A DNA stretch of 64,000 nt from Candidatus Aldehydirespirator sp. (GTDB taxonomy: Bacteria > Actinomycetota > Acidimicrobiia > Acidimicrobiales > Aldehydirespiratoraceae), in NCBI GenBank assembly GCA_965220345.1, contig OZ244822.1, positions 1,350,669 through 1,414,668 of the forward strand. Reading direction: 5' to 3'. Made by a program: the position numbers and the translations under genes. Positions 1 through 64,000 of the stretch are shown piece after piece. The notes beneath the pieces are model-generated. The model ran no database searches. It was not told where the DNA came from and saw only the letters and a list, made by a program, of their open reading frames with translations. The number at the start of each line of letters is the position of its first letter. Positions within the stretch are counted from its first letter, which is position 1.

Positions 1-379
1 CTTCCACGCTGGGAGGCAGCCCCGCCTCTACGGGATGCTCCGACAGGATGCGCTGAGCGAAGGAATGCAGGGTGCCCACTGCTGCGCCGTCGAGTTGCTG
101 CAAAGCCGTAGCGGCCTGTTCGCTCCCTAAGTCCGCAAGAGCTTCGCTGCTTTTGAGTCGACTGCGGATCCTGTCTCGGAGTTCGGCTGCGGCTTTCTCG
201 GTGAAGGTAATGGCTGCGATGTTCTCTAACGGCACACCCGAACCGATGAGTGCCAGCACCCGGTCGACGAGCGCTTTGGTCTTACCTGAGCCAGCTCCTG
301 CTTCTACGAACAGCGTGCTGCTCAGATCGGATCTGATTGTCTCGCGGTTTGCTTGGTCCGCCAACTGCGATGAGGTCAC
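1..379 (-). CDS. UvrD/PcrA-type SF1 helicase subunit of an AddA/AdnB-like helicase-nuclease (about 126 N-terminal codons; the gene runs off the left edge)
   Basis: Not in the ORF track because it is open at the window edge. My minus-strand translation from GTG at 379 reads VTSSQLADQANRETIRSDLSSTLFVEAGAGSGKTKALVDRVLALIGSGVPLENIAAITFTEKAAAELRDRI...GTLHSFAQRIL. This shows Walker A GAGSGKT, motif Ia TFTEKAA and TLHSFA. The GTG overlaps the TGA of the upstream gene (GTGA at 376-379). Confidence 0.85.
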   Translation of the reverse strand, partial: MTSSQLADQANRETIRSDLSSTLFVEAGAGSGKTKALVDRVLALIGSGVPLENIAAITFTEKAAAELRDRIRSRLKSSEALADLGSEQAATALQQLDGAAVGTLHSFAQRILSEHPVEAGLPPSVE

Positions 380-3300
380 GCTGCCCCCTCGACTGGATGT
401 TCTGCTGCTTGCGCTGCTGCCTGATCCTGCTCAGGATCGGGATCAACTTGAGTCTGTTCACGATTGGGATCAATGAGATCCAAATAACGAGCCATATCGG
501 GATCGTCTTGTTTGCGCTGCCAGTCGCGCCACTGGTCACGGGTGCCTAGACCATCGGGATCGCAAAAGTCACAGGAAACCCACGGCTGTCCGCTGGGTTC
601 ATCGGGATGCAACGGAAATAAGCCTTCACCGATCCCGTCAATGATGGTATTGACAGCTTCAAGCACCTGTTGGCGAGCAAGGTCGGTGGGGTAGCCGAAA
701 TCGTTGAACTGACCTTTGGTCGAAATGAACCAGTAGGCACCTTGACCACTTGCGGACTGCGAGACTTCGAGCAGCTCGCGGGCTGCTAGGTCATATATCA
801 CGAGCTGGAGATGTTGACCGCCGAGTGTCGGATCATCAGGGCTGAGCTTCTCGTATGCCTTGGCGGAGCCTGTCTTGTAGTCGATTACTAGCAGGCCTCC
901 GTCGGGAGTAATGTCAACACGGTCGATGGAGCCGCGAACATTCACAGAACGCTCTTTTGCGATTTCGATGCTGACAGGGCCGCTGGCGCTGCCGGGCAAT
1001 CCGAAGTTGAGTTCCGCTCTGGCGGGCTTTGAGCTGTAGAGAGAACGCTTCTCCTCGTCGAATTCCAAAAAGCGGACAAGGTCTCCCGTGATCTGGCGGC
1101 GATCGTGCTGCCAGTAGAGCTGGCGGCCGACCAGTCCACGAGCGGCGAACTTGTCGCATTCTTGTGCGGCTAGTTCAAGAAGTCGAGCTTGTTGCGGTTC
1201 GGGCCAATGCTGCACCGGCTCAGGCACGGTGTCTTCGGCGATGGCTTCTTTGAGCCAGAGTTCAAGAATGCGATGCACGAGGCTGCCGCGCTCCAGCGCG
1301 CTGATGCGGTAGTCGTCGTCGGAATCGTCAACTGGGTTGACTCTCAAGACGTAGCGAATGAAGTAGGCATGAGGGCATCGCGCCCACAACTCCAGCCGTG
1401 AAGCAGAGAGTATGGTGCCGTCAATGTCGGGATGCGATAGCTCCGCGCCTCGCAGCTTGCCTGCTGACAGGTTGCCGTCGAAGCGGGTCAATTTTGATGA
1501 CATACGGGCTCGACGCATCTCGATCCCTCGCCGTATTTCCGGCCGGTTTTGCACTTCTGGAATCTGACTGAGTTGGCTCCATCGGCTGGCATCGCGGTTT
1601 TTGGAGTCGTGCCAGTCGAGCAGGCGGCGCGTGTCGTAATCTTGCGCGTGAGCCGGGAAAGCTGTGCGACGCAGGCCAGCCACAAATGACGGCACCACTT
1701 CGGGTTCACCCACGTAGTCAAGCAGCCAGCGGCTCGGCGAGCGGTCAGCGGCTCGGCGCAGATCGCCTCTAGGGCATAAGAGCAGAGTCTCTTTGGCAGC
1801 AGCTAGCACGGCTAGCAGCGCCCGGTGATCATCGCCTGACCGGTCGCTTCGTGCGGGCAGATCATGACCAACGACACGCCGTTCTCGATCAGGCAGCAGT
1901 GTGTCGTCGCTGCGGCGAGCTGGGAAAGCACCCTCGGCCATGCCGCACACCACCGCAAAATCAAGCTCCAGACCGACCGCTAGACCCACCGGCCCCACAA
2001 ACACACCTGAGCCCAAGCGTCCGTGCTGGCTTGACGAGGTCCCCATCTCGTGGCGCAAAGCTCGTCTGAACACCGCCACTGAGGCTGGCTCTCCTGTGCT
2101 ATCAAGCTCGCTAAGCCACTTGATGGCTTGATCGACGCGGTTGGCCATTTCTCGTTCATCGTTGGGCCAACTGGAGCGGGTTCGGCCTCCGAGGTATTTA
2201 TGAACTAGGTCTTGACACCATTTGGATAGTTCGGCCCATGAGTGCAGCGGTGTTGACGGATTCAGGTCGCTGTGCAGTTCTGTCACAAAGCTGCGAAGCT
2301 CATCGGCTCTAAGGGCGTTGCGGCGCACCCTGTCTGTCTGCCACGACTGTTCTTCGTTGAGTTGCAATCGGTCGGCTTCATCCCGACGATCAGCGGCGTA
2401 GCGTTCGAGCCGCTGTTGCCAACTGTCGATGCCTGCTTCAACTCGGGCTGCCCGAGCGATTCGCTCCCAGGCTGCTGTGGGAGCGCTCTGCCATTGTTTG
2501 CTGGTTGAAGCACTGCCGGTTGAAGCGGAGTGGTTTGCGTCGGTTGTGTTAGCTGTGTCTGCGTCGGTTGTGTCGGCTGCGGTTTCGGAACTTTGATGAT
2601 CCGCTATTCGCACACTTGTGGGCGCGCCGGTCAGCCATGCCATCACAGCACGACGCGAGAACCCTCGTCCGTAAGGCTTCCGTTCATTTTGGTGCCCGGC
2701 TTGCTCGCTGTCGGCCAGTGCCAGCATCTCCAACAGAGAGCGACCCAGAAGTGATGTCTCCACAGTATGAACCGTTGAGCCGCATCGTGGGATGCCAGCC
2801 GCGTCTAAGGCATCGCCGATTAGACGGGCATACGGTGTATCAAGTCCGTAGAGAATGGCGCATCGACCCAGCGGCGTGCCTTTGCGGGTTGCGTCAACCA
2901 CGGCACGCAAGGCGTGTCGCACTTCGTCGTCAGCGTCGGACAAGCTCAACGCCCGCAGGTTGCCCCCCAGAGTTTCGTGGGCTGACAGTTCTGGATGGGG
3001 AATCGGCTGAGGGACAGCCTGGTTTAAGCCGAGGCGCTGCAAGCAGGTCCAGACGGCTGCGTCGGCATCTTGTGCCCCAGTGAGACCAGCGATGATCTTG
3101 ATGCCGATCGTTTCGGCCACTGCCCGCAACAGCAGCGTCTGAGTGCGAGTGAAGCTGTGAGGCAAGAACAAGATCACCAGACCAAGCTTCCGCTTTGCTT
3201 GATCAGGGTCGTTTCGCAGCAGTTTCAAGGCAGTCTCAGCCAAGTGTGTCGCAGAGGTGAAACCAGCATTGTCAAGGTCAGAGGCAACTTGGCGATGAAT

Positions 3301-3855
3301 CCTCACAACATCTTGGGCCCGCAGCGACTCGCCTGCGAGCTTCTCAAGCTGTGTGTCAGTTAGTTCCGAAAGCTCACGGTGCGCCCGTGCTATGGCCAGT
3401 TCGGTGGCAGGATGGTTCTCGACACCGCGAAAGTGCCCAGGATTTTCGCGCAGCGCCACACGAACCGTTGATGCGATGATCGCACTGCTAGCGCCTCGAT
3501 GCTTCTTGGGTGACATGTTCGTGGCTGCGAGCCGCTCGGCAAGCCTGTGAACAGTAAGGCAAGCCACAGCAGCAATCCCGCTAGTTGCAAACTGCTGACC
3601 GTCCTGAGTTTGCCGAACACCGTGAGGCAGTTGATCATCTTGAGACGGATGAGCGGCCAACGCTCGCCGGGCGGCCAAGCCCACATAGTTGCTCGGCACC
3701 ACCACAGTCACCGGTGCTAGGCAGTCACCAGCTTTAGCCTCGGCCACAGCATCAGCCAGCGCCTGATGTGCAGGCGCCCCGAAAGCCGTACGGGTCAGCT
3801 CAATCTTCGTGCCGTTCGTCGGATCACTCGCCCCGAAGGTCACCTCGTTTGCCAT
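376..3855 (-). CDS. AddB/AdnA-like RecB-family (PD-(D/E)XK) nuclease subunit of a two-subunit helicase-nuclease
   Basis: 1159-aa ORF. The C-terminal nuclease region has IDRVDITPDGGLLVIDYKTGSA (D...D-Y-K) and QLVIYDLA. Cysteines RCPHAYF ... SCDFCDP resemble the AddB Fe-S staple. The N-terminal region (VVVPSNYVGLAARRAL) lacks a canonical GxGKT. The gene is translationally coupled to the downstream UvrD-like gene. Confidence 0.8.
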   Translation of the reverse strand: MANEVTFGASDPTNGTKIELTRTAFGAPAHQALADAVAEAKAGDCLAPVTVVVPSNYVGLAARRALAAHPSQDDQLPHGVRQTQDGQQFATSGIAAVACLTVHRLAERLAATNMSPKKHRGASSAIIASTVRVALRENPGHFRGVENHPATELAIARAHRELSELTDTQLEKLAGESLRAQDVVRIHRQVASDLDNAGFTSATHLAETALKLLRNDPDQAKRKLGLVILFLPHSFTRTQTLLLRAVAETIGIKIIAGLTGAQDADAAVWTCLQRLGLNQAVPQPIPHPELSAHETLGGNLRALSLSDADDEVRHALRAVVDATRKGTPLGRCAILYGLDTPYARLIGDALDAAGIPRCGSTVHTVETSLLGRSLLEMLALADSEQAGHQNERKPYGRGFSRRAVMAWLTGAPTSVRIADHQSSETAADTTDADTANTTDANHSASTGSASTSKQWQSAPTAAWERIARAARVEAGIDSWQQRLERYAADRRDEADRLQLNEEQSWQTDRVRRNALRADELRSFVTELHSDLNPSTPLHSWAELSKWCQDLVHKYLGGRTRSSWPNDEREMANRVDQAIKWLSELDSTGEPASVAVFRRALRHEMGTSSSQHGRLGSGVFVGPVGLAVGLELDFAVVCGMAEGAFPARRSDDTLLPDRERRVVGHDLPARSDRSGDDHRALLAVLAAAKETLLLCPRGDLRRAADRSPSRWLLDYVGEPEVVPSFVAGLRRTAFPAHAQDYDTRRLLDWHDSKNRDASRWSQLSQIPEVQNRPEIRRGIEMRRARMSSKLTRFDGNLSAGKLRGAELSHPDIDGTILSASRLELWARCPHAYFIRYVLRVNPVDDSDDDYRISALERGSLVHRILELWLKEAIAEDTVPEPVQHWPEPQQARLLELAAQECDKFAARGLVGRQLYWQHDRRQITGDLVRFLEFDEEKRSLYSSKPARAELNFGLPGSASGPVSIEIAKERSVNVRGSIDRVDITPDGGLLVIDYKTGSAKAYEKLSPDDPTLGGQHLQLVIYDLAARELLEVSQSASGQGAYWFISTKGQFNDFGYPTDLARQQVLEAVNTIIDGIGEGLFPLHPDEPSGQPWVSCDFCDPDGLGTRDQWRDWQRKQDDPDMARYLDLIDPNREQTQVDPDPEQDQAAAQAAEHPVEGAA

Positions 3856-3864
3856 GCCCGCACC

Positions 3865-4884
3865 TTACGCCAGGGGTGTGACATGGGTCTTTTTGATCAT
3901 TAGGCGGATCCACTCGCCGGAGGTGATCGGCTCATGGTGTGGAGGATCATCGGGTGAAGTGCATGTCGGGATGCACTCAATAACCGCGTCATAGGCGGGC
4001 TGATGAAAGAACGCCACCGAGATACGGCTGCCGACGGCTTGTTCGTGGACCACCACCCGATGCTGAGTTGACACCCAGCGATCATTAGTCCATGCCGCCA
4101 TTAGATCACCGAGGTTCACCACTAGGGCATCAGCGACCGTCGGCACATCGCACCAGTCGCCTTCAGGGGACAGAACCTGCAGACCCGGCTGCCCGTCATG
4201 ATGCAGGATTGTCAAACTTCCCCAATCGCTGTGAGGGCCTCGCCGGTACTGCCCAGGCAGCGCAGGTGCCTCCAGTTCTGGATAGTGAAGCACTGTGAGA
4301 CCGGTGATGTGCTCAGCGATTTTGTCGTCGAACCAGTGTTCGTCCAGGTTCAGTGCCAGAGCCATCAACCGCATCAGCTCACCGGCCAGAGCCTCCAGTG
4401 CCGCATAGCAGTCGTTTAGAGCCTCTCGGAAGTCGGGAACTTGTTCGGGATCAGGCCACACGTTGGGAGCAAAGAAAGACGCTCGACCGGCATCTTGCCC
4501 AGCATGTGAGCCAGCCCGAGAAGCGTCAGCGGGATCATCAAAGCGGCTCACAGAAAAAGCCTCGGCCAAGTCAGGAGGAGTCACTTCGTCGTGAGCTAGC
4601 GCCAGCGCCGAACTGCGTAACGGCACATAACCAAGACGGTTCTGGTCATGGCGCACCCAAGACATCTTCACCTGCAACGGCAGCGCGAACAGCTGCCGCG
4701 AAACAGAGTCCACTCTCTGCAGCAGTTCTCCAGGGATGCCGTGACCGGTGATTAGCAGGAAGCCGACATCTTCGCAGGCTCGGCGAATGGCATCCACGGC
4801 ATCGTCTCGTTGAGCGCCCGGCTCGAAAGCACCCGACAGATCCACCAACGGCACCCGATCCGCCATAGATGAAGAAGAAGTCAT
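3865..4884 (-). CDS. 2-oxoglutarate/Fe(II)-dependent oxygenase (isopenicillin N synthase-like family)
   Basis: N-terminus VPLVDLSG...AIRRACEDVGFLLITGHGIP, and an HxD...H core (GPHSDWGSLTILHHD ... STQHRVV). The ORF is open to 4992, but ATG at 4884 (MTSSSSMADRVPLVDLS) abuts the stop of the upstream gene (4887) and avoids a 106-nt overlap. Confidence 0.8.
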   Translation of the reverse strand: MTSSSSMADRVPLVDLSGAFEPGAQRDDAVDAIRRACEDVGFLLITGHGIPGELLQRVDSVSRQLFALPLQVKMSWVRHDQNRLGYVPLRSSALALAHDEVTPPDLAEAFSVSRFDDPADASRAGSHAGQDAGRASFFAPNVWPDPEQVPDFREALNDCYAALEALAGELMRLMALALNLDEHWFDDKIAEHITGLTVLHYPELEAPALPGQYRRGPHSDWGSLTILHHDGQPGLQVLSPEGDWCDVPTVADALVVNLGDLMAAWTNDRWVSTQHRVVVHEQAVGSRISVAFFHQPAYDAVIECIPTCTSPDDPPHHEPITSGEWIRLMIKKTHVTPLA

Positions 4885-4886
4885 GT

Positions 4887-5282
4887 TCAGGGGAATAGGG
4901 CGCTGAGGCCGGTCCAGATCAGCCAAAGGCCGATGACGATGAACGGTCCTGGTATAGCGATGAACACGATCCAGGTCAGGGAACGCACCCATCCGGGCCG
5001 GTCAGCGAAGCGTCGCTGATGGAAGGCTGCGTCAAGTCGTTCAGCCTCCAGATCAGGCTGCTCAAGCCCCAGCAAGTCAGCGGCTACCTCAGCGACCTCC
5101 ACTCGCACCACCAGCAAAGCAAGCCGGTGAGTCATGTGATGAGGAGCCACTTCGCTGGCCGGATCAACCAGCACGGTCGCCTCATATCCGGCCTCCTGCA
5201 AGCGCGCCGCGGCGACATCAGCCTCAAAACGGCTGGGATACTCAGCGATGGCGACCATCCCCGGCAGCGGTCTCATCCTCAT
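4887..5282 (-). CDS. hypothetical membrane-anchored protein (small soluble N-domain plus C-terminal TM helix)
   Basis: 131-aa ORF in the same orientation as, and tightly packed with, the oxygenase gene. The C-terminal hydrophobic stretch WIVFIAIPGPFIVIGLWLIWTGL suggests a TM helix. No diagnostic motif found. Confidence 0.5.
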   Translation of the reverse strand: MRMRPLPGMVAIAEYPSRFEADVAAARLQEAGYEATVLVDPASEVAPHHMTHRLALLVVRVEVAEVAADLLGLEQPDLEAERLDAAFHQRRFADRPGWVRSLTWIVFIAIPGPFIVIGLWLIWTGLSALFP

Positions 5283-5359
5283 ATCGTGCCCGATTTACAT
5301 CAGATTCGTGCCCGATTCGTGCCTGTTTTGCGTTTCGCCTGTGTTTAAAGCGCAGAGAG

Positions 5360-6367
5360 ATGAAGAGGTTGTGCATAGGCTTGCAGAGTCTTCGAGGTCA
5401 GCGAGTAGTGTTCGCAACCGTGGATGCCGCCGTGATCGTGGATCAACTCGTTAAGGATTACGGCAAGGCCCGAGCAGTTGACGAAGTGAGTTTCGAGGTT
5501 GCTCGAGGCGAGATTTTTGCGTTGCTAGGACCCAACGGCGCTGGCAAGTCCAGCATCATCGAAATACTGGAAGGCCATCGTCAACGCACTTCGGGCACTG
5601 TGAGAGTGCTCGACACTGACCCAGAAACCGCAGGCAGCGACTTCCGTGAGCGGATCGGCATCGTTTTGCAGTCGTCAGGTATTGACCCAGAGTTGACAGT
5701 GCGTGAGGCGATCAACTTCTATGGTGCTGCCTACCAGAGACCTGCAGCATCCGACGAACTGATCGAGTTGGTGGAACTGCAAGACAAGGCCGACTCGCGC
5801 ATTTCTACATTGTCGGGAGGCCAACAGCGCCGCATAGACCTTGCGTTGGGGCTTGTGGGCGACCCTGAGGTGGTATTTCTGGATGAGCCAACCACCGGTT
5901 TTGATCCGGCTGCTCGCCGCCGGGGCTGGGAACTGGTCGAAAGGCTCGCTTCACAGCAACGGGCTGTGCTTTTGACTACTCATTATCTTGATGAGGCTGA
6001 AGCTCTAGCTGATCGTGTGGCTGTGCTAGCCAAGGGTCGCATCGTCGCTGAAGGCACACCGGCACAGTTGCGGGCTCGAGCTGGAGCGGCGTTGATCTCA
6101 TTTGTATTGCCTGATCATCTAGACACTGTGGCTGATCTTCTGGAGCCGCTGTCTGGTGAGATAGTCGGACGACAGCGCAATGTGCAGATCACGACCGACA
6201 CCCCGACTGCTGATCTTGCTCATCTGACTGGCTGGGCGCATCAGCGAAGCTTGGAACTGGAAGGCTTGACCGTCACCAAACCGAGTCTCGAAGACGTGTA
6301 TCTGGCTCTAGTTGAAGGTGACAGCGACAGCGACAACGACGCTGACAACAGCGACGGTGCCTCGTGA
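5360..6367 (+). CDS. ABC transporter ATP-binding protein (ABC-2/DrrA-like exporter)
   Basis: Walker A GPNGAGKSS, signature LSGGQQRR, Walker B VVFLDEPTTGFD, H-loop LLTTHYLDE. An alternative GTG start near 5420 (VDAAVIVDQL) is possible. Confidence 0.9.
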   Translation: MKRLCIGLQSLRGQRVVFATVDAAVIVDQLVKDYGKARAVDEVSFEVARGEIFALLGPNGAGKSSIIEILEGHRQRTSGTVRVLDTDPETAGSDFRERIGIVLQSSGIDPELTVREAINFYGAAYQRPAASDELIELVELQDKADSRISTLSGGQQRRIDLALGLVGDPEVVFLDEPTTGFDPAARRRGWELVERLASQQRAVLLTTHYLDEAEALADRVAVLAKGRIVAEGTPAQLRARAGAALISFVLPDHLDTVADLLEPLSGEIVGRQRNVQITTDTPTADLAHLTGWAHQRSLELEGLTVTKPSLEDVYLALVEGDSDSDNDADNSDGAS

Positions 6368-7242
6368 AGCGGCCACGAACACTTTCTGTAGGGCTTGCAG
6401 GGCTCAAACAGCTATGGCGTTGTATATGCCTACAGAATCGACTCTTTTGGCGCACCCCTATAGCGGCTTTCTTCACTTTGGTGTTCCCGATTTTGATGTT
6501 GGTGCTGTTCACCGCCATCTTCGGCAACGATGACTTCGACAGCGTTTATGGCCGGATCACCAGCAGCCAGTTCTACACACCCGGCTTAGCTGTATATGCG
6601 GCTGCTTCATCCACCTACACCGGTATTGGCATCAATTTGGCTAGCCGCCGAGAACTGGGCATTCTCAAACGTGTGCGCGGCACGCCATTGCCAGCCTGGG
6701 CTTACTTGGGTGGTGTGGTGCTGTCGGCTGTGTGGATCGCGGCTCTGGGAGTGACCGCCATGGTGGTGCTCGGGGTAGCGGCTTACGGTGTCAACATTGA
6801 AGCTGCCAAAGTTCCTGCCATGATCATCACCTTCGTAGTGGGAACCGCGTCGTTCGCAGCGCTCGGATTGGCTTTGTCGTCTTTGGCTCGCACAGTGTCA
6901 ATGGCAGTGCCCGCCGCTAATGCCACGCTTTTGCCGCTGGCGTTTATCTCCGACATCTTCGTGCCTTTCGGCACTGACATTCCGCGATGGTTAGATGTGC
7001 TCGGCAATGTTTTTCCGTTGAAACATTTCGGACGGGCTTTCAGCGAAGCGATGAACCCGTTCTCGCAAGCTCCAGCTTTTGAGTGGCAACGTCTCGCAAT
7101 ACTGTTGGCATGGCTGGTGGTCGGAGCTCTCGTGGCATCCCGAAAGTTCAGTTGGGAACCGCCTGTGCTAGCTGGGCGAAGCTCACGCCGCCGCAGCCGT
7201 GCCGGTTCGGCCGATATCGACACCGATACTGTTGCTGAATAG
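6364..7242 (+). CDS. ABC-2 type transporter permease
   Basis: Its start overlaps the ATPase stop by 4 nt. Contains multiple hydrophobic helices (FFTLVFPILMLVLFTAIFG, VVLSAVWIAALGVTAMVVLGV, etc.). Confidence 0.85.
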   Translation: MKRPRTLSVGLAGLKQLWRCICLQNRLFWRTPIAAFFTLVFPILMLVLFTAIFGNDDFDSVYGRITSSQFYTPGLAVYAAASSTYTGIGINLASRRELGILKRVRGTPLPAWAYLGGVVLSAVWIAALGVTAMVVLGVAAYGVNIEAAKVPAMIITFVVGTASFAALGLALSSLARTVSMAVPAANATLLPLAFISDIFVPFGTDIPRWLDVLGNVFPLKHFGRAFSEAMNPFSQAPAFEWQRLAILLAWLVVGALVASRKFSWEPPVLAGRSSRRRSRAGSADIDTDTVAE

Positions 7243-7310
7243 GGCGCTGTAACGCTGCTTAATGCGAGCCAGTCGAGCCCACGTTCAGGCGCAGTGGTCT
7301 AGTCTGGCCT

Positions 7311-8264
7311 TTGATGCCTGCCGACGCTGCTCATCTTGACAACTCTCGTAACGAGGATCACGACACCTCCTACGACGAGCTTGGCCTCTTTTGCGAGAAC
7401 GCCGAAGAACACGGTCTCGAATGGCGGGGACAGCCGGCGGTTCGCCGCGAGACACTGCGATTGTCTTCGGGGCTGAAACTGTCGGCTCTGGTTTGGGGAG
7501 CGAGCGCTCCCGAGCTGGTGCTGATCCACGGTGCCGCGCAGAACGCTCACACTTGGGACACCGTGGCGCTGGCTCTTGATCGCCCACTGGTTGCGCTTGA
7601 TCTGCCTGGCCATGGCCGTTCCGACCACAGACAAGATCATCATTACGGGCCTGTGTCAATGGCGCAGGATGTAGCTGTGGCAGTTGCAGCGCTGGCCCCG
7701 GCTGCTGAGGCGATCATCGGCATGTCTTTAGGCGGTCTCACCTCCATTTGTCTGGCCGCTGATCACCCGAACCTAGTGAAACGCTTAGGTGTCGTGGACA
7801 TCACTCCAGGCACAGACCACAAAAAAGCCGAGTCGATAATTGCATTTGTTGAAGGCCCTGAATACTTCGACAGTTTCGAAGCGATCTTGGAGCGCACCAT
7901 CGAGCACAACCCTTCAAGGAGCGTTTCGTCGCTGCGTCGTGGCGTGTTGCACAACGCTCATGAGTTGCCTGACGGGCGCTGGACTTGGAATTATGACCGC
8001 TTACGTGACTGGAAATCTGGTTCAGGGCCTGAGCCTGGGTTCGGTGAACTCTGGGAGAAGGTTTCGGCGATATCTGCCCCGACTGCTTTGTGGCAAGGCG
8101 GCGCTTGGAGCGTGGTCGACGATGATGATGTGGCAGAGTGGATGCGAAGACTGCCCAACACGGCGTATTCGTTGGTGGAAGGTGCGGGCCATTCGATCCA
8201 GGGCGACCGACCACTAGAACTCGCCGCACTAATCGAAGAACTCCTAACCCGCCCCGCACCCTAA
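7311..8264 (+). CDS. alpha/beta-fold hydrolase
   Basis: Oxyanion HG (LIHGAAQNAHTWD), nucleophile elbow GMSLGG, and C-terminal GAGHSIQGD. Confidence 0.85.
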   Translation: MMPADAAHLDNSRNEDHDTSYDELGLFCENAEEHGLEWRGQPAVRRETLRLSSGLKLSALVWGASAPELVLIHGAAQNAHTWDTVALALDRPLVALDLPGHGRSDHRQDHHYGPVSMAQDVAVAVAALAPAAEAIIGMSLGGLTSICLAADHPNLVKRLGVVDITPGTDHKKAESIIAFVEGPEYFDSFEAILERTIEHNPSRSVSSLRRGVLHNAHELPDGRWTWNYDRLRDWKSGSGPEPGFGELWEKVSAISAPTALWQGGAWSVVDDDDVAEWMRRLPNTAYSLVEGAGHSIQGDRPLELAALIEELLTRPAP

Positions 8265-8291
8265 TCTTCGCTTCCCGCTGAACTAGCCGAA

Positions 8292-9074
8292 CTAATGGCG
8301 GCCGGAGTTGTTGAAGTGGTAGCCGGTTGGAGTTATTTCTAGGCGGTGTCTTGGGCCTGGAAGTGAAGCATTTCCGCTTTCGTAGCCAGCGTCACCATGC
8401 CACATGCAGATCGGCCCGTGGTCACCATCAGCTAGGCGGGTGAAATAATCCCGCGGCTGTTGCTGGCTCAGCATTGTCAGTATCTCATCCACAGTGGCAA
8501 ACTCGCACAGATTATGAAGCGTCACCCAAGTGGGCGCAATCAACTCTATTTCTCCAGCATCGCAACGTCTTAGCGCCTCGCTGGGAGTCATCCACTCGTG
8601 GTGAATAATCTCGGTTTCATCAACGCGCACCCGATCATCAGGTGCAGATGCCGCAAAGAACCAGGTAGCGAAACGCTTCGGTGCGACAGGAGGCGGCACC
8701 CAATAAGAGAAATGCACCAACCGAGCAGGGTCAAGCACCAGCGATGCTTCCTCTTGGGTTTCGCGAACCGCTGCGGTGCGGGCGGCTATCAGCAAGTCAC
8801 CGCCGCTGTCATAGTCTTCGTCATCGATCCGTCCGCCAGGGAACACCCACATTCCACCGAAGGCAAGGCGCGAGTTGCGATGCAGCATCAGTGCCTCGGG
8901 CCCAGCTGAACTGTCGCGCAGCACCACCACAGTTGCCGCAGGAACAGCCGGAGCCTCGTTACCTCCAGCGAACTGTTGTCGCCACTTCTCAATAGGCAGC
9001 AACTCTCGCTGCCTCAATCTCGCATCATCGCTCGAAGCCGAAGCTAAAGCCGAATCCGCATCTGGGCCGCTCAC
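8292..9074 (-). CDS. NUDIX hydrolase
   Basis: Nudix box GGRIDDEDYDSGGDLLIAARTAAVRETQEEASL. Confidence 0.85.
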   Translation of the reverse strand: MSGPDADSALASASSDDARLRQRELLPIEKWRQQFAGGNEAPAVPAATVVVLRDSSAGPEALMLHRNSRLAFGGMWVFPGGRIDDEDYDSGGDLLIAARTAAVRETQEEASLVLDPARLVHFSYWVPPPVAPKRFATWFFAASAPDDRVRVDETEIIHHEWMTPSEALRRCDAGEIELIAPTWVTLHNLCEFATVDEILTMLSQQQPRDYFTRLADGDHGPICMWHGDAGYESGNASLPGPRHRLEITPTGYHFNNSGRH

Positions 9075-9087
9075 TTGATCGCACTGC

Positions 9088-10278
9088 TCATTTGATCACA
9101 CTGTCGGCTCGGAGTTGTTCAAGCTGATCGCCCAAGCCCAGTTCGGTGAGCACCTCGTCAGTGTGCTGCCCATGAATCGGCGATGAAGGTTCACGCAACT
9201 CTGCTGGTGTCACCGAGAAGCGAGGCGCAGGCCGCGGCTGGCGAACCCTGCCCATAGCCGGATGATCATGCTCGCTAAACAGCTGGTTATGGATCGCTTG
9301 AGCATCGCTGGCTAGGTCTTCCACGCCTAGCACCACACCGAAAGGCACCTGATGCCGATCCAAAGCCTCAACAGCCTGCGCTAACGGCATCTCAGCAGCG
9401 GCAGCATGAACCGCACGGAAAACTTCGCTGGTCTGCTCTTTGTTGCGCTGGCGAGCACCCATAGTGGCGACGCTCGGATCACTTGAGTCGACACCAAAAG
9501 CTTTGGTCATGCCGTGGAACTCGTCGTCGGTGAGTGCTGTCACCACCATATGCCCGTCGGCGAGAGCGATGGCTCGCTGATAGGCAGCAGATGACTGAGC
9601 GAGATGGCGTTGATCATTGTCGAGAGCCACCTCATGCGCCGCTGAATCAGCAAAAAGAAACGCAACAGAAGCATCAAGCATCGCCAACTCAATGTGCTGA
9701 CCACCAGAACCTCGCTCGCGGGCAAAAAGCGCTGCAGTGATGGATTGTGCGGCTGTGTAGGCAGTGATCTTGTCGGCAGCGACCTGACGCAAAAAGCGTG
9801 GCGACTTATCGTTGAGACCTGTCTGACTGCCGACCAGCCCCGACTGAGCTTGGATCACAGCGTCATAAGCCCGACGATGTGCATACGGGCCGTCAGGGCC
9901 GAAACCCGAAATCGACACATAGACGATATCAGGATTGCACGCTGACAAGTCGTCGTAACCCAGCCCGAGCCGATCAACCACCCCAGGACGCATGTTCTGC
10001 ACGAACACGTCAGCCTGCTTTGCAAGCTCAAGCACAATCGAGCGCCCCTGCGGGCGGGTGCAATCCACAGCAACAGAGCGCTTGCCGCGGTTGCACATCT
10101 GGAACATGGCCGAAATCCCACCGGAGGCCACGCCCACATAGCGACCCTGATCACCGAAGCGAGGCTCTTCCACCTTGATCGCCTCAGCTCCTTGATCAAC
10201 GAGCAGCCCTACCGCCAGCGGGCCGGTGACAGCCACCGACATCTCCAAGACGCGGATGCCGTTAAGAGGTCCAGGCAT
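9088..10278 (-). CDS. CoA-transferase family III (CaiB/BaiF-type)
   Basis: N-terminus MPGPLNGIRVLEMSVAVTGPLAVGLLVDQGAEAIKVE and FVQNMRPGVVDRLGLGYD are typical of family III CoA transferases. Confidence 0.9.
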   Translation of the reverse strand: MPGPLNGIRVLEMSVAVTGPLAVGLLVDQGAEAIKVEEPRFGDQGRYVGVASGGISAMFQMCNRGKRSVAVDCTRPQGRSIVLELAKQADVFVQNMRPGVVDRLGLGYDDLSACNPDIVYVSISGFGPDGPYAHRRAYDAVIQAQSGLVGSQTGLNDKSPRFLRQVAADKITAYTAAQSITAALFARERGSGGQHIELAMLDASVAFLFADSAAHEVALDNDQRHLAQSSAAYQRAIALADGHMVVTALTDDEFHGMTKAFGVDSSDPSVATMGARQRNKEQTSEVFRAVHAAAAEMPLAQAVEALDRHQVPFGVVLGVEDLASDAQAIHNQLFSEHDHPAMGRVRQPRPAPRFSVTPAELREPSSPIHGQHTDEVLTELGLGDQLEQLRADSVIK

Positions 10279-10611
10279 ATTCAGCGGGCATCAGAAGGAG
10301 GTGGCGGTTCGCTCAAGGCGACAACCCGCAAGCGACCATCAGAAGGTGGTGACAAGCTCATGCGCTTCTACGATACGCCTCGTTGGGCATCTGCGAGCGG
10401 TTGCGTGCAGCTGGGCTTGTGCTGTTGTTGATGTCAGCTCCTTACCGGCTTGGAGGCTGAAGGCAGAAGTGATATAGAAGGACAGAGGGTCACTGAATTA
10501 GCGACTCTCAGCCACTACCTTCAATCCCGACGGTAAGCCGCATCTGAATCCCCAGCGGGTCAAACCCGAGACGGCCAGCGGCACACGAGAAGCCTTAAGA
10601 AGCCCCAGATC

Positions 10612-13146
10612 ATGGAGATGACTGTGTCACCACAACAGCAATTGACTACTGCGCCCCTTGACTCTTTGCCAGCGCGCCAAGTACCAGCTCGTCAAGTGGA
10701 CGACATCCCAGTAGCCGAGGAGATGAGCGACTCGTTCCTTGCATATGCGTTGTCGGTCATAACTTCGCGGGCCATTCCTGACGTGCGTGACGGTCTCAAA
10801 CCTGTACAGCGTCGAGTGTTGTGGTCGATGCTGCAGATGGGGCTACGTCCGGGGACTCCCTACCGCAAATCGGCTCGGGTGGTGGGCGACACGATGGGTC
10901 GTTATCACCCTCACGGCGATGCCGCTATCTACGACACGCTTGTAAGGATGGGTCAGGACTTCAGCCGTATGGTCACTCTGGTAGACCCACAAGGCAACTT
11001 CGGGAGCCTTGATGATCCGCCTGCGGCGGCTCGCTACACCGAATGCCGGCTTAGTGCGGCAGCTATGGACATGGTCGGTGAACTCGACGAAGACACTGTC
11101 GATTTCCGCCCGACTTATGACTCTGAAGACACCGAGCCTGCGGTTCTGCCCGCAGCACTGCCCAACCTGCTAGTTAACGGCACTTCGGGGATCGCTGTGG
11201 GTATGGCCACCAGCATGTTGCCTCACAACCTGGCCGAGGTTTGCGAAGCCATTGAACTAGTGATGAGCAGCACACGGCGACCCACCACAGATGAACTGAT
11301 GAAAGTGCTGCCCGGGCCTGATTTCCCAGGTGGCGGAATCGTAGTTGCTGACGAAGCCCTGCAAGAGGCTTACGAAACCGGTCGAGGTTCCGTGCGGATG
11401 CGAGCACGTCTCAGCATCGAAGCGGTCACCCGTCAGCGGCAGGCGGTGATAGTCACCGAACTGCCTCATCAGGTAGGTCCCGAGCGGGTGGTGTCGCGCA
11501 TCACCGAACTGCTTACCGCTGGACGCTTAGCCGGAGTCAGAGGCATCGCTGATCTCAGTGACATGGACGGCCTGCGACTACAAATTGATCTTAAGCCTGG
11601 AGTGGACCCGGCAGCAGCACTAGAAGAGCTCTACCGGCACACGCCCCTAGAGGAGAGCCTCAACATCAACAACGTGGTGCTAGTTGACGGTGTTCCCAGC
11701 ACTTTGGGTTTGCGGCGGTTGTGTGAGCATTATGTGTCTCATCGTCTTGAGGTAGTGGTGCGGCGTACCCGCTACCGGCTGCGCCGAGCCGAGGAGCGTC
11801 TGCATATTGTGGAAGGGCTGCTCACAGCTCTTGACAATATTGACGAAGTGGTGGCGTTGATTCGTGCCAGTGCTGACGCTGTGGCTGCGCGAGATGAGCT
11901 GATGGCGCGTTTCAAGCTTTCGGAAGTGCAAGCCACGCACATACTCGACATGGCCTTGCGGCGACTCACTGCACTTGAACGCACCAAACTCGATGCCGAA
12001 GCCGAGAGCTTGCGTGCCGACATCGCCGAATATGGCGAGATCTTGGCGAGCACCCGCAAACAGCGGGCCATTGTGCGCAAAGAACTGCATCGCATCGTTG
12101 ATGATCATGGCCGACCGCGCCGCAGTCGAATAGTCACAGCCGCTGAAGCCGATCGTGAGTTGGCCGCCAGTTCCACAGGAGAATCAGGCTCTAGCAGCGG
12201 AGACGGCAGCGAAGCGGACCCTGGGCCTGACATTGCCTGCGTGGTCACTGTGTCAACAAGCGGCAATATCGGTAGCTCACCGCTCAAAGGCGAACGACGG
12301 GCATCGCCAGGAAGACATGATCTGATAGCGGCTCGTGTGGTGACATCAACAGGGGCCTTGCTGGCTGCGGTCACGAGTTCAGGCCGAGCTGCGGCTGTGC
12401 GCTGCTCTACCGTTGAGACCGCTGCTAACCGAGTGCGAGGTGTTGATGCCAAAGAGCTTTTTGGCCTTGCTTCAGGCGAGAAGATCCTGGCTATTGTCAC
12501 CGACAGCCAAACGCGCTCAGGCAGCAAATTGGATGACAAGCTGGTGCTGGTAACCAAGCACGGGGTAATCAAGCGACTTGACGCAAGCGAACTTTTTGAC
12601 GGTGCGTTGCCTGGGTCGCTTATGGCTTTGTCTGACGGTGATCAGTTAGTGAGCGCCTTCACTGCGCCAGACGGGGCCGAACTAGTGCTTGCTGCCAGTG
12701 ACGGTCGGGCGCTGCGGATCGAAGCCGCTACAGTTCGAGTGCAGCGGCGAGCGGCTTCAGGGGTTGCGGGAATCAAGCTCCGTGCAGGCGCAATAGCAGT
12801 GGGTGCAGGCGCTGTGGTCACTGAAGCATCACAGAGCGACCCACTGCTGGTGCTGACGACCAGCAACGGCCCAATCGGCGGCATTTCGGTTACACCCTGT
12901 TCGGAGTTCTCAACTCAAGGCAGAGGCTCTCAAGGGGTGCTGGCAGTGAAGCTCGCACCAAGCGAATCGGTTACGGCTGCATTAGTTAGCAGCGACGGGG
13001 CACTGCTGGCGCTTATGGGCCGTGACGACGATCCCCGCAAGGTTGACCCGAACCCGGTGCCGGTGCGGGTTGAGCCCACAGCCCGCCATCGTTCACCCAA
13101 GAGATTCGAGCGCAGCATTCACATGCTGGCACTGTCAAGGTGGTGA
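10612..13146 (+). CDS. type IIA DNA topoisomerase subunit A (GyrA/ParC family; topo IV-like, no GyrA box seen)
   Basis: RYHPHGD, catalytic-Tyr region [11 protein letters not shown], and a C-terminal beta-pinwheel-like repeat region. I could not find a QRRGGKG-type GyrA box. Confidence 0.9.
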
Positions 13147-13147
13147 T

Positions 13148-15349
13148 ATGACTGCACAATCTGTGTCACCTGCCACAGCCTCAGGCACGCTGGCGTTGCT
13201 GTTGGACTCATCTCCCGAGACTGATGTCGAAGCGGCCAACGCGGCCAACTCAGCCGCTGTAGCTGAGGCTGCAAGCGCAAGCTATGACGCTGACTCAATT
13301 GAGACGCTTGAAGGCCTTGAAGCTGTGCGCAAACGCCCAGCCATGTACATCGGCGGCAACGGCTCCGAAGGCTTAATGCATCTTGTCTGGGAGATCATCG
13401 ACAATGCCGTAGACGAAGCTGCTGCAGGTTTCGCTACCAAAGTAGACATGGCCTTGCGTCGCGACGGTTCAGTTGAAGTAACCGACAACGGGCGCGGTAT
13501 TCCGGTAGGTAAACATCCTGATCGCGACGTGTCAGCTCTTGAAGTGGTTTTCACTGAGCTACATGCTGGCGGAAAGTTCGGTGAGGGTGCCTACAAGGCA
13601 TCAGGAGGCTTGCACGGTGTTGGGGCTTCGGTTGTGAATGCCTTGTCCACACGTCTTGACGTGGAGGTTCGTCGCGACGGCTATTTCCATGAACTGAGCT
13701 TCAAAGATCAACAACCAGGGCATTTCAACGGCAGCAAGTTCAAACCCGGCCATGATGTTCGTCCCGATAAGCGGCGCACCAAAACCACCGGCACAAGAGT
13801 GCGGTTCTGGCCGGATGCTGCGTTGTTTGCTGCCGATGCTCGTATCGACGCTGAAGAAGTTCGCACAAGGGCTCGTCAGCTCTGCTACCTAGTGCCAGGG
13901 TTGCGGATGACCGTGACCGACAACCGTGCTGGCGAAAACAGCGAGCCTTTCGAGTGCGTCAGCCGCGGCGGTGTCAGCGACATGGTGAAAGAGCGTTCGC
14001 AGCAACTGTCGGACACGGCGGTGAGCGGCGTGATCACAATCAACGGCATCGACCGTTTCGTTGAGAAAGTTCCGGTCAACGGAAAGATCACAGAAGTCGA
14101 GCGTGAATGCACCGTCGATATTGCGTTGCGCTGGGTGCCGGGATACGACAGCAATGTCGAGTCGTTCGTGAACACGATCCCAACCCGCTTGGGTGGCACG
14201 CATCTGGCTGGGTTCGACAAGGCTCTGACCCGAGCAGTCAACAGTGTGCTGCTCAAAGAAAACCGCAAGCTGGCGCGCCTGGCCCGTGACAGCGGTGCCG
14301 CTGCCAGCGCCAAGAACGGCAAAGCTGTCAAGGTCAGCGCCACCAAAGACGATGTCCAAGAAGGCTTAGTCGCGGCGGTAAAAGTGACTTTCTCAGAGCC
14401 GCAGTTCCGTGGCCAGACCAAACAAGAACTCGGCACACCCGCAGTTGAGGGCATCGTTGCTCGTATCACCTATGAGCAGCTCAAAGAATGGTTCGAGCCG
14501 GGGGGTGGCCCTCGTTCACAGGTCAAGTCCATAGGCGACAAGCTCGCTGATGCGGTGGTCAATCGGGTTGCTTCCAAGCAGATGCTTGACACCAAGCGCA
14601 AAGCAGCCAGTCTCGGCTCCACCGGTATGCCTGACAAGCTTGCCGACTGCCGAGTTCACGGCCCAGAGGCTGAGCTGATCCTTGTGGAGGGTGATTCGGC
14701 TGCAGGTCCGGCCAAGCGAGGCCGCGACTCGGAGTTCATGGCGATTTTGCCGTTGCGAGGCAAGATCGTCAACGCGGCCAAGGCCAGCACCAAGCAGGTG
14801 TTCGATAACGCTGAAGCTCAAGCGATCTTCACTGCTATGGGTGCAGGAGCGGGCGAAGCTTTCGATATTGCTTCGGCCCGCTACGGGCGGATAGTGATCC
14901 TGTGTGATGCCGATGTTGATGGCAGCCACATCCGCTGCCTGCTGTTGACTTTGATCTACGGATACATGCGCGAGATGCTGTTGCAAGGTCGAGTTTTCTC
15001 GGCGCAGCCGCCGCTGTATACCGCTCGGGTTGGCGAACGAACTTATCGGGCCTACTCCGACGACGAGCGTGATCGGATTACTGCTGAACTTTGTCGCGGC
15101 AGGCGCCAACGCGAGAACATCAGATGGCAGCGGTTTAAGGGTCTTGGCGAGATGAACACAGACGAACTTCGTTATTGCGCGCTTGATCCAGCCACCCGAA
15201 CGCTGCGCCGTCTCACCATGGCTGACGCTGCTCAGGCTGACACTGCCGCGCGCATGTTCGAAGTGTTGATGGGCAGCGATGTCGGTCAGCGGCGCGAGTA
15301 TTTGGTGGATAATTCATCGCTGGTTGATGAAGCAACCCTTGACATCTAG
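13148..15349 (+). CDS. type IIA DNA topoisomerase subunit B (GyrB/ParE family)
   Basis: GLEAVRKRPAMYIGG, ATPase HLVWEIIDNAVDEA, LHGVGASVVNALS, and TOPRIM ELILVEGDSAAG / PLRGKIVN / ILCDADVDGSHI. The ORF is open from 13022, but ATG 13148 lies 1 nt after the subunit A stop. Confidence 0.9.
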   Translation: MTAQSVSPATASGTLALLLDSSPETDVEAANAANSAAVAEAASASYDADSIETLEGLEAVRKRPAMYIGGNGSEGLMHLVWEIIDNAVDEAAAGFATKVDMALRRDGSVEVTDNGRGIPVGKHPDRDVSALEVVFTELHAGGKFGEGAYKASGGLHGVGASVVNALSTRLDVEVRRDGYFHELSFKDQQPGHFNGSKFKPGHDVRPDKRRTKTTGTRVRFWPDAALFAADARIDAEEVRTRARQLCYLVPGLRMTVTDNRAGENSEPFECVSRGGVSDMVKERSQQLSDTAVSGVITINGIDRFVEKVPVNGKITEVERECTVDIALRWVPGYDSNVESFVNTIPTRLGGTHLAGFDKALTRAVNSVLLKENRKLARLARDSGAAASAKNGKAVKVSATKDDVQEGLVAAVKVTFSEPQFRGQTKQELGTPAVEGIVARITYEQLKEWFEPGGGPRSQVKSIGDKLADAVVNRVASKQMLDTKRKAASLGSTGMPDKLADCRVHGPEAELILVEGDSAAGPAKRGRDSEFMAILPLRGKIVNAAKASTKQVFDNAEAQAIFTAMGAGAGEAFDIASARYGRIVILCDADVDGSHIRCLLLTLIYGYMREMLLQGRVFSAQPPLYTARVGERTYRAYSDDERDRITAELCRGRRQRENIRWQRFKGLGEMNTDELRYCALDPATRTLRRLTMADAAQADTAARMFEVLMGSDVGQRREYLVDNSSLVDEATLDI

Positions 15350-15486
15350 CTAAGGCTTGAGTTTCAGTGGACGGTCAGGTGGCGCTGCGAGTGAATGCAC
15401 AGTCAGATACGTCATTGACCGCCGCGTTAAGGTCAGCCGATACAGGTTCCGGGTATTTGTCGCGCCGATGAACTAGAAACAGGATT

Positions 15487-16377
15487 GTGCAACTCCCCTT
15501 TGACCAAACCGACATCCATGACCCCGAAGGGCTGGGTGCCTTAGACCCTGACGGTGGCCCGAGTCTGCCTCAGAAGCTGTCACCGTCTGGGGCGGCCACC
15601 TTTGAGCAGTGTCCCCGCCGGTGGCGGTTCCGTTATGTGGAGCGCCTACCGGATCCTCCAGGCGTTGAAGCGCTAGTGGGGACGTTCGCTCATCGGGTGC
15701 TTGAGCTGCTTATGCAGCGGCATCCCGGTAACCGCAGCAAGGACGAGGCACGGCGGATCGCACGGCAAGCCTGGTCGGAGATATCCGTTAGTCACGACTA
15801 TCGCGAGCTGGCGCTTGACGATGCCGCAGCTCGAGAGTTTCGCTGGTCGGCTTGGAACGCTATTGAGGGGCTCTGGGATTTGGAGGAGCCCTCTGAGGTA
15901 GAAGTAGTGTCCACCGAACAGCAGGTGTCGGCGACTCTCGGCGGGGTGCCTTTCCGGGGTGTGGTTGACCGAGTTGAGTCAGAGCCGGACGGCCTGGTGA
16001 TTAGCGATTACAAGTCGGGGCGGGCACCGTCGCCGCGTTATGCGATCGGGCGGTTAAAGCAAGTGCTTTTGTATGCCGCCGCCATAGCCGAACAAGCTGG
16101 TGAACAGCCGGTGCGGGCACAGCTGCTTTATTTGGGTCAGAAGGTTGTGTCGACCGCGGTCAACACTGCTGAACTTGACGGAGCTGTTGAACAGTTCACA
16201 GAAACCTGGGAAGCCATAGGCGACTCCTGTCGCAGCGACGACTTTGAGCCGCGTCCAGGGCCGCTGTGCTGCTACTGCTCGTATTCGCAGCTATGTCCAG
16301 AGGGTCAAGACGAGAAGACTCGCAGAGAAGAACTTCGAGCTGCTGAGGAAGCAAGCTTGCTGCGGATGGCTGGCTAG
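15487..16377 (+). CDS. RecB-family PD-(D/E)XK exonuclease (Cas4-like fold with Cys cluster)
   Basis: N-terminal CPRRWRFRYVE, VVDRV...LVISDYKSGR, QVLLYA, and C-terminal CCYCSYSQLCP. Confidence 0.8.
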   Translation: MQLPFDQTDIHDPEGLGALDPDGGPSLPQKLSPSGAATFEQCPRRWRFRYVERLPDPPGVEALVGTFAHRVLELLMQRHPGNRSKDEARRIARQAWSEISVSHDYRELALDDAAAREFRWSAWNAIEGLWDLEEPSEVEVVSTEQQVSATLGGVPFRGVVDRVESEPDGLVISDYKSGRAPSPRYAIGRLKQVLLYAAAIAEQAGEQPVRAQLLYLGQKVVSTAVNTAELDGAVEQFTETWEAIGDSCRSDDFEPRPGPLCCYCSYSQLCPEGQDEKTRREELRAAEEASLLRMAG

Positions 16378-16427
16378 TTTCTGCTGACGAGATCTGCGTG
16401 GGCTAGATCTGCCAGGGTTGCCTCTGC

Positions 16428-16745
16428 CTAGTTTTGGCTTCGTTTGTGGTTCCTGCTGAATATTCTCACAAGCACCAGAGTCATCGCTGCGACAGCTACC
16501 GCAAAAGCCCAAACCGCAGACGCAGGTATACGGTGCAAGATGCGACGACCAAGTCCGCTGCGTAGTTCGCGGCCGCTGTCGGCTGCTGTTGGCTGTGCGC
16601 CGTTTGCTGTGTAGTCCGTCTTGTGAGCGATCTCGCTGGCGGGCGGTAGTTGCTCGCCAAGAGGATCTAGCAGGCTGTCAACAACAGGGGCCCCTTCGGC
16701 GCTGCGTCGGCGGCGGGGTTGATCCCTCTGAGGGTCATAAACCAT
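16428..16745 (-). CDS. hypothetical small membrane protein
   Basis: 105-aa ORF downstream of and co-oriented with parA-like. One C-terminal TM stretch (VWAFAVAVAAMTLVLVRIF). No motif found. Confidence 0.35.
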   Translation of the reverse strand: MVYDPQRDQPRRRRSAEGAPVVDSLLDPLGEQLPPASEIAHKTDYTANGAQPTAADSGRELRSGLGRRILHRIPASAVWAFAVAVAAMTLVLVRIFSRNHKRSQN

Positions 16746-16778
16746 TGCTACCCCTTACAGAAACTTGAACTTGATAGC

Positions 16779-17600
16779 TCACGAACCTAAACCCGAGCCA
16801 ATCACCGAATCGTAGATCTGATCAAACTCAGCTGATGCCTCGGCTGCACCTTTGCGGGGTGTCAGCGCATGAATCGGCAGAGACCTTGCTGCGGCTTCGG
16901 CCACAGCTGCCCGAAGCCGCACCGCTGGCAGCATCAAATCACTGTGATCGGCGCTGAGCTGCTCATACCAGTAGCGCGAATCCCGAGTACGGGCGAGACG
17001 GTTCACAGCCACTCCCGCAACTCCTAAGCCCAGAGGCTTGCGAGCCGCAACACGCTCAATGGTTTGCATGATCTCGTTGACCCCGTCTGAAGCCCAAGCA
17101 CTGGGCTCAGTCACAACAAGGGCTTTGTCGGCTGCGAACAAGGCGTTGATCGTCAACAAGCCGAGCGACGGAGGACAGTCGATCAGCACTAGGCCCTCGT
17201 CGCAACCCGACAGCGCTAGCCGCAAGCGGTCTTGAGCACCAACAGGATCAGACAGAAGCTGGCGCTCGCGGGCTGCAAGAGCTGCAGCGGATGCCACCAC
17301 CCGCGGAGGGGTGCCTTGGTCGTCGGGCCATGTTGAAGACACCGCCAGCTTGCTAGCAATGCCGGGACGGTCTGATGCCAAAGCCTCGTCAACTGTGGTC
17401 TCAGCTCCCCAGACACCGAGTCCTGTGGTGGCGTTGCCTTGCGGATCTAGGTCAACCACAAGGCTCGGAACTTGCCGTGCCCATGCGGCAGAGGCCAGCC
17501 CCAAAGTGGTGGTGGTCTTGCCGACCCCACCTTTCTGGTTGACTAGAGCAATTATCGCCACACCTTGCACGGTAGCCCGCAGCAGTGATGCTGCCCACAC
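16779..17600 (-). CDS. ParA/Soj-family ATPase (orphan; no adjacent parB)
   Basis: Deviant Walker A NQKGGVGKTTTT, and LVLIDCPPSLG. A GTG near 17570 is a plausible alternative start. Confidence 0.85.
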   Translation of the reverse strand: MWAASLLRATVQGVAIIALVNQKGGVGKTTTTLGLASAAWARQVPSLVVDLDPQGNATTGLGVWGAETTVDEALASDRPGIASKLAVSSTWPDDQGTPPRVVASAAALAARERQLLSDPVGAQDRLRLALSGCDEGLVLIDCPPSLGLLTINALFAADKALVVTEPSAWASDGVNEIMQTIERVAARKPLGLGVAGVAVNRLARTRDSRYWYEQLSADHSDLMLPAVRLRAAVAEAAARSLPIHALTPRKGAAEASAEFDQIYDSVIGSGLGS

Positions 17601-17635
17601 CGCAGAAGTCGCCTATTCGGAGCACACTTGAAGTC

Positions 17636-18880
17636 ATGGTTTCACCCAGCCGAAAGCCTCAAGCGCTAAGAGAGCCTAGAAAGCCTCGCTGGCTGCGTGA
17701 GTTGCTGGCGGTTCGCAGCGCCTTCGCGGCTCTTGTGCTGGCAGCGGTTGCCAGTCTGGTGGCTGGCCTGATTCTGGCATCAATCACCGACACACTCGAA
17801 GAACTACCGGGTTTGTTGCTGCTGGTACCAGCGGCGATAGCAGTCAAAGGCAACATTTTCGGTGCGCTCGGTAGCCGTCTCGGCACCGCTATCCATGCTG
17901 GCACGTTTCGGATGTCGCGGCGCAGCGACTCGCTGATGGCCCAGAACGCCGCGGCCTCGGTGGCACTGAGCCTGGGACTCGGGGTAGCTCTAGCGGTAAT
18001 GGCCAAAGGCACGGCGCTGATCTTCAACATTTCACCAACAATGAGCCTCGCGGATTTTGTGGTTGTGTCAGCGCTGGGGTGCTTGATAGCAGCATTCGTG
18101 GTGCTGGCGATCACGCTTGCCACCACCGCAGCCGCAGTGCGCTTCGGCTGGGACCTCGACAATGTGGTAGCACCCATGGTGACAGTGTCAGGCGATGTAG
18201 TGACGTTGCCGTCTCTGGTGTTGGCTGCCGAGCTTGCAGGTTTTGAGATCCTCACACCTGTCGTTGCTTGGACTTTGGCGGTGCTGGCTGTAGTGTCGGC
18301 GCTTTGGGGTCTGCGCAGCCAGCTAAGCGAATTGCGCCAGATCATGCGCGAGTCGATCCCAGTGCTGATAGTGGCGGGACTGCTGGATCTGGTGGCGGGG
18401 ATCACAGTAGAAAAACGCCTTGATGATTTCGTGGCTTTTCCGGCGTTGCTGGTGATGCTGCCGGGGTTTTTGAGCACTGCGGGCGCTCTCGGCGGGGTTC
18501 TGTCAAGTCGTTTGTCTACCAAGTTGCATCTAGGGCTGGCTAGACCGTCGGCTCTGCCCTCGGGCGGGGCCCGCATTGACCTGTTTACAACCTTCGCGCT
18601 GTCGATCCCTGTGTTCGCGCTGTTGGGTTTAGTGTCGTCAGCTGCCGCCGGTTTTGCTGGTCACTCCGGCCCTTCTCTGGCAGAGTTGGTTGGCGTTGCG
18701 GTGCTCGGCGGAGTTCTCGCAACGGTAATGATCGTGGCGGTCGCCTACTACGGAACGCTTACTGCAGTTCGTTTTGGAGTGGATCCCGACACCTACGGCA
18801 TACCAGTGGTGACTTCCTCGCTCGACTTGGCGGGAGCATTCACGCTGATAGTGGCGATTGTTGTTGTGGGTGTGACGTGA
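17636..18880 (+). CDS. MgtE/SLC41-like divalent-cation transporter, membrane domain only
   Basis: Two internal repeats carry KGNIFGALGSRLGTAIHAG and TAGALGGVLSSRLSTKLHLG. ATG at 17636 avoids the overlap with parA-like that the 17585 start creates. Confidence 0.8.
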   Translation: MVSPSRKPQALREPRKPRWLRELLAVRSAFAALVLAAVASLVAGLILASITDTLEELPGLLLLVPAAIAVKGNIFGALGSRLGTAIHAGTFRMSRRSDSLMAQNAAASVALSLGLGVALAVMAKGTALIFNISPTMSLADFVVVSALGCLIAAFVVLAITLATTAAAVRFGWDLDNVVAPMVTVSGDVVTLPSLVLAAELAGFEILTPVVAWTLAVLAVVSALWGLRSQLSELRQIMRESIPVLIVAGLLDLVAGITVEKRLDDFVAFPALLVMLPGFLSTAGALGGVLSSRLSTKLHLGLARPSALPSGGARIDLFTTFALSIPVFALLGLVSSAAAGFAGHSGPSLAELVGVAVLGGVLATVMIVAVAYYGTLTAVRFGVDPDTYGIPVVTSSLDLAGAFTLIVAIVVVGVT

Positions 18881-18958
18881 CTAGGCGAGACCGACAAGAC
18901 CGGCAAACCCGCTGCGGGTTCGATTGCGGAGACCTACGATGATTGAAGGAGAAGCCTG

Positions 18959-20194
18959 ATGGAAGAAAGACCTCGCAACCTGCGAGAGATGCTGGCCGAA
19001 GCTAAGGACACCTCCGAGTTGATGGTGGATCTGGCATATGCCGCGCTCTACTTCGGTGACCCTGACATGGCAGACGAGGTGAGCGAACTCGAAGAACGCA
19101 TGAGCCACCTGGTGCATGACATGAGAGCGGTATGCACTCTGGCGGTGCGTCATCCTCGTGATGCCGAACCGATGTCGTCGGTGCTGCAGGTGGTGTCAGC
19201 TATTGAGCGCATCGCCAACGACGCCGTGGACATCGCCCGTATCGTCACTCATCGGGTGGGAATACCAGCTGAGCTGGTGGCGGAGTTGAGTGCCGCTGAG
19301 GAGGTGTCTCATCGTGTGCTGGTGTCTGACGGGTCGCTACTAGCGCATCGGCGGCTTTCTGACCATGAGATGCCTGCGAAAGTGGGGATGCGGGTGATGG
19401 CGATACGGCGAGAGCGGGATTGGATCACCCAAGTGCGTGGCGACACGGTGATCGTGCCTGATGATGTGCTGTTTTTGCGGGGATCACCCGACGGGATTGA
19501 CGAGCTGCGCAAGCTGGCAGGTTCGCCGGGCTGGTCTCCGCCAGAGGAACCCGACGGGCCTCACGCATCGGAACTGCACCGTGCTGTGAATCTTCTGGTG
19601 GAAATGAAAGATCTCTCTGAGGTGGCGGTGGGTTTGGCTTACTCGTCTCTGGTTTTGCGTGACGAGAGCCTCGCGGCTGAGGTGCGCCATCTTGAGGATC
19701 GCCTTGATGAGATGAAAGACCAGCTTGAGGAATGGGTGCTTAGTGCGGCTCGGGGAGGCGTTGATCATCCCGGCTTGAGAGGGTTGTTGCATTTGTCGCA
19801 GGCGGCTGAAGATCTCGGCGATCAGGCACAGCAGATGGTGTGGATCATTGAGCGCCAAGAAGAGATTCACCCGATTCTGGCGGTGGCGCTAGGTGACAGC
19901 GACGAGGTGGTAGTGAACCTTCCCGTGGCCGAGGGCTCCGAAGTCGATCAGAAGTCGCTCAGCGAACTGCGGCTGAACCTTGAGCCGGGTTTTACTGTTT
20001 TGGCGATCCGTCGCAGCGGCCAGTACCGGTATCGACCGCGCGGTCAACAGCGGGTGATGGCAGGCGATGCGGTCATTGCTAGCGGCCCCGACGAGGGACG
20101 TGACCGTTTAGCGGAGATGTGCGGCTGGCAGCTTACCCACACTGAAGATGCCGCTGAACTGCTTTTGGCACCGCTTGAGTCACCGTCGCGCTAG
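18959..20194 (+). CDS. PhoU-like / TrkA-C (RCK_C) domain regulatory protein
   Basis: Duplicated architecture. PhoU-like helices (EAKDTSELMVDLAYAALYF..., EMKDLSEVAVGLAYSSLVL...) are each followed by an RCK_C-like segment (MRVMAIRRERDWITQVRGDTVIVPDDVLFLRG; FTVLAIRRSGQYRYRPRGQQRVMAGDAVIASG). Confidence 0.75.
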   Translation: MEERPRNLREMLAEAKDTSELMVDLAYAALYFGDPDMADEVSELEERMSHLVHDMRAVCTLAVRHPRDAEPMSSVLQVVSAIERIANDAVDIARIVTHRVGIPAELVAELSAAEEVSHRVLVSDGSLLAHRRLSDHEMPAKVGMRVMAIRRERDWITQVRGDTVIVPDDVLFLRGSPDGIDELRKLAGSPGWSPPEEPDGPHASELHRAVNLLVEMKDLSEVAVGLAYSSLVLRDESLAAEVRHLEDRLDEMKDQLEEWVLSAARGGVDHPGLRGLLHLSQAAEDLGDQAQQMVWIIERQEEIHPILAVALGDSDEVVVNLPVAEGSEVDQKSLSELRLNLEPGFTVLAIRRSGQYRYRPRGQQRVMAGDAVIASGPDEGRDRLAEMCGWQLTHTEDAAELLLAPLESPSR

Positions 20195-20205
20195 GTTCAA
20201 CAGCA

Positions 20206-21090
20206 ATGGCTACAAACCCAAATTCCGACGGGCGGCTCTGTCTACTCACAGTGCATGCCCATCCCGATGATGAGGCTTCCAAAGGTGCTTCTACCGTGGC
20301 CCGATATCACGCCGAGGGTGTGCATACGGTGCTGGTGTGCTGCACAGGCGGCGAAGAGGGCGAGATCCTGAACCCGGCTTTGGATCAGCCGTGGATGGCT
20401 GAGAAACTGGCTGAAGTGCGAGCTGCGGAACTGGCTCGAGCTGCTGAAGTGATCGGCTACGAAGACGTGGTGATGCTCGGCTATCGCGACTCGGGCATGG
20501 CTGGATCAGAAGCCAATGAACATCCCGACTGTTTCGCCAAAGCCGACTTTGAGGAGGCAGTAGGCCGTCTGGTGGAAGTGATACGCAAGCACCGACCACA
20601 GGTGATGATCACCTATCCCGAGGATCAGGGCATGTATCAGCACCCCGATCATCTGCGGGTATATGACATTTCGGTGCCCGCTTTCGAGCGTTCTGGTGAT
20701 CCTCAGTATCGCTTGGAACTGGGCGAGCCGTGGACTGTTTCAAAGCTTTATTACACGCTTTGGTCACGAAAACGCCTAGTGGAGCGACATAAGGCTTTCA
20801 TGGATCTCGGCTTGGAGTCTCCCTATCAGGAGTCGTGGTTTGAGCAGCCATCTCATGATGAGCAGATCACCACTCAAGTGCCGGTACATGGTTTCACCGA
20901 CGCACGCCTTGATGGTTTGTTGGCGCATGCCACCCAGGTTGATCCCGAGTCGAGTTTCTGGTTCGGCCTGCCGCCAGAGGTGGAGCGTTCTATCCATCCG
21001 TATGACGACTATGTGCTGGCTCGCGGGCCGCAACCTGCGGAACTGCCTGAACGTGATCTTTTTGAGGGGTTACGTTCTGAGGAGGTCTGA
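20206..21090 (+). CDS. mca: mycothiol S-conjugate amidase (LmbE/PIG-L family)
   Basis: VHAHPDDEA zinc motif, CCTGGEEGEILNP, HPDH, and GEPWTVSKLYY. From memory, the last segment matches mycobacterial Mca rather than MshB. Confidence 0.85.
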   Translation: MATNPNSDGRLCLLTVHAHPDDEASKGASTVARYHAEGVHTVLVCCTGGEEGEILNPALDQPWMAEKLAEVRAAELARAAEVIGYEDVVMLGYRDSGMAGSEANEHPDCFAKADFEEAVGRLVEVIRKHRPQVMITYPEDQGMYQHPDHLRVYDISVPAFERSGDPQYRLELGEPWTVSKLYYTLWSRKRLVERHKAFMDLGLESPYQESWFEQPSHDEQITTQVPVHGFTDARLDGLLAHATQVDPESSFWFGLPPEVERSIHPYDDYVLARGPQPAELPERDLFEGLRSEEV

Positions 21091-21130
21091 AATCTTGGTT
21101 CAGCAAGCTCAGAACGGGCGGGCTTGAACA

Positions 21131-21535
21131 ATGCTGGAGCCTCTCGCTGAGGGCTGGTTGGAGGCATTATCGGCTGAAGTCGCCAGCGTCAACCTCGCCG
21201 GTGAGGGTGATACTGCGGCTGGGAGTGTGGTCGACGGTGTCGCTCAGGTTCTGGTCAGTGGTGCGCCGTCGGAGGTAGTGTCGTCTGCGAGTTTCTATTT
21301 TGAGGTGAGTGAAGGTCGTCTGAGCTTGCATCCTCGCAGGCATCCCCAGCCTGACATAGTGCTTTCGGGGGCTTATCAAGATTTTTTGCTGATCTGGCGA
21401 GGCGAACTTTCCCTAGAGGCGGCTTACATGTCGGGACGGATGAAGCTTGAAGGCGATCAAGTGCTGTTGTTTGACCGATGGCATCGGATACTTCGCTCGC
21501 AGCAGCTTCGCGAGGCGTTAGTTCGTCTGCGTTGA
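21131..21535 (+). CDS. SCP2 sterol-binding-domain protein
   Basis: C-terminal AAYMSGRMKLEGDQVLLF is typical of SCP2 domains. Confidence 0.65.
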   Translation: MLEPLAEGWLEALSAEVASVNLAGEGDTAAGSVVDGVAQVLVSGAPSEVVSSASFYFEVSEGRLSLHPRRHPQPDIVLSGAYQDFLLIWRGELSLEAAYMSGRMKLEGDQVLLFDRWHRILRSQQLREALVRLR

Positions 21536-21583
21536 GCAGATCATGAAGAGACCGCGTGACGCGCGTAACCCCGTGCGCGGGTT

Positions 21584-22450
21584 TCAGATGCGGTGGCGTG
21601 CTCTGCGTTGAGCGCTGCGCAGCGCCTGATAGCCGATCAGCGTGGCATCTGATTCTTGGATCATTGCGGTCAGCTCAGCCGACAGAGCCAAAGTCAGATC
21701 ATCAACGCGGCCAGCCGCCGCCGGGTCAATGGCATGAATCTCTAGTGCGTTCAGTGCCGGGCACAGTGACAGTTCGGTGACTCCTGGTGCCAGGCTGGCG
21801 AGCTGCTCAGTGACATGTTGGCGGGCGTTGCCGCGAACCAGCTTGAAATGATCAGGAAACACCACCCCTTGGGCCATTGCCAGAGACCGGAACGGAAATC
21901 CGGCATTTCGCTCCGCTTCGCCACTTTCGAGTCGTAGCGGCAGGTCGAACGTGACGGCTAAGTCGAGCAACACATCAAAGAACTCAGGCCGCTGCTGCAT
22001 GGCGGCCATGTGGGTGCTGAGATGTGTGACATCAAACCCCCAGAGCACAGCTCTTTCGATTTGGGCGCGGCTCTCGCGGCGAACCTCGTCAAGGTCGGCG
22101 TGATCCCAAAGGTCTTGCAAAGTGCGAGGGAATCCGCCATCACCGTCAAGCAGGCTCGGCGCGTTGGTTATCGGACCCCAACGAAAGCAGTCGAGTTCTG
22201 AGTTGAGTGTGATGTGAACACCAAGGTCTTCGCCCCGGTAAAGCTCAGCAGCGTGACGAGCCCAAGCCGCGGGCATAACCACTGTGCCTGTGGTGGCTGC
22301 ACCGTCTCGTAGCGCCTGAAAGCCGCCAGCGGTGGAGGAGTGGGTGGTTCCAATCCGGTCGGCGCTGATAATCACTAGTTTTGCGTCGGCTTTGTGGCCT
22401 AGACGTTCAACCAGTGATTCCATGGATGCGACGGTACCGGCTGCGCTCAC
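21584..22450 (-). CDS. ChbG/HpnK (YdjC)-family carbohydrate deacetylase-like protein
   Basis: LVIISADRIG (ADD-like), GVHITLNSE, and THLSTHMAAMQQRPE resemble YdjC motifs. The usual ADDFG is degenerate. Confidence 0.6.
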   Translation of the reverse strand: MSAAGTVASMESLVERLGHKADAKLVIISADRIGTTHSSTAGGFQALRDGAATTGTVVMPAAWARHAAELYRGEDLGVHITLNSELDCFRWGPITNAPSLLDGDGGFPRTLQDLWDHADLDEVRRESRAQIERAVLWGFDVTHLSTHMAAMQQRPEFFDVLLDLAVTFDLPLRLESGEAERNAGFPFRSLAMAQGVVFPDHFKLVRGNARQHVTEQLASLAPGVTELSLCPALNALEIHAIDPAAAGRVDDLTLALSAELTAMIQESDATLIGYQALRSAQRRARHRI

Positions 22451-23034
22451 TCAAGGGGAACATCTGGACCACCGCAGGCACCCCAAAGCCCTCGAGCTGC
22501 GCTAACTGCTTCACGCTCGGCTCGGTTAAAGGCTTCGGCGTAGTGATCGTTTGGTGGAAAAGTCAAGACAGCCGCGTAGCCAGCAGTGACAAGCTCAAGG
22601 TTCACGAAGAGACTGTCACTGGAGCGCACCACATACCCCAGAAGCCGGTCGTAGGCATCTCGGGCTTCCTCGTCGCGCAGCAGCGTGATTTGCGTGCCCT
22701 CAGGGAGCAGAGCTTTCAGAAATTCTGATGCCTCAGGTCCGTAGCATTGCACTGGTCGGGTGCGTGCCACCGTTTCGGGTGTGTCAAGGCCGATCAGGCG
22801 AACTGTTTCTGAACGACTGCCGATCCGTGCGACGATCGTGTCTCCGTCAACGACACGCTCAACCACAGCGTTAGGTGTCGAGGCAAGTTCTTCGGTGCTG
22901 CCCGCTGCTATAGCAGGCAGGTCATCCTCGGTGGCCCGGTTTCCGCAGCCCGATAGCAGCCCCGACACAAGCACTGTCACAGCGACAAGCATCCACCCTG
23001 TCTTCGGCAAGGCTCTAGTCCTCATGCCTGACAC
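22447..23034 (-). CDS. thermonuclease (SNase-like) lipoprotein
   Basis: Lipobox LLSGC, VVDGDTIVA, and VRLIGLDTPE. Overlaps the downstream gene by 4 nt. Confidence 0.85.
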   Translation of the reverse strand: MSGMRTRALPKTGWMLVAVTVLVSGLLSGCGNRATEDDLPAIAAGSTEELASTPNAVVERVVDGDTIVARIGSRSETVRLIGLDTPETVARTRPVQCYGPEASEFLKALLPEGTQITLLRDEEARDAYDRLLGYVVRSSDSLFVNLELVTAGYAAVLTFPPNDHYAEAFNRAEREAVSAARGLWGACGGPDVPLE

Positions 23035-23103
23035 AGCGACCCTATAGCTAACGACCCTATAGCCAACACAGCTTCGGCTTGCGTCCAGCGGTTTGCAGCA
23101 CCG

Positions 23104-23382
23104 TCAGGCCGCAGCAGGCAGGTCGGGGGCAGGTGCTGTAGCATCCCACGCCTCGGATCTGGCTGCTCGCAGAGCTTGGCGGGCTTGGGCCACCCCGCGC
23201 CGCCCCGTCTCGCAGGTGGCCGTGTCAAGCGGCCAGATGTTGGCAGTTCCTTGACTCGCAGCGAGATGAACGGCAGAACCCGAAGCAGCCCTTCTACGAG
23301 CTTTCTTGCCGGTTCTTCGGCCAGCCTTGTCGGTCGCCGTTTTGTCGGTAGCTATGTCTATAAGCAACAGTTGATTAGTCAT
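23104..23382 (-). CDS. hypothetical small basic protein
   Basis: ORF taken from ATG (MTNQLLLIDIA...). The ending ...WPLDTATCETGRRGVAQARQALRAARS resembles small conserved actinobacterial proteins I recall only vaguely. Confidence 0.4.
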   Translation of the reverse strand: MTNQLLLIDIATDKTATDKAGRRTGKKARRRAASGSAVHLAASQGTANIWPLDTATCETGRRGVAQARQALRAARSEAWDATAPAPDLPAAA

Positions 23383-23485
23383 GTGAACATAATGGCGAGC
23401 AGGTGTGACATTGCTTGTTGTCGTGACCACCTACACCACTCAAAACCGCTCAACTCAGGTTCATTTGGACTCTCGGGTTACGGCC

Positions 23486-24004
23486 TTAGCGCCAGAGTCG
23501 GCGGGCGATTGCGCCGAGGGTTGCGCCTATGCCTATCCCGGCCACAACATCGCTGGCGTGATGCAATCGCACATGGATCCGACTCAAAGCCACTGCTGAT
23601 GCCAGCAGGTAGTAGGCGGGTGCCCAGCGACTACGACGTGATAACAAAGATGCCGCGACCATGGCTGCGCTGGCGTGACCGCTAGGGAAGCTGCTAGTAA
23701 GCGGTTGGCGCAGACTGTGCGGCCGCTGTCCTGTGAAGTCAGGGCGTCGCCTGCCGAATGCTGTTTTGATGAGTCCGTTTACTAGCGCAGCCTCGGCAAA
23801 GAGCGCAGAACTCAGCTGTTGAGCGCTGCTCCGATTGCGTCGAACCGCGGCTTGCAGAGTCCCAAGTGCGTGCCACAGCCGGGAGTGGTTAGCGGCTTCG
23901 GACAGCGAATACATAATCCGATCCAGTGCCGGACGGCCGCGCAGGTTGTCTTCCCACCACGAATCGACAGCCTCATCAATGGCAGTGATTGCGGTTTGGT
24001 TCAT
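23486..24004 (-). CDS. PAP2-family phosphatase
   Basis: KTAFGRRRP, PSGHA, and SRIHVRLHHASD (KX6RP / PSGH / SRX5HX3D). Confidence 0.85.
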   Translation of the reverse strand: MNQTAITAIDEAVDSWWEDNLRGRPALDRIMYSLSEAANHSRLWHALGTLQAAVRRNRSSAQQLSSALFAEAALVNGLIKTAFGRRRPDFTGQRPHSLRQPLTSSFPSGHASAAMVAASLLSRRSRWAPAYYLLASAVALSRIHVRLHHASDVVAGIGIGATLGAIARRLWR

Positions 24005-25953
24005 TGGGCCTCGCCGTCAATGGTTGTCGTTGTGACGGGCACAGATTCACTCTCGGTTGTGTCTCTGGTTTCGTCGGCTGGGTCTTCTGAGTTGCCTGTG
24101 TCGGTTGGATCAGTTGTCTCCTCATCTGGTGAAGCAGACGAGCCAGAATCTTGACCGCTTAGTTCGCCGTCAGTTGGGTTCACGCCCTGCTCCCAACCCT
24201 CGCCGGAGGGTGCCACCGGGATGGTTGTGCTACTTGGCACAGTAGTGGTCGTCGTGGTAACTGAAGGGCTGCCATCGCAAAGCAGTCCCTCGGGGCGGTA
24301 GAGAGCCCCGACTAGGTCGGTCTCGCTGCGCTGATCACTCAGGTAGGTTCGTGTGCGTTCTGTTGTTACTCGAGTGCAGCTCGTCCCGATGGGGCTGGTC
24401 CACTGATTGGTCTGGCGTGCCAGCACCCACGGCGTGGAGTAGAGCCGCACCGTGATGGAGTCTTCGTTGGTGGTAGGCCAGATCATCACTCCATAGGGGC
24501 TGTTGTTCTCAAGCACAAGATCAGGTGCCGGAAACGACACGGTCGCCTCACGTCCGTAGGGGTAACGGCTCAGGTAGATCGAATGAGATTGATACGTCAC
24601 GAAATCAAGCCCAGCAAAGAAGGCCGCATTAAACAAGGTGGTGGCATATTGCGAGATACCCCCGCCCACAGAGTCAACGAAGACACCTTCAAGGATCATC
24701 TTCGCCGGAACGAAGCCGTTGGCCGAAGTGCGTCTGCCCACATGATCGTTGACCGAGAACCTTCCGCCCGGCTCAATGATTGCTCCTCGGGTCAAGTCCG
24801 AGATGCGGGCGATGTTGGTCACCCGATCCTGACCTGCGGTGAAGCGTGTGGTGAACTCGCCGACTATTTGCAGGATTCCCAGCGACTCAGCCCAGTCGCT
24901 GTTACGGGGGTTTGTGGCCGGAGTGCTGGGCAGCACGATCACAGGCTGATTCTGAGTCAAGCCCTCAAACAGCTTTTGCGACGCTGATTCGTGGCAGCAC
25001 TCGAAGCCGGGCTCGTCGGTTGTGATAGTGACGGCACCGTTGTCGTCTATGCCGAATTGTGCTTCGCCTCCTGGGGTGCCTACACCCACAAAGAGGCTTT
25101 CGAGAGTATCGTGAATCCGTTCATGCAGGGTTAGGCGAGCGTTGTGATGCTGGCCTTCCAGGGTGATGAACTGCCGAATAGCGGGTTCGCTGATCGTGAA
25201 GGCAGTTTCGGTTCCCTCAAGTTGTAACACCACTCCGCCTTGAGTGATCTCATTGGCTTGAGCAGCAAGGTCAGCCGCTATCTTTACCGCAGCCGGATCT
25301 GCTGGTGCCATGCCCTGCACAGGCACTTCGACGATTGCGCGACCGCCAACATTGCGGCTCACTGCGTCCTCTAGTCGCTCGGCGAGCAGTTCCATGTCGG
25401 GTACGGGCACATCGGTCTGTAGCACTGGCCGAAAGGCACCGTCGACCAGCTCAATGCGAGGTGTTTCGGGGTCGGTGTAGGGGTCAACGAGTTGGCTAAG
25501 AGTTCCGAGGTCGGTGGTTACCGCAGGTTTCACATCACGGCTGGCAAACAGATCAAAGAGCCATGATGCTGGCCGCACTACCGGCGGAGCGGGGTCGTCG
25601 GCGGAGGCCAGCGTTCCTTCGACATCAAGAGAGATGCCCAGTTCAGCAGCGGTGAACTCGGTTGCGGGAACGGTAACGCTTTGGTCTTGGAACTGAAGTT
25701 CAATGAATCGCAACTCAATGGTGGTTTCAGCTATCTCCTGTTCCACCGGCTCAAGTGCAGTAGCAGCCTCTTTGGGCTCAAGGCCACCGATTTCCACCTC
25801 GTGAACTACTGCACCCTCTCGGATAGTGGATTCGTTGTCCGTTTCGTAGAGCTGCCATCCAACGAAGAGTCCAGCAATCACCAAGACTGCGACCCCGATA
25901 AGCGACCAAAGCAGGCCGCGTCGAAGGTTGCCACTAAGCAGCCGTCTAACCAC
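24001..25953 (-). CDS. VanW-family protein with N-terminal TM anchor
   Basis: N-terminal TM (LLWSLIGVAVLVIAGLFVGW), VanW core GGGISQYATTLFNAAFFAGL, and a Thr/acidic-rich C-terminal tail. Confidence 0.8.
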   Translation of the reverse strand: MVRRLLSGNLRRGLLWSLIGVAVLVIAGLFVGWQLYETDNESTIREGAVVHEVEIGGLEPKEAATALEPVEQEIAETTIELRFIELQFQDQSVTVPATEFTAAELGISLDVEGTLASADDPAPPVVRPASWLFDLFASRDVKPAVTTDLGTLSQLVDPYTDPETPRIELVDGAFRPVLQTDVPVPDMELLAERLEDAVSRNVGGRAIVEVPVQGMAPADPAAVKIAADLAAQANEITQGGVVLQLEGTETAFTISEPAIRQFITLEGQHHNARLTLHERIHDTLESLFVGVGTPGGEAQFGIDDNGAVTITTDEPGFECCHESASQKLFEGLTQNQPVIVLPSTPATNPRNSDWAESLGILQIVGEFTTRFTAGQDRVTNIARISDLTRGAIIEPGGRFSVNDHVGRRTSANGFVPAKMILEGVFVDSVGGGISQYATTLFNAAFFAGLDFVTYQSHSIYLSRYPYGREATVSFPAPDLVLENNSPYGVMIWPTTNEDSITVRLYSTPWVLARQTNQWTSPIGTSCTRVTTERTRTYLSDQRSETDLVGALYRPEGLLCDGSPSVTTTTTTVPSSTTIPVAPSGEGWEQGVNPTDGELSGQDSGSSASPDEETTDPTDTGNSEDPADETRDTTESESVPVTTTTIDGEAQ

Positions 25954-26084
25954 GCTTTGAGGGTATCGCAGCCATCCTCACCATTAGGTGAGCGTTCAGC
26001 GCAATGTTGGGCACCATGTTGGGCTGAAGTGCTGGTATTCGAGTGGTTAACGATTAAGCGGTTGCAGTTCAGAACAGGCAGAGT

Positions 26085-26762
26085 TCAAAACAGGCGCAGT
26101 TCGGGTGACTCGACACCTCGTAGTTCGTCGTAGTCCACCTCGACACAGTCGATTGAGCGGTCGGTTGCCAGCACCTTGGCCTGCGGTTTGATGTTTTGAG
26201 CGACCAGAATGCCGCGCACAGGTGCCAGAGTCGGGTCTGAGTTGAGGTAATGCAGATAGCGGGTGAGCTGTTCTACGCCGTCGATCTCGCCGCTGCGCTT
26301 CACTTCAACAGCTACGGTGCTGCCCTCGGAGTCTCGGCACAACAAGTCGACAGGACCAATTTTGGTGGGATACTCGCGCCGCACCAGGGTGAAGCCTTCT
26401 GAGATCGCCTCGGGTTGTTGAGCTAGTAGTTGCTGAAGCTGTGCCTCTACTCCGTCTTTTTGTAGGCCTGGATCCGTGCCCATTTCGTGGATGATGTCGT
26501 CAAGCACTTCTTCGACTTTGATCACAAGCGAGTCGCTGCGTCCCGCAGCTGTAACCCGCCATACTCCGGCTTCTTCGTCGATCACCAGCCGATTCGGGGA
26601 GTTCATCCAGTTGAGAGGCTTGTAGGCACCGCCGTCGGCATGCACAGACACGGAACCGTCTGCCTTGACCATTATCAAACGAACCGCCGAAGGCAGATGA
26701 GCCTGCAAGCGACCGTCGTAGTCAACGGTGCAGCGGGCGATCATGAGCCGCACCCCAAGCAA
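26085..26762 (-). CDS. nucS: endonuclease NucS (EndoMS)
   Basis: [46 protein letters not shown], and the nuclease half GPVDLLCRD...VAVEVKR. Confidence 0.9.
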
Positions 26763-26894
26763 ACTATCAGCCCCGATATGACTCTACCCATTAGACGAGC
26801 ACCGAAGCATCCAGCGATGATGACAACGAAGTGTCCCCACGGCTGATCCAACGCAGCACAGAGCGCTTGAGATGAGGTTGGAGTCCGTTGTGTC

Positions 26895-28274
26895 TCAGCC
26901 GCCTGGTGATCCCACGTCTAACCCACCGGGTGTCTGCACACCCCCATCACCAGTTCCCAGAGCGCCTTCTTCTGCAGGATCATCCTGCTTGGTAGCTTTG
27001 TCGCTGGTTTTTGGTGGGGCATCGTTGGAGCTATCTATTTGTTGTGGAGTGTCCTCAGGGTCGCTCGCATTCTCAGTAGATCCATCTTCGGCGCTAGGCG
27101 CGTTCTCATCGCTATCCGCGCCTGGTGTGCTCTCTGCATCAGAGTTAGCTTCCCCAGAATCGCTTTCCGCTTGTTCGTTCGACTCCTCTTCTGGGCTGTC
27201 ATCAGATTCTGTTCCGAGTAATTCGGTGCCACCAAGATCAGGCTGGTCTGAATTATTAGGATTAGGCTGGTCTGAGGCATCACTGGGTTCGTTGTCAGTA
27301 CCAGATTCGCTTTCTGTGTTAGGTGTGTTTGCATCAGGTAAACTTTCCTCGAGCGGGTCGCCGCTATTGCCGTCTCCGAGTTCAGCAGAACCTTCTTTGT
27401 CAGTGCCAGTATCGCCAACCTTGCTGCCTGTGTCCGGGATGGTCTCGGCATCAGAGTCAGCCTCCCCAGAATCGCTTTCCGCTTGTTCGTTCGACTCCTC
27501 TTCTGCGGGCACTTCGTCCAAACCGGTGGTCTGTTCCTCGGGCGGGCCGACCGTGTCTTCAATCCCCGACTTAGCCAACTCCGCAGCATCACGAGCATCC
27601 TGCAAATCATACGGAAACACCCAATCATACTCACCTTCCTCATCCACCTGCACCACATCGATAAAAGGTTTGCCCTTTCCGTAACCCAGAGAATTGTCGT
27701 CATATATGCGCACTACTCCACCAAGCGTTTTGATCCAGTACAGCCCCAACGCATATCCTTGTGTTCCTAGATCGCTAGGTCCCGCATAGACTAAATACTG
27801 TGGTGAGTCATCCGAACCGATACTTCTGATTCCATCTTCAAATAACTCGATCTCTCTATCGAAGAGCCTTGACTTTTTACTACCATCAAGAGTTTCCTGC
27901 AGAGCAAGAACTCCTAAAGTGATACGAGATTCAGATTCGGGCATCTCACCAATTAGCACTTCATCAGCTTCAAGTACGATACCCTCATAGACATCGACCA
28001 CTTCCCAATCTGACTCGGCAACAGATAACATGCCGGTTGTAGGCGGTTCTATAATGAGGCGCTCCTTATAGTCGACTACTCGGCCAATAAAAACTACTTC
28101 AGCAGCGTCAGTAATCGCATTGATATCGTCATATAGATGTTCATAAGCATGGATATATGCTACAGGAATGTTCTCATCAAGAACAGTCAAATTTCGTGCA
28201 CCTGAATTATTGCTACAGGAAGCAGATAGTAGTAAAAAAGTACCTAGAATCATAGATATAATTTTGTAATTCAT
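26895..28274 (-). CDS. lipoprotein with a long acidic low-complexity C-terminal region containing a duplicated segment
   Basis: Signal/lipobox MNYKIISMILGTFLLLSASC. EEESNEQAESDSGEA(D/N)SDAE occurs twice. The 5' half of the gene is visibly AT-rich. Confidence 0.7.
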   Translation of the reverse strand: MNYKIISMILGTFLLLSASCSNNSGARNLTVLDENIPVAYIHAYEHLYDDINAITDAAEVVFIGRVVDYKERLIIEPPTTGMLSVAESDWEVVDVYEGIVLEADEVLIGEMPESESRITLGVLALQETLDGSKKSRLFDREIELFEDGIRSIGSDDSPQYLVYAGPSDLGTQGYALGLYWIKTLGGVVRIYDDNSLGYGKGKPFIDVVQVDEEGEYDWVFPYDLQDARDAAELAKSGIEDTVGPPEEQTTGLDEVPAEEESNEQAESDSGEADSDAETIPDTGSKVGDTGTDKEGSAELGDGNSGDPLEESLPDANTPNTESESGTDNEPSDASDQPNPNNSDQPDLGGTELLGTESDDSPEEESNEQAESDSGEANSDAESTPGADSDENAPSAEDGSTENASDPEDTPQQIDSSNDAPPKTSDKATKQDDPAEEGALGTGDGGVQTPGGLDVGSPGG

Positions 28275-28319
28275 ACTAATACATACTCTCTAATATTGAA
28301 GTTGTATAGCTATAATTTC

Positions 28320-28790
28320 TCACCGGTCTAGCATATTATTCATACCATCATTCACACAACTTGATTCAGAGTTGCCGTGATGAAAGCCTATACTATGAGC
28401 CAATTCATGGCAAACCATATTCTTCCGGCTCAACACAGTTTCACTATTGTAGGCATCCGAATCGATTTCTATTGTGCCACGATTACATATAGTGGTACCT
28501 CCAGATTCAGTCGTGCATCGAAACCAAGCAAGAATCTCAGAGTTCTCAATCGGAATGACTTGCCATGTGAGATCTGCTAATTCGCGAGTTCCTGCCTCTC
28601 TTAGAGTTATATCAGTGTTGGCATATACATCATCTCCGCCAGTTTTGAAGTAGGACTGCCATTGCTTACGCTCATCTTTATCGTCCTCAATAGAACGGTA
28701 TGTATGAAGACTATCTGCTGCGAAGGGCAAACCAATCTCTATCCGCTTTTGTCGGTGATTCCAAAAGGAGAAGCAGAGAAGTGGCGGCAA
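28320..28790 (-). CDS. small metzincin-type zinc metalloprotease (snapalysin-like)
   Basis: HELAHSIGFHH fits HExxHxxGxxH and is followed by SSCVNDGM (a possible Met-turn). TTG start with GAAGG 8 nt upstream. No signal peptide. Overlaps the upstream ORF by 52 nt in another frame. Confidence 0.6.
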   Translation of the reverse strand: MPPLLCFSFWNHRQKRIEIGLPFAADSLHTYRSIEDDKDERKQWQSYFKTGGDDVYANTDITLREAGTRELADLTWQVIPIENSEILAWFRCTTESGGTTICNRGTIEIDSDAYNSETVLSRKNMVCHELAHSIGFHHGNSESSCVNDGMNNMLDR

Positions 28791-29452
28791 TAACTGCCTT
28801 CTTTAAGGGTAACCAGCTTGTATTTTTCCGCACAACCTTGAGATGCGGTATTAGCACTACGACGGCATTTACTGCCCTCTAGAGTCCAGTTATCACTTCC
28901 GAATGTAATTGGTACAGCTTTACGCCGCTGCGGAGTAAGTGCGACCTTGACTACCCCTTCGCAATGAGCAACTGGCGGAGATACAGTCTCAACCTTCTTC
29001 TTGCACTTGTTATCACTGCGATCAATGATGTGACCATCAGAGCATAACAACTCTGGCGGCTTCCGTTTCTCTATCTTCCGCTGACGAGTCTCATACACAG
29101 GTTCAAAATTGAGAACCTCACGATCCTCATAATTGAAAACCTCCTGATCCTCATAATTAAACACCTCACGAGTCTTCGTCACCTGCTGATTCTCATAATT
29201 CTCAACACTCTCAGTCTCATAATTAAACACCACACGCCACTCATAATTATAATCAGGCACACTCTCATAATTATAATTTGGGATTGTCTCATAATTGTAG
29301 ACTGCACGCGTCTCATAATTATACACCGGAACTGTGTTATACTTAACAACACTCCGCGTCTCATAATTATAAGCTGGCACCGTCTTCCAGACCGTCCGAT
29401 AACCCGTCTTGCGTATAATCCTATAATTCCACTTCAAACACCTACCCATCAA
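28739..29452 (-). CDS. YNYE-repeat protein with Cys-containing C-terminal domain (probably the distal part of one TAG-interrupted gene)
   Basis: 237-aa AT-rich ORF. Roughly a dozen degenerate 7-9-aa repeats (PAYNYETR, PVYNYETR, AVYNYET, PNYNYES, PDYNYEW, VFNYETE, VFNYEDQ, VFNYEDR, VLNFEP). No signal peptide of its own. Confidence 0.5.
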   Translation of the reverse strand: MMGRCLKWNYRIIRKTGYRTVWKTVPAYNYETRSVVKYNTVPVYNYETRAVYNYETIPNYNYESVPDYNYEWRVVFNYETESVENYENQQVTKTREVFNYEDQEVFNYEDREVLNFEPVYETRQRKIEKRKPPELLCSDGHIIDRSDNKCKKKVETVSPPVAHCEGVVKVALTPQRRKAVPITFGSDNWTLEGSKCRRSANTASQGCAEKYKLVTLKEGSYCRHFSASPFGITDKSG

Positions 29453-29464
29453 ATACTCATTACA

Positions 29465-30121
29465 CTAACTACGCTCACGAACCGTATACGAATACGACTC
29501 ACGAACCGACACCCGCTCCGTGAACGGAGCCACACGCACCCGCACAGAAAACGGAGGAACCCTCACCTGCTTCGTAAACGGAGCCACACGCACCTGCCTG
29601 TTGAAAGGCGCAACCCGAACCTGCCTCGTAAACGGAGCCACACGCACGCGTTCACTAAACGGCGGCACACGACGCTCACCGGTCTTCACCTCATAATCCT
29701 CAAGTATCGTCGCTACGCACTGCCCAGACCCCGAATCAAACACCCACGACAACGGATCCTCCGTCGTCGCAAAACAACTCACAACTGGATCCACCACCGA
29801 AACCGACGAAACCACACACTTACCATCACGCAAAACAACCGAAGACCCCACAGGAACCGCAGCACACTTCTTCAACGCATCCACACTCACCACACCAGAA
29901 CACCGCGACGATGACACCTCATATACGAGTCCCGGTGGGCACAACGGCGGCCTCGCCAACAACTCTTTAGTGGCCGGTACCCGTTCCTCTATATCCGCCT
30001 GAGCAGGAACCGGCACCGATGTCAATAGCACAACCACCGCAACAAGCAGCCAACACCATCGCCTCCTCACCAGCAAGCCCAACACGCTCATAGCCAAACT
30101 ATGACACGCAGGCTGCGCCAC
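29465..30121 (-). CDS. secreted Cys-containing protein with RVAPF nonapeptide repeats
   Basis: Signal peptide (LLVAVVVLLTSVPVPAQA). C-terminal repeats are VPPFSERVR/VAPFTRQVR/VAPFNRQVR/VAPFTKQVR/VPPFSVRVR/VAPFTERVS. Ends at a TAG that is in frame with the next ORF. Confidence 0.6.
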   Translation of the reverse strand: MAQPACHSLAMSVLGLLVRRRWCWLLVAVVVLLTSVPVPAQADIEERVPATKELLARPPLCPPGLVYEVSSSRCSGVVSVDALKKCAAVPVGSSVVLRDGKCVVSSVSVVDPVVSCFATTEDPLSWVFDSGSGQCVATILEDYEVKTGERRVPPFSERVRVAPFTRQVRVAPFNRQVRVAPFTKQVRVPPFSVRVRVAPFTERVSVRESYSYTVRERS

Positions 30122-30148
30122 GTCAAGAGCCAGCCACTCATGTAGCGT

Positions 30149-30493
30149 TCAACTGGGTTGGATGCCGAGGCGCATTAGTGCAGCCCTGCGGATCTGTTCT
30201 CCGACTGTTAGCAGAAAAGTGTCAAGGGGCAGAGTGCCTATGCCTCTTGTGTCGTCGTCGGGTTGGATCACAGCTGCTTTCGGAGCGACGATGTAGCTGT
30301 GGCCGCTGAAGTGAGGGTGTTGTTTGATCAACGCTTCAAGACCTCGGTGGCTGTGGCCGGGCGACGAAGCGACCTCAATGGCTAGGGGCTGTTGCGGGTC
30401 GACATAGATCAGATCGACTTCGTGGTCGGCATTTCTCCAATAGTGAAGTCGCACACCAGCGTGTGCAGCGAGGGTATGCAGAGTCGCTGCCAT
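30149..30493 (-). pseudogene. C-terminal remnant of an AAA/DUF4143-family ATPase
   Basis: HYWRNADHEVDLIYVDPQQPLAIEVASS matches the C-terminal module of DUF4143 ATPases (compare SHLRTHKGVHEIDAVIETPEGGIIAIEIKSA in the 55528 gene). The P-loop half is absent. Confidence 0.6.
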
Positions 30494-30546
30494 AGAACTT
30501 TCGGCGGAGTGAGTGAAGCTTAGGCGGCTTGGGGTTGAAGTGAGTC

Positions 30547-31170
30547 TCAGCTAAGGTCAGCAAGCTCGTTGGCAACGACGGGGCAGTCAATGTTTGCGGG
30601 ACCGGAGCGAATGAGGTCAGCGAGCGTGTCGTCATCCACGGGTGCGAAATCCCATGCGTCGACTCCGACGTTGATTTGTCGGTCGTTCTGCCGCCATTTT
30701 TCGTGGATGTGCCCGTGCAGCAGCCAGCCGCCAGTGTCTTCTGGACGATATTGCTGATAGCGCTGGTCATGGTGAGAGTCGTTGCGGTACGGGAAGTGGT
30801 TGACGAGCACATCAACGTCTGCTAGCGAGACCGGCGCAGGGTCATCAAGAATCTCAGCGATCCCGCCAAGACGGTAGTAGACCTCTTTTTGTTTGGGGCC
30901 TTTGCGGTGATGCTGCCAGCAAGCGTCATGGTTGCCTGGCACCAGAATCTTGTGTCCCTTGAGACGCGCCACATGGTCTTTGAGCCGTTTCGGTAGCTGG
31001 TTCATCACTAGGTCACCGAGCATCCACACCTCGTCGCTATCAGCTACAACATCATTCCAGCGTTCCACCATCGCTTCGCTCATCTCATCTGAGTTAGCGA
31101 ACGGACGGGCGCAGTAGCGGATGATGTTCTCATGGCCGAAATGCTGATCAGAAGTCCACCACCGAGTCAT
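30547..31170 (-). CDS. calcineurin-like metallophosphoesterase
   Basis: WWTSDQHFGHENI, MLGDL, VPGNHD, LLHGHIH. Confidence 0.8.
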   Translation of the reverse strand: MTRWWTSDQHFGHENIIRYCARPFANSDEMSEAMVERWNDVVADSDEVWMLGDLVMNQLPKRLKDHVARLKGHKILVPGNHDACWQHHRKGPKQKEVYYRLGGIAEILDDPAPVSLADVDVLVNHFPYRNDSHHDQRYQQYRPEDTGGWLLHGHIHEKWRQNDRQINVGVDAWDFAPVDDDTLADLIRSGPANIDCPVVANELADLS

Positions 31171-31208
31171 ATCATCTAGTCTATCGCTTCATATGGTCTA
31201 CCGCTTTA

Positions 31209-31309
31209 TGTGAGCTACGCCTCACATTTGAGCTATTGTGAGCTACACCTCACATTTGAGCTATTGTGAGTTATGCCTCACATTCCTGTGGTGTGACTTT
31301 CACCTCACA
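31209..31309. promoter_or_regulatory. array of four 18-bp palindromic operators, TGTGAG-N6-CTCACA
   Basis: Sites at 31209-31226, 31237-31254, 31265-31282 and 31292-31309 (the last has TGTGAC as its left half). Spacing is 28/28/27 bp. They lie between the divergent phosphoesterase and XRE genes, and the last ends 21 nt before ATG 31331. Confidence 0.7.
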
Positions 31310-31330
31310 TTTTTCCTGTAAGATGCCGAC

Positions 31331-31636
31331 ATGACTACTCATTCCTGCCCCACCACCAAGTATCCACGCGCTGACACAGCGACCACCACGCGCATGGGGC
31401 GCACTCTCCGCTCAATGCGGCGCGAACTCGGCTTGACACAAGCAGAGACAGCTCGTCGTGCAGGGATGTCCCGAGAGTCCGTTTCCATGATTGAGAGGGG
31501 ACGTAGTACACAGTCGGGGACACTGCTCAACCTTCTGCATGTGCTGGGTTATCACCTAGCCTTCCTTCCCTACACGCCAGAAGAAGAGGCTCTGGTTGAG
31601 CGTGACCAGATGCGGCATCGCATCAATCCAACCTAG
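31331..31636 (+). CDS. XRE-family HTH regulator (HipB-like antitoxin)
   Basis: LRSMRRELGLTQAETARRAGMSRESVSMIERGR. Followed directly by a HipA N-terminal remnant. Confidence 0.85.
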   Translation: MTTHSCPTTKYPRADTATTTRMGRTLRSMRRELGLTQAETARRAGMSRESVSMIERGRSTQSGTLLNLLHVLGYHLAFLPYTPEEEALVERDQMRHRINPT

Positions 31637-31638
31637 CG

Positions 31639-31858
31639 ATGATCTGGTCGCTCCAAGTATTTATGGGGAGGCAGCTTGCTGGGAGAGGCAGCTTGCTGGG
31701 AGAGCCAGCCCCGCCAGATGCTTGGGGGACACATCGCTTTTCGATACGAGGCTGCGTACCAGGAAGACCCGACTAATACGCCCATCTCGGTAACTGCCCC
31801 TCTAACCAACGATGCTTACAATGGCGGTGCCCGACCGCTCAGCATCTGCCTGGATTAG
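31639..31858 (+). pseudogene. HipA-family toxin, frameshifted and truncated N-terminal remnant
   Basis: ATG lies 2 nt after the XRE stop. SLQVFMGRQLAG (frame 1) and GGHIAFRYEAAYQEDPTNTPISVTAPL (frame 2) recall the E. coli HipA N-terminus (LVTWMNNQRVGEL...HTFKYAPEWL...RPLSLSLPL). A 17-bp tandem duplication sits at 31669-31702. The kinase core is absent. Confidence 0.5.
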
Positions 31859-31927
31859 TGCGGACAAGTCATGCGTAGTGCGGACAAGTCATGCGTAGTG
31901 CGGACAAGTCATGCGTAGTGCGGACAA
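31857..31927. repeat. 20-bp tandem direct repeat (agtgcggacaagtcatgcgt), 3 full copies plus 1 partial
   Basis: Perfect copies at 31857-31876, 31877-31896 and 31897-31916, then agtgcggacaa. The array starts exactly where the hipA remnant ends and finishes about 20 nt before ATG 31950. Confidence 0.9.
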
Positions 31928-31949
31928 ATAGTGTGTAGTATGAACGGTA

Positions 31950-33224
31950 ATGGAGAATCCTTTCACGCCTGATTTTGGTTGTCGTCCGTCACGTATGGTC
32001 GGCTCAAACCCGATTTTGAGCAGGGTAGCTGCCACATTAGCAAGTGGTCCCTTGAGACCTGACTTCACGCGACTGCTGCTGGGTCCACGAGGTTCTGGTA
32101 AGACGGTGTTGCTGTATGAGATCGCAGAGAGCGCTGCACGCAACGGGTATTTCGTAGTGTTGGTCGATGCCTCCACTCCTGGACTGCCAGAACGCATCGC
32201 GGCAGGGATTGCAGAAACAAAAAGAGTTCATCCCACACTCAACATCCCCAACAGGCGCCGCCTGTCGGGGATTCACATAGGTCCAGTGGGATTCAATTTT
32301 CAGACAGTACCAGACCCTGAACCTAAGGAAGGGTTGAAACAACATCTACTAGGGATAGCAGCATGGGCAGAGCAGCATGACACTCGTGCAGTCCTCATCG
32401 TTGATGAAGTTCATGCAGGCGAACGCGAAGAGTTGCGGCGTTTAGCCTCAGAGGTGCAAGCCATAACGAAGGGTATGGAGCTGCCGTTGGCGCTGGTTGC
32501 AGCTGGTCTTACAGAGATGACGCACACAGTGCTGCGCGACAAGAAAATGACCTTCTTCCACAGATGCCATCGTGATCATGTTCCTCTCCTAACTCATGAC
32601 GAAGCTTGGAATGGATTGAGAACTATCATCAACGAGGCACAAGGCGAAATCACCCCGGATGCGCTTGATGTGATGGCAGAAGCGCTCGACGGGAGTCTCC
32701 CGTATCATCTGCAAAGCTTGGGGCATCATGCTTGGGTGATGGCGGGAGCACCGACACAACCCATTGATGCTGATGTGGCTGCATCCGCTTTGAAACAAGC
32801 CAGCAAGGATCTAGCCGAACGAATCGTGGAGCCCATGTGGCACGATCTGTCGGACAAAGACCAGATGTATCTAGCCGCTGTAGCAGCCAACGCAGGTAAC
32901 ACCACCCCTTCTGAAATCGCAGAAACCATGGCGATGGTGTTCAGTAGGAAAGAATTACGCCGATCAGAATCTCGTCTAGAAGCGGCCGGGCATATCGAAG
33001 TAACCACCAGCGGCAGGATCGTGATGCAAGGTCCGTTGACCGTAGAAGCACTCCACAAGCTCGAAGAACTAGAAGCGAGATACGAAACTCGAAAAACTTC
33101 GCGTCCTTACCCGGTCACCGTCCCATCCAGAACGCTTTCACGATGCAACTCATATATGCCACGCGTACAAGCTCACTGTGTGCTACCGCGGGGGCATAAA
33201 GGCGGGCACCGCTCCAGAATATGA
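31950..33224 (+). CDS. P-loop NTPase of the Arch_ATPase/AAA_16 type with a C-terminal winged-helix-like region
   Basis: NPFTPDFG...LLLGPRGSGKTVLLYEI (Walker A), VLIVDEVH (Walker B), and C-terminal SEIAETMAMVFSRKELRRSESRLEAAGHIEV. Confidence 0.8.
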   Translation: MENPFTPDFGCRPSRMVGSNPILSRVAATLASGPLRPDFTRLLLGPRGSGKTVLLYEIAESAARNGYFVVLVDASTPGLPERIAAGIAETKRVHPTLNIPNRRRLSGIHIGPVGFNFQTVPDPEPKEGLKQHLLGIAAWAEQHDTRAVLIVDEVHAGEREELRRLASEVQAITKGMELPLALVAAGLTEMTHTVLRDKKMTFFHRCHRDHVPLLTHDEAWNGLRTIINEAQGEITPDALDVMAEALDGSLPYHLQSLGHHAWVMAGAPTQPIDADVAASALKQASKDLAERIVEPMWHDLSDKDQMYLAAVAANAGNTTPSEIAETMAMVFSRKELRRSESRLEAAGHIEVTTSGRIVMQGPLTVEALHKLEELEARYETRKTSRPYPVTVPSRTLSRCNSYMPRVQAHCVLPRGHKGGHRSRI

Positions 33225-33278
33225 ACATCATCGTCACAAGCCGCAACAAAGCACTCCAAGATCAGGGGTGATGCTTAG

Positions 33279-36035
33279 TTAGTCGTTGTCTTTGATGGTT
33301 AAGACGGGTTGTTTGTCGCTGATGTGTACGCCGCCTGTGGGTTCTGATAATACGATTGTGAATGTTTCATCTGGTTCTTTGATGCGATCATTCAACGCGT
33401 ATATCAAACCCATATTTAAAGTCACACCCGGCCTGAAAGACACAGTTGAGGTCCGTAACACGAAATCCTGGCCTGCTGTCGCATATCCAGTACCTGTACC
33501 AAGTATCCCAGGAGTGTACTTAACTGTCACCTGTTCACTAGAAGGCTTGCTCAACCTGAAACGAACAAGATAAAACGGACTCCGACCCTCAACATAAGTA
33601 GCCTCCTCCACAGAAATCGTAACCACATCTGCAGGCGGCGGCGGTGATGGTGGTGGGTTGTCATCATCTGAGACCGTTACTGTTGCTGAAGATGCTGAAG
33701 AGTCCACATCGTAAGCAGCGCTGTTGACTACTGTGACGGTTATTGAGCCGTCGGCTTCGTCAGTGTTGTCGTTGCTGGTTGCGATGGTGAGTGTGGTGGT
33801 GCCGTCGGTTCCGATTGTGATTGTGCGGTGGCCGGTGGTGACTGCGTAGTTGCCGTTAGCTGTGATGTTCACTGATACGTCTAGTGCTGCTGCTGGTGCG
33901 GGGGTTGCGGTGAGCGTGAAGGTTGCGTTGTCGCCTTCGGTTATGTCGCTGTTAGCGGTGATAGCAATCTCAGGAGTAGCTGGCACAGGGTCAACAGGCG
34001 GCACTGGGTCAACCGGTGGTGTGGTTTCGGGTTCGTTTTGGGTTTGGTCTGTTACAGAATCTTCGGTTTGCGGTGGCGGGTTTGCTGCTAATGCGGTGAG
34101 TGCTTCTGCGACTGGGTTCCAGCGGATACGCCAGTAGGTTTGCGCGTATTTTTGTGCTTCAGTCGCGGTCATGGGGGTGCCAGTGAACCCAGGTACGGTT
34201 TCTCCGAAGGCTAGGAGTACTCGTTTCCAACGGTTTACGTGTGCAGCACCGTTTTGGGTTTCTGCTGCATAGCCTTGCACATCAGCTATCAAGCTTTGTG
34301 GGACTGTGTAGCTAGGGGTTTTTATTGTGTCGCCGTTTTCGCTTTGGGGTTGAACCGTTTCTGAGTCCTGCGCTTGTGGTGGTGGGGCTGCTTCTAGCGC
34401 GGTGAGTGCTGTGACTACTGGGTTCCAGCGGGTCCAGCCTTTGTCTGCGTAGGTTTGCGCTTCAGCAGCAGTCATGGATGCTCCCGTGAACCCGGGCACG
34501 GTTTCGCCGAAAGCGACCAGTACACGTTTCCAACGATTCACATGCTCGTCACCGTTGGATGTTTCAGCCGCATAAGAACGAACATCATCAACAAGACTTT
34601 GCGGTACCGTTTCTAAGCTGGTGATAGTGTCTTGGCCTCCTGCGACGACATAAACCGGTGAAATACCATACAGCGGAAATATGAAATGTGAGGAACCCGA
34701 TTGTACATTAATCGGTTTAGCAATGCCGGAATTAGTTAAGGAAGAGTCCCCGGCAATCACTCTACTTCCGCCAAGTGAGGTTCCATTGCCACTCCTGCCA
34801 TTAGTTTGCGTGCCTGTCCAAACACCTCGTAGACTGTTGGTGTAATCGTAGTTATGCGCCGATCCTTGCTCGTTGCGTCGGTTGCTCACTAAATAGTTTT
34901 CCCAGGCATTCGACCAGAAACCCATCCTGTCGGTGTTGCTGTAGTCTTGGCTTACACGTAGTCCATTCAGCCAGTACACTGGCGCTGCGATATCACCAGG
35001 CCGCATCAGTGTGTGAACACGAGCATGCACTGTGGGTGTTGATGCTACTGCCCGATATTTTGACGCGTGTTCTCGTATTGCTATATGACCACGACGTGCT
35101 GCGTTTTGCACGAAAGCGTCGTAATCCGCGATGTCTGCTGATGAGCCGTCACGACCTGTTGATGTTATAAACAACAACCGGAATCTGTCGCCCGATCCTA
35201 TGCCGTCAGGGATCAGCGGCCAATTCTGGGGCACCGCCTGCTGGCTGTTCACAGGGACCTTCGCCCACTCACGCAGATCGGTGATCGCGTCGGCTTGGGC
35301 AACATTTGGTGGGTTGGGGTTTTTGATGCACCATTGCACATAGCCGGTTTCTTTGATGCCGAGGTTACGAAAGAAGCTTCGCATGAACTGTTTATGAACC
35401 CCAAATTGGCCAGGAGTATCAAAACATATGCTATCAACATGAGTTCCAGAACGTTTCGGCATTGTTGATATACCGTCAGTGAAAGACGGCCATGCTACGT
35501 CCCTTTTTTGTGCTGAGTTTCCGTTAACGTCTCTAGGGATCATAGTCAAACCGAAGCTTTTCGACCCATGATCTTTATAGATAGTCTCGCTGCCGCCAGC
35601 TAGCAGCGCATCAAGCTGGATTTCCTCGGTGTGGTAGTAGGTACGGGCTACTCCTACACATGAACGTGGGTTTGGGTGACTTGTTGTCTTACCTTCGAAA
35701 GTGAAAGTCACCGGGTCTAGATAGTGGCCTCCTTCGCATCGGTTTGTGTTGCTGGTGTTTTTGTTCGGGTTTTTGGCTTGCAGCGATACCGACCAAACAC
35801 GATCTGCTTTCACTTCGCAACGCAATTCTTCAGCATCAGACTGCGTTCCTGTGCAATCCGCTACATAGTTAGAGTAATTCACTAACCATTGTGGTAGGTA
35901 GCGTACGCCGTTGGGTTGGGTTCGCCATCCGCCTTGCGCTACAGCAGGAGCGACAGACACAACCCCCAACAAAGCAGCCACAAGCGCACCAGCTACAAAA
36001 CAACCCCCAACACGCCACCCGAGCCGTCGACACAT
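33279..36035 (-). CDS. large secreted surface protein with two Calx-beta-like domains and an internal ~90-aa duplication
   Basis: Signal peptide MCRRLGWRVGGCFVAGALVAALLGVVSVAPAVAQG. A duplicated module VPQSL(V/I)(D/A)DV..YAAET.NG..HVNRWKRVL.AFGETVPGFTG. A C-terminal Calx-beta signature (YATAGQDFV...NDRIKEPDETFTIVL). The ORF is open to a TTG at 36077. Confidence 0.8.
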   Translation of the reverse strand: MCRRLGWRVGGCFVAGALVAALLGVVSVAPAVAQGGWRTQPNGVRYLPQWLVNYSNYVADCTGTQSDAEELRCEVKADRVWSVSLQAKNPNKNTSNTNRCEGGHYLDPVTFTFEGKTTSHPNPRSCVGVARTYYHTEEIQLDALLAGGSETIYKDHGSKSFGLTMIPRDVNGNSAQKRDVAWPSFTDGISTMPKRSGTHVDSICFDTPGQFGVHKQFMRSFFRNLGIKETGYVQWCIKNPNPPNVAQADAITDLREWAKVPVNSQQAVPQNWPLIPDGIGSGDRFRLLFITSTGRDGSSADIADYDAFVQNAARRGHIAIREHASKYRAVASTPTVHARVHTLMRPGDIAAPVYWLNGLRVSQDYSNTDRMGFWSNAWENYLVSNRRNEQGSAHNYDYTNSLRGVWTGTQTNGRSGNGTSLGGSRVIAGDSSLTNSGIAKPINVQSGSSHFIFPLYGISPVYVVAGGQDTITSLETVPQSLVDDVRSYAAETSNGDEHVNRWKRVLVAFGETVPGFTGASMTAAEAQTYADKGWTRWNPVVTALTALEAAPPPQAQDSETVQPQSENGDTIKTPSYTVPQSLIADVQGYAAETQNGAAHVNRWKRVLLAFGETVPGFTGTPMTATEAQKYAQTYWRIRWNPVAEALTALAANPPPQTEDSVTDQTQNEPETTPPVDPVPPVDPVPATPEIAITANSDITEGDNATFTLTATPAPAAALDVSVNITANGNYAVTTGHRTITIGTDGTTTLTIATSNDNTDEADGSITVTVVNSAAYDVDSSASSATVTVSDDDNPPPSPPPPADVVTISVEEATYVEGRSPFYLVRFRLSKPSSEQVTVKYTPGILGTGTGYATAGQDFVLRTSTVSFRPGVTLNMGLIYALNDRIKEPDETFTIVLSEPTGGVHISDKQPVLTIKDND

Positions 36036-36049
36036 GCTAACAACCCCGC

Positions 36050-36061
36050 GGGGGGGGGGGG
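36050..36061. repeat. G12 (C12 on the coding strand) homopolymeric tract at the 5' end of the surface-protein gene
   Basis: Read directly: ...caaccccgc gggggggggggg cagcc... Confidence 0.95.
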
Positions 36062-36388
36062 CAGCCAGCATCAACAAATCTCAACCAACCCCCAAAACGC
36101 TTCACCACACCGGTCATAACAAACCTCCTAAACAGCCCCCACCAAAACAGGCAGGAACCACTACTATCCATAATAAACCCAACCCTACCACACCCCAACC
36201 CCAAACACGCAACGGGAGCACGGGACCAACCAGAAGCAGCCACAAGGGCAGGTCTGATGCGACCTGTCGGGTGGCTAGTTCTCCTGAGGCTGCGGTCAAG
36301 CACTTTCGACATCTGAGCTATGCGGACAGTCCTAGACGCTCAAGCAGAGCCCGTGAACCCGTTAACAACGAAGGCGTTTCTACGCTTT

Positions 36389-37171
36389 TCAGTGAAGGGC
36401 GTGCAGGATTGGGTCGGCTAGTTCGGGTCTACAGATCACCAGATCAGGCAGGTAAGGGTCGGCCTGGTTATAGCGAAGGGGCGAGCCATCAACCCGGCTA
36501 GCTGCAAAGCCTGCGGCCTCAGCTACTGCAACGGGAGCGCATGAGTCCCACTCGTATTGGCCGCCAGTATGCACATACATGTCGGCCTCCCCGGAAACTA
36601 CTGCCATTGCCTTGGCACCTGCTGAACCCAGCGGAGTGATCTCCGCATCCAGCGCGACTGCTACAGCATGAGCTTTTTGAGTGACGCGTTTACGTGACAC
36701 CACCATCCGAGCGGGACCGTTGCGCCTTGCGGGCATCGCTGGCGGATCAGCCGTCGAGAACACCAGCCCCAAAGCTGGCAGCGCCACCGCTCCCACCACG
36801 GGACGATGGTCGATGACTAGCGCCACATGAACCGCCCAGTCCACACGAGGCGGCCAGCAATATTGCTCGGTGCCATCAAGCGGGTCGATCACCCAGACAC
36901 GCTCGGCATTGAGTCGTGACGAGTCGTCGTCGCCTTCCTCAGATAGCACAGCGTCGCCGGGACGCGCCGCAGCTAACTGTTGCGCCAGCAGTTCATGAGC
37001 TTGCCTGTCACCTTCAAGCCCTAACTCTGGGCCGATTATCCCATGAGCGTTTAGCCGCGCTCGCAGTTCCACTAGCAACGTGCCAGCGGTGTTCGCTAAT
37101 TCTGCAGCTAAGCGGTGGTCGTCTAGAGTTGGTTCTGCAGCGCTCAAACTGCCGTCATTGCTGCTACTCAA
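36389..37171 (-). CDS. cysQ: 3'(2'),5'-bisphosphate nucleotidase / inositol monophosphatase family
   Basis: VLSEEGDDD, WVIDPLDGT, and YEWDSCAPVAVAEAAG. Confidence 0.8.
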   Translation of the reverse strand: MSSSNDGSLSAAEPTLDDHRLAAELANTAGTLLVELRARLNAHGIIGPELGLEGDRQAHELLAQQLAAARPGDAVLSEEGDDDSSRLNAERVWVIDPLDGTEQYCWPPRVDWAVHVALVIDHRPVVGAVALPALGLVFSTADPPAMPARRNGPARMVVSRKRVTQKAHAVAVALDAEITPLGSAGAKAMAVVSGEADMYVHTGGQYEWDSCAPVAVAEAAGFAASRVDGSPLRYNQADPYLPDLVICRPELADPILHALH

Positions 37172-37251
37172 AGAGTTGAGGTCAACGTCGGGGCTGTGAC
37201 CGCGTCTAGGGCTGCTAGGGCTGTGGCTGTCGGTGCTGTCGTGGAGCGGTT

Positions 37252-40200
37252 TCAGGCCAGCACCGCCGCGTTGAGAAGGTCTTGCTGTTCTTGAGCATGC
37301 ACGGTGGGGCTACCACCTGCGGGACTGCCCGATTCGGGTCGACTGACTCGGCGGATGCTGTAGCCATCGCCGTGAGCCTCATAGAGCCGCCCCTTGACAG
37401 CGTTCCAGGCACCCATGTTCTCGGGTTCTTCTTGCAGCCAGATGATCTCCGACGCATTCGGATAGCGGCGAAGTTCGTAGTCCACCGCCCCATAAGGCCA
37501 CGGATAAAGCTGCTCAATACGACACACCGCTAGGGGAGCGGAGTGCTCATCGCGTAGTTCCATAGCCGCATAAGCCACTTTGCCGCTGCAAAAAATCACC
37601 CGAGTAACGGTTTCGGCATCAAGAGTTCCTGCTTCGGTGGCTGGGTCGCCCAGAACCTCTTCGAATGTGCCCGAGGAAAGCTCATTCACCTTTGAGCGTG
37701 CAGACTTGGTGCGCAGCAGCGACTTGGGCGTGAACACGATCATCGGCTTACGCACACGATGGATCATCTGGCGCCGCAGTAGATGGAAATACTGCCCTGA
37801 TGTGGTCGGCTGGCAGACATGCATGTTGTCCTCTGCAGCCAAAGTCAGAAATCGCTCAATGCGTGCCGAGGAGTGCTCGGGGCCTTGGCCTTCCATGCCG
37901 TGAGGCAACAGCAACACGATGCCGCAGTTTTGCCCCCATTTGTCTTCTGCGGCCACGATGAACTGATCAATGATGATCTGAGCACCGTTAGCGAAGTCCC
38001 CGAACTGGGCTTCCCACATCACCAGAGCCTCAGGTTTTGCGACTGCATAGCCATACTCAAAACCCAAAGCGGCATACTCCGACAGCAGCGAGTCATAGAT
38101 CCATAGCTGCGTGTCGGGTCCGCACAGTTTTGCCAGCGGCACATGCTCCTCGCCGGTCAGGTAGTCCACCAGAGTCGAATGACGATGCGAGAAGGTGCCT
38201 CGGCGGCTGTCTTGGCCGCTGAGTCGCACAGTGACATCTTCAAGCAGCAGCGAACCGAAAGCCATAGCTTCGCCGACACCCCAGTCAAGTTCACCTTTGT
38301 TGAAGTCTTGGTTGCGTTGCTCGAACTGACGAGCCAACTTGGGATGGAGAGTAAAACCTTCGGGAACAGTGTTGAGTGTCCCAAAGACACGCTTCACAGT
38401 GACTGAGTCAATAGCAGTGCGCACATGAGGCATCACGCCGAGAGGTTCCGGTGGTTGTCGAGCTCTAAGGTTCTGGCCGCCTGAAGCGTCGCGTGTCTCA
38501 TCTAAAGCGGCCTGAAGCTGCTCGCGATATTCCTCAAGCGAGGCATCCGCTTCGGCTTCGCTAATATCGCCCCGCTTGAGCAGCGACTCACGGTATTGGG
38601 TGCGCACCGAGGGTTTGGCATCAATGCGGCGATACATCTCCGGCAGTGTGTAGCTGGGGTCATCCGCTTCGTTGTGGCCGTGACGGCGGTAGCAGACCAT
38701 ATCGATCACGGCATCTTTGTTGAAGCGCTGACGGTAGGCAAAAGCCATGCGAGCCACCCGCACGCAAGCCTCAGGATCGTCACCGTTGACATGAAAGATC
38801 GGCGCACCCACCATTTTGGCGACGTCGGTGGAGTATTGAGTGGAGCGCGCGGCATCGGGTGTGGTGGTAAAACCGAGCTGGTTGTTGATCACTAGATGGA
38901 TGGTGCCACCGACGCGGTAACCGTCGATAAGGCTCAGGTTGAAAGTTTCCGCAACCACGCCTTGGCCCGCGAAAGCAGCGTCACCGTGAACTAGCAGCGG
39001 CAGCACTGCATAGGTGCCGTAGCTGCCTGAGTTGCTGATGTTGTCTAGGCGAGCTCGTGCCATGCCCACAACTACCGGGTCTACTGCTTCAAGGTGTGAC
39101 GGGTTGGCTGCCAACTCCACTAGCAGATGATTGCCTGAGGGGCTTTCGTAGGCGGCTATCTGGCCTAAGTGATACTTAACATCACCGCTGCCTTGGATTT
39201 GATCTTCGGTGATGGCTCCCTCAAACTCTTTGAACAGTTCGTGATAGGTCTTACCCACCAAATTGACCAGCACATTGAGTCGTCCCCGATGTGCCATACC
39301 CATGACCACTTCGGCCAGAGGCGCATCAGCTGCACATGTCAGCAGAGCATCAAGAAGCGGAATGGCTGACTCGGCACCTTCAAGGCCGAAGCGCTTCTGA
39401 CCGACGTATTTGGTACCCAAAAAACTTCCAAGAGCTTCTGCGGCGTTGAGTTGGCTAAGAATGCGCTGCTGGTCATCGGATTTGAGCGCAGTGTCGGCAC
39501 CTTCGATTCGTTCTTGTATCCAGCGTTTCTCTGCGGGATTCTGGATGTGCATGTATTCCACACCGACGGTGCGGCAATAGGCATCACGCAGCACGCCGAG
39601 TAGGTCGCCGAGTTTCATGCGGAGCTTCGTCCCTACGGTGGCGTAGATTCCGGTGTCGCTGCCGGTCAAAAACTCGCGGTCTAGGTCCCAGATTGTTAGC
39701 CCGTAGGTGGCAGGGTCAAGCTCGGCGTGCATTTCTGGCGCTTCATCGCGCAAAGGGTTGAGATCAGCGATTAGATGTCCCCGCACCCGATACTGGTTTA
39801 TCAGCTGGTTGACCTTGGCCTGCTTTTCGAGCATTGCGGCTTCACGGTCCACTGGGTTAAAGTCGCGCCGCCACTTCACCGCTTCATAGGGGATGTGCAG
39901 CGATCTGAAGATCGCTCTGTAGAAGTCGTTGGCACCTAACAGCAGGTCGTGTACTTGTTGCAAGAACATTCCCGATTCAGCACCTTGGATAACCCGATGG
40001 TCATAGGTGCTGCTGATCGTCACTAGCTTGCTGACACCCAGGTCAGCTAGCACTGACGGATCCGCTGCTTCGTACTCGGTGGGGAATGCCAGCGCACCCA
40101 CACCAACGATCGTGCCTTGGCCGGACATCAGCCGTGGCACCGATTGCCTGGTGCCGATAGTGCCCGGATTGGTGACGGTGACGGTGACACCCTGCAGGTC

Positions 40201-40962
40201 TTCGGGTTGTATTGCGTTAGTGCGAACTTTGATGATCAGGTCGTCGTAGCGGTCTACGAACTCCGCAAAATCCAGGCTTTCGGCTTTGTGGATGCATGGC
40301 ACCATCAGCGTCCGAGTGCCGTCGGCGCGCACGATGTCAACGGCTATGCCGAGTCCGATGTTTTTGGGTTGTGCGATGCGCGGTCTGTCTTGTGCGTCTC
40401 GGCTGTAGATACTGTTCATAGCTGGGACTGTTCCGCTGATGGCTCTCACCACCGCGAAACCGATCAGATGCGTGAAAGAGACCTTCCGCACCATTTTGCG
40501 GCTCAAGTGACCGTTGATGATCTTGCGGTTGACCTCAAGGAGCTTGGCGGGTATGTCACGGAAGCTCGTGGCTGTGGGCACAGCCAGGCTGCTTTCCATA
40601 TTGTCCACAATGCGAGCGCCGATACCTCTAATCAGTTCGCCAGCAGGATCGTCTTGTGTGGTTTCTGCGGGAGCAGGTGCAGCGACTTCGGTGGCTGTGG
40701 TTTCGATTGTGATATTTGCGGCGACATTTGCGCCGGTGGCTGTTGCAGTGTCGGTCGCAGTGTCTGTAGGTGTATCTGTTGCAGGGGCTGCGTCGCTGAG
40801 GTCGGGGCTAGAGGAAACCTCGGCGGCTTCGCTTTCGAACAGGGCGCGCCAAGATTCGTCGACCGAGTTGGGGTTGTCCGTCCAGAGTTCACGCATCTCA
40901 TCAATGACCCAAGCGTTGGCCCCCAACGATTCGCTGGCTTCAGAACGCGACGGATCGTTCAT
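37252..40962 (-). CDS. kgd: multifunctional 2-oxoglutarate dehydrogenase E1 / decarboxylase (actinobacterial OdhA/Kgd type with E2-like acyltransferase segment)
   Basis: 1236 aa. E2-like catalytic segment (SSTYDHRVIQGAESGMF) followed by the E1 core (HRGRLNVL, GDAAFAGQGVV, CYRRHGHNEADDPS). Confidence 0.95.
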   Translation of the reverse strand: MNDPSRSEASESLGANAWVIDEMRELWTDNPNSVDESWRALFESEAAEVSSSPDLSDAAPATDTPTDTATDTATATGANVAANITIETTATEVAAPAPAETTQDDPAGELIRGIGARIVDNMESSLAVPTATSFRDIPAKLLEVNRKIINGHLSRKMVRKVSFTHLIGFAVVRAISGTVPAMNSIYSRDAQDRPRIAQPKNIGLGIAVDIVRADGTRTLMVPCIHKAESLDFAEFVDRYDDLIIKVRTNAIQPEDLQGVTVTVTNPGTIGTRQSVPRLMSGQGTIVGVGALAFPTEYEAADPSVLADLGVSKLVTISSTYDHRVIQGAESGMFLQQVHDLLLGANDFYRAIFRSLHIPYEAVKWRRDFNPVDREAAMLEKQAKVNQLINQYRVRGHLIADLNPLRDEAPEMHAELDPATYGLTIWDLDREFLTGSDTGIYATVGTKLRMKLGDLLGVLRDAYCRTVGVEYMHIQNPAEKRWIQERIEGADTALKSDDQQRILSQLNAAEALGSFLGTKYVGQKRFGLEGAESAIPLLDALLTCAADAPLAEVVMGMAHRGRLNVLVNLVGKTYHELFKEFEGAITEDQIQGSGDVKYHLGQIAAYESPSGNHLLVELAANPSHLEAVDPVVVGMARARLDNISNSGSYGTYAVLPLLVHGDAAFAGQGVVAETFNLSLIDGYRVGGTIHLVINNQLGFTTTPDAARSTQYSTDVAKMVGAPIFHVNGDDPEACVRVARMAFAYRQRFNKDAVIDMVCYRRHGHNEADDPSYTLPEMYRRIDAKPSVRTQYRESLLKRGDISEAEADASLEEYREQLQAALDETRDASGGQNLRARQPPEPLGVMPHVRTAIDSVTVKRVFGTLNTVPEGFTLHPKLARQFEQRNQDFNKGELDWGVGEAMAFGSLLLEDVTVRLSGQDSRRGTFSHRHSTLVDYLTGEEHVPLAKLCGPDTQLWIYDSLLSEYAALGFEYGYAVAKPEALVMWEAQFGDFANGAQIIIDQFIVAAEDKWGQNCGIVLLLPHGMEGQGPEHSSARIERFLTLAAEDNMHVCQPTTSGQYFHLLRRQMIHRVRKPMIVFTPKSLLRTKSARSKVNELSSGTFEEVLGDPATEAGTLDAETVTRVIFCSGKVAYAAMELRDEHSAPLAVCRIEQLYPWPYGAVDYELRRYPNASEIIWLQEEPENMGAWNAVKGRLYEAHGDGYSIRRVSRPESGSPAGGSPTVHAQEQQDLLNAAVLA

Positions 40963-40976
40963 GGTTGTGATCCTAG

Positions 40977-41810
40977 TTGCCGCTTGACGGCTCCGATAGG
41001 GTCGCGGGCGTGCGGGTAGTCACTTGGAATGTCAACTCGCTAAAGGCGCGGCTAGGCCGGGTAGAGCGCTGGATCAAGGCTTTTGAGCCTGATGTGTTGT
41101 GTCTCCAAGAAACCAAGCTCGCCGACGATGCCTTTGCGGAGTTGGACTTCGGGTCTTTCGGCTATCAATGCATCCACAATGGCGAAGGGCGCTGGAATGG
41201 TGTTGCGTTGCTGAGCCGAGTAGGGCTTGACGACCCAGTGACTGGCTTCGGTGAGGGTGTTGAACCTGATGGCGAAGCTCGCCTTGTTTGGGCTACGTGT
41301 GGCGGGGTGCGAGTGGCGTCGTGCTATGTGCCTAACGGGCGTGCTGTCGGCCATGATCATTATCACTACAAGCTGGATTGGCTGCAGCGGTTGCGGGCAT
41401 CGCTTGATGTGCAGGCACATCCCGATATGGCGGTTCTGGTGTGCGGGGATTTCAATGTCGCCCCCGATGACCGTGATGTGCATGACCCGGCACAGTTCGT
41501 TGGCACTACCCATACCAGCGATGCTGAGCGTCAGCGTCTGGCGGGTCTGTTGGATTGGGGGCTTGTGGACGTGTTTCGTGAGCATCACCACGACGGCGGG
41601 CTTTTTAGCTGGTGGGATTACCGCGGAGGCGACTTCCACAAACGCAAAGGCATGCGCATCGACCTTGCGTTAGGCAGCCGCCGTGTTGTTGAGGCCACTG
41701 ATTTTGTGCTGATTGATCGCAACGAGCGCAAAGGCCCTAAAGATGATCCTCCCAGCGATCACGCTCCGCTACTGGTTGATCTTGATGACGATGTCTTGAG
41801 CGCCTCGTGA
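40977..41810 (+). CDS. xthA: exodeoxyribonuclease III
   Basis: VVTWNVNSLKARL, LCLQETK, GDFNVAPDDRD, PSDHAP. GTG at 41010 (VRVVTWNV) is a plausible true start. Confidence 0.9.
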   Translation: MPLDGSDRVAGVRVVTWNVNSLKARLGRVERWIKAFEPDVLCLQETKLADDAFAELDFGSFGYQCIHNGEGRWNGVALLSRVGLDDPVTGFGEGVEPDGEARLVWATCGGVRVASCYVPNGRAVGHDHYHYKLDWLQRLRASLDVQAHPDMAVLVCGDFNVAPDDRDVHDPAQFVGTTHTSDAERQRLAGLLDWGLVDVFREHHHDGGLFSWWDYRGGDFHKRKGMRIDLALGSRRVVEATDFVLIDRNERKGPKDDPPSDHAPLLVDLDDDVLSAS

Positions 41811-41870
41811 AGCACTCCAGCCGAGAAAGTGTCGCGATAGTGGCCGCTGCTGAGACTGAGCTGGTTTTGG

Positions 41871-41920
41871 GTGAGCGGCTGGTTGTGAGTGGTTGTGAGT
41901 GGTTGTGAGTGGTTGTGAGT
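41871..41920. repeat. 10-bp microsatellite (ggttgtgagt), 4 perfect copies plus 1 degenerate
   Basis: Perfect copies at 41881-41920, preceded by gtgagcggct. Ends 5 nt before the GTG start (41926) of the antiporter gene. Confidence 0.9.
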
Positions 41921-41925
41921 GAGCC

Positions 41926-44325
41926 GTGCTGACACCGCTTGACGAGCACGCCCTGCTGGTGTTTTGGACCCAGTTGCTGGTGCTTGTGGTGGCGGCACGG
42001 GCGTTGGGTTATGTGACTCGCCGAGTGGGCTTGCCGTCGGTTATCGGTCAGCTGGGCGCTGGAGTGGTGCTCGGACCGTCGGTGTTTGGTGCAGTTTGGC
42101 CGAGCGGTTTCGAATGGTTTATCCCCGAAGACGTGATCTCATCGGGGGCGCTTTTTGCTGTGACTTGGCTTGGTGTGGCGCTGTTGTTGGTGACTGCTGG
42201 ATTTGAGACCGACTTGGAGTTGATCCGCCGTCTCGGTCGCGCCGCGGCTTTGGTGACCGGCTTCAGTTTGGTTTTGCCACTAGCGGGTGGTCTGGTGACG
42301 GGCTTGTTTTTGCCGGAAGACTTCGTGGGCGGAGGTGCCGACCGCACCGTGTTCGCGCTGTTTGTGGCCGCGGCTTTGTCGGTGTCGGCGCTTGCGGTGA
42401 TCGCACGGATTTTGTCGGAGTTGGGCTTGATGCGCCGTGACTTTGGCCAGATCACTGTGGCTGCTGGTATGGCTAACGATGTGGTCGGCTGGGTGATGCT
42501 CGCCGTGTTCACGGGTTTCGCTACCGCAGGTGAAGTGTCGCTGGGGGCCACGCTGCGCACTGTTGTGGGTTTGGTGGCTTTCCTGATTTTGGCGATGACG
42601 TTGGGGCAGCGTGTCGTGGATGCCAGTTTGCGGAGGATCCGTCGGGACGGCCCCAACCTGCATGGCGCGCTCAGCCTTGCAGTTATCACCATGCTGGTGT
42701 TTGGGGTGGCTACCCAGGCGTTGGGCATCGAAGCTGTGCTGGGGGCGTTTGTGGCTGGGGTGGTGTTGAACCGGTCGCGCTTTCAACAGCACGAAGTCGT
42801 TCACCACATTGAGTCGCTCACCAACGCTTTCCTTGCGCCGGTGTTTTTTGCTATGGCCGGGCTGCGCATGGATCTTGGTCTACTAGGTAACAGCGAAGCA
42901 CTGTTTTGGGCGGGGGCTGTGATGGTGGTGGCGATCGTTGCCAAGTTCGCTGGCGCTTTTGTGGGTGCCAGACTCGCGGGACAGTCTCGGCGTGCTGCTT
43001 CAGCGTTAGGGGCGGGACTCAACGCTCGTGGCGCGCTTGAGATCGTGATTGCTTCTGTTGGACTGTCGCTGGGTGTGTTTAGCGAGACGGCCTACACCGT
43101 GATCGTGCTGGTACCGCTGGTGACTTCGGTTTTTGCTGCTGTCAGCTTGCGCCTAGTGGTGCGTGACTGGATCGGGTCGCCCGAGGAGGTAGAACGCTTA
43201 GAGCGTGAAGAGGCTTTGAGTCGCAACCTTGTGGTGCGTTCCTCAAGGCTGTTGTTGGCTTCAAGGTCTGAACCTGCGTCTATTGCGGCTGCGCAGCTGA
43301 TGCACTTCGCTTGGCCGGTGCAGGTACCTGCGACAGTGATCTCGGTAACGCTTGACAAGGCTTCAGACAGAAGCCCGCTAGGGGTTTCTGGCCGGTCTCT
43401 TTCTGGCAGGTCTCTTTCTGGTAGGTCTCGGGGCAAGGTTTCTGTGACCGGTTCTGGTGACGCGCCTGTTGTTGTTGATCCTGTTGAGAACGTTTCGGAC
43501 GTTTCGGCTGGGGAGCCTCGGGATCAGTGGCCCGATATCTCCATCATCCGTAGCGTGCTAGACGGTCGGGAGGTTGATCATCGCCAGGTTCGGGCTTCGG
43601 TGTCTGGCTTAGGTTCGGGCTCGGGTCTGGGTCCAGGAGCAGGTTCGGGTGCAGCGGCTGTGGCTGATGCGATTGTGGCTGAGGCTCGTCTCGGTTACGG
43701 GGTGATCTGTGTGGGTGTGGCGGTGCGTCACGATGCACAGCTTTATTCGCCGCTGGTTGATGAGCTGTTGTTGAACTCGCCGCTTCCTGTGGTGATCGTT
43801 AGGCGTGCGTTGAGCTTGGAGACACCACTGCCGGGTGCTTTCACTCGTGCGATTGTTCCAGTGACTGGGACTCGGTCTTCAAGCGCTGCCCAAGAGGTGG
43901 CTTTCGGGGTTAGTAGCCAGCTGGGAACTGAGGTGGTGCTCACTCATGTGACGCAGCGTTCTCGGGCTGAGATGCAGATGTTGCCGAGGCGACTGGCCCG
44001 CAGCAGGCTGGCAACGCGTGTGCTTGGCGAGTCGGCATTGCCCGTTGGTAATCGCCAAGTGGTTGATGCGCTCATGGACGCGGCTCAGGCTCGTGGAGCT
44101 GAGATGGGTGTTGAGGCACGCGCTTTGGTGTCTGAAGGCACCACGGCAGCCTCAACATTGGTGACTGTGGCTGCTGAGCAGGAGGCTGATCTGGTAGTGC
44201 TAGGTGCTTCGCTTCGCAATGTGGACGGCAGGCCGTTTTTGGGTCACACCGTGGAGACAGTGCTGGAACAGTGCCCCGCCAACGTGGCCGTAGTAGCCAT
44301 GCCCCGCCCCACCACCAGCAACTAA
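41926..44325 (+). CDS. CPA2-family cation:proton antiporter fused to C-terminal universal-stress-protein (Usp)-like domains
   Basis: LPSVIGQLGAGVVLGPSVFG plus about 12 TM helices. The C-terminal ~330 aa carries Usp-like segments (IVPVTGTRSS..., ADLVVLGAS...). The linker has SGRSLSGRSLSGRS, from three 15-bp repeats at 43390-43434. Confidence 0.85.
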   Translation: MLTPLDEHALLVFWTQLLVLVVAARALGYVTRRVGLPSVIGQLGAGVVLGPSVFGAVWPSGFEWFIPEDVISSGALFAVTWLGVALLLVTAGFETDLELIRRLGRAAALVTGFSLVLPLAGGLVTGLFLPEDFVGGGADRTVFALFVAAALSVSALAVIARILSELGLMRRDFGQITVAAGMANDVVGWVMLAVFTGFATAGEVSLGATLRTVVGLVAFLILAMTLGQRVVDASLRRIRRDGPNLHGALSLAVITMLVFGVATQALGIEAVLGAFVAGVVLNRSRFQQHEVVHHIESLTNAFLAPVFFAMAGLRMDLGLLGNSEALFWAGAVMVVAIVAKFAGAFVGARLAGQSRRAASALGAGLNARGALEIVIASVGLSLGVFSETAYTVIVLVPLVTSVFAAVSLRLVVRDWIGSPEEVERLEREEALSRNLVVRSSRLLLASRSEPASIAAAQLMHFAWPVQVPATVISVTLDKASDRSPLGVSGRSLSGRSLSGRSRGKVSVTGSGDAPVVVDPVENVSDVSAGEPRDQWPDISIIRSVLDGREVDHRQVRASVSGLGSGSGLGPGAGSGAAAVADAIVAEARLGYGVICVGVAVRHDAQLYSPLVDELLLNSPLPVVIVRRALSLETPLPGAFTRAIVPVTGTRSSSAAQEVAFGVSSQLGTEVVLTHVTQRSRAEMQMLPRRLARSRLATRVLGESALPVGNRQVVDALMDAAQARGAEMGVEARALVSEGTTAASTLVTVAAEQEADLVVLGASLRNVDGRPFLGHTVETVLEQCPANVAVVAMPRPTTSN

Positions 44326-44560
44326 ATCCCGCCGTTATCAGAGGGCTATCAGGATCGCCTCATCATGCATAATCGACTATGAGATTGATTTCTCATGTAT
44401 ATACATGTATAATCAGACTATGATTTGGTTTCGCTCACAAGCGTCAGTAGGACTTCGTGCTTCTAGGCCAGAGCGCCACAGTTTGTGCAGTGTCGGATTT
44501 CTGGATATTGGAATATTGTCTAGAAATCTGTCCAAGCAAGGATCAAGATCGAAACGTAAA

Positions 44561-44590
44561 GGGAGGAGCGGCCTGAAGGCGGCTCCTCCC
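44561..44590. terminator. GC-rich stem-loop (12-bp stem with one mismatch, tgaa tetraloop)
   Basis: gggaggagcggcc-tgaa-ggcggctcctccc, followed by ggttta on the plus strand and by tttacgtttc on the minus strand. Lies between the antiporter gene and the HEPN-motif gene. Confidence 0.35.
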
Positions 44591-44600
44591 GGTTTAGACG

Positions 44601-46253
44601 GTGACCGATGCAATGGCATCAAGGTCTACATCGGACTGTAGCGGACTTATGAGTGAGAAACAACTACCGCTGCTATCTGACTTTGATTTGATATGTAGCA
44701 GGCTCCGGGATTTCTTCGCTCGCAACGGGACATGGCACCGTCGCCTCTGGGGAATCGGCACAGTTCTCAGTCTTCGGGAAGTGCTTGAGTACGCCGAAAG
44801 TTGCCTGACCGGACGATCACCCAACACTGAGGGACTCAAGTTCGTCGTTGACACCGCTAGTCGCGAAGTCAATCGCGATCCTGGTGTTGCACATCTGGCT
44901 GCCGAACTTAAGAGATTGCTCCAAGAACTCAAATTCAACTCTACTAAAGACCTGAGCAGGCACGCCCATGCTCGGCTTGAACAACTTGTCCAACGGGCCG
45001 ATGGCGACTACTGCAAGCGATGGTGCAACGCCGGTAACGATGCTCCTGTTGAGTTCACCAGTCGCGCAATCGCGTCGCATCTTCTTGATAGCGGTCTGAG
45101 CGGTGAACACCTTTATCGGTGGCTGCAAGCGACCGTCTCGTCGCTCTCAAATGTTGCTGAGCTTGCTGAGGAGGCAGCGGCAATGATGCATAGGACTCGC
45201 CTTCGGCAGTATGAGGTGTTTGTCCCCTGTTCTGCACCGTACGACAAACCCGTTAAGTCTGGCGGCTCTTTGAAGTGGCTTGACGGCAGCACCGCGGCCG
45301 AATGGATAAGGCAGCAGTCCTCCCACTCTGAGACACGACGTCACGGTGGCGGATTCCTCATATCGGTTCAGAGACGCGACCCTTGGTCAGCAGTGGATGC
45401 TGCTCAGGCGCTGATAGCACGCGTTGATGCCCGAGCTAAAGTCGCTCGACTGTTCGGTGAGAGCATCAGAATGAACGGCTGGGCTCTAGTGGCTGGCAGC
45501 AACCGCAATTACAGGATCAACTACCGACACAGTGAAGTAGAGATTGGCAGCCTTGACAGGCAGCGATCCATCTATCGCTTCGACTCTGGCCTGCCTATTG
45601 AGGTTGACGATGCGCTGGAACTCGCTTCCTACATGAAATTCCCCAACGTTGGAGCGGCCGTAATTGGAGCTTGGTCAGCCATTGAGGCGCTACTCATAAG
45701 GCCAGAGGAGCGAAGTAAGCATCATGCAGCCGACCGCTTGGCTGCCCTAGTTGCCTGCTCGCTGCCTCGTGCTGAACTGACACCCCTCGCCTACCGGCAC
45801 ATGGAGGCAGCCAACGATCAACTTGCAGCCGCTATTCGAGCATCCGACACGAACTATGCCAAGGTGCGACATGTAGAGAAGTACCTCAGATCTGGGGAAC
45901 GTCTCGCATTAACCGATGGCAGCGACATCGCCGCCCAAGACCGCATCGTCTCCATCCTTGATGACCCCGCCCGGAGCCTTGGAAGGATCAAGGATTACGT
46001 TGCAGAATCAATGCGTAGGCTCTACAACCAGCGAAATCAGATAGCACACTCGGGTTCACTGCGCTCTGATGCCCTAACGGCTACCGCAAGAACGTCGTTC
46101 GCTCTTGTCGGTGCTGGACTTGATCGTATTGTTCACGCCCAACTTCAGACCGACAATCCTTTAGAGCCACTGCAACTCGTGGCACGGGCGGAAACGGAAC
46201 TCAGTTTACTCGGAACGCCCGGTGGCCGTTCCCTGGCTTCACTGCTCGAATAG
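44601..46253 (+). CDS. large hypothetical protein with a C-terminal HEPN-type Rx4H motif
   Basis: MRRLYNQRNQIAHSGS (R-NQIA-H) in a helical C-terminal region. The N-terminal ~400 aa has no motif I recognise. An alternative start lies at 44652 (MSEKQLPLL). Confidence 0.7.
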   Translation: MTDAMASRSTSDCSGLMSEKQLPLLSDFDLICSRLRDFFARNGTWHRRLWGIGTVLSLREVLEYAESCLTGRSPNTEGLKFVVDTASREVNRDPGVAHLAAELKRLLQELKFNSTKDLSRHAHARLEQLVQRADGDYCKRWCNAGNDAPVEFTSRAIASHLLDSGLSGEHLYRWLQATVSSLSNVAELAEEAAAMMHRTRLRQYEVFVPCSAPYDKPVKSGGSLKWLDGSTAAEWIRQQSSHSETRRHGGGFLISVQRRDPWSAVDAAQALIARVDARAKVARLFGESIRMNGWALVAGSNRNYRINYRHSEVEIGSLDRQRSIYRFDSGLPIEVDDALELASYMKFPNVGAAVIGAWSAIEALLIRPEERSKHHAADRLAALVACSLPRAELTPLAYRHMEAANDQLAAAIRASDTNYAKVRHVEKYLRSGERLALTDGSDIAAQDRIVSILDDPARSLGRIKDYVAESMRRLYNQRNQIAHSGSLRSDALTATARTSFALVGAGLDRIVHAQLQTDNPLEPLQLVARAETELSLLGTPGGRSLASLLE

Positions 46254-46356
46254 TGAGATAGACTGGAAAAGACCTTTCAGCGTCCATTCGTGCGATTGCT
46301 TCGGACGCTTCGGTTTCGGTGTAGTTCATATATTCTCCCGCAAGCCAGTAGCCAGT

Positions 46357-46677
46357 TCAGTCGGCTAGCAGCGAACTTACGAGTCGGTTGAGGCTTACTC
46401 CGTTCTCGGCTGCACGCACTACTAGCTGGCGGTGGGTTTCTGGTGGCACACGAACAAGGAAACGTCCACTGTATGACCGCTCCGCCAACGGTGTCGGTAT
46501 TGGCTCGCCGTTCGCTTGCATGTCGACAACAACATCATGCACTAACTCACAGATGCCCGAGAAGGCCTCGTCACGGGCCGGTGCCAGCCAGCTCAGTGAT
46601 GGAAACTCCAAGCACAAGCCCACATGCTCACCATCCTCGGCTGACCAAGTCACTCGATACGTGTAATGATCACTCAC
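46357..46677 (-). CDS. hicB: HicB-family antitoxin
   Basis: YTYRVTWSAEDGEHVGLCLEFPSLSWLAPARDEA...GEPIPTP plus a C-terminal RHH-like GRFLVRVPPETHRQLVVRAAENGVSLNRLVSSLL. GTG start. Confidence 0.85.
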   Translation of the reverse strand: MSDHYTYRVTWSAEDGEHVGLCLEFPSLSWLAPARDEAFSGICELVHDVVVDMQANGEPIPTPLAERSYSGRFLVRVPPETHRQLVVRAAENGVSLNRLVSSLLAD

Positions 46678-46870
46678 TCAGTTCCTCCAACTTCTTAATG
46701 GCTTTGAGCACTTGGCGAACCTGATACGCCTTGGCCATGCCTTTGTGACTCTGGGTATTTACCCGAGAATCCCCTGTCCAGGGCATCCGCTAGACCCAGT
46801 GACTGCCTCGCGTCTGGCGTGGCTGCCCGAACATCGTGTCGCAGAGCTTGACAAGTTCAGAGAAACGCAT
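46670..46870 (-). pseudogene. hicA: HicA-like toxin gene interrupted by an in-frame TAG
   Basis: My translation: MRFSELVKLCDTMFGQPRQTRGSHWV*RMPWTGDSRVNTQSHKGMAKAYQVRQVLKAIKKLEELSE*. The TAG is at 46790-46792. The 3' end overlaps the hicB GTG by 8 nt. AAGGG lies upstream of the ATG. Confidence 0.65.
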
Positions 46871-47081
46871 CCCTTGGGGGTTGTTGTGAAATTCCTCACG
46901 CATTGCCTCCACATCCACACAATAATGATATCACTAAAGATACTAGCCGATATTGGGGGCAGGGCACAGACCTGTCAGTGAGCTAATTACGTAGGACGGT
47001 TTGGGTTCCGCTTGTTCGAATGGCGTGGAGAGCTGCGGTGCTTGAATCGCGAGTCAACGTTCTGCGGGCAGTCGTGTATCT

Positions 47082-48971
47082 GTGAGGCGCTGTCTGCGTG
47101 TTGGCGACTCGCTGCATCTCATTCCGCGGCGGCGCGCTGTCAGCGTTACCTACCAGCCCGGCCCCGACACTGAGATTGCATCCAACGAAACCCTAGATGA
47201 CATTAACGCTTTGGAGTTGCCTCGCTACCGTCTGATCGACTTTCTGTCAAAAAACGCTGATAAGCGCGGGGATCTGACAGTTGATGAGTCCGCAACTATC
47301 AAGATTTGGCGAGAGCAGCCTCATCGCAACCTGAATCTGGTTGGCTTTGCTCGAACATTGATCTATAAGCGACTTGGGTCTTCGGGGCCAGCGCTCATCG
47401 CCACTCTTCGCCGTCACCGGCTCCGAAATGACATCTTGCTTCTCGCCATGAGCCGTGGCTGGGACCTGCCAACGAGGAGTAGCTCCATTGCTGTGGAGCC
47501 CGTGGAGCCTTTAACTACCGATATTGATGACGGCGCAGGAGACGAAGAACTGCCTGTTGACAGGCTTGCGGGCGCTGAGGCCGCCTACGCCAAGCTCATT
47601 GACTCTGACAAAGTCAAACGCCTGCGACCTTTGCTGTTCACTGACGCACTTGCGGATTCCTTGCGTTCAGACAACCGGCTTATCGGTCGCATTCTCGCTC
47701 GTATCGGAGAATGGGATCAAAGAGATGACACCAAGCTTGATTCTTTAGCTGAGCTTGCTTGCGGTGACTACGGCTCAGAGAAAGTGGTGGTTTTTACGGA
47801 GTATGCCGACACGGCTTCCTACGTTGCTGCCGCACTAACCGAGCGTGGTGTTGATCAAGTTGCGATGGTCACCGGTTCCGATGCCAATCCCACTCTGGCT
47901 GCCCGCAGATTTTCGCCGTTATCCAATGCATCGCTAGGCGGGATGCCCAAGGGCTTTGAGCCGATACGAGTGCTGGTGTCAACTGATGTGCTATCGGAAG
48001 GTCAGAACCTTCAAGATGCTCGTGTTGTTGTCAACTATGACTTGCCGTGGGCAGTGGTGCGGATGGTGCAGCGCGCCGGACGTGTTGACCGTATCGGTCA
48101 GACAGCAGACGAGGTTGTAGTTGCCTCAATGCTCCCGCCTGGTGGCATTGAAGAGGTGATTGGCAACCACCGCCGGATTCGTGAGCGGCTAGATGCCAAC
48201 GCTGTTGTGTTTGGGGGAGGAGAACGTTTCTTCGGCACTGAAGACGAAGAGGCAGCGTTGCGGGATGCGATCTACAACGAAGATCCGCCCGACGACTCCG
48301 ACGAGGAAGTTGATGTGGTGTCTATGGCCTATGAGATATGGCGTTCGGCGAAGCGGGATAACCCCGATAAGGCCAAAGCTGCTGAGGCTTTACCTGACGT
48401 GGTCTACTCCACTCTTGCTTGTGGCAATGATGTGGGTGAGCCTGGAGTGCTTGTTCATATCCAGACCGAGGATGAGATTAATGCTTTCGCTGTCGCTCCA
48501 GCATCGGGCAGTCCGCCGAACGCTGTCGCAGCCCGTGAGGCTTTGCGTCTGGCTGCCTGCGAGCCTGACACACCTGTCACCAACACGCTTGAAGGACATC
48601 ATGATCTGGTGGCCACAGCATTCAATGGACCGCTTCGCTTTCCTGCGGCGGCTGCTCAAGGCCAGATGTCAGGCGTTCGGAGCCGATGCTGGAATCGACT
48701 ACGCGGGTTCCTCAACAGTTCTGACTTGAGGACTCAAGGCAACCTTCTGTGGGAGCCATCAAACCTTGATGCTGCGCTAGATGCCTTGCATCGTCGTCCC
48801 TTGTTGCGTAGCGCTCGCGAGGAGATCGCAACAGCTCTACAAGAGCACAGCGACGACAACCTTGCAGCCCTCGTTGCGAATCTTCATTCCCAAAATCAAC
48901 TGTGTGCGCCAGAATCAGCCGAGATCGCTCCGCCCCAGATCATCTGCTCAATGGGTCTAGTGCAGACCTAG
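47082..48971 (+). CDS. SNF2/SF2 helicase C-terminal-lobe protein lacking the N-terminal DEXH lobe (probable remnant)
   Basis: VVVFTEYADTASYV..., VLVSTDVLSEGQNLQDARVVVNYDLPWAVVRMVQRAGRVDRIGQ (motifs IV-VI). No Walker A/DEXH found anywhere upstream. The ORF starts at a GTG just after a stop. Confidence 0.7.
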   Translation: MRRCLRVGDSLHLIPRRRAVSVTYQPGPDTEIASNETLDDINALELPRYRLIDFLSKNADKRGDLTVDESATIKIWREQPHRNLNLVGFARTLIYKRLGSSGPALIATLRRHRLRNDILLLAMSRGWDLPTRSSSIAVEPVEPLTTDIDDGAGDEELPVDRLAGAEAAYAKLIDSDKVKRLRPLLFTDALADSLRSDNRLIGRILARIGEWDQRDDTKLDSLAELACGDYGSEKVVVFTEYADTASYVAAALTERGVDQVAMVTGSDANPTLAARRFSPLSNASLGGMPKGFEPIRVLVSTDVLSEGQNLQDARVVVNYDLPWAVVRMVQRAGRVDRIGQTADEVVVASMLPPGGIEEVIGNHRRIRERLDANAVVFGGGERFFGTEDEEAALRDAIYNEDPPDDSDEEVDVVSMAYEIWRSAKRDNPDKAKAAEALPDVVYSTLACGNDVGEPGVLVHIQTEDEINAFAVAPASGSPPNAVAAREALRLAACEPDTPVTNTLEGHHDLVATAFNGPLRFPAAAAQGQMSGVRSRCWNRLRGFLNSSDLRTQGNLLWEPSNLDAALDALHRRPLLRSAREEIATALQEHSDDNLAALVANLHSQNQLCAPESAEIAPPQIICSMGLVQT

Positions 48972-49073
48972 CCCGCTGACCCGATTCGTGACCCTCATGA
49001 TGCCAGCGCCCGATAAAGGCTCTACACTTATTCTGTAAGTGCAGATAGCACAGGGAAATGTGAGGAGTAGTTC

Positions 49074-49844
49074 ATGCAGACTGTCGAAATCCCACTAACC
49101 GAAATACGTGTGTCTCCCCAGAACACACGCCAAGATCTCCAGTCAGGCACTGAAGATACTAGCCTTGATGACTTAGCAGAATCTATACGCGAGTTAGGAT
49201 TGTTACAGCCGGTGACTGTCATGGAAGGTCATGGTGGTAAGTATGAACTGATAGCAGGTCAGCGCCGTTTTCTGGCCTGTCAGAAGGTTGGAATGAGCAC
49301 CATTACCGCCATTGTCAGAGATGATTTGGATGCTACAGATGCAACGGTGATTTCCTTGGTAGAGAATGTTCACCGCGCCGATATGAGTCCGATTGATAAG
49401 GCTCGAGCATACCAAGGCATCTACAACAAGTATGGTGATTATGAGCGCGTTGCGCGCGAGACTGGAGTTTCAGCGCCCACTATACGCCGCTATATGAGTC
49501 TACTTGACCTTGCACCTTCAATTCTAGCAAAGGCTTCAACTTCGGAAGGTCCGGCAGGCGTTGGAACTTTGTCGCGTTTAGCAAAAGAGTTCTTGCCCGA
49601 CGATCAAGAGTATGTTCTTTCCAAGATAGGTGGTTTCAATTCTAAGATTCAGGATGTCATAATAAGAGAGAGTCACGGTGATGTTCAGAGTATTGAACTC
49701 CTTGCAAGCCAGGCCAGAGAAGGCGCTTTCGACGTTCGGACATGCTCAGAGGGCTTGTGTTTCGAAATGTCAGAAAATCTAAAGGAGCAAGTTAGGCAAG
49801 TGTTGACTGGTAGCATCAAAGACCAAATCCAACAGTTGAGTTAA
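49074..49844 (+). CDS. ParB/Spo0J-like N-terminal-domain protein with HTH
   Basis: IRVSPQNTRQD, ESIRELGLLQPVTV, YELIAGQRRFLACQKVGMSTITAIV, LVENVHRADMSPIDKA, and HTH RVARETGVSAPTIRRYMSLL. GAGGAG RBS. AT-richer than the core genome. Confidence 0.85.
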   Translation: MQTVEIPLTEIRVSPQNTRQDLQSGTEDTSLDDLAESIRELGLLQPVTVMEGHGGKYELIAGQRRFLACQKVGMSTITAIVRDDLDATDATVISLVENVHRADMSPIDKARAYQGIYNKYGDYERVARETGVSAPTIRRYMSLLDLAPSILAKASTSEGPAGVGTLSRLAKEFLPDDQEYVLSKIGGFNSKIQDVIIRESHGDVQSIELLASQAREGAFDVRTCSEGLCFEMSENLKEQVRQVLTGSIKDQIQQLS

Positions 49845-49937
49845 AATAGTCAAAATATATGATTACTTTTATAAATATAGATATAATCTATCTAATTGTA
49901 CATTTATACGAGACTCGGATTTAGATAAGGAGTCACG

Positions 49938-51002
49938 ATGCTCAAGAGTATTCACATCAAGAATTATCGGAGCTTCAAAGACAGCTCAATACGCGACTTT
50001 GGGCGAATCAATATTTTCGCTGGGATGAATAATTCTGGTAAGACCACTCTACTAGAAGCACTGTTCCTTTGGTCTGCTGGTGGTAATCCTCAGTTTGTTT
50101 TCAGTCCTGTCGTGGTACGAGTCGACGTGCCTGTTGAGAGAGTGCCTATTTCGGGCCCGGTTCCTAGTCTAATGCCTGCTGCCGGGTACATGTGGAGTAC
50201 AGCTTGGCAGCCAATGTTCCATGATCTCGGATTAGAAACCCCGATCGAGATTGCTGGCACCCATGCAATTTCTGGAAAGCTAGAACTCAACATTTTGACA
50301 GAGCAGTCGAACGAGTTAGTGCTCCCACCCAATTCCAATACTAGTAATGGCTACCCTGACGATCTGATCTTTCGATACAGGAATGATGGCAAGAATGGCT
50401 TGCTTGAGATTAGGATCAAAACTTCAGGGAAGAGTTACGATATTAACACTAGCGGAGAGATAGAGGTTCCTTTTCAGGCTGTTTTTGTCGGGATGCATAA
50501 CATGGTTACCGATATCGAGCATCTTTCAATTCTCAAAAAAGAAAAAGGAGACGCTGGTGTCCTCAGGGCAATCCAAATGGTCGATCCATCTGTTAAAAGT
50601 ATAGAGATCGGAGTTCTCGGTAGTCAGGTCATAATTCTTGCTGATGTTGGTCTCGAAGATAGACTTCCCATGCAAACATTAGGTGCTGGCTCTCAACGCG
50701 TCGCAGCTCTAGCTACGAGCGCCGCAGCTGCTGCAGGGGGATTTTTGCTTATCGACGAGTTTGATGCTGGTCTGCATCATAGCAAGCTCGGAGATGTCTG
50801 GAAAGCGCTTCATGAGATAGCTGTTGACAAGAATGTGCAAGTGTTTGCCACCACTCACAGCTACGAGTGTGTCCGCACTGCTGCTGAGGTTCTGGGCGAT
50901 GAGGAACCCCACTTCTACCGGCTGCAGGATGGCACAGCAACGAGCTATCCGCCTGATGTGTTAGCAGATGCGATTGCAGCGCAGATGGAAGTACGCGGAT
51001 GA
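49938..51002 (+). CDS. AAA_21/ABC-type (SMC-like) ATPase
   Basis: MLKSIHIKNYRSFKD, Walker A GMNNSGKTTLLEAL, signature-like LGAGSQR, Walker B LLIDEFDAGLH, H-loop ATTHS. AAGGAG RBS behind a very AT-rich 93-bp spacer. Confidence 0.85.
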   Translation: MLKSIHIKNYRSFKDSSIRDFGRINIFAGMNNSGKTTLLEALFLWSAGGNPQFVFSPVVVRVDVPVERVPISGPVPSLMPAAGYMWSTAWQPMFHDLGLETPIEIAGTHAISGKLELNILTEQSNELVLPPNSNTSNGYPDDLIFRYRNDGKNGLLEIRIKTSGKSYDINTSGEIEVPFQAVFVGMHNMVTDIEHLSILKKEKGDAGVLRAIQMVDPSVKSIEIGVLGSQVIILADVGLEDRLPMQTLGAGSQRVAALATSAAAAAGGFLLIDEFDAGLHHSKLGDVWKALHEIAVDKNVQVFATTHSYECVRTAAEVLGDEEPHFYRLQDGTATSYPPDVLADAIAAQMEVRG

Positions 51003-51661
51003 CACAGGGCGGTATGTCAGTAGATCAAAACAGCCCGTCTGGCCCTGAGAGAATTCGCAAAACCAAGCTTTTACTCGTTGAAGGTAAAGAAGATCTCAGA
51101 GTTTTCAAAGAGCTTTGTGCCTACTGGGGCCTTCAGGATATCCAGATCATGCAGATGGAGGGAATCACGAACCTGCATTCACGCCTTAAAGTTGTAGTGA
51201 GAGATCCAGGGTTTCGTAACCTACGGACCCTAGCGATAGCGCGTGATGCCGATTCTAACGCTCAGAGAGCTTTTCAGTCGGTGCTGAATGCGCTCAGCAA
51301 GTGCCCGCCACTCAGGACAAATTTACCATCCAAAGCGGGAGTTCACGGTGGGAATCGTCCTGCCACGACTGTATTCATCGCCCCTGATAACGAGAGCCCA
51401 GGCAACCTAGAGACTATGCTCAACAGGACCAAAGCTGGAGACCCAATTGATGCTTGCATTGAGGAATTCTTCGCTTGTCTGGGACGAGAGGCAGAGTTCA
51501 ACTTAACTGGAAGACACCGCGATAAAGCCCGAGCTTATGCAAGGATCGCGGCCTCATCCAATCCTGCACGTTCTGTCGGCCATTCCGTGCGCTCCCATGA
51601 AGTCTGGAATCTCAATCACGAGTCGCTGTCACCCGTCAAGGCATTCCTGTCAGGGTTGTGA
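50999..51661 (+). CDS. small TOPRIM-like protein (DUF3226/DUF4276/DUF4435-type)
   Basis: LLLVEGKEDLRVF (TOPRIM Glu) and LAIARDADSN (DxD). ATGA overlap with the ATPase gene. Confidence 0.7.
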   Translation: MTQGGMSVDQNSPSGPERIRKTKLLLVEGKEDLRVFKELCAYWGLQDIQIMQMEGITNLHSRLKVVVRDPGFRNLRTLAIARDADSNAQRAFQSVLNALSKCPPLRTNLPSKAGVHGGNRPATTVFIAPDNESPGNLETMLNRTKAGDPIDACIEEFFACLGREAEFNLTGRHRDKARAYARIAASSNPARSVGHSVRSHEVWNLNHESLSPVKAFLSGL

Positions 51662-51747
51662 TCAATTGCATCTCACCCGCTGACTTGAGACCCAACCCAT
51701 CGGCGTTGCTTTCCCACAAACTCCCACCTCAAACGTGCAGCACCCAG

Positions 51748-52455
51748 TTAAGCCGCGTGCCTCTGCGGTAGAAGTAAGATCTCGCCGTCTTTGGCATCTG
51801 CAACAGGCAGCGACGGCATGTCAGGGTGATGCCACTTGCGGACTTCTGGCGTATTGCCTTTGCGTTTGTTGCAGTAAGTGTGGGATGCTTGGAGATTGTC
51901 GAGTTTGTGCAGACGACTCTTGTAGTGGGTGCCCGGTTCGGCTTTGTCGCCTCATCTGATATCGAATACAGCAAATATTTCTGGCACAATGTGTTCGATC
52001 TGAGCACCCTTGAGTTTCATCTCGCCTGCACACAGACCACAGCGACCGCCGTCGCGTCGATAGATATAGGAGAGAATGCGCCGTCGGTGAGTGTCATCCC
52101 AGCGGCCGGATGCGTCTGGTTCATCAGATTCCAAGTACCAGCGCCACCCCTTATCAACAGTTCGGGCAGACCTGCTGAGGAGACCTTCAGGCTTTTCTGC
52201 TAGGTTTGAGTCCCGCCTTTCTTTGGTGCTTTGCTGAATCCCTGCGCCAGAACTAGTAGACGGATTGTCACTCAGCGTCAGAGCTAGCGCGGTTGCCTCG
52301 TATGGCAGAATTTGTCGACATTTCGGGAACTCCGAGCATCCCCAGAACTGCTTGCCAGCATTGTCACCCCTCCGGGCGGTTCGCAGAACCATGGGCTTGT
52401 GGCATCTTGGACACTTTGGGATCGGCTCCGTAACTGGCACTGACTCTCCGTTCAT
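51748..52455 (-). pseudogene. topoisomerase-type C4 zinc-finger + HNH endonuclease gene with an in-frame TGA
   Basis: CPRCHKPMVLR...FWGCSEFPKC (zf-C4_Topoisom-like), then CGLCAGEMKLKGAQIEHIVPEIFAVFDIR-TGA(51952-51954)-GDKAEPGTHYKSRLHKLDNLQASHTYCNKRKGNT. The HNH motif is split by the stop, by my codon-by-codon translation. Confidence 0.75.
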
Positions 52456-52700
52456 AAGTGCGCCGCAACTTGATCATCAGCTTGGATCTTCAACTGTAGG
52501 GACTTTTGTGCAGACATCGCCCCTAGCTCCTATCCGATCTCAGATCCAGTGCGTGAGATTCTCAAGAGTTTGTCCATCGCAGCATGCTGCGGCATCGCCC
52601 TGACCACTGTGAAGCTAGAAGAGTAGAGGTAGCATAAGCCTTGCCGGGGTTGTCAGGGACGGCATCTTGTTCGGCCTTGGCAACAGGAAGAGAGTCAGGA

Positions 52701-53174
52701 ATGAGTATCAGGCTCTACACCGACGACGAACTCGCCAAGCTGCGCTCAATGCCTAAGCGGGTAACCAACCCTAGAGCCCGATGGGTGAAGAAGACCGGCC
52801 ATCGGCAACGAAACTTCCAGGCCATAGCGCAAGAGGACCACTCGAAGCATTTTGCGGTCTATCAGCGACAGAGTGAGAGAGACCTTGAGGACTTTTCTTG
52901 CGGCATCGCCTACCTCCCGCAGAGTGGGAGCCGTCTGACTCTTGCCCGCTACAACGGCTCAAGTCACGTTCACGGCAATATCGCTTACCAGCCGCATATC
53001 CATATCACCACGGAGAAGGCCATTGCCGCTGGCAGGAAGCCCGAGTCCGAGGCTGAGGAGACCGACCTTTACACGACTCTTGACGGTGCCTTTAGGTGCC
53101 TGATCCAAGACTTCCAGTTGGAGGGTATTGCGGTTCCGCCAGCGGGTGAACGGAAGCTTTTTGATGACTCTTGA
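52701..53174 (+). CDS. hypothetical protein (His-rich core motif)
   Basis: MSIRLYTDDELAKLRSMPKRV...LARYNGSSHVHGNIAYQPHIHITTEKAI. No family recognised. The ORF is open from 52641. The 3' end overlaps the next gene. Confidence 0.55.
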   Translation: MSIRLYTDDELAKLRSMPKRVTNPRARWVKKTGHRQRNFQAIAQEDHSKHFAVYQRQSERDLEDFSCGIAYLPQSGSRLTLARYNGSSHVHGNIAYQPHIHITTEKAIAAGRKPESEAEETDLYTTLDGAFRCLIQDFQLEGIAVPPAGERKLFDDS

Positions 53175-53952
53175 TACAGGCGCTTTGCGGGCACTTTTGT
53201 GTGAGCGCCTCTGCGAAGACGTGCAGGTTGATGAGCGTCCCAACGGCTCTTTGATGTTGCGGACCCATTTCGCCTTCCCAGACGGAGACGGATACCCCTT
53301 CCATCTGACTTCGGCACCATCGGGCGGCCTTCGATTGTCGGATCACGGCCACACACTCATGCACATCAGCTACGATCACGATGTCGACTTATTCCTGGCT
53401 GGCACGCGGGGCTTGCTGCTCGAGCGCATCGTTACTGAGACTGGTATCTGCTACGAAGACGAAGATGGAGCCTTCTACGTCGACACTTCTCACGAAGGGC
53501 TACCTGAGGCTGTTTTTCGTTTCGGTCAGGCGCTGACACGAATCTACGACTTGACTTTGCTGTCGCGCTCGAATGTCGGCTCTACTTTTTACGACGACTT
53601 AGCCGACTGCCTCTCGGCACAGATAGACGAATCCAAGATGCAGCGCGACTACGAACCAGAGGTACCCAACGCTGCGGCTTATCTGGTGGACTACAGGATC
53701 GAAGGTAAGAGTGGTGTCCCGCTGTTCGTATACGGTGTGCCTAACCGCGACAAAGCTCGGCTAACGACGATCATGCTAGGCTATTTTCACCGGCAGCATC
53801 TCGCTTTTGAGTCCATCATCGTCTTTGCTGACCAGGCTGAGATACCGAGAGTTGATCTTGCGAGGCTCTCCGATGTGGGTGGTGACATGATCTCATCTTT
53901 GGAGTCCACCGAGGATCTCAACCGAAAACTCCTAAAGCGTGTCGCCGCATGA
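53164..53952 (+). CDS. DUF1828/DUF1829-like protein
   Basis: HFAFPDGDGYPFHLTSAPSGGLRLSDHGHTLMHI resembles my recollection of the DUF1828 N-terminal module. ATG 53164 overlaps the upstream stop by 11 nt. Confidence 0.6.
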   Translation: MTLDTGALRALLCERLCEDVQVDERPNGSLMLRTHFAFPDGDGYPFHLTSAPSGGLRLSDHGHTLMHISYDHDVDLFLAGTRGLLLERIVTETGICYEDEDGAFYVDTSHEGLPEAVFRFGQALTRIYDLTLLSRSNVGSTFYDDLADCLSAQIDESKMQRDYEPEVPNAAAYLVDYRIEGKSGVPLFVYGVPNRDKARLTTIMLGYFHRQHLAFESIIVFADQAEIPRVDLARLSDVGGDMISSLESTEDLNRKLLKRVAA

Positions 53953-54276
53953 TAAGACCGCGCGTCGTGGTGGCTGCATGGTTGAACTGTTGGATAATGG
54001 ACTCGCCAAGGGCATTAGTCTGCCGAAGTGAAGCCCGGTAACTCCCCAGACGGCAGGTGCAGCCTGTGAGATGGTTGGTGCGCGGACTCCACCGGTGGTT
54101 GCGATCGGTGTGCGGGTGTTGTCATCGGAGATCGCTAATCGATTGTCGACGCTGTCGCGAAGCGAAAGGATGGCTTTGGTATGGTCACGCATCATCCACA
54201 AGATGAAGCCGATAAACGGCGTGAGGAAGCCGATGATGGCGGCAACCGCGAAGCTGATAAATGCTGCTGAGTCCAT
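53932..54276 (-). CDS. hypothetical small membrane protein
   Basis: One N-terminal TM (FISFAVAAIIGFLTPFIGFILWM). Convergent with the previous gene, overlapping it by 21 nt. Weak. Confidence 0.25.
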   Translation of the reverse strand: MDSAAFISFAVAAIIGFLTPFIGFILWMMRDHTKAILSLRDSVDNRLAISDDNTRTPIATTGGVRAPTISQAAPAVWGVTGLHFGRLMPLASPLSNSSTMQPPRRAVLSCGDTL

Positions 54277-54526
54277 GAATTTGACTATACATCAACCTTC
54301 AGTAAACCTTCAGCACATTGTAACTCGTGCATTCACAATATTTTCTGATTGCCTGCAGGGCCGTGCCGCTAGCGAAGATCGGAGTGCGCTCGCTAGTGTC
54401 TAGCCAGCGACGGGTTGCGGTTGGATCTCGGGACGTTGGCACCACAAGCAGTCTCATACTTACACAGGAGGCTCACCTCTACACGCTGGAACCAGCCTCT
54501 ATGTCCACTACAGCTAGGCTTCGGCC

Positions 54527-55318
54527 GTGAGTCCTGCACAGCGTTCAGCTAGCGAAATCCCCAAGAGAGCGCAATCTCAGAAAACAAAACCTAAGAACGC
54601 TCAGACTAAGAAGACTAAGAAGCGCTCGGGTTCGGCCTCGGCGCGATCTGTGCGATCTGTGCGCGAGCGACGGCCTTTGCCAGCTAAACCGCATCCAGTT
54701 TCGCATCCGCATGACGCTTTGAAGCGTGTGCTGGGTGCTCAACAAAGCCGCAGCGCGGTGCGGCGTTTCGACTCAGCCGCAAAAGCCTTTCGAGATGAGC
54801 GTTTTGCTGAAGCTCTCCCGCTTTTGTCTCGGCTGGCTCGCGAAGCTTCCGAAGTGCCAGAAGTGCGTGAACTGCACGGCTTGGTGCTGTATCGCTTGGG
54901 TCGCTTTCAAAAAGCCATGAACGAACTTGAACAGTTCCGTGAGTTGAGCGGGTCAACCGAGCAGCATCCAGTGCTGGCTGACTGCCATCGAGCGCTGCGC
55001 CGCTGGGATGATGTTGAGGCATTATGGCAGGAACTAGGCGAGGCTTCGCCTTCAGTGGAACTGGTCACCGAAGGCCGTTTGGTTCTGGCTGGTGCTAAAG
55101 CTGACCGCGGCAAACTTGCACAAGCAATCAAGACCCTTGAGCATGGCTGGCAGCTGCCCAAGCAACCGCGTGAGCATCATCTACGTCGCGCCTATGCCTT
55201 AGCTGACCTGTATGAGCGCGCTGGCCGAGCACCCAGAGCGCGCGAACTGTTTCGCTGGGTCGAAAGCCACAACCCTCTGCTAGCCGATGTCACCCAGCGA
55301 GCCCAAGCCCTCAGCTAA
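54527..55318 (+). CDS. TPR-repeat protein with a basic N-terminal tail
   Basis: Lys/Arg-rich first 60 aa, then TPR-like helices (FAEALPLLSRLA..., LGRFQKAMNELEQF...). GTG start. Confidence 0.6.
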   Translation: MSPAQRSASEIPKRAQSQKTKPKNAQTKKTKKRSGSASARSVRSVRERRPLPAKPHPVSHPHDALKRVLGAQQSRSAVRRFDSAAKAFRDERFAEALPLLSRLAREASEVPEVRELHGLVLYRLGRFQKAMNELEQFRELSGSTEQHPVLADCHRALRRWDDVEALWQELGEASPSVELVTEGRLVLAGAKADRGKLAQAIKTLEHGWQLPKQPREHHLRRAYALADLYERAGRAPRARELFRWVESHNPLLADVTQRAQALS

Positions 55319-55434
55319 GCAGTTGACTGCGAATCGGTTGACTGCTTGTCTTGCAATCGGCCATCATGGCCAATCAATAGCAACCACCGATGGAGTCCGC
55401 CCTTGTTGACGTTGGCTATGGGCAGATATGGCTG

Positions 55435-55526
55435 CCAAATACTGCTACGCTAAGCTATCAATCACTGCTATGCTAAACCTCCAATTACTGCTATGCTAAG
55501 GCTCCAAATACTGCTACGCTAGGACT
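55435..55526. repeat. four tandem ~23-bp direct repeats with core ACTGCTAYGCTAR
   Basis: ccaaatactgctacgctaagctat / caatcactgctatgctaaacct / ccaattactgctatgctaaggct / ccaaatactgctacgctaggact. The array ends 1 nt before the TTG start at 55528. Confidence 0.9.
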
Positions 55527-55527
55527 C

Positions 55528-56853
55528 TTGGACTACATACCTCGCCTTGTGGACTCGCAGCTCGAGCGTGCTTGTCGGCTTCATCCTGTTGTGCTGGTTA
55601 CAGGCGCAAGAGGGGTCGGCAAGACCACCACTGCGCTGCGAGCCGCCACCGCAAGCGCTTTTCTTGATGATGCTGCCACTCGCATCGTGTTCCATGACGA
55701 CCCCGAAGCGACTCTCGCTAAGTATGACGAGCCATTGCTGGTGGATGAGTGGCAGTTAGTGCCTGAGGTAGTTCGAGCGATAAAGCGCACGGTCGACCGT
55801 GATCGCAGGCCAGGCCGGTTCATCCTTACTGGCTCTCCTGACCCAAAGGGCCGCTCAGAGTTTCAGTCGTTGACCGGCAGGGCAGGGGTTGTTCGCCTTA
55901 ACCCGATGAATATGCGGGAACTAGCTGGGAGTAGGCTCGGCGTTCTTCAGGCGCAGGGCCTTCAGCAACTCACTCCGATAACCGTCAGTGAGCAGGGCAT
56001 ACAGGTAGAGGATCCGCAGCGAACTTCGATAGTTGCAGGATTGCTAGCGGGGAATCCGCCAGCGGCATCTCCAAAGCAGGCACTCAATATTTTTGGGTAC
56101 CTTGACTTGGCAGCAGTCGGGGGCTTCCCGGCGTGCGCGCCAGAAGGCTCGGTGGCACGATCTCAGGAATGGTGCAGCGACTATCTGAGCGTTCTGTTGC
56201 GGCGGGATCTGCCTTTGTTCGGCACTCGGCGTTCAGCCTCGCATTTTCGTAGATATCTAGAAACCACTGCCTTTCACACAGCTCGTTCTCCCGAGGACGG
56301 AAGCTTGCGTACAGCTGCCGGGGTCAACCCTAGAACCCATCGTGACTATCGGCACATCCTGCTTGATATGGAGGTGACCGTTGAGGTTCCCGCTTTCAGC
56401 AGCGAGGATGTGCCGAGCCTCGCTAAATCTCCCAAAATGCTGTTCAGCGATTCGGGACTGTTGATCGCAGCGATGAATGTGCCGCTAGCCCGTTTGAAGC
56501 TAAACGGAGACCTCTACGGAAGGGTCTTGGAGACTTTCGTGATTAACCAACTCCGATGCGAACTAGAGGCTTTGGGGATGAGAGACGCGCTGAGTCATCT
56601 CCGCACCCACAAGGGTGTCCATGAGATTGATGCCGTGATTGAGACTCCAGAAGGTGGGATTATCGCGATTGAGATCAAATCGGCTAACCGTCACCGGCTT
56701 GGCGATGCCAAGCACATTGAGTGGCTCGCCGAGAAAGTGGGGGACAGGTTCATGCTGGGTTTGGTGCTTACCACCGGTGCCCACATCAGCAAGATCCGCA
56801 GTGACAAGAGCGACAAGATCTGGTCTGCACCCATCAGCGTGCTCTGGCACTAA
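55528..56853 (+). CDS. AAA+ ATPase with DUF4143 C-terminal module
   Basis: MDYIPRLVD...VVLVTGARGVGKTT (Walker A), LLVDEWQ (Walker B), and C-terminal HEIDAVIETPEGGIIAIEIKSA. Confidence 0.85.
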   Translation: MDYIPRLVDSQLERACRLHPVVLVTGARGVGKTTTALRAATASAFLDDAATRIVFHDDPEATLAKYDEPLLVDEWQLVPEVVRAIKRTVDRDRRPGRFILTGSPDPKGRSEFQSLTGRAGVVRLNPMNMRELAGSRLGVLQAQGLQQLTPITVSEQGIQVEDPQRTSIVAGLLAGNPPAASPKQALNIFGYLDLAAVGGFPACAPEGSVARSQEWCSDYLSVLLRRDLPLFGTRRSASHFRRYLETTAFHTARSPEDGSLRTAAGVNPRTHRDYRHILLDMEVTVEVPAFSSEDVPSLAKSPKMLFSDSGLLIAAMNVPLARLKLNGDLYGRVLETFVINQLRCELEALGMRDALSHLRTHKGVHEIDAVIETPEGGIIAIEIKSANRHRLGDAKHIEWLAEKVGDRFMLGLVLTTGAHISKIRSDKSDKIWSAPISVLWH

Positions 56854-57036
56854 CAACTGGTTCTATGGCAATACCAACCAGCAAGCGTCAGCCGAGACAT
56901 CTACGAGACATCTAGACGAGAAGAGGGGTAGAGCGTGAGTTGGGGGTTTAGGGCGCTACCTTGGATGAAACGTGTTGTGCTGGTTGCGGGACTGAGCGGC
57001 TAGCGGTCACCTCGAAACATTCGTCAGGAGCCCTTA

Positions 57037-58086
57037 GTGGACATTCACAACCTGCTCGGCGATGCAGCCGAGTCGCTTCTCCAGCACACATGCACCACCA
57101 TCGACCTTGAGTCTTTGACGGTTCCCGGCCCCAACTATGTTGATCAAGTGTTTGCTGCTAGCGACCGTTCGCCGCAAGTTTTACGCAATCTTGCTGCCAT
57201 GTTCGACAGCGGACGACTCGCAGGCAGCGGCTATCTGTCGATCTTGCCGGTCGATCAAGGCATTGAACACTCCGCTGGAGCCTCTTTCGCGCCCAACCCC
57301 GCCTACTTTGATCCGTTGCGCATCGTTGAGCTAGCTATCGAAGGTGGCTGCAATGCTGTGGCCTCCACTTTTGGTGTGCTCAGCCTGGCATCACGCCGCT
57401 ACGCCCACCGCATTCCTTTCATCGTCAAACTCAATCACAACGAGCTACTTAGCCTGCCCGAAACCTATGACCAGGTGCCCTTCGGGTCAGTTGAGCAAGC
57501 CTGGAATCTCGGGGCTGCTGGTGTCGGTGCCACCATCTACTTCGGCTCGGAGCAGTCGCGCCGTCAGATCACCGAAATCTCAGAAGCTTTCGCAGCCGCC
57601 CACGAACTAGGCATGTTCTGTGTGCTGTGGTGCTACACGCGCAACCCGCAATACAAAGTTGGCGACACCGACTATCACGCTGCGGCTGATATCACCGGTC
57701 AAGCCAACCATCTCGGCGCGACCATCGAAGCTGACATCATCAAACAGAAGTTGCCTATCAACAATGGTGGCTACCGTGATATCGGTTTCGGCAAAACCCA
57801 TGATCTCGTCTATACAGAACTCAGTAGCGATCATCCCATTGACCTGTGCCGGTATCAGGTAGCTAACTGTTATATGGGTCGCATCGGTTTGATCAACAGC
57901 GGGGGAGCGTCATCAGGAGCTGGTGACCTAGCCGAAGCGGTCGCCACCGCCGTGATCAACAAACGAGCCGGTGGCATGGGTCTGATCTCAGGTCGTAAAG
58001 CTTTTCAGCGTCCCCTAGCCGAAGGCATCGAGCTGCTCAACGCCATCCAGGACGTTTACTTAGACCACTCAATCACCCTGGCCTAA
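57037..58086 (+). CDS. fbaB: class I fructose-bisphosphate aldolase (DhnA/FbaB type)
   Basis: Near-collinear with E. coli FbaB as I remember it: [68 protein letters not shown]. Confidence 0.9.
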
Positions 58087-58142
58087 GGCAGTTCCGAGCA
58101 AGCACAGCCCACGGCAGCCTCCTTCACTAGAAGCGTGATGCA

Positions 58143-58559
58143 TTACGCGTGAATGGTGAAGGCTTGACGATGATCTCGCCCGAATCGATAGATTGAGTAG
58201 TCCTGGTCGAAGGAGATCGCATCTCTTACTCCTAGGCGTTGCATTACCGACCAACTTGTGCGATCAACGATTGAGAAAGCCTGGTCAGAGAATGCATCGT
58301 AAATCTGCGCTGCTTTTTCCAGATCGGCGATTGTGGCAATTTCGACTCGGGCTACGCCGCCGCGGATTGTGCTTAGCAGGGTCTCAGCGGCATCTTTGCC
58401 GAGGCGACTATCGGCAAGGAACCATGTCTCAATGAGTACATGATCACTCGTTAGCAGATCCCGAGAGAACTCGCTGAGTCGCTCAACGGCTCTCAGGTGA
58501 TGAACATCCGCAGTGTCGGCGGCTGCATACCATGCCGAAGTGTCTACGAAGACGCTCAT
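58143..58559 (-). CDS. vapC: PIN-domain toxin VapC
   Basis: MSVFVDTSAWYAAAD..., and downstream acidic residues (TSDHVLIET, SIVDRTS). 4-nt overlap with the upstream antitoxin gene. Confidence 0.9.
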   Translation of the reverse strand: MSVFVDTSAWYAAADTADVHHLRAVERLSEFSRDLLTSDHVLIETWFLADSRLGKDAAETLLSTIRGGVARVEIATIADLEKAAQIYDAFSDQAFSIVDRTSWSVMQRLGVRDAISFDQDYSIYRFGRDHRQAFTIHA

Positions 58560-58798
58560 CTCCGTGTGGCTTGTGCGGCTATTGCCTTGGCTGTGGCAGA
58601 CTTGCGGTTTAGAGCAATGTTGCTGCCGCCAGAGTCGCCGATTCCGAAGATGTCTGAGATATCGCCATTAGGTCTCGTCTGTTGAAGGTCGCGGTCTATG
58701 AGGCGACGGATGTACTCAGCCATGCTGATATCCAATTCCGCGGCCTTGCGCTTTACGCGGGCGTGCTGTTCGGTTTCAAGAGCGATCTGAGTACGCAT
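58556..58798 (-). CDS. vapB: ribbon-helix-helix antitoxin VapB
   Basis: MRTQIALETEQHARVKRKAAELDISMAEYIRRLIDRDL. Confidence 0.85.
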   Translation of the reverse strand: MRTQIALETEQHARVKRKAAELDISMAEYIRRLIDRDLQQTRPNGDISDIFGIGDSGGSNIALNRKSATAKAIAAQATRR

Positions 58799-59121
58799 GA
58801 TGCTACATCATAACATCAATATTCTCTGACACCTTGCTGACGAAACGGTTGAGTCCATGGTTGATACAGTTGAAGCCAGTCTGATCGTCGCCACCCAAGA
58901 CATCAGCAGATTACGCGGGTGAATAGTGTCTAGGGTCTGCTCGTGCCCGCTAGCTGGGTGATCCTGCCGCACAAGCTCAAATACACGCGGATGAATGCGA
59001 GTGAATAGCGTCTAGAGGCTGAGTGTTGCCGCTAGTGTTGCCGAGGCAGGACGGATGTGACGGGCTCTTGTGGCGCGCCAAGTTCGCGATCTGCGTCAGC
59101 AAGAGATGCAAAGGAGCATCA

Positions 59122-61092
59122 GTGACCGACACCGCATCGCGGGCCCAAGAGGTCCCCACGACTGATGGCATTGTGCTGCGTTTCGCTGGAGACTCCGGCG
59201 ACGGTATGCAGCTCACCGGCGATCGCTTCACCTCAGCGAGCGCCCTTTTCGGCAACGATCTGGCCACACTGCCGGAGTTCCCTGCTGAGATCAGAGCCCC
59301 GGCTGGCACGCTGGCCGGTGTCTCATCGTTTCAGGTGCAGATCTCCGATCATGACATCACCACCCCTGGTGATGCTCCCACAGTGCTGGTGGCCATGAAC
59401 CCGGCAGCGCTACGTGCAGATCTGAGACTGCTTGCCCCTGGCGGCACTGTCATCGTCAACTCAGATGCTTTCAACGAACGCAACCTCAGCAAAGCTGGCT
59501 ACGACGCGAATCCTCTCGAAGACGGCAGCCTTGACGGTTTCACTGTGGTGCCAGCGCCGATGACCGATCTCACCAAGCGGGCTTGTCAAGAACTGGGAGT
59601 CAAGCCCCGAGATGCTGAACGCTCCAAGAACTTCTTCGCCTTGGGTTTGGTGTCGTGGCTCTACTCTCGCCCAGTCAAGCCGACCCTTGAATGGATTGAA
59701 GACAAATTCGCTGGGCGTGACACTGTGATCGCAGCCAACAAGGCAGCCTTCTCGGCAGGGCACGCTTTCGGCGAGACCGCAGAACTGGGTGCTAGCAGGC
59801 TGATGGTCAGCCCAGCAGTGCTAGAGCCAGGCACTTACACCAACATCAACGGCAACACGGCGCTGTCGTGGGGTTTGATCGCCGCTTCGCAACAGGCTGG
59901 CATTCCGCTGTTTTTGGGGTCGTATCCGATCACGCCTGCCAGCGACATTTTGCATGAACTAGCCCGTCACAAGAACTTCGGGGTGCGCACCCTGCAAGCC
60001 GAAGATGAGATAGCAGCAGTAGGCGCAGCGCTGGGCGCGGCCTACGGCGGCCACATTGGCGTGACCACCACTTCGGGCCCTGGCATGGCCTTGAAAGCTG
60101 AGACTGTGGGCTTGGCGGTGAGTCTCGAACTACCGCTAGTGGTGATCGACATTCAACGAGGCGGTCCTTCCACCGGTTTGCCCACCAAAACCGAGGCAGC
60201 CGACCTTTTGATGGCCATGCACGGACGCCACGGTGAAGCACCCCTGCCGATCGTGGCAGCGCAAAGCCCGTCGGATTGTTTCTTCGCGGCGATGGAAGCG
60301 GTACGGATCGCGGTGCAGCATCGCACTCCAGTGGTGCTGTTGTCCGACGGATACCTGGCCAACAGCAGCGAACCGTGGAAGATCCCTGACGTGAGTGATT
60401 TGCCTTCGATAGAGGTGGAGTTCGCTTCGGAGCCCAACCATGTCAACGAAGACGGCGAAGCCGTATTCTGGCCGTTTTTGCGCAACGAGCGCCTAGCACG
60501 CCCTTGGGCTGTTCCCGGCACGCCAAATTTGATGCATCGCATTGGCGGCATCGAAAAAGAAGACGGTGCAGGCAACATCAGCTACGAGCCCGAGAATCAT
60601 CAGGCCATGGTGCGACTACGAGCCGAACGAATCGCTTTGATCTCACAGCACATCCCCAAAGCCGAAGTAGCAGGCGACCCCGAAGCTGCTGTTGTTGTGG
60701 TCAGCTGGGGCTCAACCTGGGGTGCTGTCACCGCAACTAGGCGTCGTCTAGAAGCAGCAGGACACCGGCTGGCTCATATTCATTTGCATCATCTCAATCC
60801 GCTGCCCGCCAATCTCGGGGAGCTTCTCAGCGGCTTCGAACGGGTGATCGTGCCCGAAATGAACACCGGCCAACTCTGTCGGATGCTGCGAGCCGAGTAT
60901 CTAGTTGATGCCAAAGCGGTGAACAAGATCACAGGCCAGCCTTTCACAGCGGCCGAGCTGATTGAAGCTTTCTGGCCTGATATCGCAGCCACATCTGGTG
61001 GCGACAGCGACCAAGAACTAGCTGCTATGACCAGCACCGGCAACGACGACCGCAACGATCAGAATGACGAGCAGAGCGGAGCGCAGCAATGA
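59122..61092 (+). CDS. korA: 2-oxoacid:ferredoxin oxidoreductase subunit alpha
   Basis: LRFAGDSGDGMQLTGDRFT and GSYPITPASDILHEL. GTG 59122 is preceded by AAGGAG. The track ORF extends to 59023, probably artefactually. Confidence 0.9.
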   Translation: MTDTASRAQEVPTTDGIVLRFAGDSGDGMQLTGDRFTSASALFGNDLATLPEFPAEIRAPAGTLAGVSSFQVQISDHDITTPGDAPTVLVAMNPAALRADLRLLAPGGTVIVNSDAFNERNLSKAGYDANPLEDGSLDGFTVVPAPMTDLTKRACQELGVKPRDAERSKNFFALGLVSWLYSRPVKPTLEWIEDKFAGRDTVIAANKAAFSAGHAFGETAELGASRLMVSPAVLEPGTYTNINGNTALSWGLIAASQQAGIPLFLGSYPITPASDILHELARHKNFGVRTLQAEDEIAAVGAALGAAYGGHIGVTTTSGPGMALKAETVGLAVSLELPLVVIDIQRGGPSTGLPTKTEAADLLMAMHGRHGEAPLPIVAAQSPSDCFFAAMEAVRIAVQHRTPVVLLSDGYLANSSEPWKIPDVSDLPSIEVEFASEPNHVNEDGEAVFWPFLRNERLARPWAVPGTPNLMHRIGGIEKEDGAGNISYEPENHQAMVRLRAERIALISQHIPKAEVAGDPEAAVVVVSWGSTWGAVTATRRRLEAAGHRLAHIHLHHLNPLPANLGELLSGFERVIVPEMNTGQLCRMLRAEYLVDAKAVNKITGQPFTAAELIEAFWPDIAATSGGDSDQELAAMTSTGNDDRNDQNDEQSGAQQ

Positions 61093-62114
61093 CAGAAGTG
61101 CCCACAACAGTGCCCATAACCACACGCCAAGACTGGGCCACCGACCAAGAAGTCCGCTGGTGCCCTGGATGTGGCGACTATTCGATCCTTACCGCTGTGC
61201 AACTATTAATGCCAGAGCTAGGCGTGCGCCGTGAAGACACCGTGTTTGTGTCGGGTATTGGCTGCGCAGCGCGTTTTCCCTACTACATGAACACCTACGG
61301 GCTTCACGCTATTCACGGACGGTCGCCAGCGGTTGCTACTGGTTTGGCTATGGCTCGAGGTGATCTGCATGTCTGGGTAGTAGGCGGTGACGGTGACATG
61401 ATGTCGATTGGTGGTAATCACCTAATACATGCCCTGCGCCGCAACGTGAACCTCAATATTTTGCTGTTCAATAACCAGATCTATGGACTAACCAAAGGCC
61501 AGTATTCACCGACCAGCGAACGGGGCAAGGTCACCAAATCCACACCTCACGGTTCGGTAGAGCAACCCTTCAATGCAGTGTCTTTGGCGTTGGGTGCTGA
61601 AGCTTCGTTCGTGGCTCGCACTCATGACATGGACCGAGGGCACATGCAGGAAATGTTCCGGAGGGCGCATCAACATCCTGGTGCTGCGCTTGTGGAGGTT
61701 TACCAGAACTGCAACGTGTTCAACGACGGTGCCTTTGCGGCACTCACCAAGCGTGACGCTCGCGAATCAATGCTGATCAACTTGCAGCACGGCGAGCCGG
61801 TGCGTTTCGGTGCCGAAAAAGAGTTCGGAGTGGTGATTGAGAGTGGTCGTGCCCGCACGGTGGCAGTGGCCGATGTGGGGATAGAAGCACTGGTAGTGCA
61901 TGACGAGAACGACCCCGACCCGTCAGTCGCGTTTGCGTTGAGTCGGCTGGCTGACAGCAACGACGTGCCTACACCGATCGGAGTGTTCCGTGCAGTGGAA
62001 CGCACCGAATACGGCTCGGCTGTTACCTCTCAGATAGCAGCTTCACAGTCGAAGGCCGGGCCTGGCGATCTGCAAGCGCTGCTGCATTCACGCCCTACCT
62101 GGCAAGTCGCCTAG
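61089..62114 (+). CDS. korB: 2-oxoacid:ferredoxin oxidoreductase subunit beta (TPP-binding)
   Basis: WCPGCGDYSIL and GGDGDMMSIGGNHLIHALRRN. 4-nt overlap with korA. Confidence 0.9.
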   Translation: MTEVPTTVPITTRQDWATDQEVRWCPGCGDYSILTAVQLLMPELGVRREDTVFVSGIGCAARFPYYMNTYGLHAIHGRSPAVATGLAMARGDLHVWVVGGDGDMMSIGGNHLIHALRRNVNLNILLFNNQIYGLTKGQYSPTSERGKVTKSTPHGSVEQPFNAVSLALGAEASFVARTHDMDRGHMQEMFRRAHQHPGAALVEVYQNCNVFNDGAFAALTKRDARESMLINLQHGEPVRFGAEKEFGVVIESGRARTVAVADVGIEALVVHDENDPDPSVAFALSRLADSNDVPTPIGVFRAVERTEYGSAVTSQIAASQSKAGPGDLQALLHSRPTWQVA

Positions 62115-62217
62115 TCACCTAACCGCCTAGCCGCTGCGCTGAGTCGGGCTAGTTGCAGTCAGGCTGGTGCAGGACGCTTGTCGCTGGCGCGGCCAACTGC
62201 GCAGTCAACTGAGGGTG

Positions 62218-63864
62218 TTAGGCGCTTTGCACGCTGGCGGCATCGGCGAGGCCTAGTTCGGAGATCGACTGCTCTCTCATCTTGAACTTCTGGATCTTGC
62301 CGGTAATGGTCATAGGGAAGCTGTCAGTGAACTTGACGTAGCGAGGGACTTTGTAATGCGCGATAGTGCCCCGGCAAAAGTCCCTGATATTGGTTTCTGT
62401 TGTGTTGGTGCCTTCATGTAGCTGGATCCAGGCCATCACTTCTTCGCCGTAACGCACATCCGGCACTCCGATTACTTGCACTTCCATCACATCGGGATGG
62501 GTGTAGAGAAACTCTTCAACCTCTCGAGGGTAGACATTCTCGCCGCCTCGGATGATCATGTCTTTGATGCGCCCAACAATATTGACGTAGCCTTCGTCGT
62601 CCATCACGGCCAAATCACCGGTATGCATCCAGCCTTCTGGGTCAATGGCTTCAGCGGTGCGAGCCTCGTCGTTCCAGTAGCCCAGCATCACCGAATAGCC
62701 CCTGGTCTGGAACTCGCCGCTGATGCCGCGAGGCACGACCTCACCGGTTTCGGGATCAACGATTCGGATCTCCACATGGGGATGGACACGACCTACGGTG
62801 CTGACACGCTTCTCTAGGGGATCATCGGCTGAGGTTTGGGTGGACACCGGCGAAGTTTCGGTCATGCCGTAGGCGATAGTGACCTCGCTCATGTTCATCC
62901 GATCCACCACTTGGCGCATGACCTCTATCGGGCAAGGCGAACCGGCCATAATCCCGGTACGCAGAGTTGACAGGTCATAGCTGGCTAGATCAGGCTCGGC
63001 GAGTTCCGCAATGAACATCGTCGGCACTCCGTAGAGGCTGGTGCAGCGTTCGGCGGTGACCGCGTGAAGGGTCGCCTGAGGGTCGAACCCGGCGGCGGGT
63101 ATCACCATCGCGGCTCCGTGTGTAGTGCAGGCCAGATTGCCGAGCACCATCCCGAAGCAGTGATAGAACGGCACTGGGATGCATACCCGGTCTTCGGCTG
63201 TGTATTTGCAGGCCTCGCCGATGAAGTAGCCGTTGTTCAAGATGTTGCGATGGCTTAGTGTGGCACCTTTAGGAAAGCCGGTGGTGCCGCTGGTGTACTG
63301 AATATTGATGGGGTCATCAGGATCGAGTGTGGTGCTGCGCTGCTCCAGTTGGTTATGCGAAACTGACTCGGCACCATCTAGCAGAGTGTCCCAGTCGCTG
63401 GTGTGGAGATAGATCACCCGCTCGGTCGGCACCTTGCCTGAGACCTCTTCGATCATTGAGCGGTAGTCGCTGCTGAGAAAAGCTTCTGCTGCTATTAGCA
63501 CCGAGATGCCCGACTGTTTGAGCACATATTCAAGTTCCGAGGAACGGTAGGCCGGATTGATGGTCACCAAGATCGCGCCGATGCGGGCGGTTGCATACTG
63601 GATTAGCACCCACTCGGCGTAGTTCGGGCTCCAGATCCCCACCCGGTCGCCCTTAGCCACGCCAAGAGCTATCAGCCCGCGTGCCACTCGGTCGGTTTGT
63701 GCAGCGAAGGCGGTGTAGCTATAACGCAGGTCTTGTTGCACTGACACGAGGGCATCGCTTTGACCGTGAGCAGCGACGATACGAGCCAGGTTCTGAGGGA
63801 TAGTCTCTTCCAGAAGCGGTACTGAAATAGGGCCTGAGTCCGCTGATGCCTTTGAGGCCTTCAT
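62218..63864 (-). CDS. AMP-dependent acyl-CoA synthetase/ligase
   Basis: [52 protein letters not shown] 63864 has AAGGAG 6 nt upstream. The ORF is open to 63879. Confidence 0.9.
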
Positions 63865-63927
63865 GGTGTGCTCCTTCATGGGTGTAAAGCTGTGTGCTTA
63901 GGGGTTAAAGAATTAGGCATTTTTGGT

Positions 63928-64000
63928 CTAGAGCGCAAGGTATTTGCGCTGGAGTTCGCGGTCGCGGCGCAGTTCGGCAGTAGCAGTTTCGGCGATGATC
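63928..64000 (-). CDS. 3' end of an unidentified gene entering from the right edge
   Basis: The minus-strand frame reads ...IIAETATAELRRDRELQRKYLAL* with its stop at 63928-63930. Too short to classify. Confidence 0.3.
   Translation of the reverse strand, partial: IIAETATAELRRDRELQRKYLAL

Follow-up and report, generated by a model that had tools for sequence, protein, structure and literature searches.

Three open reading frames (ORFs) follow one another on the minus strand of the window, which is the whole 64,000-nucleotide stretch of the Candidatus Aldehydirespirator sp. contig analysed in this study.

29465-30121, minus strand: first ORF, 218 aa, with the mechanical ORF start GTG at 30121
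28739-29452, minus strand: second ORF, 237 aa, with YNYE-type repeats and a second Cys domain
28320-28790, minus strand: third ORF, 156 aa, with HELAHSIGFHH

The public record gives the first ORF as a protein of 208 aa starting at ATG 30091. Its N-terminus resembles a signal peptide and is followed by a domain with six Cys and by an array of six RVAPF-type 9-aa repeats, for which TRF gave a period of 27 and 4.8 copies. The TAG at 29465-29467 closes the first ORF and is followed by TGT AAT GAG TAT TTG ATG with the frame unchanged, and the third ORF overlaps the second by 52 nt (28739-28790) in a different frame. The ORFs, repeats, Cys domains, TAG, overlap and HELAHSIGFHH reported by an earlier reading made from the letters alone (the sequence-only reading) were all present on this strand. 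Pfam and NCBIfam gave no match for the first two ORFs.

The read-through translation matched single proteins elsewhere with E-values from 1e-230 down to 1e-60, so the arrangement of the ORFs is not random, and the suggestion that the two ORF halves were formerly one gene was borne out. All relatives carry a sense codon at the position of the TAG, and the possibility that each half has unrelated homologues turned out not to be the case. The proteins P0005, P0006, P0007 and P0009 (556-635 aa; Acidimicrobiales) run in a single frame across all three ORFs of the window; P0003 and P0004 likewise span all three, but their N-terminus is missing. Read from the N-terminus, the intact proteins comprise a signal peptide, a Cys domain, the RVAPF repeats, a disulfide hinge, the YNYE repeats, a second Cys domain and, at the C-terminus, an MMP-like metzincin. 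The sequence-only reading had expected one protein of about 460 aa, which was right in joining the halves and too small, as the ancestral unit is about 610 aa and includes the metzincin. The ORF that it had called an overlapping small metzincin belongs to the same gene: it encodes the C-terminal catalytic domain, which a 1-nt deletion has shifted out of frame. It had also correctly noticed that the second and third ORFs have no signal peptide, and this is because both are internal fragments. We are therefore confident that the locus is a pseudogene, in which an ancestral secreted protease gene of about 610 codons was cut into three ORFs within an inserted two-gene cassette. Its parts are as follows.

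28290-30091, minus strand: whole pseudogene (very probable), ancestral start ATG 30091 and ancestral stop TAG 28290-28292; colinear with P0005, P0006, P0007 and P0009, with a DNA alignment to L001
30098-30126, minus strand: promoter-like site TTGACG, 17-nt spacer, tgCATAGT, from a consensus scan; sequence conserved in L001
29996-30091, minus strand: signal-peptide-like N-terminus MSVLGLLVRRRWCWLLVAVVVLLTSVPVPAQA, read from the translation
29717-29941, minus strand: first Cys-rich beta domain with six Cys, from the alignment with relatives
29510-29674, minus strand: N-arm, six RVAPF-type 9-aa repeats, from TRF and alignments
29423-29464, minus strand: hinge CNEYLMGRCLKWNY, two conserved Cys at the predicted hairpin tip, motif C..C..W.Y in 18 relatives
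29084-29374, minus strand: C-arm, YNYE-type 8-aa repeats ending in NFEPVYETR
28787-29044, minus strand: second Cys-rich domain, from alignments
28290-28724, minus strand: C-terminal MMP-like metzincin catalytic domain (FAADS...LQY), from alignment A4
28377-28409, minus strand: zinc-binding motif HELAHSIGFHH (HExxHxxGxxH)

The promoter-like site ends 6 nt before ATG 30091, which suggests that a transcript starting there would be leaderless.

The lesions were called by base-by-base DNA alignment to L001, the copy in the sister genome.

29465-29467, minus strand: lesion 1, nonsense change TCG to TAG; TCG (Ser) in L001 and Ser in P0001/P0002
between 28743 and 28744, minus strand: lesion 2, 1-nt deletion, GCG-GATAG in the window against GCGCGATAG in L001
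28320-28322, minus strand: lesion 3, nonsense change TGG to TGA; TGG (Trp) in L001

In the other relatives, the site of the TAG has an Asp, Gly, Arg or Ser context. Through lesion 2 the protease domain comes to be read in the -1 frame, which accounts for the 52-nt overlap; L001, P0001, P0003 and P0005 have a single frame across this site. Lesion 3 cuts off the conserved C-terminal WEIIAIQLQY, the codons of which remain at 28293-28319. In addition, the RVAPF array is 81 nt (three repeats) shorter than that of L001. Several independent disabling lesions, a recently inserted segment and neighbouring gene fragments such as a DUF4143 remnant are shared with ordinary bacterial pseudogenes, from which the window copy does not differ in any notable way. 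Phase variation was considered and rejected, as the lesions are substitutions and a non-repeat indel, with no change in a simple-sequence tract. The split ORF, for all its resemblance to recoding, is thus nothing more than a pseudogene, and its annotation should show the remnant of one gene instead of three hypothetical proteins.

We gave next to no chance to programmed recoding, in which read-through of the TAG and a -1 ribosomal frameshift would yield the full-length protein. In its favour, the ORFs on either side of the TAG share a frame, and the ORF of the protease is offset into the -1 frame, overlapping by 52 nt. The two signals are not conserved, however: L001 reads TCG where the window has the TAG, it has one base more at the shift site, and the intact relatives are single-frame. 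A -1 ribosomal frameshift signal is a slippery heptamer X XXY YYZ, and the shift site GAC AAA AGC GGA TAG contains no such heptamer. A third in-frame stop, the TGA at 28320-28322, would need suppression as well. TAG is a normal terminator, ending 9 of the 39 long ORFs in the window, and code reassignment was ruled out on the same count. The window contains no tRNA gene, and so no suppressor tRNA, and no Rfam element. The TAG at 29465-29467 is the only one in the window between two open stretches of at least 150 codons. With TAG serving as a regular terminator in the rest of the window and the lesions not conserved, the locus is read as a decaying pseudogene and not as a case of recoding. No support was found for the read-through or frameshifting raised in the sequence-only reading: the nearest relative has TCG in place of the TAG, the deletion is at a non-slippery site, and TGG has become TGA at a third place.

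Whether the gene is really intact, with the three lesions being sequencing or assembly errors in the consensus, was weighed against the kind of damage. Two of the three lesions are stop-creating substitutions, the indel is outside any homopolymer and an 81-nt repeat loss is present as well, so we consider this explanation very unlikely, although the source resembles a long-read metagenome-assembled chromosome (2.82 Mb) and such assemblies may hold indel errors. The other copies also argue against it. L001 has indels in the signal-peptide region and a separate 1-nt insertion, and in L002 the reading frame is interrupted past the signal peptide; because these independent assemblies show lesions of their own, and different ones, the decay looks like a property of the lineage. 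P0001, the second copy in the window's own genome, is without a signal peptide and is cut short inside the protease domain. A functional split, with the fragments expressed as separate proteins that have taken on new functions (a secreted protein of 208 aa with the Cys domain and repeats would be one), is highly unlikely in our opinion, although the secreted N-terminal fragment of 208 aa may still be expressed. Fragments two and three have no signal peptide, the protease fragment is without the conserved C-terminal helix, the N-arm is left without a pairing partner, and such a split was seen in no relative. The promoter-like site, start codon and signal peptide of the first fragment are intact, and so is the downstream lipoprotein gene with its lipobox Cys, and these are the points in favour of a split. 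We therefore retained the pseudogene as the explanation of the locus.

The pseudogene lies within a segment that the sister genome does not have, and a second gene lies downstream of it.

26789-30559, no strand assigned: inserted segment of 3.77 kb replacing 111 bp of the sister genome, from blastn of L007 against the window
26895-28274, minus strand: partner gene, 459-aa lipoprotein with the lipobox LLSAS-C, from blastp, tblastn, homologues, AlphaFold2 and Foldseek

The blastn matches end where L007 10611 corresponds to window 30560 and L007 10723 to window 26788. In the sister genome, a metallophosphoesterase gene is directly followed by nucS and the 3.8-kb segment is absent. Besides the pseudogene and the lipoprotein gene, the segment contains a fragment of a DUF4143 gene (30149-30493). 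The protease gene and the lipoprotein gene form a two-gene cassette, and the segment that contains it is inserted between the metallophosphoesterase gene and nucS.

In the lipoprotein, a conserved domain of some 210 aa is combined with a low-complexity tail that is acidic, and Pfam and NCBIfam gave no match for this protein. A lipoprotein gene of the same family was found 3' of the protease gene at every protease locus examined (L001, L002, L003, L004, L008 and L009), including the stand-alone protease locus L008, where it was matched by hmmsearch with an E-value of 6e-23, and one to five such genes stand in tandem downstream. Protease type A (window and L001) is paired with the lipoproteins P0162/P0167, and protease type B (P0011 in L009) with a P0171/P0169-type lipoprotein; P0169, reported on a contig of equal length to that of P0001, may adjoin it. 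In the AlphaFold2 model of the lipoprotein, the core had a pLDDT of 75-90 and the mean was 55. The top Foldseek matches of this model were mostly TIMP-1/2, agrin NtA, complement C3/C345C and the PCOLCE NTR domain, and they were weak (E 0.017-0.1, target TM 0.3-0.56, rmsd 7-9 A). Type co-variation and these weak TIMP/NTR matches suggest that the lipoprotein is the cognate partner of the protease. The membrane-anchored protein encoded downstream would then most likely act as an inhibitor or immunity protein, and it may be a bacterial TIMP-like inhibitor.

Pairs of genes for a protease and its cognate inhibitor include the serralysin pair AprA-AprI/Inh in bacteria and MMP-TIMP in animals. Here too, the gene of a secreted metzincin directly precedes one for a small protein anchored in the envelope, and the types change together. 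Similarity of the lipoprotein to TIMP at the sequence or profile level is absent: hmmsearch of the lipoprotein profile A5 against PDB sequences found nothing relevant, and hhalign against TIMP-1/2 gave a probability of 0.06%. The TIMP mechanism requires a free N-terminal Cys1 that chelates the catalytic zinc. The lipoprotein has no free N-terminal Cys1; its sole N-terminal Cys belongs to the lipobox and should carry a lipid, and the folded domain begins about 25 residues after it.

The protease part was analysed with alignment A4, which comprises 22 protease domains. Within HExxHxxGxx(H/D), the residues H, E, H and G do not vary, and either H or D serves as the third ligand. A C-terminal IxxxY helix is nearly invariant in these 22 domains and is missing from the window copy. 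The Met of SCM, eight residues past the third ligand, is mostly conserved; it is Val (SSCV) in the window and L001, and Leu or Ile in a few others. The third ORF scored 14.9 bits against Pfam PF00413 (matrixin, M10), below the cut-off of 24, and its only matches were to metzincins, all of them below the Pfam cut-offs for M10, astacin, M8 and M57. Among the stand-alone proteins, P0040 and P0047 also had sub-threshold metzincin matches only, and P0031, P0033, P0035 and P0037 had no Pfam match at all. When the profile of A4 was searched against PDB sequences with hmmsearch, only leishmanolysin was found (E 0.01), with MMPs at E 0.3 or weaker. Because this profile search was weak, the placement among the metzincins rests on the motif and the fold. 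Residues 410-556 of the AlphaFold2 model of P0009 had a pLDDT above 90, and the top 50 Foldseek matches of P0009 in the PDB were catalytic domains of MMPs or of karilysin (E from 4e-5, target TM 0.5-0.63). As modelled for the orthologue P0009, the predicted fold of the protease domain is that of an MMP-like metzincin.

Compared with known MMPs (MEROPS M10; human MMP-7/MMP-12 and karilysin), the zinc motif HExxHxxGxx[H/D] is common to both, and a Met eight residues past the third ligand is the spacing of the MMP Met-turn, which is mostly kept in this family. The P0009 model of the domain superposes on MMP and karilysin catalytic domains, with only about 16% identity. Unlike MMPs, the family is without a cysteine-switch propeptide, and no PRCGxPD motif was present in the sequences read. 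Invariant cysteines (C..C, VCHE and SCM) and a C-terminal IN..Y end are specific to the family.

The two repeat arms on either side of the hinge differ in sequence and are similar in length. The lengths of the N-arm and C-arm correlated with a Pearson r of 0.91 (n = 18, not corrected for relatedness), with examples of 136/132, 127/124, 130/126, 103/102, 102/102, 94/95 and 112/111; three relatives deviated (112/132, 112/134 and 112/127). The N-arm of the window is 51 aa shorter than that of P0001, and the window arms are unbalanced (85 against 132 aa) because RVAPF repeats were lost. In the AlphaFold2 model of P0009, strands 187-220 and 225-256 were paired at the tip with a turn between them, and long strands were predicted at the arm bases (112-130 and 306-323); the middle of both arms had a pLDDT below 50. 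The equivalent of the first Cys domain in this model was all-beta, with a pLDDT of 80-90. From the arm-length correlation and the AlphaFold2 pairing, we infer that the two arms may form a hairpin stalk. The intact protein would be exported by way of a putative Sec signal peptide; its two arms, RVAPF and YNYE, would then pair antiparallel into a long two-stranded beta-hairpin, with a disulfide hinge closing the tip. Such pairing would join the two Cys-rich domains at the base, beside the MMP-like zinc protease domain. In that reading, the two arrays would be kept equal in length because the arms zip into one beta-hairpin.

P0001 and L001, which are orthologous, share 90-100% identity in the stalk module and only about 50-55% in the protease part. 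In the window copy, a block of the second Cys domain (28900-28985) is mosaic and has only about 45% identity to L001. The repeat stalk module also occurs with differing C-termini, which are the protease or FN3 arrays and other domains (P0008, P0025, P0027 and L006). In polymorphic toxin loci, the N-terminal part, for delivery or as a stalk, is conserved, the C-terminal domain can be exchanged, and immunity genes lie alongside, often in tandem. The loci of this study resemble them in the stalk module with differing C-termini, in the tandem lipoprotein genes, and in a cassette that is duplicated and often decayed; a conserved N-terminal part with a changing C-terminal domain and a co-varying adjacent gene was observed in a handful of loci. 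They are unlike such loci in that the searches gave no known toxin domain and none for delivery (Rhs/YD, type VII or other), and in that the candidate immunity protein is an exported lipoprotein. We tentatively speculated that the intact proteins are secreted effectors with a length-matched RVAPF/YNYE beta-hairpin stalk (about 100 residues long), an exchangeable MMP-like head and a co-varying TIMP-like lipoprotein, so that Acidimicrobiia would possess a polymorphic protease/inhibitor cassette of which the window holds a dead copy; this reading is possible, and we hold it with considerable doubt. Should the paired-arm stalk and the protease-inhibitor pairing be borne out, they would offer a case, open to testing, of heterologous repeats matched in length, and of protease/inhibitor cassettes that are exchangeable, in an actinobacterial class that has received little study.

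The intact family, unusual in its build, has not been described before, and neither Pfam nor NCBIfam has a model for it; a search of the literature turned up no more than a mention of the host family in a taxonomic context. A protein family with a minimal MMP-like metzincin, a conserved lipoprotein partner and a repeat module with co-varying arms is the more useful by-product of this analysis.

The change in base composition described in the sequence-only reading is real, with GC falling from about 0.57 upstream to 0.40-0.47 downstream. Part of the drop is driven by amino-acid content, as GC2 goes down in the YNYE repeats, from about 0.5 to 0.2-0.3; another part is a genuine fall in GC3, from about 0.6 to 0.35. 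The idea that the AT-rich half is foreign DNA joined to a native half was kept only in part, in view of the GC2 effect and of the orthologues L002 and L003, which show the same GC gradient in a weaker form.

Three ORFs were seen at this locus of the window:

29465-30121, minus strand: ORF 1, 218 aa
28739-29452, minus strand: ORF 2, 237 aa
28320-28790, minus strand: ORF 3, 156 aa, carrying HELAHSIGFHH

The TAG at 29465-29467 closes the 218-aa ORF and is followed in the same frame by TGT AAT GAG TAT TTG ATG, while the 156-aa ORF overlaps the 237-aa ORF by 52 nt in a different frame. TRF detected repeats of period 27 (4.8 copies) and period 24 (2.9 copies), and the GC content fell from about 0.57 to 0.40-0.47 at approximately 29450 in the direction of the minus strand. 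All the features listed in the sequence-only reading (ORFs, in-frame TAG, repeats, overlap, motif and GC drop) are real. Its proposal that the first two ORFs form one protein held only in part: a search with the read-through translation returned single proteins covering both halves, but these included the third ORF too. In the related proteins P0005, P0006, P0007 and P0009 (556-635 aa), a signal peptide, a Cys-rich domain, RVAPF-type repeats and a C..C..W.Y hinge are followed by YNYE-type repeats, a second Cys-rich domain and a C-terminal domain (HELxHSxGF, ...LQY end); P0003 and P0004 have the same domain order and start downstream of the signal peptide. Because single relatives span all three ORFs, the window ORFs are fragments of a single gene of about 610 codons that spans 30091 to 28290.

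The C-terminal domain had a pLDDT above 90 in the AlphaFold2 model of P0009, and all of the top 50 Foldseek matches of this model in the PDB were catalytic domains of MMPs or karilysin (E from 4e-5, target TM 0.5-0.63). Since the family also carries HExxHxxGxx(H/D) with a mostly conserved Met eight residues later, the domain is a metzincin. We did not place it in M10 because it stays below every Pfam family threshold. An exhaustive profile search returned 398 proteins at E <=0.001. The protease domain also exists alone, in secreted proteins of about 185 aa; among six of these, Pfam gave no match for P0031, P0033, P0035 and P0037, and only sub-threshold metzincin matches for P0040 and P0047. 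The repeat module is also found in front of other C-termini, among them FN3 arrays and large uncharacterised domains (P0008, P0025, P0027 and, at the related locus L006, a 1279-aa protein).

One repeat arm was measured between the last Cys of domain 1 and the first Cys of the hinge, the other between the second hinge Cys and the Cys that comes after it. Their lengths were nearly equal (e.g., 136/132, 127/124, 130/126, 112/111, 103/102, 102/102 and 94/95), with a Pearson r of 0.91 in 18 proteins, not corrected for relatedness. In the P0009 model, strands 187-220 and 225-256 pair around the hinge, and long strands are predicted where the two arms have their base (112-130 and 306-323); confidence is low in the centres of the arms. 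We infer that the two arms pair antiparallel into a beta-hairpin stalk of about 100 residues.

The window was aligned base by base with L001, the sister-genome copy and the closest one with fetched DNA (2.83-Mb circular contig). The TAG of the window is TCG (Ser) in L001; one base is absent between 28744 and 28743 (GCG-GATAG in the window, GCGCGATAG in L001), which puts the protease domain into the -1 frame; and TGA at 28320-28322 is TGG in L001. Past this TGA, nine codons (EIIAIQLQY) and the ancestral TAG stop persist. The C-terminus lost in this way includes an I-N-x-x-Y end that is nearly invariant across 22 aligned protease domains. The window also lacks 81 nt (three RVAPF repeats) of L001, and its unequal arms (85 and 132 residues) are another sign of decay. 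The suggested read-through or frameshifting found no support: TAG is a normal terminator, ending 9 of the 39 long ORFs in the window, the shift site contains no slippery heptamer, and neither tRNA genes nor Rfam matches were found in the 64-kb window. Nowhere else in the window does a TAG lie between two open stretches of 150 codons or more.

Other copies are damaged as well. In L001, the signal-peptide region carries two 1-nt indels, and a 1-nt insertion of its own lies near codon 430. The sister-genome cassette is thus also decaying, as the lipobox Cys of its lipoprotein (L001 7844-9085) is changed to Trp (LLSAS-W). P0001, which lacks a signal peptide and ends inside the protease domain, is probably a second, differently damaged copy in the window's own genome, and the reading frame of the related locus L002 is interrupted between the signal peptide and the remainder of the gene. 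Intact-looking copies were found in more distant Acidimicrobiales; one of these, L003 (the same region as L005), comes from Candidatus Aldehydirespirator sp. We conclude that the locus is an ordinary pseudogene, correctly observed; the family from which it derives is undescribed and of moderate interest.

In L007, the sister-genome counterpart of the insertion locus, the metallophosphoesterase gene is directly followed by nucS. The blastn break points against the window were 30560 and 26788; thus, a 3.77-kb segment (26789-30559) stands in place of 111 bp present in the sister genome. This segment contains:

30149-30493, minus strand: AAA_14/DUF4143 ATPase gene, C-terminal fragment (the gene is intact, 426 aa, in L002 2405-3685)
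promoter-like site of the pseudogene: TTGACG-17-tgCATAGT, ending 6 nt before ATG 30091
28290-30091, minus strand: the pseudogene
26895-28274, minus strand: 459-aa lipoprotein gene

The DUF4143 fragment is inserted directly behind the stop codon of the metallophosphoesterase gene and is bounded on each side by AGYTGA, and a 125-nt piece of it (88% identical) adjoins transposase remnants in L007 (3305-3429). CTGG flanks the 3.3-kb protease/lipoprotein cassette on both sides (~30133 and ~26812), and the empty site in the sister genome reads GTGG-TTAACAGACCT-CTGG; these flanks could mark a microhomology junction or be coincidental. The cassette is adjoined by neither a transposase nor a recombinase gene. 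The flanking chromosome is 95-97% identical to the sister genome and the 5' half of the pseudogene about 90%; the protease domain and lipoprotein gene start (28270-28720 vs. L001 7400-7850) are about 99.5% identical, and block 28900-28985 only about 45%. This mosaic suggests that the 3' module has recently been exchanged or gene-converted.

Much of the GC drop stems from amino-acid content, as GC2 in the window is about 0.5 in the arm rich in R/V/A/P and only 0.2-0.3 in the one rich in Y/N/E, with the same dip in L002 and L003. GC3 in the window also falls, from about 0.6 to 0.35, and does not recover across the protease domain or the first part of the lipoprotein gene. Orthologues have a weaker gradient of this sort. 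The pattern is consistent with the protease-lipoprotein module being exchanged more often than the stalk.

Behind their protease gene, L001, L002, L003 and L004 carry homologous lipoprotein genes, between one and five in tandem; the stalk gene of L006, which has no protease part, lacks such a neighbour. In the distant genome of L008, one also follows the stand-alone protease P0037 with a 14-nt overlap (hmmsearch E 6e-23). Protease and lipoprotein types appear to change together. Between the window and L001, the protease domain is essentially identical and the lipoprotein N-domain 96.5% identical. P0001 and P0011 share a protease type differing from that of the window and L001, and the lipoprotein downstream of P0011 is closest to P0171 and P0169, of which P0169 seems, like P0001, to be encoded in the window's own genome. 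The AlphaFold2 model of the window lipoprotein (mean pLDDT 55, core 75-90) gave mostly TIMP-1/2 and other NTR modules as top Foldseek matches, all weak (E 0.017-0.1), and the sequence and profile tests against TIMP were negative. We consider a cognate inhibitor or immunity protein the most likely role, and give it about an even chance. Opposite the stretch of the lipoprotein gene that encodes its acidic low-complexity tail, the plus strand has a Ser/Pro-rich ORF of 270 aa (26872-27684), in all likelihood a shadow ORF.

Elsewhere in the window, the ORFs of 1159 and 375 aa (376-3855 and 3865-4992, minus strand), separated by TAA and 9 nt, are the only other same-frame pair and are probably two adjacent genes. 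An Xre-type HTH gene followed by a 424-aa AAA/STAND-like NTPase gene (31331-33224, plus strand) is conserved in the sister genome (L007 8028-9884), with transposase and HTH gene fragments slightly beyond the pair in L007. The gene at 33279-36077 (minus strand) encodes a secreted protein of 932 aa that has a Calx-beta domain at its C-terminus and is internally duplicated over about 110 aa; it has diverged far more from the sister genome (68-85% nucleotide identity) than have its neighbours (95-97%).

Follow-up and report, generated by a model that had tools for sequence, protein, structure and literature searches.

A candidate slippage-prone contingency locus in the 5′ leader of an endostatin-like/Calx-beta secreted protein gene of Acidimicrobiia

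Simple-repeat phase variation is a textbook subject in mucosal pathogens, and reports of it from environmental or symbiotic bacteria are few. In Neisseria gonorrhoeae, pilC carries a poly-G tract in the region that codes for the signal peptide, and the opa genes carry CTCTT repeats in their signal-peptide region. The lic1, lic2 and lic3 genes of Haemophilus influenzae have CAAT repeats at the 5′ end, between alternative ATG codons, and show graded expression. Homopolymers 5′ of surface-protein genes often act on the promoter, where tract length works as a switch, as at Bordetella fim and at Neisseria porA and opc. Among Actinobacteria, the glpK gene of Mycobacterium tuberculosis contains a 7C tract.

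Three further actinobacterial systems have been described. Homopolymeric tracts occur in Cutibacterium acnes, where length variation followed phylogenetic clades, which suggests slow change and not active switching (PMC4746626). The sortase-dependent pilus genes of Bifidobacterium breve contain intragenic G-tracts that are usually out of frame in the reference, and maximum-depth sequencing has shown that replication slippage yields an expressing subpopulation (PMC9187656). A poly-C tract is also present in nanH3 of Gardnerella (bioRxiv 10.1101/2020.09.16.300947). For sponge symbionts or Acidimicrobiia, we found no report of simple-repeat phase variation in the searchable literature.

Here, we describe a run of 12 cytosines (C12) at the 5′ end of a gene for a secreted protein, in a 64-kb stretch of bacterial DNA that was analyzed as a whole and is called the window below. 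An earlier note on this DNA had proposed the run as a phase-variation switch. As far as sequence comparison goes, the idea of a slippage-prone tract that precedes a secreted-protein gene, and whose length determines how a strongly SD-led start is framed with the main reading frame, is supported (12 of 13 loci have such a tract), but a simple ON/OFF reading is too simple. We consider it probable that the C12 run is a real, selectively maintained and slippage-prone tract, lying in the translated leader at the 5′ end of a gene that encodes a eukaryote-like, secreted adhesion protein, and thus a contingency locus that works by slipped-strand mispairing. A slippage switch of this sort is of a known kind; what would be new is the lineage (uncultured Acidimicrobiia), the gene family (endostatin-like/Calx-beta secreted proteins) and possibly a leader with three states.

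Judged by its sequence, the organism is an Acidimicrobiia bacterium. An origin in Corynebacterium, to which the OdhA-type fusion protein and a GC content of 56% had pointed, was rejected. Relatives of this OdhA-type protein, at ~80% identity, come from metagenome-assembled genomes named Acidimicrobiaceae or Acidimicrobiales bacterium, and no plasmid match was found for the window. The gene sits in a variable stretch with nucS on one side and the inositol-monophosphatase gene and odhA on the other, and it has a GC content of 51-52%, whereas the flanking housekeeping genes have 57-60%. Distant members of the endostatin-like family were found in the metagenomes of the sponges Sarcotragus foetidus (LXNI) and Aplysina aerophoba (MKWU), and sponge-symbiotic Acidimicrobiia have been reported to be enriched in Calx-beta proteins (PMC11706023). 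We infer that the window itself derives from a sponge symbiont.

The main open reading frame (ORF) lies on the minus strand at 33279-36035 and encodes a predicted secreted multidomain protein of 918 aa from the ATG at 36035, or 932 aa from a TTG at 36077. Its first part (35937-36035) reads in translation as a canonical Sec-type signal peptide, made up of MCRRLGWR, a hydrophobic core and AVA-QG, with cleavage predicted by the A-x-A rule. Residues 268-464 (34644-35234) form an endostatin-like domain that was identified from an AlphaFold2 model and Foldseek. The model, built with 14 family copies, has a pLDDT of 83 and a pTM of 0.85, and it matches human and mouse endostatin (1bnl, 1dy1, 1koe, 1dy0 and 1dy2) with a Foldseek probability of 1.00 and TM scores of 0.57-0.68. 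The modeled fold resembles that of endostatin (collagen XV/XVIII NC1), at a sequence identity to endostatin of only 13-17%. A C-terminal Calx-beta domain (33324-33629) matches Pfam PF03160 with E = 1.4e-10, as well as Calx-beta chains of the Na/Ca exchanger in the PDB. Between the endostatin-like and Calx-beta parts lie two copies of an uncharacterised repeat of ~80 aa (..YAAE..G..HVNRWKRVL.AFGE..; 34065-34616), which was recognized from invariant columns of the family alignment and by repeat extraction.

Pfam contained no family besides Calx-beta that matches the main ORF, and Pfam and PDB sequence searches with the N-terminal domain, the endostatin-like domain and the HVNRWKRVL repeat returned nothing significant. 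A profile of the endostatin-like domain matched 6,218 representative proteins at E <=0.001 and 1,515 at <=1e-30, often with many copies of the domain per protein. The protein of the window has few relatives, which are 47-64% identical and lie on several large contigs. Searched from both the 36035 and the 36071 starts, it was absent from the protein collection, and as no match exceeded 64% identity, the collection contains no other form of it either.

Read on the minus strand, the region contains ...cugUUUAGGAGGuuuguuAUGaccggu...gcuggcugCCCCCCCCCCCCgcgggguuguUAGcAUGugucgacgg..., and the coordinates that the earlier note gave for the AGGAGG, ATG 36117, the C12 run, the TAG and ATG 36035 were all confirmed there. 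An AGGAGG Shine-Dalgarno (SD) sequence (36124-36129) is followed, after a 6-nt spacer, by an ATG at 36117-36115. As claimed, this ATG opens a frame of 26 codons, MTGVVKRFGGWLRFVDAGCPPPPRGC*, which runs through the C12 tract (36050-36061; G12 if read from the plus strand), where slippage is proposed to occur, and stops at TAG 36039-36037, so that the leader ORF occupies 36037-36117. One base past this stop, in the arrangement TAGcATG, lies the signal-peptide ATG (36033-36035), which opens MCRRLGWRVGG... 14 nt 3′ of the tract. The equivalent of this ATG is the called start in the orthologue of a sister genome (locus L012), and it aligns with the starts of two relatives, P0003 and P0006. The strongest initiation signal of the region, AGGAGG-N6-ATG 36117, stands 5′ of the tract, with the same spacing as in the few SD-led genes of the window. 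Some 45-55 nt 5′ of ATG 36117, the hexamers TATTAT and GATAGT (36163-36175) may, as a weak candidate, form a -10 region, although a scan for the sigma-70 consensus gave no match; TANNNT-type hexamers occur at comparable places at three related loci (L008, L009 and L010).

With 12 C, the main frame reads TTG(36077) TTG(36074) ATG(36071) CTG GCT GCC CCC CCC CCC CGC..., giving the product MLAAPPPRGVVSMCRR.... The earlier note had listed TTG 36077 and ATG 36035 as the only starts available in this state. Both exist, but the list missed ATG 36071 (36069-36071), 5′ of the tract and in frame with the main ORF, which is without an SD and is absent from the sister genome.

The C12 run does stand out as the note had said: it is the sole homopolymer of at least 7 in the 64 kb, where all other runs are of 6 or fewer. 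It also exceeds the length of ~7-9 or more G/C, far above background, that is expected of a contingency locus. A run of at least 12 was reached in ~3 of 100 dinucleotide-preserving shuffles of the window, so the single tract is by itself only moderately unlikely; what rules out chance is that 11 other homologous loci carry such a tract in the same position. AGGAGG-N4-9-ATG/GTG occurs 10 times in the window, mostly within genes, and the strong SD-ATG cited in the earlier note is therefore weak evidence as a motif alone; what counts is its conservation in relatives.

We simulated tract lengths from C10 to C14, and these gave three predicted translational outcomes. At C11 or C14, as had been calculated before, ATG 36117 becomes fused to the main ORF, adding an N-terminal extension of 27 or 28 residues. 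At C12, the state of the assembly, the leader stops with its TAG at -4 relative to ATG 36035 (stop positions, here and below, are those of the stop codon's first base, counted from the first base of the main start), which is the geometry of termination-reinitiation, or translational coupling, in which the upstream stop overlaps the downstream start or lies within a few nucleotides of it. At C10 or C13, the leader ORF reads on and stops at +40, inside the main ORF. A reading of C11 and C14 as ON and of C12 as OFF keeps its fusing lengths, but C12 is not simply OFF, given ATG 36071 and the TAGcATG geometry, and the assignment is specific to the locus, being different in the sister genome.

That sister genome (2,834,047 bp) and the genome of the window (2,818,185 bp) share proteins that are >90% identical. 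The same odhA and inositol-monophosphatase genes lie upstream of the window locus and of its syntenic orthologue L012, and the intergenic regions of the two are ~90% identical. Across GGCTG-Cn-GCGGGGTTGTTAGCATGTGTCG they differ in nothing but n, the window having 12 C and L012 having 11. The tract-length comparison among relatives that the earlier note had proposed therefore finds variation at the same locus with conserved flanks, although the consensus calls may each be off by one, as the assemblies look long-read metagenomic from their contig names, and such an error weakens both this C12-versus-C11 comparison and the assignment of frame states. The AGGAGG and the upstream ATG are conserved in L012, and divergence is greatest in the leader between that ATG and the tract. 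The two leader ORFs differ by a 14-nt indel, with no conservation of peptide sequence, so that fusion to the main ORF requires C11/C14 in the window and C12/C9 in L012. A conserved functional leader peptide was rejected as an explanation, the leader being the least conserved segment between the window and the sister genome. The leaders of the paralogues L009 and L010 differ, as read from their sequences, by about seven non-synonymous changes and one synonymous change.

Since a single base decides the frame, and since long homopolymers are error-prone in long-read metagenome assemblies (the type suggested by these contig names), the true tract could be one base shorter and the gene an ordinary ORF that begins at ATG 36117. 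We regard this as highly unlikely. The sister genome would need the opposite correction, from C11 to C12, and of the 10 loci at which an upstream start is defined, just 2 read in frame, though a consensus at 100-200x (figures from the contig names) should mostly be right. The further possibility raised in the earlier note, that the tract itself is an assembly artefact, is not borne out: 12 homologous occurrences exclude artefact as the source of its existence. Comparable tracts were also found in an independent sponge metagenome assembly of Sarcotragus foetidus from 2013, so long-read homopolymer error cannot explain why they exist. In that assembly, locus L016 has a G13 tract 51 nt before the ATG of a gene that encodes a signal peptide, a Calx-beta-like region and an endostatin-like domain, and locus L022 has a C14 tract at the contig start, 54 nt before an ATG. 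On the evidence of these sequences, the tract is real, does not stem from an error in a single assembly and has been conserved across this gene family.

Pure C or G tracts of 9-20 nt were present in 12 of 13 related genes, on 7 contigs, always upstream of the signal-peptide start and at a distance of 4-36 nt from it. The tally is C9, C11, C11, C12, C12, C19, C20, G10, G11, G13 and G14, together with the C12 of the window. By locus, these include C11 in L006 (P0003), C9 in L007a (P0006), C20 in the second paralogue L007b, G11 in L008 (P0005), G14 in L009 (P0001), G10 in L010 (P0002), G13 in L011 (P0004), C11 in L012, C19 in L013 (P0007) and C12 in L015 (P0009); L014 (P0013) has no tract. Clade sequence totalling 208,497 bases contains 14 homopolymers of at least 9, all of them C or G, and 11 of the 14 are found 4-36 nt before the point at which a family gene begins its signal peptide. 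Read on the coding strand, some loci have C and others G at the homologous position, so selection would act on having a tract rather than on a particular sequence. By this comparison, the window locus belongs to a family of loci whose 5′ leaders carry such tracts. The sister genome alone has at least four family loci with tracts (L008, L009, L010 and L012), and a host-facing or surface product with several loci per genome, a typical though not defining trait of contingency loci, is seen here in the signal peptide and the Calx-beta and endostatin-like domains.

More distant relatives differ in this respect. A metagenome scan by domain alignment found 15 distant loci, only 2 of them with tracts, and a scan by whole-protein alignment confirmed no relatives; a contig scan with the protein returned only distant Calx-beta matches in unrelated phyla. 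The lack of a tract in L014 and in most of the distant relatives counts against control by the tract, as does a main start with its own SD in some relatives (GAGGAG in L006 and GGAGG in L015), where the tract may have little influence on translation.

Upstream of the tract, a start codon with a frame open into the tract is present in 11 of the 12 tract-bearing loci; L013 is open to the tract only from GTG or TTG candidates without a clear SD. Some of these upstream starts are led by an SD, namely AGGAGG-N6-ATG in the window and L012, TTAGGAG-N7-ATG in L009 and L010, and AAAGGAG-N7-ATG in L015. Others appear to be leaderless (TAGGAT, 7 nt, ATG in L006; TAAGCT, 7 nt, GTG in L007b), with the geometry seen at the window's own odhA and several other genes of the window. 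The main frame of L010 has no usable start that gives a complete signal peptide, which is obtained only by fusion to the upstream ATG; at least in L010, then, the upstream ATG is a genuine start.

The main rival to a selected switch is a neutral hot spot in a tolerant leader. The tract would be mutable without an effect on expression, translation would start constitutively at ATG 36035, the upstream ORFs would be incidental, and the tract would persist through mutational bias or by hitch-hiking with gene duplication. An unconserved leader peptide with a 14-nt indel between sister genomes fits this explanation, as do the good SD directly before the main start of some relatives, the frequency of AGGAGG-ATG motifs inside the genes of the window and the variation by clade in C. 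acnes (PMC4746626). The distribution of tracts speaks against it: the rest of the window has no pure tracts of 9-20 nt, the C and G versions share one position, and at all 12 loci the tract is within 36 nt of the signal-peptide start. Over the divergence seen (47-67% protein identity), substitutions should have broken up a neutral tract. The dependence of the complete signal peptide of L010 on its upstream ATG, and the conservation of the SD and upstream ATG when the leader between them and the tract is not conserved, also argue against it. Overall, we think an effect-free tract unlikely.

The 10 loci with a defined upstream start (L013 has none and was left out) fall into three frame classes, in which the leader is fused to the main ORF (2 loci), stops no more than 13 nt before the main start (4 loci) or overlaps it (4 loci). 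L007a and L008 are fused. The leader stops at or just before the main start in the window (-4, TAGcATG), L006 (-13), L007b (-10) and L009 (-2, TGATG), and it runs over the main start in L012 (+40), L010 (+16), L011 (+155) and L015 (+113). This scatter fits loci that would not be held in one frame and is what switchable loci should show, and all three classes would also be expected of a region free of frame constraint. Junctions of the coupling type recur: besides TAGcATG in the window and TGATG in L009, the latter is available in L008 at another length class and TAGTG is available in L011; L006, L007a and L007b have leader stops at -10 to -13 in the coupling-junction test. An off-frame stop beside the main start in several lineages suggests designed coupling, with a recurrence only marginally beyond chance (~0.04, a rough estimate in which paralogue ancestry was allowed for).

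Out-of-frame arrangements are the majority state, as would be expected if recoding took place on the RNA. Homopolymers of at least 9 are known sites of transcriptional slippage, and RNA polymerase might slip on the C or G run, or the ribosome shift on CCC/GGG, so that the tract sets a ratio and produces a fixed fraction of fused protein in place of a heritable switch. Differences in length are, however, seen directly in the DNA of orthologues and paralogues, and both the wide range of lengths (9-20) and the scatter of frame classes sit badly with one tuned ratio. We therefore rate recoding as improbable in its own right; transcriptional slippage could act on top of slippage in the DNA.

The tract might instead belong to a promoter, as a spacer or element whose length sets promoter strength, and the absence of a clear upstream start at L013 would agree with such a transcriptional switch. 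At other loci a conserved SD-ATG or a start of leaderless type lies upstream of the tract, and a consensus scan found no sigma-70-like promoter spanning it. In six loci the tract ends 4-14 nt before the main start, too short a distance to fit a -10 element and a transcription start. By its geometry and by the promoter scan, the locus does not belong with the promoter-spacer switches of Bordetella fim and Neisseria porA/opc, and we give a transcriptional switch very little credence. A structured regulatory RNA leader was likewise rejected, with no Rfam match in the window and a predicted fold no better than that of shuffled sequences (z = +0.93). A poly-C Rho-binding site and poly-proline stalling were rejected as general mechanisms; both could apply to the C-type loci and not to the G-type loci, so neither can be a common principle.

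For the slippage-prone contingency locus that we favor, a mechanism can be outlined. Replication slippage would change the tract length at a high rate, and each change of one base would move a ribosome that initiated upstream from one of three outcomes to another. At C11 or C14 it would make a fused preprotein in which MTGVVKRFGGWLR... is joined to ...RGVVSMCRR.... At C12 it would terminate at the TAG and might reinitiate at ATG 36035, one base on. At C10 or C13 the leader would overlap the main ORF and would be expected to occlude the main start, making this most likely the OFF state. With slippage this frequent, a population would therefore hold cells that make the protein in different amounts or forms. 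The window also encodes NucS (26085-26762). In Mycobacterium smegmatis, NucS does not repair indels in vivo (PMC7015689), and with repair of this type, which leaves indels, slippage products in a 12-nt run would go unrepaired.

A broader and more speculative proposal can be made, which we find rather doubtful at present. Uncultured Acidimicrobiia in sponges may run genome-wide, three-state translational 'gearboxes', in which a hypermutable C or G tract between the first start on the mRNA, whether SD-led or leaderless, and the signal-peptide start toggles a eukaryote-like adhesin with endostatin-like and Calx-beta domains between an extended form, a form that depends on reinitiation and an occluded OFF form. 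If so, a symbiont population would keep varying the surface molecules by which its animal host can recognize it, and this would be the first contingency-locus system to be described in a sponge symbiont, with a leader architecture of its own. Calx-beta is the domain that characterizes the aggregation factor of sponges themselves. Should the tracts switch, the symbionts would continuously vary the molecules most likely to mediate host recognition. Switching would also be a caution for annotators of metagenome-assembled genomes, since genes of this type are easily given the wrong start, split or labelled as pseudogenes.

Set beside the systems described at the outset, the locus is closest in layout to pilC and opa. 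There, as here, a simple repeat stands at the extreme 5′ end of a surface-protein gene, before or within the signal-peptide part, where slippage can shift the frame and with it expression, and a genome carries several paralogues, each with a tract length of its own. Unlike in pilC and opa, the tract of the window precedes the signal peptide proper and is followed by a second start, so that out-of-frame states need not be null, and the organism is an actinobacterium of Gram-positive type that encodes NucS and probably relies on it in place of MutS/L repair. The lic genes likewise have a repeat that separates alternative start codons from the rest of the ORF, and three length classes with three translational outcomes instead of plain ON/OFF. 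Their repeats are tetranucleotides with the alternative ATGs all upstream, whereas the window has a homopolymer, one start downstream of it and an off-frame stop that abuts this start.

The actinobacterial systems resemble the locus in other ways. The tracts of C. acnes are almost exclusively G/C, are found in the 5′ UTR or the 5′ part of the coding region of genes for putative surface proteins and vary in length between strains (PMC4746626). They differ in class (Actinomycetes, against Acidimicrobiia here), in host and in belonging to an unrelated gene family, and the architecture of an upstream and a downstream start, present in the family of the window, has not been described for them. B. 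breve, a host-associated commensal, is likewise an actinobacterium with a tract in a gene for a surface structure, but there the tract lies inside the coding sequence and here in a leader before the signal peptide. Like the window gene, nanH3 and glpK are actinobacterial genes with poly-C, and in these two the length varies within populations and shifts the frame. In nanH3 and glpK a frameshift truncates the product, an ON/OFF outcome, whereas the downstream start and the stop-start junction of the window would allow intermediate states.

The secreted protein contains two kinds of repeated domain. The first is a repeated domain of ~190 amino acids (GDKFRLLF...APVYWLNG...YGISPVYVV; alignment A2), found in the window at 34644-35234 on the minus strand, for which Pfam has no model. 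Its predicted fold resembles endostatin, the NC1 domain of collagen XV/XVIII. A profile of this endostatin-like domain matched 6,218 representative proteins, some of them with up to 14 copies, and the domain is a large bacterial family that has so far been uncharacterised. The second is a highly conserved repeat of ~80 amino acids, present in two copies at 34065-34616 on the minus strand, with the motif YAAE..G..HVNRWKRVL.AFGE..PGF.G..M...EA....W..RW.PV..AL..L; a family search with this repeat gave no match. In the homologue from the Sarcotragus foetidus metagenome (L016), the reading frame changes at a G5 run at ~1480-1500, between the Calx-beta-like part and the endostatin-like domain, which reflects either a mistake in the assembly or a true frameshift.

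Two open reading frames across the intergenic region, one of 91 aa (36037-36312, minus strand) and one of 196 aa (35911-36501, plus strand), are probably not genes: a stop codon closes the 91-aa frame in the sister genome, and the 196-aa frame runs antisense to the leader. In many genes of the window, among them those starting at 40962 (-), 31950 (+), 20206 (+) and 3855 (-), the start codon is preceded at 6-9 nt by a TANNNT hexamer and lacks an SD sequence; GGAG-N6-7-ATG is found in only a few (starts 18959, 49074 and 49938). This pattern suggests that leaderless mRNAs are widespread.

Genes of the family are usually adjoined by an AAA-type ATPase gene, often in convergent orientation, of the AAA_22/AAA_16/nSTAND or AAA_14/DUF4143 type (31950-33224 (+) in the window; 10634-11776, 9652-10935 and 1-1173 in the sister-genome loci L009, L008 and L010, respectively). 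In the window the family gene and the ATPase gene are adjacent, whereas at the syntenic sister-genome locus L012 an insertion with transposase and HTH genes separates them (14936-18381), which places the locus within a flexible region. Between nucS and the ATPase gene, a block of minus-strand ORFs (26895-31170) without Pfam matches has a GC content of 42-51% against ~57-58% in its flanks; this island was probably gained by horizontal transfer.

Other long tracts of the sister genome may represent additional phase-variable loci, defence genes included: an intergenic G15 in L009 (11896-11910), located upstream of an AAA_16/nSTAND gene of the opposite strand at a distance of 120 nt; a G14 in L010 (15296-15309) that breaks an ORF adjoining a GmrSD_N (DUF262) gene; and a C9 in L012 (14614-14622), 20 nt past the stop codon of the orthologue. 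Besides its C9 tract, the P0006 gene of locus L007 has a T8 run (5991-5998) between a -10-like TAAGCT and its first ATG, which could be a second slippage site.

The window also encodes NucS/EndoMS (26085-26762, minus strand; NucS_N and NucS_C domains), a marker of the non-canonical mismatch repair of actinobacteria. In M. smegmatis, NucS-type mismatch repair leaves indels unrepaired (PMC7015689), which makes it relevant to tract instability.

What the first reader, a model, noticed from the sequence alone, without database searches (positions are those of the whole stretch)
49074..51661. Intact low-GC cassette: ParB-like protein + AAA_21-type ATPase + small TOPRIM-like protein (PARIS/OLD-like module with an unusual ParB neighbour)
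These three co-oriented genes sit in the AT-richest part of island (ii) and appear to be the only uninterrupted multi-gene unit there. The 354-aa ATPase has Walker A GMNNSGKT, Walker B LLIDEFDAGLH and H-loop TTHS. It overlaps by ATGA with a 220-aa protein carrying a TOPRIM-like Glu (LLLVEGKED) and a DxD (ARDADS). An ABC-type ATPase coupled to a separate TOPRIM nuclease is the architecture of PARIS (AriA/AriB), and OLD/Gabija nucleases fuse the same two modules. Here the TOPRIM partner is shorter than I remember AriB to be. Directly upstream, behind its own GAGGAG RBS, lies a canonical-looking ParB N-domain/HTH protein (GQRRF, ENVHRAD), with no ParA anywhere nearby. A 93-bp very AT-rich spacer with an AAGGAG RBS separates parB-like from the ATPase, so there may be two transcription units. 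I do not know of a described ParB + ATPase + TOPRIM triad.
Basis: partly seen in the sequence, partly recalled or inferred. Interest (0 to 1): 0.75.

Follow-up and report, generated by a model that had tools for sequence, protein, structure and literature searches.

The report
ATPase–TOPRIM defence pair beside orphan ParB
The three genes are real, but they are not one system. A self-contained ATPase-plus-nuclease cassette, already listed as an untested phage-defence candidate (PADLOC PDC-M38), happens in this lineage to sit next to a solitary ParB-type DNA-binding gene and a broken helicase gene.

Summary
Three intact, co-oriented genes lie at exactly the stated coordinates in a low-GC patch, with the stated motifs, ribosome-binding sites and ATGA overlap.

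The 354-aa ABC-type ATPase and the 220-aa protein form an ATPase + OLD-type TOPRIM nuclease pair. The small protein is a full-length Pfam DUF3226. A confident AF2 model best matches the OLD C-terminal regions. The conserved residues E28, D32, D83-x-D85, E138 and K176 follow the order of the OLD two-metal site.

It is not PARIS: neither the DUF4435 nor the AriB profile matches. It matches both components of PADLOC's untested candidate PDC-M38.

The ParB "triad" does not hold. ParB is adjacent only in three near-identical metagenome contigs (≥75% identity), always behind the same PLD-SNF2 helicase, which is 5'-truncated in the window. Pairs at ≤70% identity lack it: five ParB-less settings, plus Klebsiella 4.2-kb plasmids whose only cargo is the pair. 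A conserved 30-nt leader marks the cassette edge downstream of ParB.

The ParB belongs to a solitary Bacteria-and-Archaea clade. Only 1 of 79 loci has such a pair within 10 kb.

Verdict: a new member of a known candidate kind. The orphan ParB clade is the more curious by-product.

The parts
47067..48971 (+). Context, not part of the pair. This is the 5'-truncated remnant of a PLD + SNF2 helicase. Only the Helicase_C half and the C-terminal region remain.
   Evidence: tblastn of the intact 1176-aa L001 protein aligns only residues 543-1176, at 95% aa identity. Pfam finds Helicase_C only. Full-length relatives on plasmids are followed by a type IIG-like REase/MTase.
49062..49067 (+). GAGGAG ribosome-binding site of the ParB-like gene.
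   Evidence: Read directly from the sequence, 6 nt before the ATG at 49074.
49074..49844 (+). Orphan ParB/Noc/KorB-type protein: a ParB_N CTPase-fold domain, an HTH, and a conserved C-terminal region with C-x4-C. It is an independent passenger gene, not a conserved partner of the pair.
   Evidence: Family and fold: Pfam ParB_N 1.2e-19 and HTH_ParB 1.2e-5; TIGR00180 1.3e-32. The clade profile matches Spo0J 1.7e-30, Noc 3e-29 and KorB 8e-14 in the PDB. The AF2 model (pLDDT 81) matches MxParB, Noc and KorB by Foldseek at about 1e-11.

Motifs: GQRR[FY] and EN[VL][HQ]RA are present in 36 of 36 clade members; a ParA-binding motif is present in 0 of 36.

Context: solitary in 79 genomic loci. dN/dS is 0.07.
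49845..49937 (+). 93-bp AT-rich spacer (GC 0.25). It holds one promoter-like match starting in the ParB 3' end (49836-49863, TTGAGT-16-TATGAT).
   Evidence: The promoter match is not above chance. The window carries about 25 bp of extra AT-rich sequence relative to L001 and L098.
49910..49937 (+). Conserved leader of the cassette (GAGACTCGGATTTAGATAAGGAGTCACG), including the AAGGAG ribosome-binding site at 49927-49932. It marks the 5' edge of the two-gene module.
   Evidence: In alignment A6 of 8 loci, this stretch (consensus GAATCnGA...AGnCAAGGAG) is conserved whether or not ParB lies upstream. Sequence further upstream is unrelated.
49938..51002 (+). ABC-type ATPase (PDC-M38A; AbiLi-like). 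It is the proposed sensor and regulator subunit.
   Evidence: Pfam AAA_15 1.9e-22 and AAA_21 9e-20. PADLOC AbiLi 1.1e-45, PDC-M38A 2.4e-45, AriA 2.5e-22. Walker A is at 50022-50045, the signature at 50679-50699, Walker B at 50745-50765 and the H-loop at 50850-50861. It lies directly upstream of a DUF3226 gene in every locus examined.
50999..51661 (+). DUF3226 protein, an OLD-type TOPRIM nuclease (PDC-M38B). It is the proposed effector. Its start overlaps the ATPase stop (ATGA).
   Evidence: Family and fold: Pfam DUF3226 2.5e-31, covering residues 23-218; PADLOC PDC-M38B 2.4e-17. The AF2 model has pLDDT 89.9 and pTM 0.85. The Foldseek top five are OLD C-terminal regions 6njx, 6njv, 6njw and 6nk8. 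OLD-like_TOPRIM hits occur in 27 of 33 members.

Conserved residues: E28, D83, E138, C153, C160 and K176 are invariant across the 33-member family alignment. D32 and D85 are invariant among the 15 closest relatives. The E motif is at 51068-51094, DxD at 51239-51256, GNLE at 51398-51415 and K176 within 51518-51535.

Best explanation
The region juxtaposes three independent modules inside a decaying defence island of an Acidimicrobiaceae-like chromosome.

1. Genes 2 and 3 form an autonomous, translationally coupled cassette: an ABC ATPase plus an OLD-type TOPRIM nuclease (DUF3226). It is PADLOC candidate PDC-M38. By analogy with PARIS, P2 Old and Gabija, I infer the following. The ATPase binds the nuclease and holds it inactive. 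It senses a phage or foreign-DNA cue. ATP-dependent release or activation then lets the two-metal TOPRIM site cut nucleic acid (tRNA as in AriB/Old, or DNA), which aborts infection. On a mini-plasmid the same module would act as an addiction or defence cargo.

2. The ParB-like gene is a solitary, horizontally mobile ParB/Noc/KorB-type DNA-binding protein with an intact nucleotide-binding pocket, presumably a CTP switch. It landed, or was recombined, between the helicase and the cassette in one lineage. The cassette does not need it.

3. The upstream ORF is the dead 3' half of a PLD-SNF2 helicase. Intact relatives of this helicase work with a large type IIG-like methyltransferase.

Shown computationally: gene structure, folds, catalytic motifs, autonomy of the pair, and lack of ParB linkage. 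Inferred only: complex formation, the trigger, the substrate and the defence phenotype.
For: Pair identity:
- Both PDC-M38 profiles match, and DUF3226 matches over its full length.
- OLD TOPRIM regions are the best structural matches.
- E28, D32 (E+4), D83-x-D85, E138 and K176 follow the order of the OLD metal-A, metal-B and catalytic-Lys residues described in PMC7049728.
- The ABC motifs are intact.

Autonomy of the pair:
- ATPase + DUF3226, with overlapping or abutting genes, occur without ParB in L003-6 (70% id, same chromosomal site as the window), L093/94, L095/96, L097 and L007.
- The pair is the only cargo of 4.2-kb ColE1 plasmids in Klebsiella.
- The conserved leader ends about 30 nt before the ATPase ATG.
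- The DUF3226 family is large: 7,235 cluster representatives.

ParB independence:
- The clade spans Bacteria and Archaea (79 loci).
- The ATPase/DUF3226 pair lies within 10 kb in 1 of 79 loci, and the helicase in 1 of 79.
- The 96 immediate neighbours fall into 133 Pfam families, none seen more than 3 times.
- There is no defence enrichment among neighbours.
- ParA neighbours occur only next to outgroup ParBs.
- Within the block, dS against L001 is mosaic: 0.32, 1.00, 0.30 and 0.80.

Helicase: it is truncated, and its normal partner is an MTase.

Defence context: the pair abuts HmaB/HmaC in L093 and a type I RM system in L097. PDC-S01 and a PDC-M24B-like gene lie nearby in the window.
Against: - ParB-ATPase-DUF3226 adjacency, co-orientation and short spacers are retained in the window and three metagenome contigs (window, L001, L002, L098).
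- ParB is under purifying selection there, with dN/dS 0.07.
- ParB and the ATPase share the lowest GC in the island.
- A lineage-specific co-option, for example ParB acting as a KorB-like repressor of the cassette promoter in the AT-rich spacer, is therefore not excluded.
- Only six independent ParB-less settings of the pair were sampled (five chromosomal or metagenomic, plus the Klebsiella mini-plasmid).
- No PDC-M38 or DUF3226 protein has been tested experimentally. A related split ATPase+TOPRIM candidate, HEC-01, gave no protection in E. coli.
- TM-scores to OLD are modest (0.36-0.49). I assigned the catalytic residues by motif order, not by superposition.
Confidence: 0.72

Rival explanations
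1. A true three-gene system in this lineage. ParB acts as a CTP-dependent DNA clamp. Either it represses the cassette promoter, as KorB does, or it serves as a DNA-bound sensor that hands foreign DNA to the ATPase-TOPRIM pair.
For: - Co-oriented adjacency is conserved in the window, L001, L002 and L098.
- ParB is intact, with dN/dS 0.07.
- Its closest structural relatives include KorB, a CTP-dependent repressor.
- The AT-rich spacer holds a promoter-like site.
- ParB and the ATPase share low GC.
Against: - All pairs at ≤70% identity lack ParB, as do the Klebsiella plasmids.
- Only 1 of 79 ParB loci has a pair nearby, and there it is 6 kb away, across unrelated genes.
- The cassette's conserved leader excludes ParB.
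- ParB's dS (1.0) differs threefold from that of the flanking genes (0.3), which indicates separate histories.
- No shared palindrome was found near ParB genes.
Confidence: 0.12
2. ParB and the pair are guest cassettes embedded in a helicase-methyltransferase defence system (Hma-like, or PLD-SNF2 plus a type IIG-like MTase). The window keeps only the wrecked helicase and its guests. The association is with the host system, not between the guests. This is compatible with the best explanation and adds a history to it.
For: - Helicase relatives on pSYSX and a Picosynechococcus plasmid carry a small hypothetical gene plus a VapC toxin gene embedded between helicase and MTase. In Rathayibacter and L021 the two genes are contiguous.
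- The pair directly follows HmaB and HmaC in L093, and abuts HsdM/HsdS in L097.
- PDC candidates were defined by such embedding.
- Hma systems frequently embed ABC ATPase + TOPRIM cassettes.
- MADS contains an accessory mad3/mad4 pair, and 7 of 33 DUF3226 members weakly hit mad4.
Against: - There is no methyltransferase or remnant downstream in the window, L001 (6 kb of sequence after the helicase) or L098.
- In L001 the next gene is an opposite-strand KAP NTPase (PDC-S20).
- The helicase scores far below every curated family cut-off.
Confidence: 0.35
3. A remnant of an integrated plasmid or other mobile element. ParB is the leftover of a partition locus, and the ATPase-TOPRIM pair is an addiction module.
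For: - The pair is the only cargo of Klebsiella ColE1 mini-plasmids.
- ParB proteins are typical of plasmids.
- The island has low GC.
- Phage_integrase or Resolvase genes lie next to a few ParB-clade genes, 3 and 2 of the 96 neighbours.
Against: - The window has no tRNA. No ParA, replication or integrase gene appeared among the island proteins scanned, and no canonical parS was found.
- The ParB clade has no ParA-binding motif (0 of 36).
- The clade is absent from 72,556 plasmids (best 31% id), from catalogued phages, and from IMG/VR.
- The same chromosomal site holds the pair alone in related genomes.
Confidence: 0.05

Closest known systems
PADLOC phage defence candidate PDC-M38 (Payne et al., bioRxiv 10.1101/2024.01.29.577857)
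   Same: Both proteins match its two profile sets: A at 2.4e-45 and B at 2.4e-17. The order is the same, the genes are adjacent and co-oriented, and the pair associates with helicase, methylase or RM loci.
   Different: Nothing structural differs. The candidate has never been tested and no paper text discusses it. The window copy comes from an uncultured Acidimicrobiaceae-like lineage.
PARIS (AriA ABC ATPase + AriB DUF4435 TOPRIM tRNase)
   Same: A split ABC ATPase plus an OLD-type TOPRIM effector on adjacent genes, in a defence-island or mobile context. PARIS is the likely working model: the ATPase cages the nuclease until triggered.
   Different: - AriA is about 53-55 kDa and AriB about 35 kDa. 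The window proteins are 354 and 220 aa.
- The window protein matches neither DUF4435 nor AriB, and only 3 of 33 family members weakly hit AriB.
- The ATPase fits other profiles 23 orders of magnitude better than AriA.
- The PARIS structure ranks only 14th in the fold search, at E 0.046.
OLD family nucleases (P2 Old, Ts/Bp/Xcc OLD, GajA)
   Same: The same ATPase class, and the best structural match for the TOPRIM domain. The metal-A, metal-B and Lys pattern is conserved.
   Different: OLD proteins are single polypeptides, whereas here the two modules are separate genes. TM-scores are only 0.36-0.49. The two invariant cysteines (C153, C160) are a feature of the DUF3226 alignment that I did not compare with OLD proteins.
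AbiL (AbiLi/AbiLii), HEC-01 and MADS mad3/mad4
   Same: All are two-gene ATPase + TOPRIM-like modules. The AbiLi profile matches the ATPase over its full length at 1.1e-45, mad3 matches at 9.8e-16, and mad4 and HEC-01B are weakly hit by some DUF3226 members.
   Different: No AbiLii match appears at E ≤ 1 for any of the 33 members. The mad and HEC matches are much weaker than those to PDC-M38. MADS needs six further genes.
Orphan ParB proteins; Noc and KorB CTP-dependent clamps (bioRxiv 10.1101/2025.10.10.680097)
   Same: The ParB is TIGR00180-positive, keeps Box II and Box III, has an HTH, lacks both a ParA partner and a ParA-binding motif, and shows signs of horizontal transfer.
   Different: This clade was not found on catalogued plasmids or phages. 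It has its own conserved C-terminal region (C-x4-C) and spans Bacteria and Archaea at 50-65% identity. Its DNA site, nucleotide preference and function are unknown.

Membership tests
PDC-M38 (PADLOC candidate) | Component A profile (ABC ATPase) | tested here: met
   PDLC04611 matches at 2.4e-45, and four further PDC-M38A profiles also match.
PDC-M38 (PADLOC candidate) | Component B profile (DUF3226) | tested here: met
   PDLC04624 matches at 2.4e-17 and PDLC04623 at 2e-8. All 33 of 33 family members match. Pfam DUF3226 matches at 2.5e-31.
PDC-M38 (PADLOC candidate) | A and B adjacent on the same strand | tested here: met
   The genes overlap by 4 bp at 50999-51002. The same arrangement is seen in all related loci.
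PDC-M38 (PADLOC candidate) | Anti-phage activity | not testable with these tools
   The authors list it as untested. No paper text mentions PDC-M38 or DUF3226.
PARIS | AriB-type effector (DUF4435 TOPRIM, about 35 kDa) | tested here: not met
   The window protein has no DUF4435 hit and no AriB hit at E ≤ 0.01. Only 3 of 33 relatives hit AriB weakly, the best at 3.4e-4. The protein is 220 aa.
PARIS | AriA-type ATPase as the best match | tested here: not met
   AriA scores 2.5e-22, against 1.1e-45 for AbiLi and 2.4e-45 for PDC-M38A. The window ATPase is 354 aa, whereas AriA is about 53-55 kDa.
PARIS | Triggering by anti-restriction proteins, with tRNA cleavage | not testable with these tools
   This needs experiments.
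OLD family nucleases | ABC ATPase with Walker A, Walker B, signature motif and H-loop | tested here: met
   All four motifs were located. AAA_15 and AAA_21 match. The N-terminus resembles Rad50, SMC and retron Eco8 OLD.
OLD family nucleases | TOPRIM fold with two-metal site residues and a catalytic Lys/Arg | tested here: met
   The Foldseek top five are OLD C-terminal regions, with probability 0.97-0.99. PF20469 hits occur in 27 of 33 members. E28, D32, D83-x-D85, E138 and K176 are conserved, compared with E400, E404, D455, D457, E508 and K562 of Bp OLD. The correspondence is by motif order; no superposition was done.
OLD family nucleases | ATPase and TOPRIM on one polypeptide (classes 1-3) | tested here: not met
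   They are two genes with a stop and restart (ATGA).
AbiL | AbiLi ATPase | tested here: met
   PDLC02336 matches at 1.1e-45, residues 1-324 against profile positions 1-305 of 340.
AbiL | AbiLii partner | tested here: not met
   No AbiLii hit appears at E ≤ 1 for any of the 33 DUF3226 members.
ParABS partition system | ParB N-terminal CTPase fold plus HTH | tested here: met
   Box II GQRRF and Box III ENVHRAD are present.
ParABS partition system | Adjacent ParA, and a ParA-binding peptide in ParB | tested here: not met
   No ParA lies beside the gene in the window. No locus with a ParB at ≥45% identity to the window's has an adjacent ParA. ParA lies directly upstream only of more distant ParBs at 33-44% identity. 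The motif [LIFV]G[KR]G[LIFV] is present in 0 of 36 members.
ParABS partition system | parS centromere site | tested here: inconclusive
   There is no canonical parS above chance in the window and no palindrome shared across 58 loci within ±400 bp. A non-canonical or distant site cannot be excluded.
Hma / helicase-methylase host system | Intact helicase with a cognate methyltransferase | tested here: not met
   The helicase is 5'-truncated. No MTase homologue is present in the window, L001 or L098. The HmaA profile matches only at 1.6e-21, over part of the protein.

The most novel reading that the evidence does not exclude
The 256-aa ParB belongs to an uncharacterised clade of solitary ParB/Noc/KorB-like nucleotide-switch proteins that moves as a single gene between Bacteria and Archaea.

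Evidence for the clade's oddity:
- Members share 50-65% identity.
- The gene is AT-richer than its flanks in 38 of 44 loci.
- It has no ParA, no conserved partner, and no match on catalogued plasmids or phages.

In the L001/window lineage it may have been co-opted as a DNA-bound regulator or sensor for the adjacent ATPase-TOPRIM cassette. That would be a ParB-controlled abortive-infection module.
Probability: 0.12. Interest if true: 0.65.

Novelty: new member of a known kind. Interest (0 to 1): 0.3.

Why it matters
The practical value is a clean definition. This is a compact, intact and strongly conserved example of the DUF3226 (PDC-M38) ATPase-TOPRIM cassette, with defined edges (49910-51661) and predicted catalytic residues.

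The family has thousands of members and even rides alone on Klebsiella mini-plasmids, yet there is no experimental work on it. Testing it would show whether the PARIS-style "ATPase cages a TOPRIM nuclease" logic extends to a much smaller, unrelated effector family.

The analysis also removes a tempting but false lead, the ParB triad. It flags a separate open question: what does a cross-domain, single-gene, compositionally foreign orphan ParB do?

Tried and rejected
1. PARIS or AbiL membership: rejected, because the AriB/DUF4435 and AbiLii profiles do not match.
2. ParB as partner of the PLD-SNF2 helicase: rejected. Plasmid and Caldilineaceae relatives of the helicase pair with a type IIG-like MTase instead. 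Only 1 of 79 ParB loci has the helicase, on the opposite strand and separated from it by a malic-enzyme gene.
3. The 252-aa gene upstream of the pair in L095 as a diverged ParB: rejected (hhalign probability 0.1).
4. parS-like site search: no canonical parS in the window and no palindrome shared among 58 loci.
5. Defence-island enrichment around ParB-clade genes: not seen.
6. The metagenome scan with the DUF3226 alignment gave one short locus. Alignments A1 and A5 were too divergent for pattern-based locus retrieval. The census of pair contexts therefore rests on exact-protein look-ups and plasmid records.
7. The PDB sequence search for DUF3226 found nothing meaningful.
8. The window DUF3226 protein itself has no tblastn match on plasmids. 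A family representative was needed instead.
9. There is no tRNA or integrase to define island ends.
10. The promoter and terminator scans are not above chance.

Full report
OBSERVATION

All three are on the + strand. The last two overlap by ATGA. The GAGGAG and AAGGAG ribosome-binding sites and the 93-bp spacer (GC 0.25) are present. GC falls to 0.45-0.49 here, against about 0.58 elsewhere. All quoted motifs were located. The genes are clearly real. Pfam gives ParB_N 1.2e-19 with HTH_ParB, AAA_15 1.9e-22 with AAA_21 9e-20, and full-length DUF3226 2.5e-31. dN/dS against relatives is 0.07-0.17.

THE ATPase + SMALL PROTEIN PAIR

PADLOC profiles assign both proteins to one candidate system, PDC-M38: component A at 2.4e-45 and component B at 2.4e-17. 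The ATPase also matches AbiLi (1.1e-45), and matches AriA, GajA, Old, mad3 and HEC-01A much more weakly.

I tested the TOPRIM claim in three ways.

- Structure. An AF2 model built on a 33-sequence alignment is confident (pLDDT 89.9, pTM 0.85). Its five best PDB matches are all TOPRIM-containing C-terminal regions of Xanthomonas and Burkholderia OLD nucleases, with probability 0.97-0.99, E of about 2-4e-3 and TM 0.36-0.49. A PARIS chain ranks 14th.
- Sequence profiles. 27 of 33 family members give sub-threshold hits to Pfam OLD-like_TOPRIM, the best at 2.4e-5.
- Catalytic residues. E28, D83, E138 and K176 are invariant across the family alignment, and D32 and D85 are invariant among the closest relatives. 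Together they follow the order of the OLD metal-A (E, DxD), metal-B (acidic residue at E+4, x-E) and catalytic Lys residues defined in PMC7049728.

It is not PARIS. The window protein does not match DUF4435 or AriB, and only 3 of 33 relatives touch AriB weakly. It is not AbiL in the strict sense either, because no member matches AbiLii.

The family is large. An exhaustive profile search finds 7,235 cluster representatives, 1,466 of them at E ≤ 1e-30. Yet no held paper mentions DUF3226 or PDC-M38 in its text. PDC-M38 appears only in a supplementary table of Payne et al. (bioRxiv 10.1101/2024.01.29.577857). There it is one of 145 untested candidates, recognised because the cassettes sit embedded in BREX, DISARM or type I RM loci.

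IS ParB PART OF IT?

From the pair's side, ParB is adjacent in the window and in three metagenome contigs whose proteins are 75-100% identical to the window's: L001, L002 (cut at its end) and L098. In L001 and L098, whose sequence reaches far enough upstream, it sits behind the same PLD + SNF2 helicase. Every more distant pair lacks ParB:

- L003-L006, Acidimicrobiaceae MAGs at 70% identity. Here the pair sits at the very chromosomal site seen in the window, just after the Na+/H+ exchanger gene.
- L093/94, where the pair follows HmaB and HmaC.
- L095/96, where the upstream 252-aa gene is not a ParB (hhalign probability 0.1).
- L097, next to HsdM/HsdS.
- L007, lying among aromatic amino-acid biosynthesis genes.

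In 118 Klebsiella records a homologous ATPase + DUF3226 pair occurs. The ATPase matches at BLASTP 2e-30 and the DUF3226 protein at hhalign probability 99.3. In the 4,167-bp ColE1-type plasmid examined (NZ_CP079604.1), the pair is the only cargo besides Rop and an HTH gene.

An alignment of the regions upstream of the ATPase start shows a conserved leader of about 30 nt, GAATCnGA...AGnCAAGGAG. It is present with or without ParB, and the sequence upstream of it is unrelated. The cassette edge therefore lies at about 49910, downstream of ParB.

From ParB's side, the protein is a bona fide ParB/Noc/KorB-type fold. The clade profile matches Spo0J at 1.7e-30, Noc at 3e-29 and KorB at 8e-14 in the PDB, and Foldseek gives about 1e-11. 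Box II (GQRRF) and Box III (ENVHRAD) are intact, and there is no ParA-binding peptide in any of 36 members.

Its clade is strongly conserved, with mean column identity 59%, and it is taxonomically surprising. The 79 loci retrieved from GTDB species genomes include Dehalococcoidia, Caldilineaceae, Acidobacteriota and Alphaproteobacteria. They also include Nitrosopumilus, Methanoperedens, Bathyarchaeota and Heimdallarchaeota, at 50-64% identity.

- Only 1 of the 79 loci has an ATPase + DUF3226 pair within 10 kb, and 1 of 79 has the PLD-SNF2 helicase. In both cases unrelated genes lie between.
- De novo clustering of flanking ORFs finds no partner in more than 7 loci.
- The 96 immediate neighbours fall into 133 Pfam families, none seen more than three times.
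- PADLOC hits among those neighbours are single-locus events.
- ParA lies directly upstream only of outgroup ParBs at 33-44% identity.

Within the window block, synonymous divergence from L001 is mosaic: helicase 0.32, ParB 1.00, ATPase 0.30 and DUF3226 0.80. Adjacent genes therefore have different histories.

THE UPSTREAM ORF AND THE ISLAND

Window 47066-51672 matches L001 2386-6967 at 87% nt identity. The 629-aa ORF covers only residues 543-1176 of L001's intact 1176-aa PLD-SNF2 protein, so it is a 5'-truncated remnant.

Full-length relatives of the helicase, at about 40% identity, occur on Microbacterium, Rhodococcus, Rathayibacter, Synechocystis (pSYSX) and Picosynechococcus plasmids. There they are followed by a large type IIG-like REase/MTase. 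In some the two genes are contiguous. In others a small hypothetical gene plus a VapC toxin gene is embedded in between. In one the MTase is cut by an IS element. L021 shows the same helicase-MTase pairing. No MTase remnant exists in the window, L001 or L098.

The island also holds several other elements:

- a split hicA beside an intact hicB;
- a Zn-ribbon ORF with only a marginal HNH-type match;
- a DUF1828 / PDC-M24B-like gene;
- an intact PDC-S01 gene.

There is no tRNA. The picture is a variable, partly decayed defence island at a site that in related genomes holds the pair alone.

MECHANISM (INFERRED)

By analogy with PARIS (PMC11464382), P2 Old and Gabija, the ABC ATPase probably binds the DUF3226 nuclease and holds it in check. 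It would release or activate the nuclease on sensing an infection cue. The two-metal TOPRIM site would then cut tRNA or DNA, giving abortive infection, or plasmid addiction when the module is on a mini-plasmid. Translational coupling, strict co-occurrence, intact ATPase motifs and conserved catalytic residues all support a two-subunit enzyme. The trigger, the substrate and the phenotype are unknown. A related split candidate, HEC-01, showed no protection in E. coli.

ParB most likely acts on its own as a nucleotide-gated DNA clamp of unknown target. A lineage-specific role as a KorB-like regulator of the cassette cannot be excluded. I give that about 12%.

THE ORPHAN ParB CLADE (BY-PRODUCT)

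Orphan ParBs are recognised as common and often MGE-borne (bioRxiv 10.1101/2025.10.10.680097). This clade, however, is absent from 72,556 plasmids (best 31% identity), from catalogued phages (≤37%) and from IMG/VR (≤39%). Its genes are nevertheless AT-richer than their flanks in 38 of 44 loci. The median difference is -6.7 GC points, against +1.9 for control genes (Mann-Whitney p about 1e-14). How a single gene without recombinase spreads across domains, and what it does, is unexplained.

VERDICT

The pair is a new member of a known but untested candidate kind (PDC-M38, an OLD/PARIS-like split ATPase-TOPRIM). The ParB triad is a lineage-specific juxtaposition, not a system. Interest 0.3.

Noticed in passing
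window 49074-49844; loci L013-L083: The orphan ParB clade (about 256-270 aa, with a conserved C-terminal C-x4-C) occurs in both Bacteria and Archaea at 50-65% identity. It has no ParA and no conserved neighbour, and it is absent from catalogued plasmids, phages and IMG/VR. Its GC is below that of its flanks in 38 of 44 loci (median -6.7 points, p about 1e-14).
   Followed up: yes
window 47067-48971; L001 761-4291; L119-L122: The upstream ORF is the 3' half of a 1176-aa PLD+SNF2 helicase. Intact relatives on actinobacterial and cyanobacterial plasmids are followed by a large type IIG-like REase/MTase, sometimes with a small hypothetical gene plus a VapC toxin gene embedded in between. This two-gene helicase-MTase module reaches no curated NCBIfam cut-off.
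   Followed up: partly
window 47066-51672 vs L001 2386-6967: Synonymous divergence is mosaic across adjacent genes: dS is 0.32 for the helicase, 1.00 for ParB, 0.30 for the ATPase and 0.80 for DUF3226. This implies recombinational shuffling of alleles inside the block.
   Followed up: partly
window 49910-49937; alignment A6: A conserved leader of about 30 nt (GAATCnGA...AGnCAAGGAG) lies immediately upstream of the ATPase start in all eight loci aligned, regardless of what lies further upstream. It may be a regulatory or translation-initiation element of the cassette.
   Followed up: partly
L123 (NZ_CP079604.1, 4167 bp) and 117 other Klebsiella plasmid records: A homologous ATPase + DUF3226 pair occurs in 118 Klebsiella plasmid records, most of them about 4.2 kb. 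In the ColE1-type plasmid examined, the pair (with overlapping genes) is the only cargo besides Rop and an HTH gene. This is a ready-made experimental model for the family.
   Followed up: partly
window 46357-46918 (- strand): hicB (46357-46677) is intact. The hicA-like reading frame upstream of it is split into two short ORFs (46670-46786 and 46790-46918), so it is probably a frameshifted toxin gene.
   Followed up: no
window 44601-46253 (+): A 550-aa ORF lies at the island edge, directly after the Na+/H+ exchanger/Usp gene. It has no PADLOC or NCBIfam match and only a sub-threshold HIRAN hit (5e-4). It is absent from the syntenic L003 genome.
   Followed up: no
window 51952-52455 (-), 52641-53174 (+), 53128-53952 (+), 55528-56853 (+): The downstream island genes are:
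- a Top1-type Zn-ribbon ORF with only a marginal HNH-type match;
- a weak DUF6978 hit;
- a DUF1828 protein resembling PDC-M24B;
- an intact PDC-S01 ATPase (3.5e-92).

Together they indicate a defence island of candidate systems.
   Followed up: no
I did not examine it.
   Followed up: no
L048, L059, L062, L065, L066, L071, L078: An alphaproteobacterial subgroup of the ParB clade (40-50% identity) has a conserved, divergently transcribed 308-335-aa neighbour with no Pfam hit. This is the only recurrent partner seen anywhere in the clade.
   Followed up: partly
L097 7793-12705; L093 215-5893: In L097 the pair abuts hsdM/hsdS, which are followed by a second ATPase (AAA_21) + RloB pair. In L093 it directly follows HmaB and HmaC. 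Both fit the embedded or adjacent-to-methylase-systems theme.
   Followed up: partly
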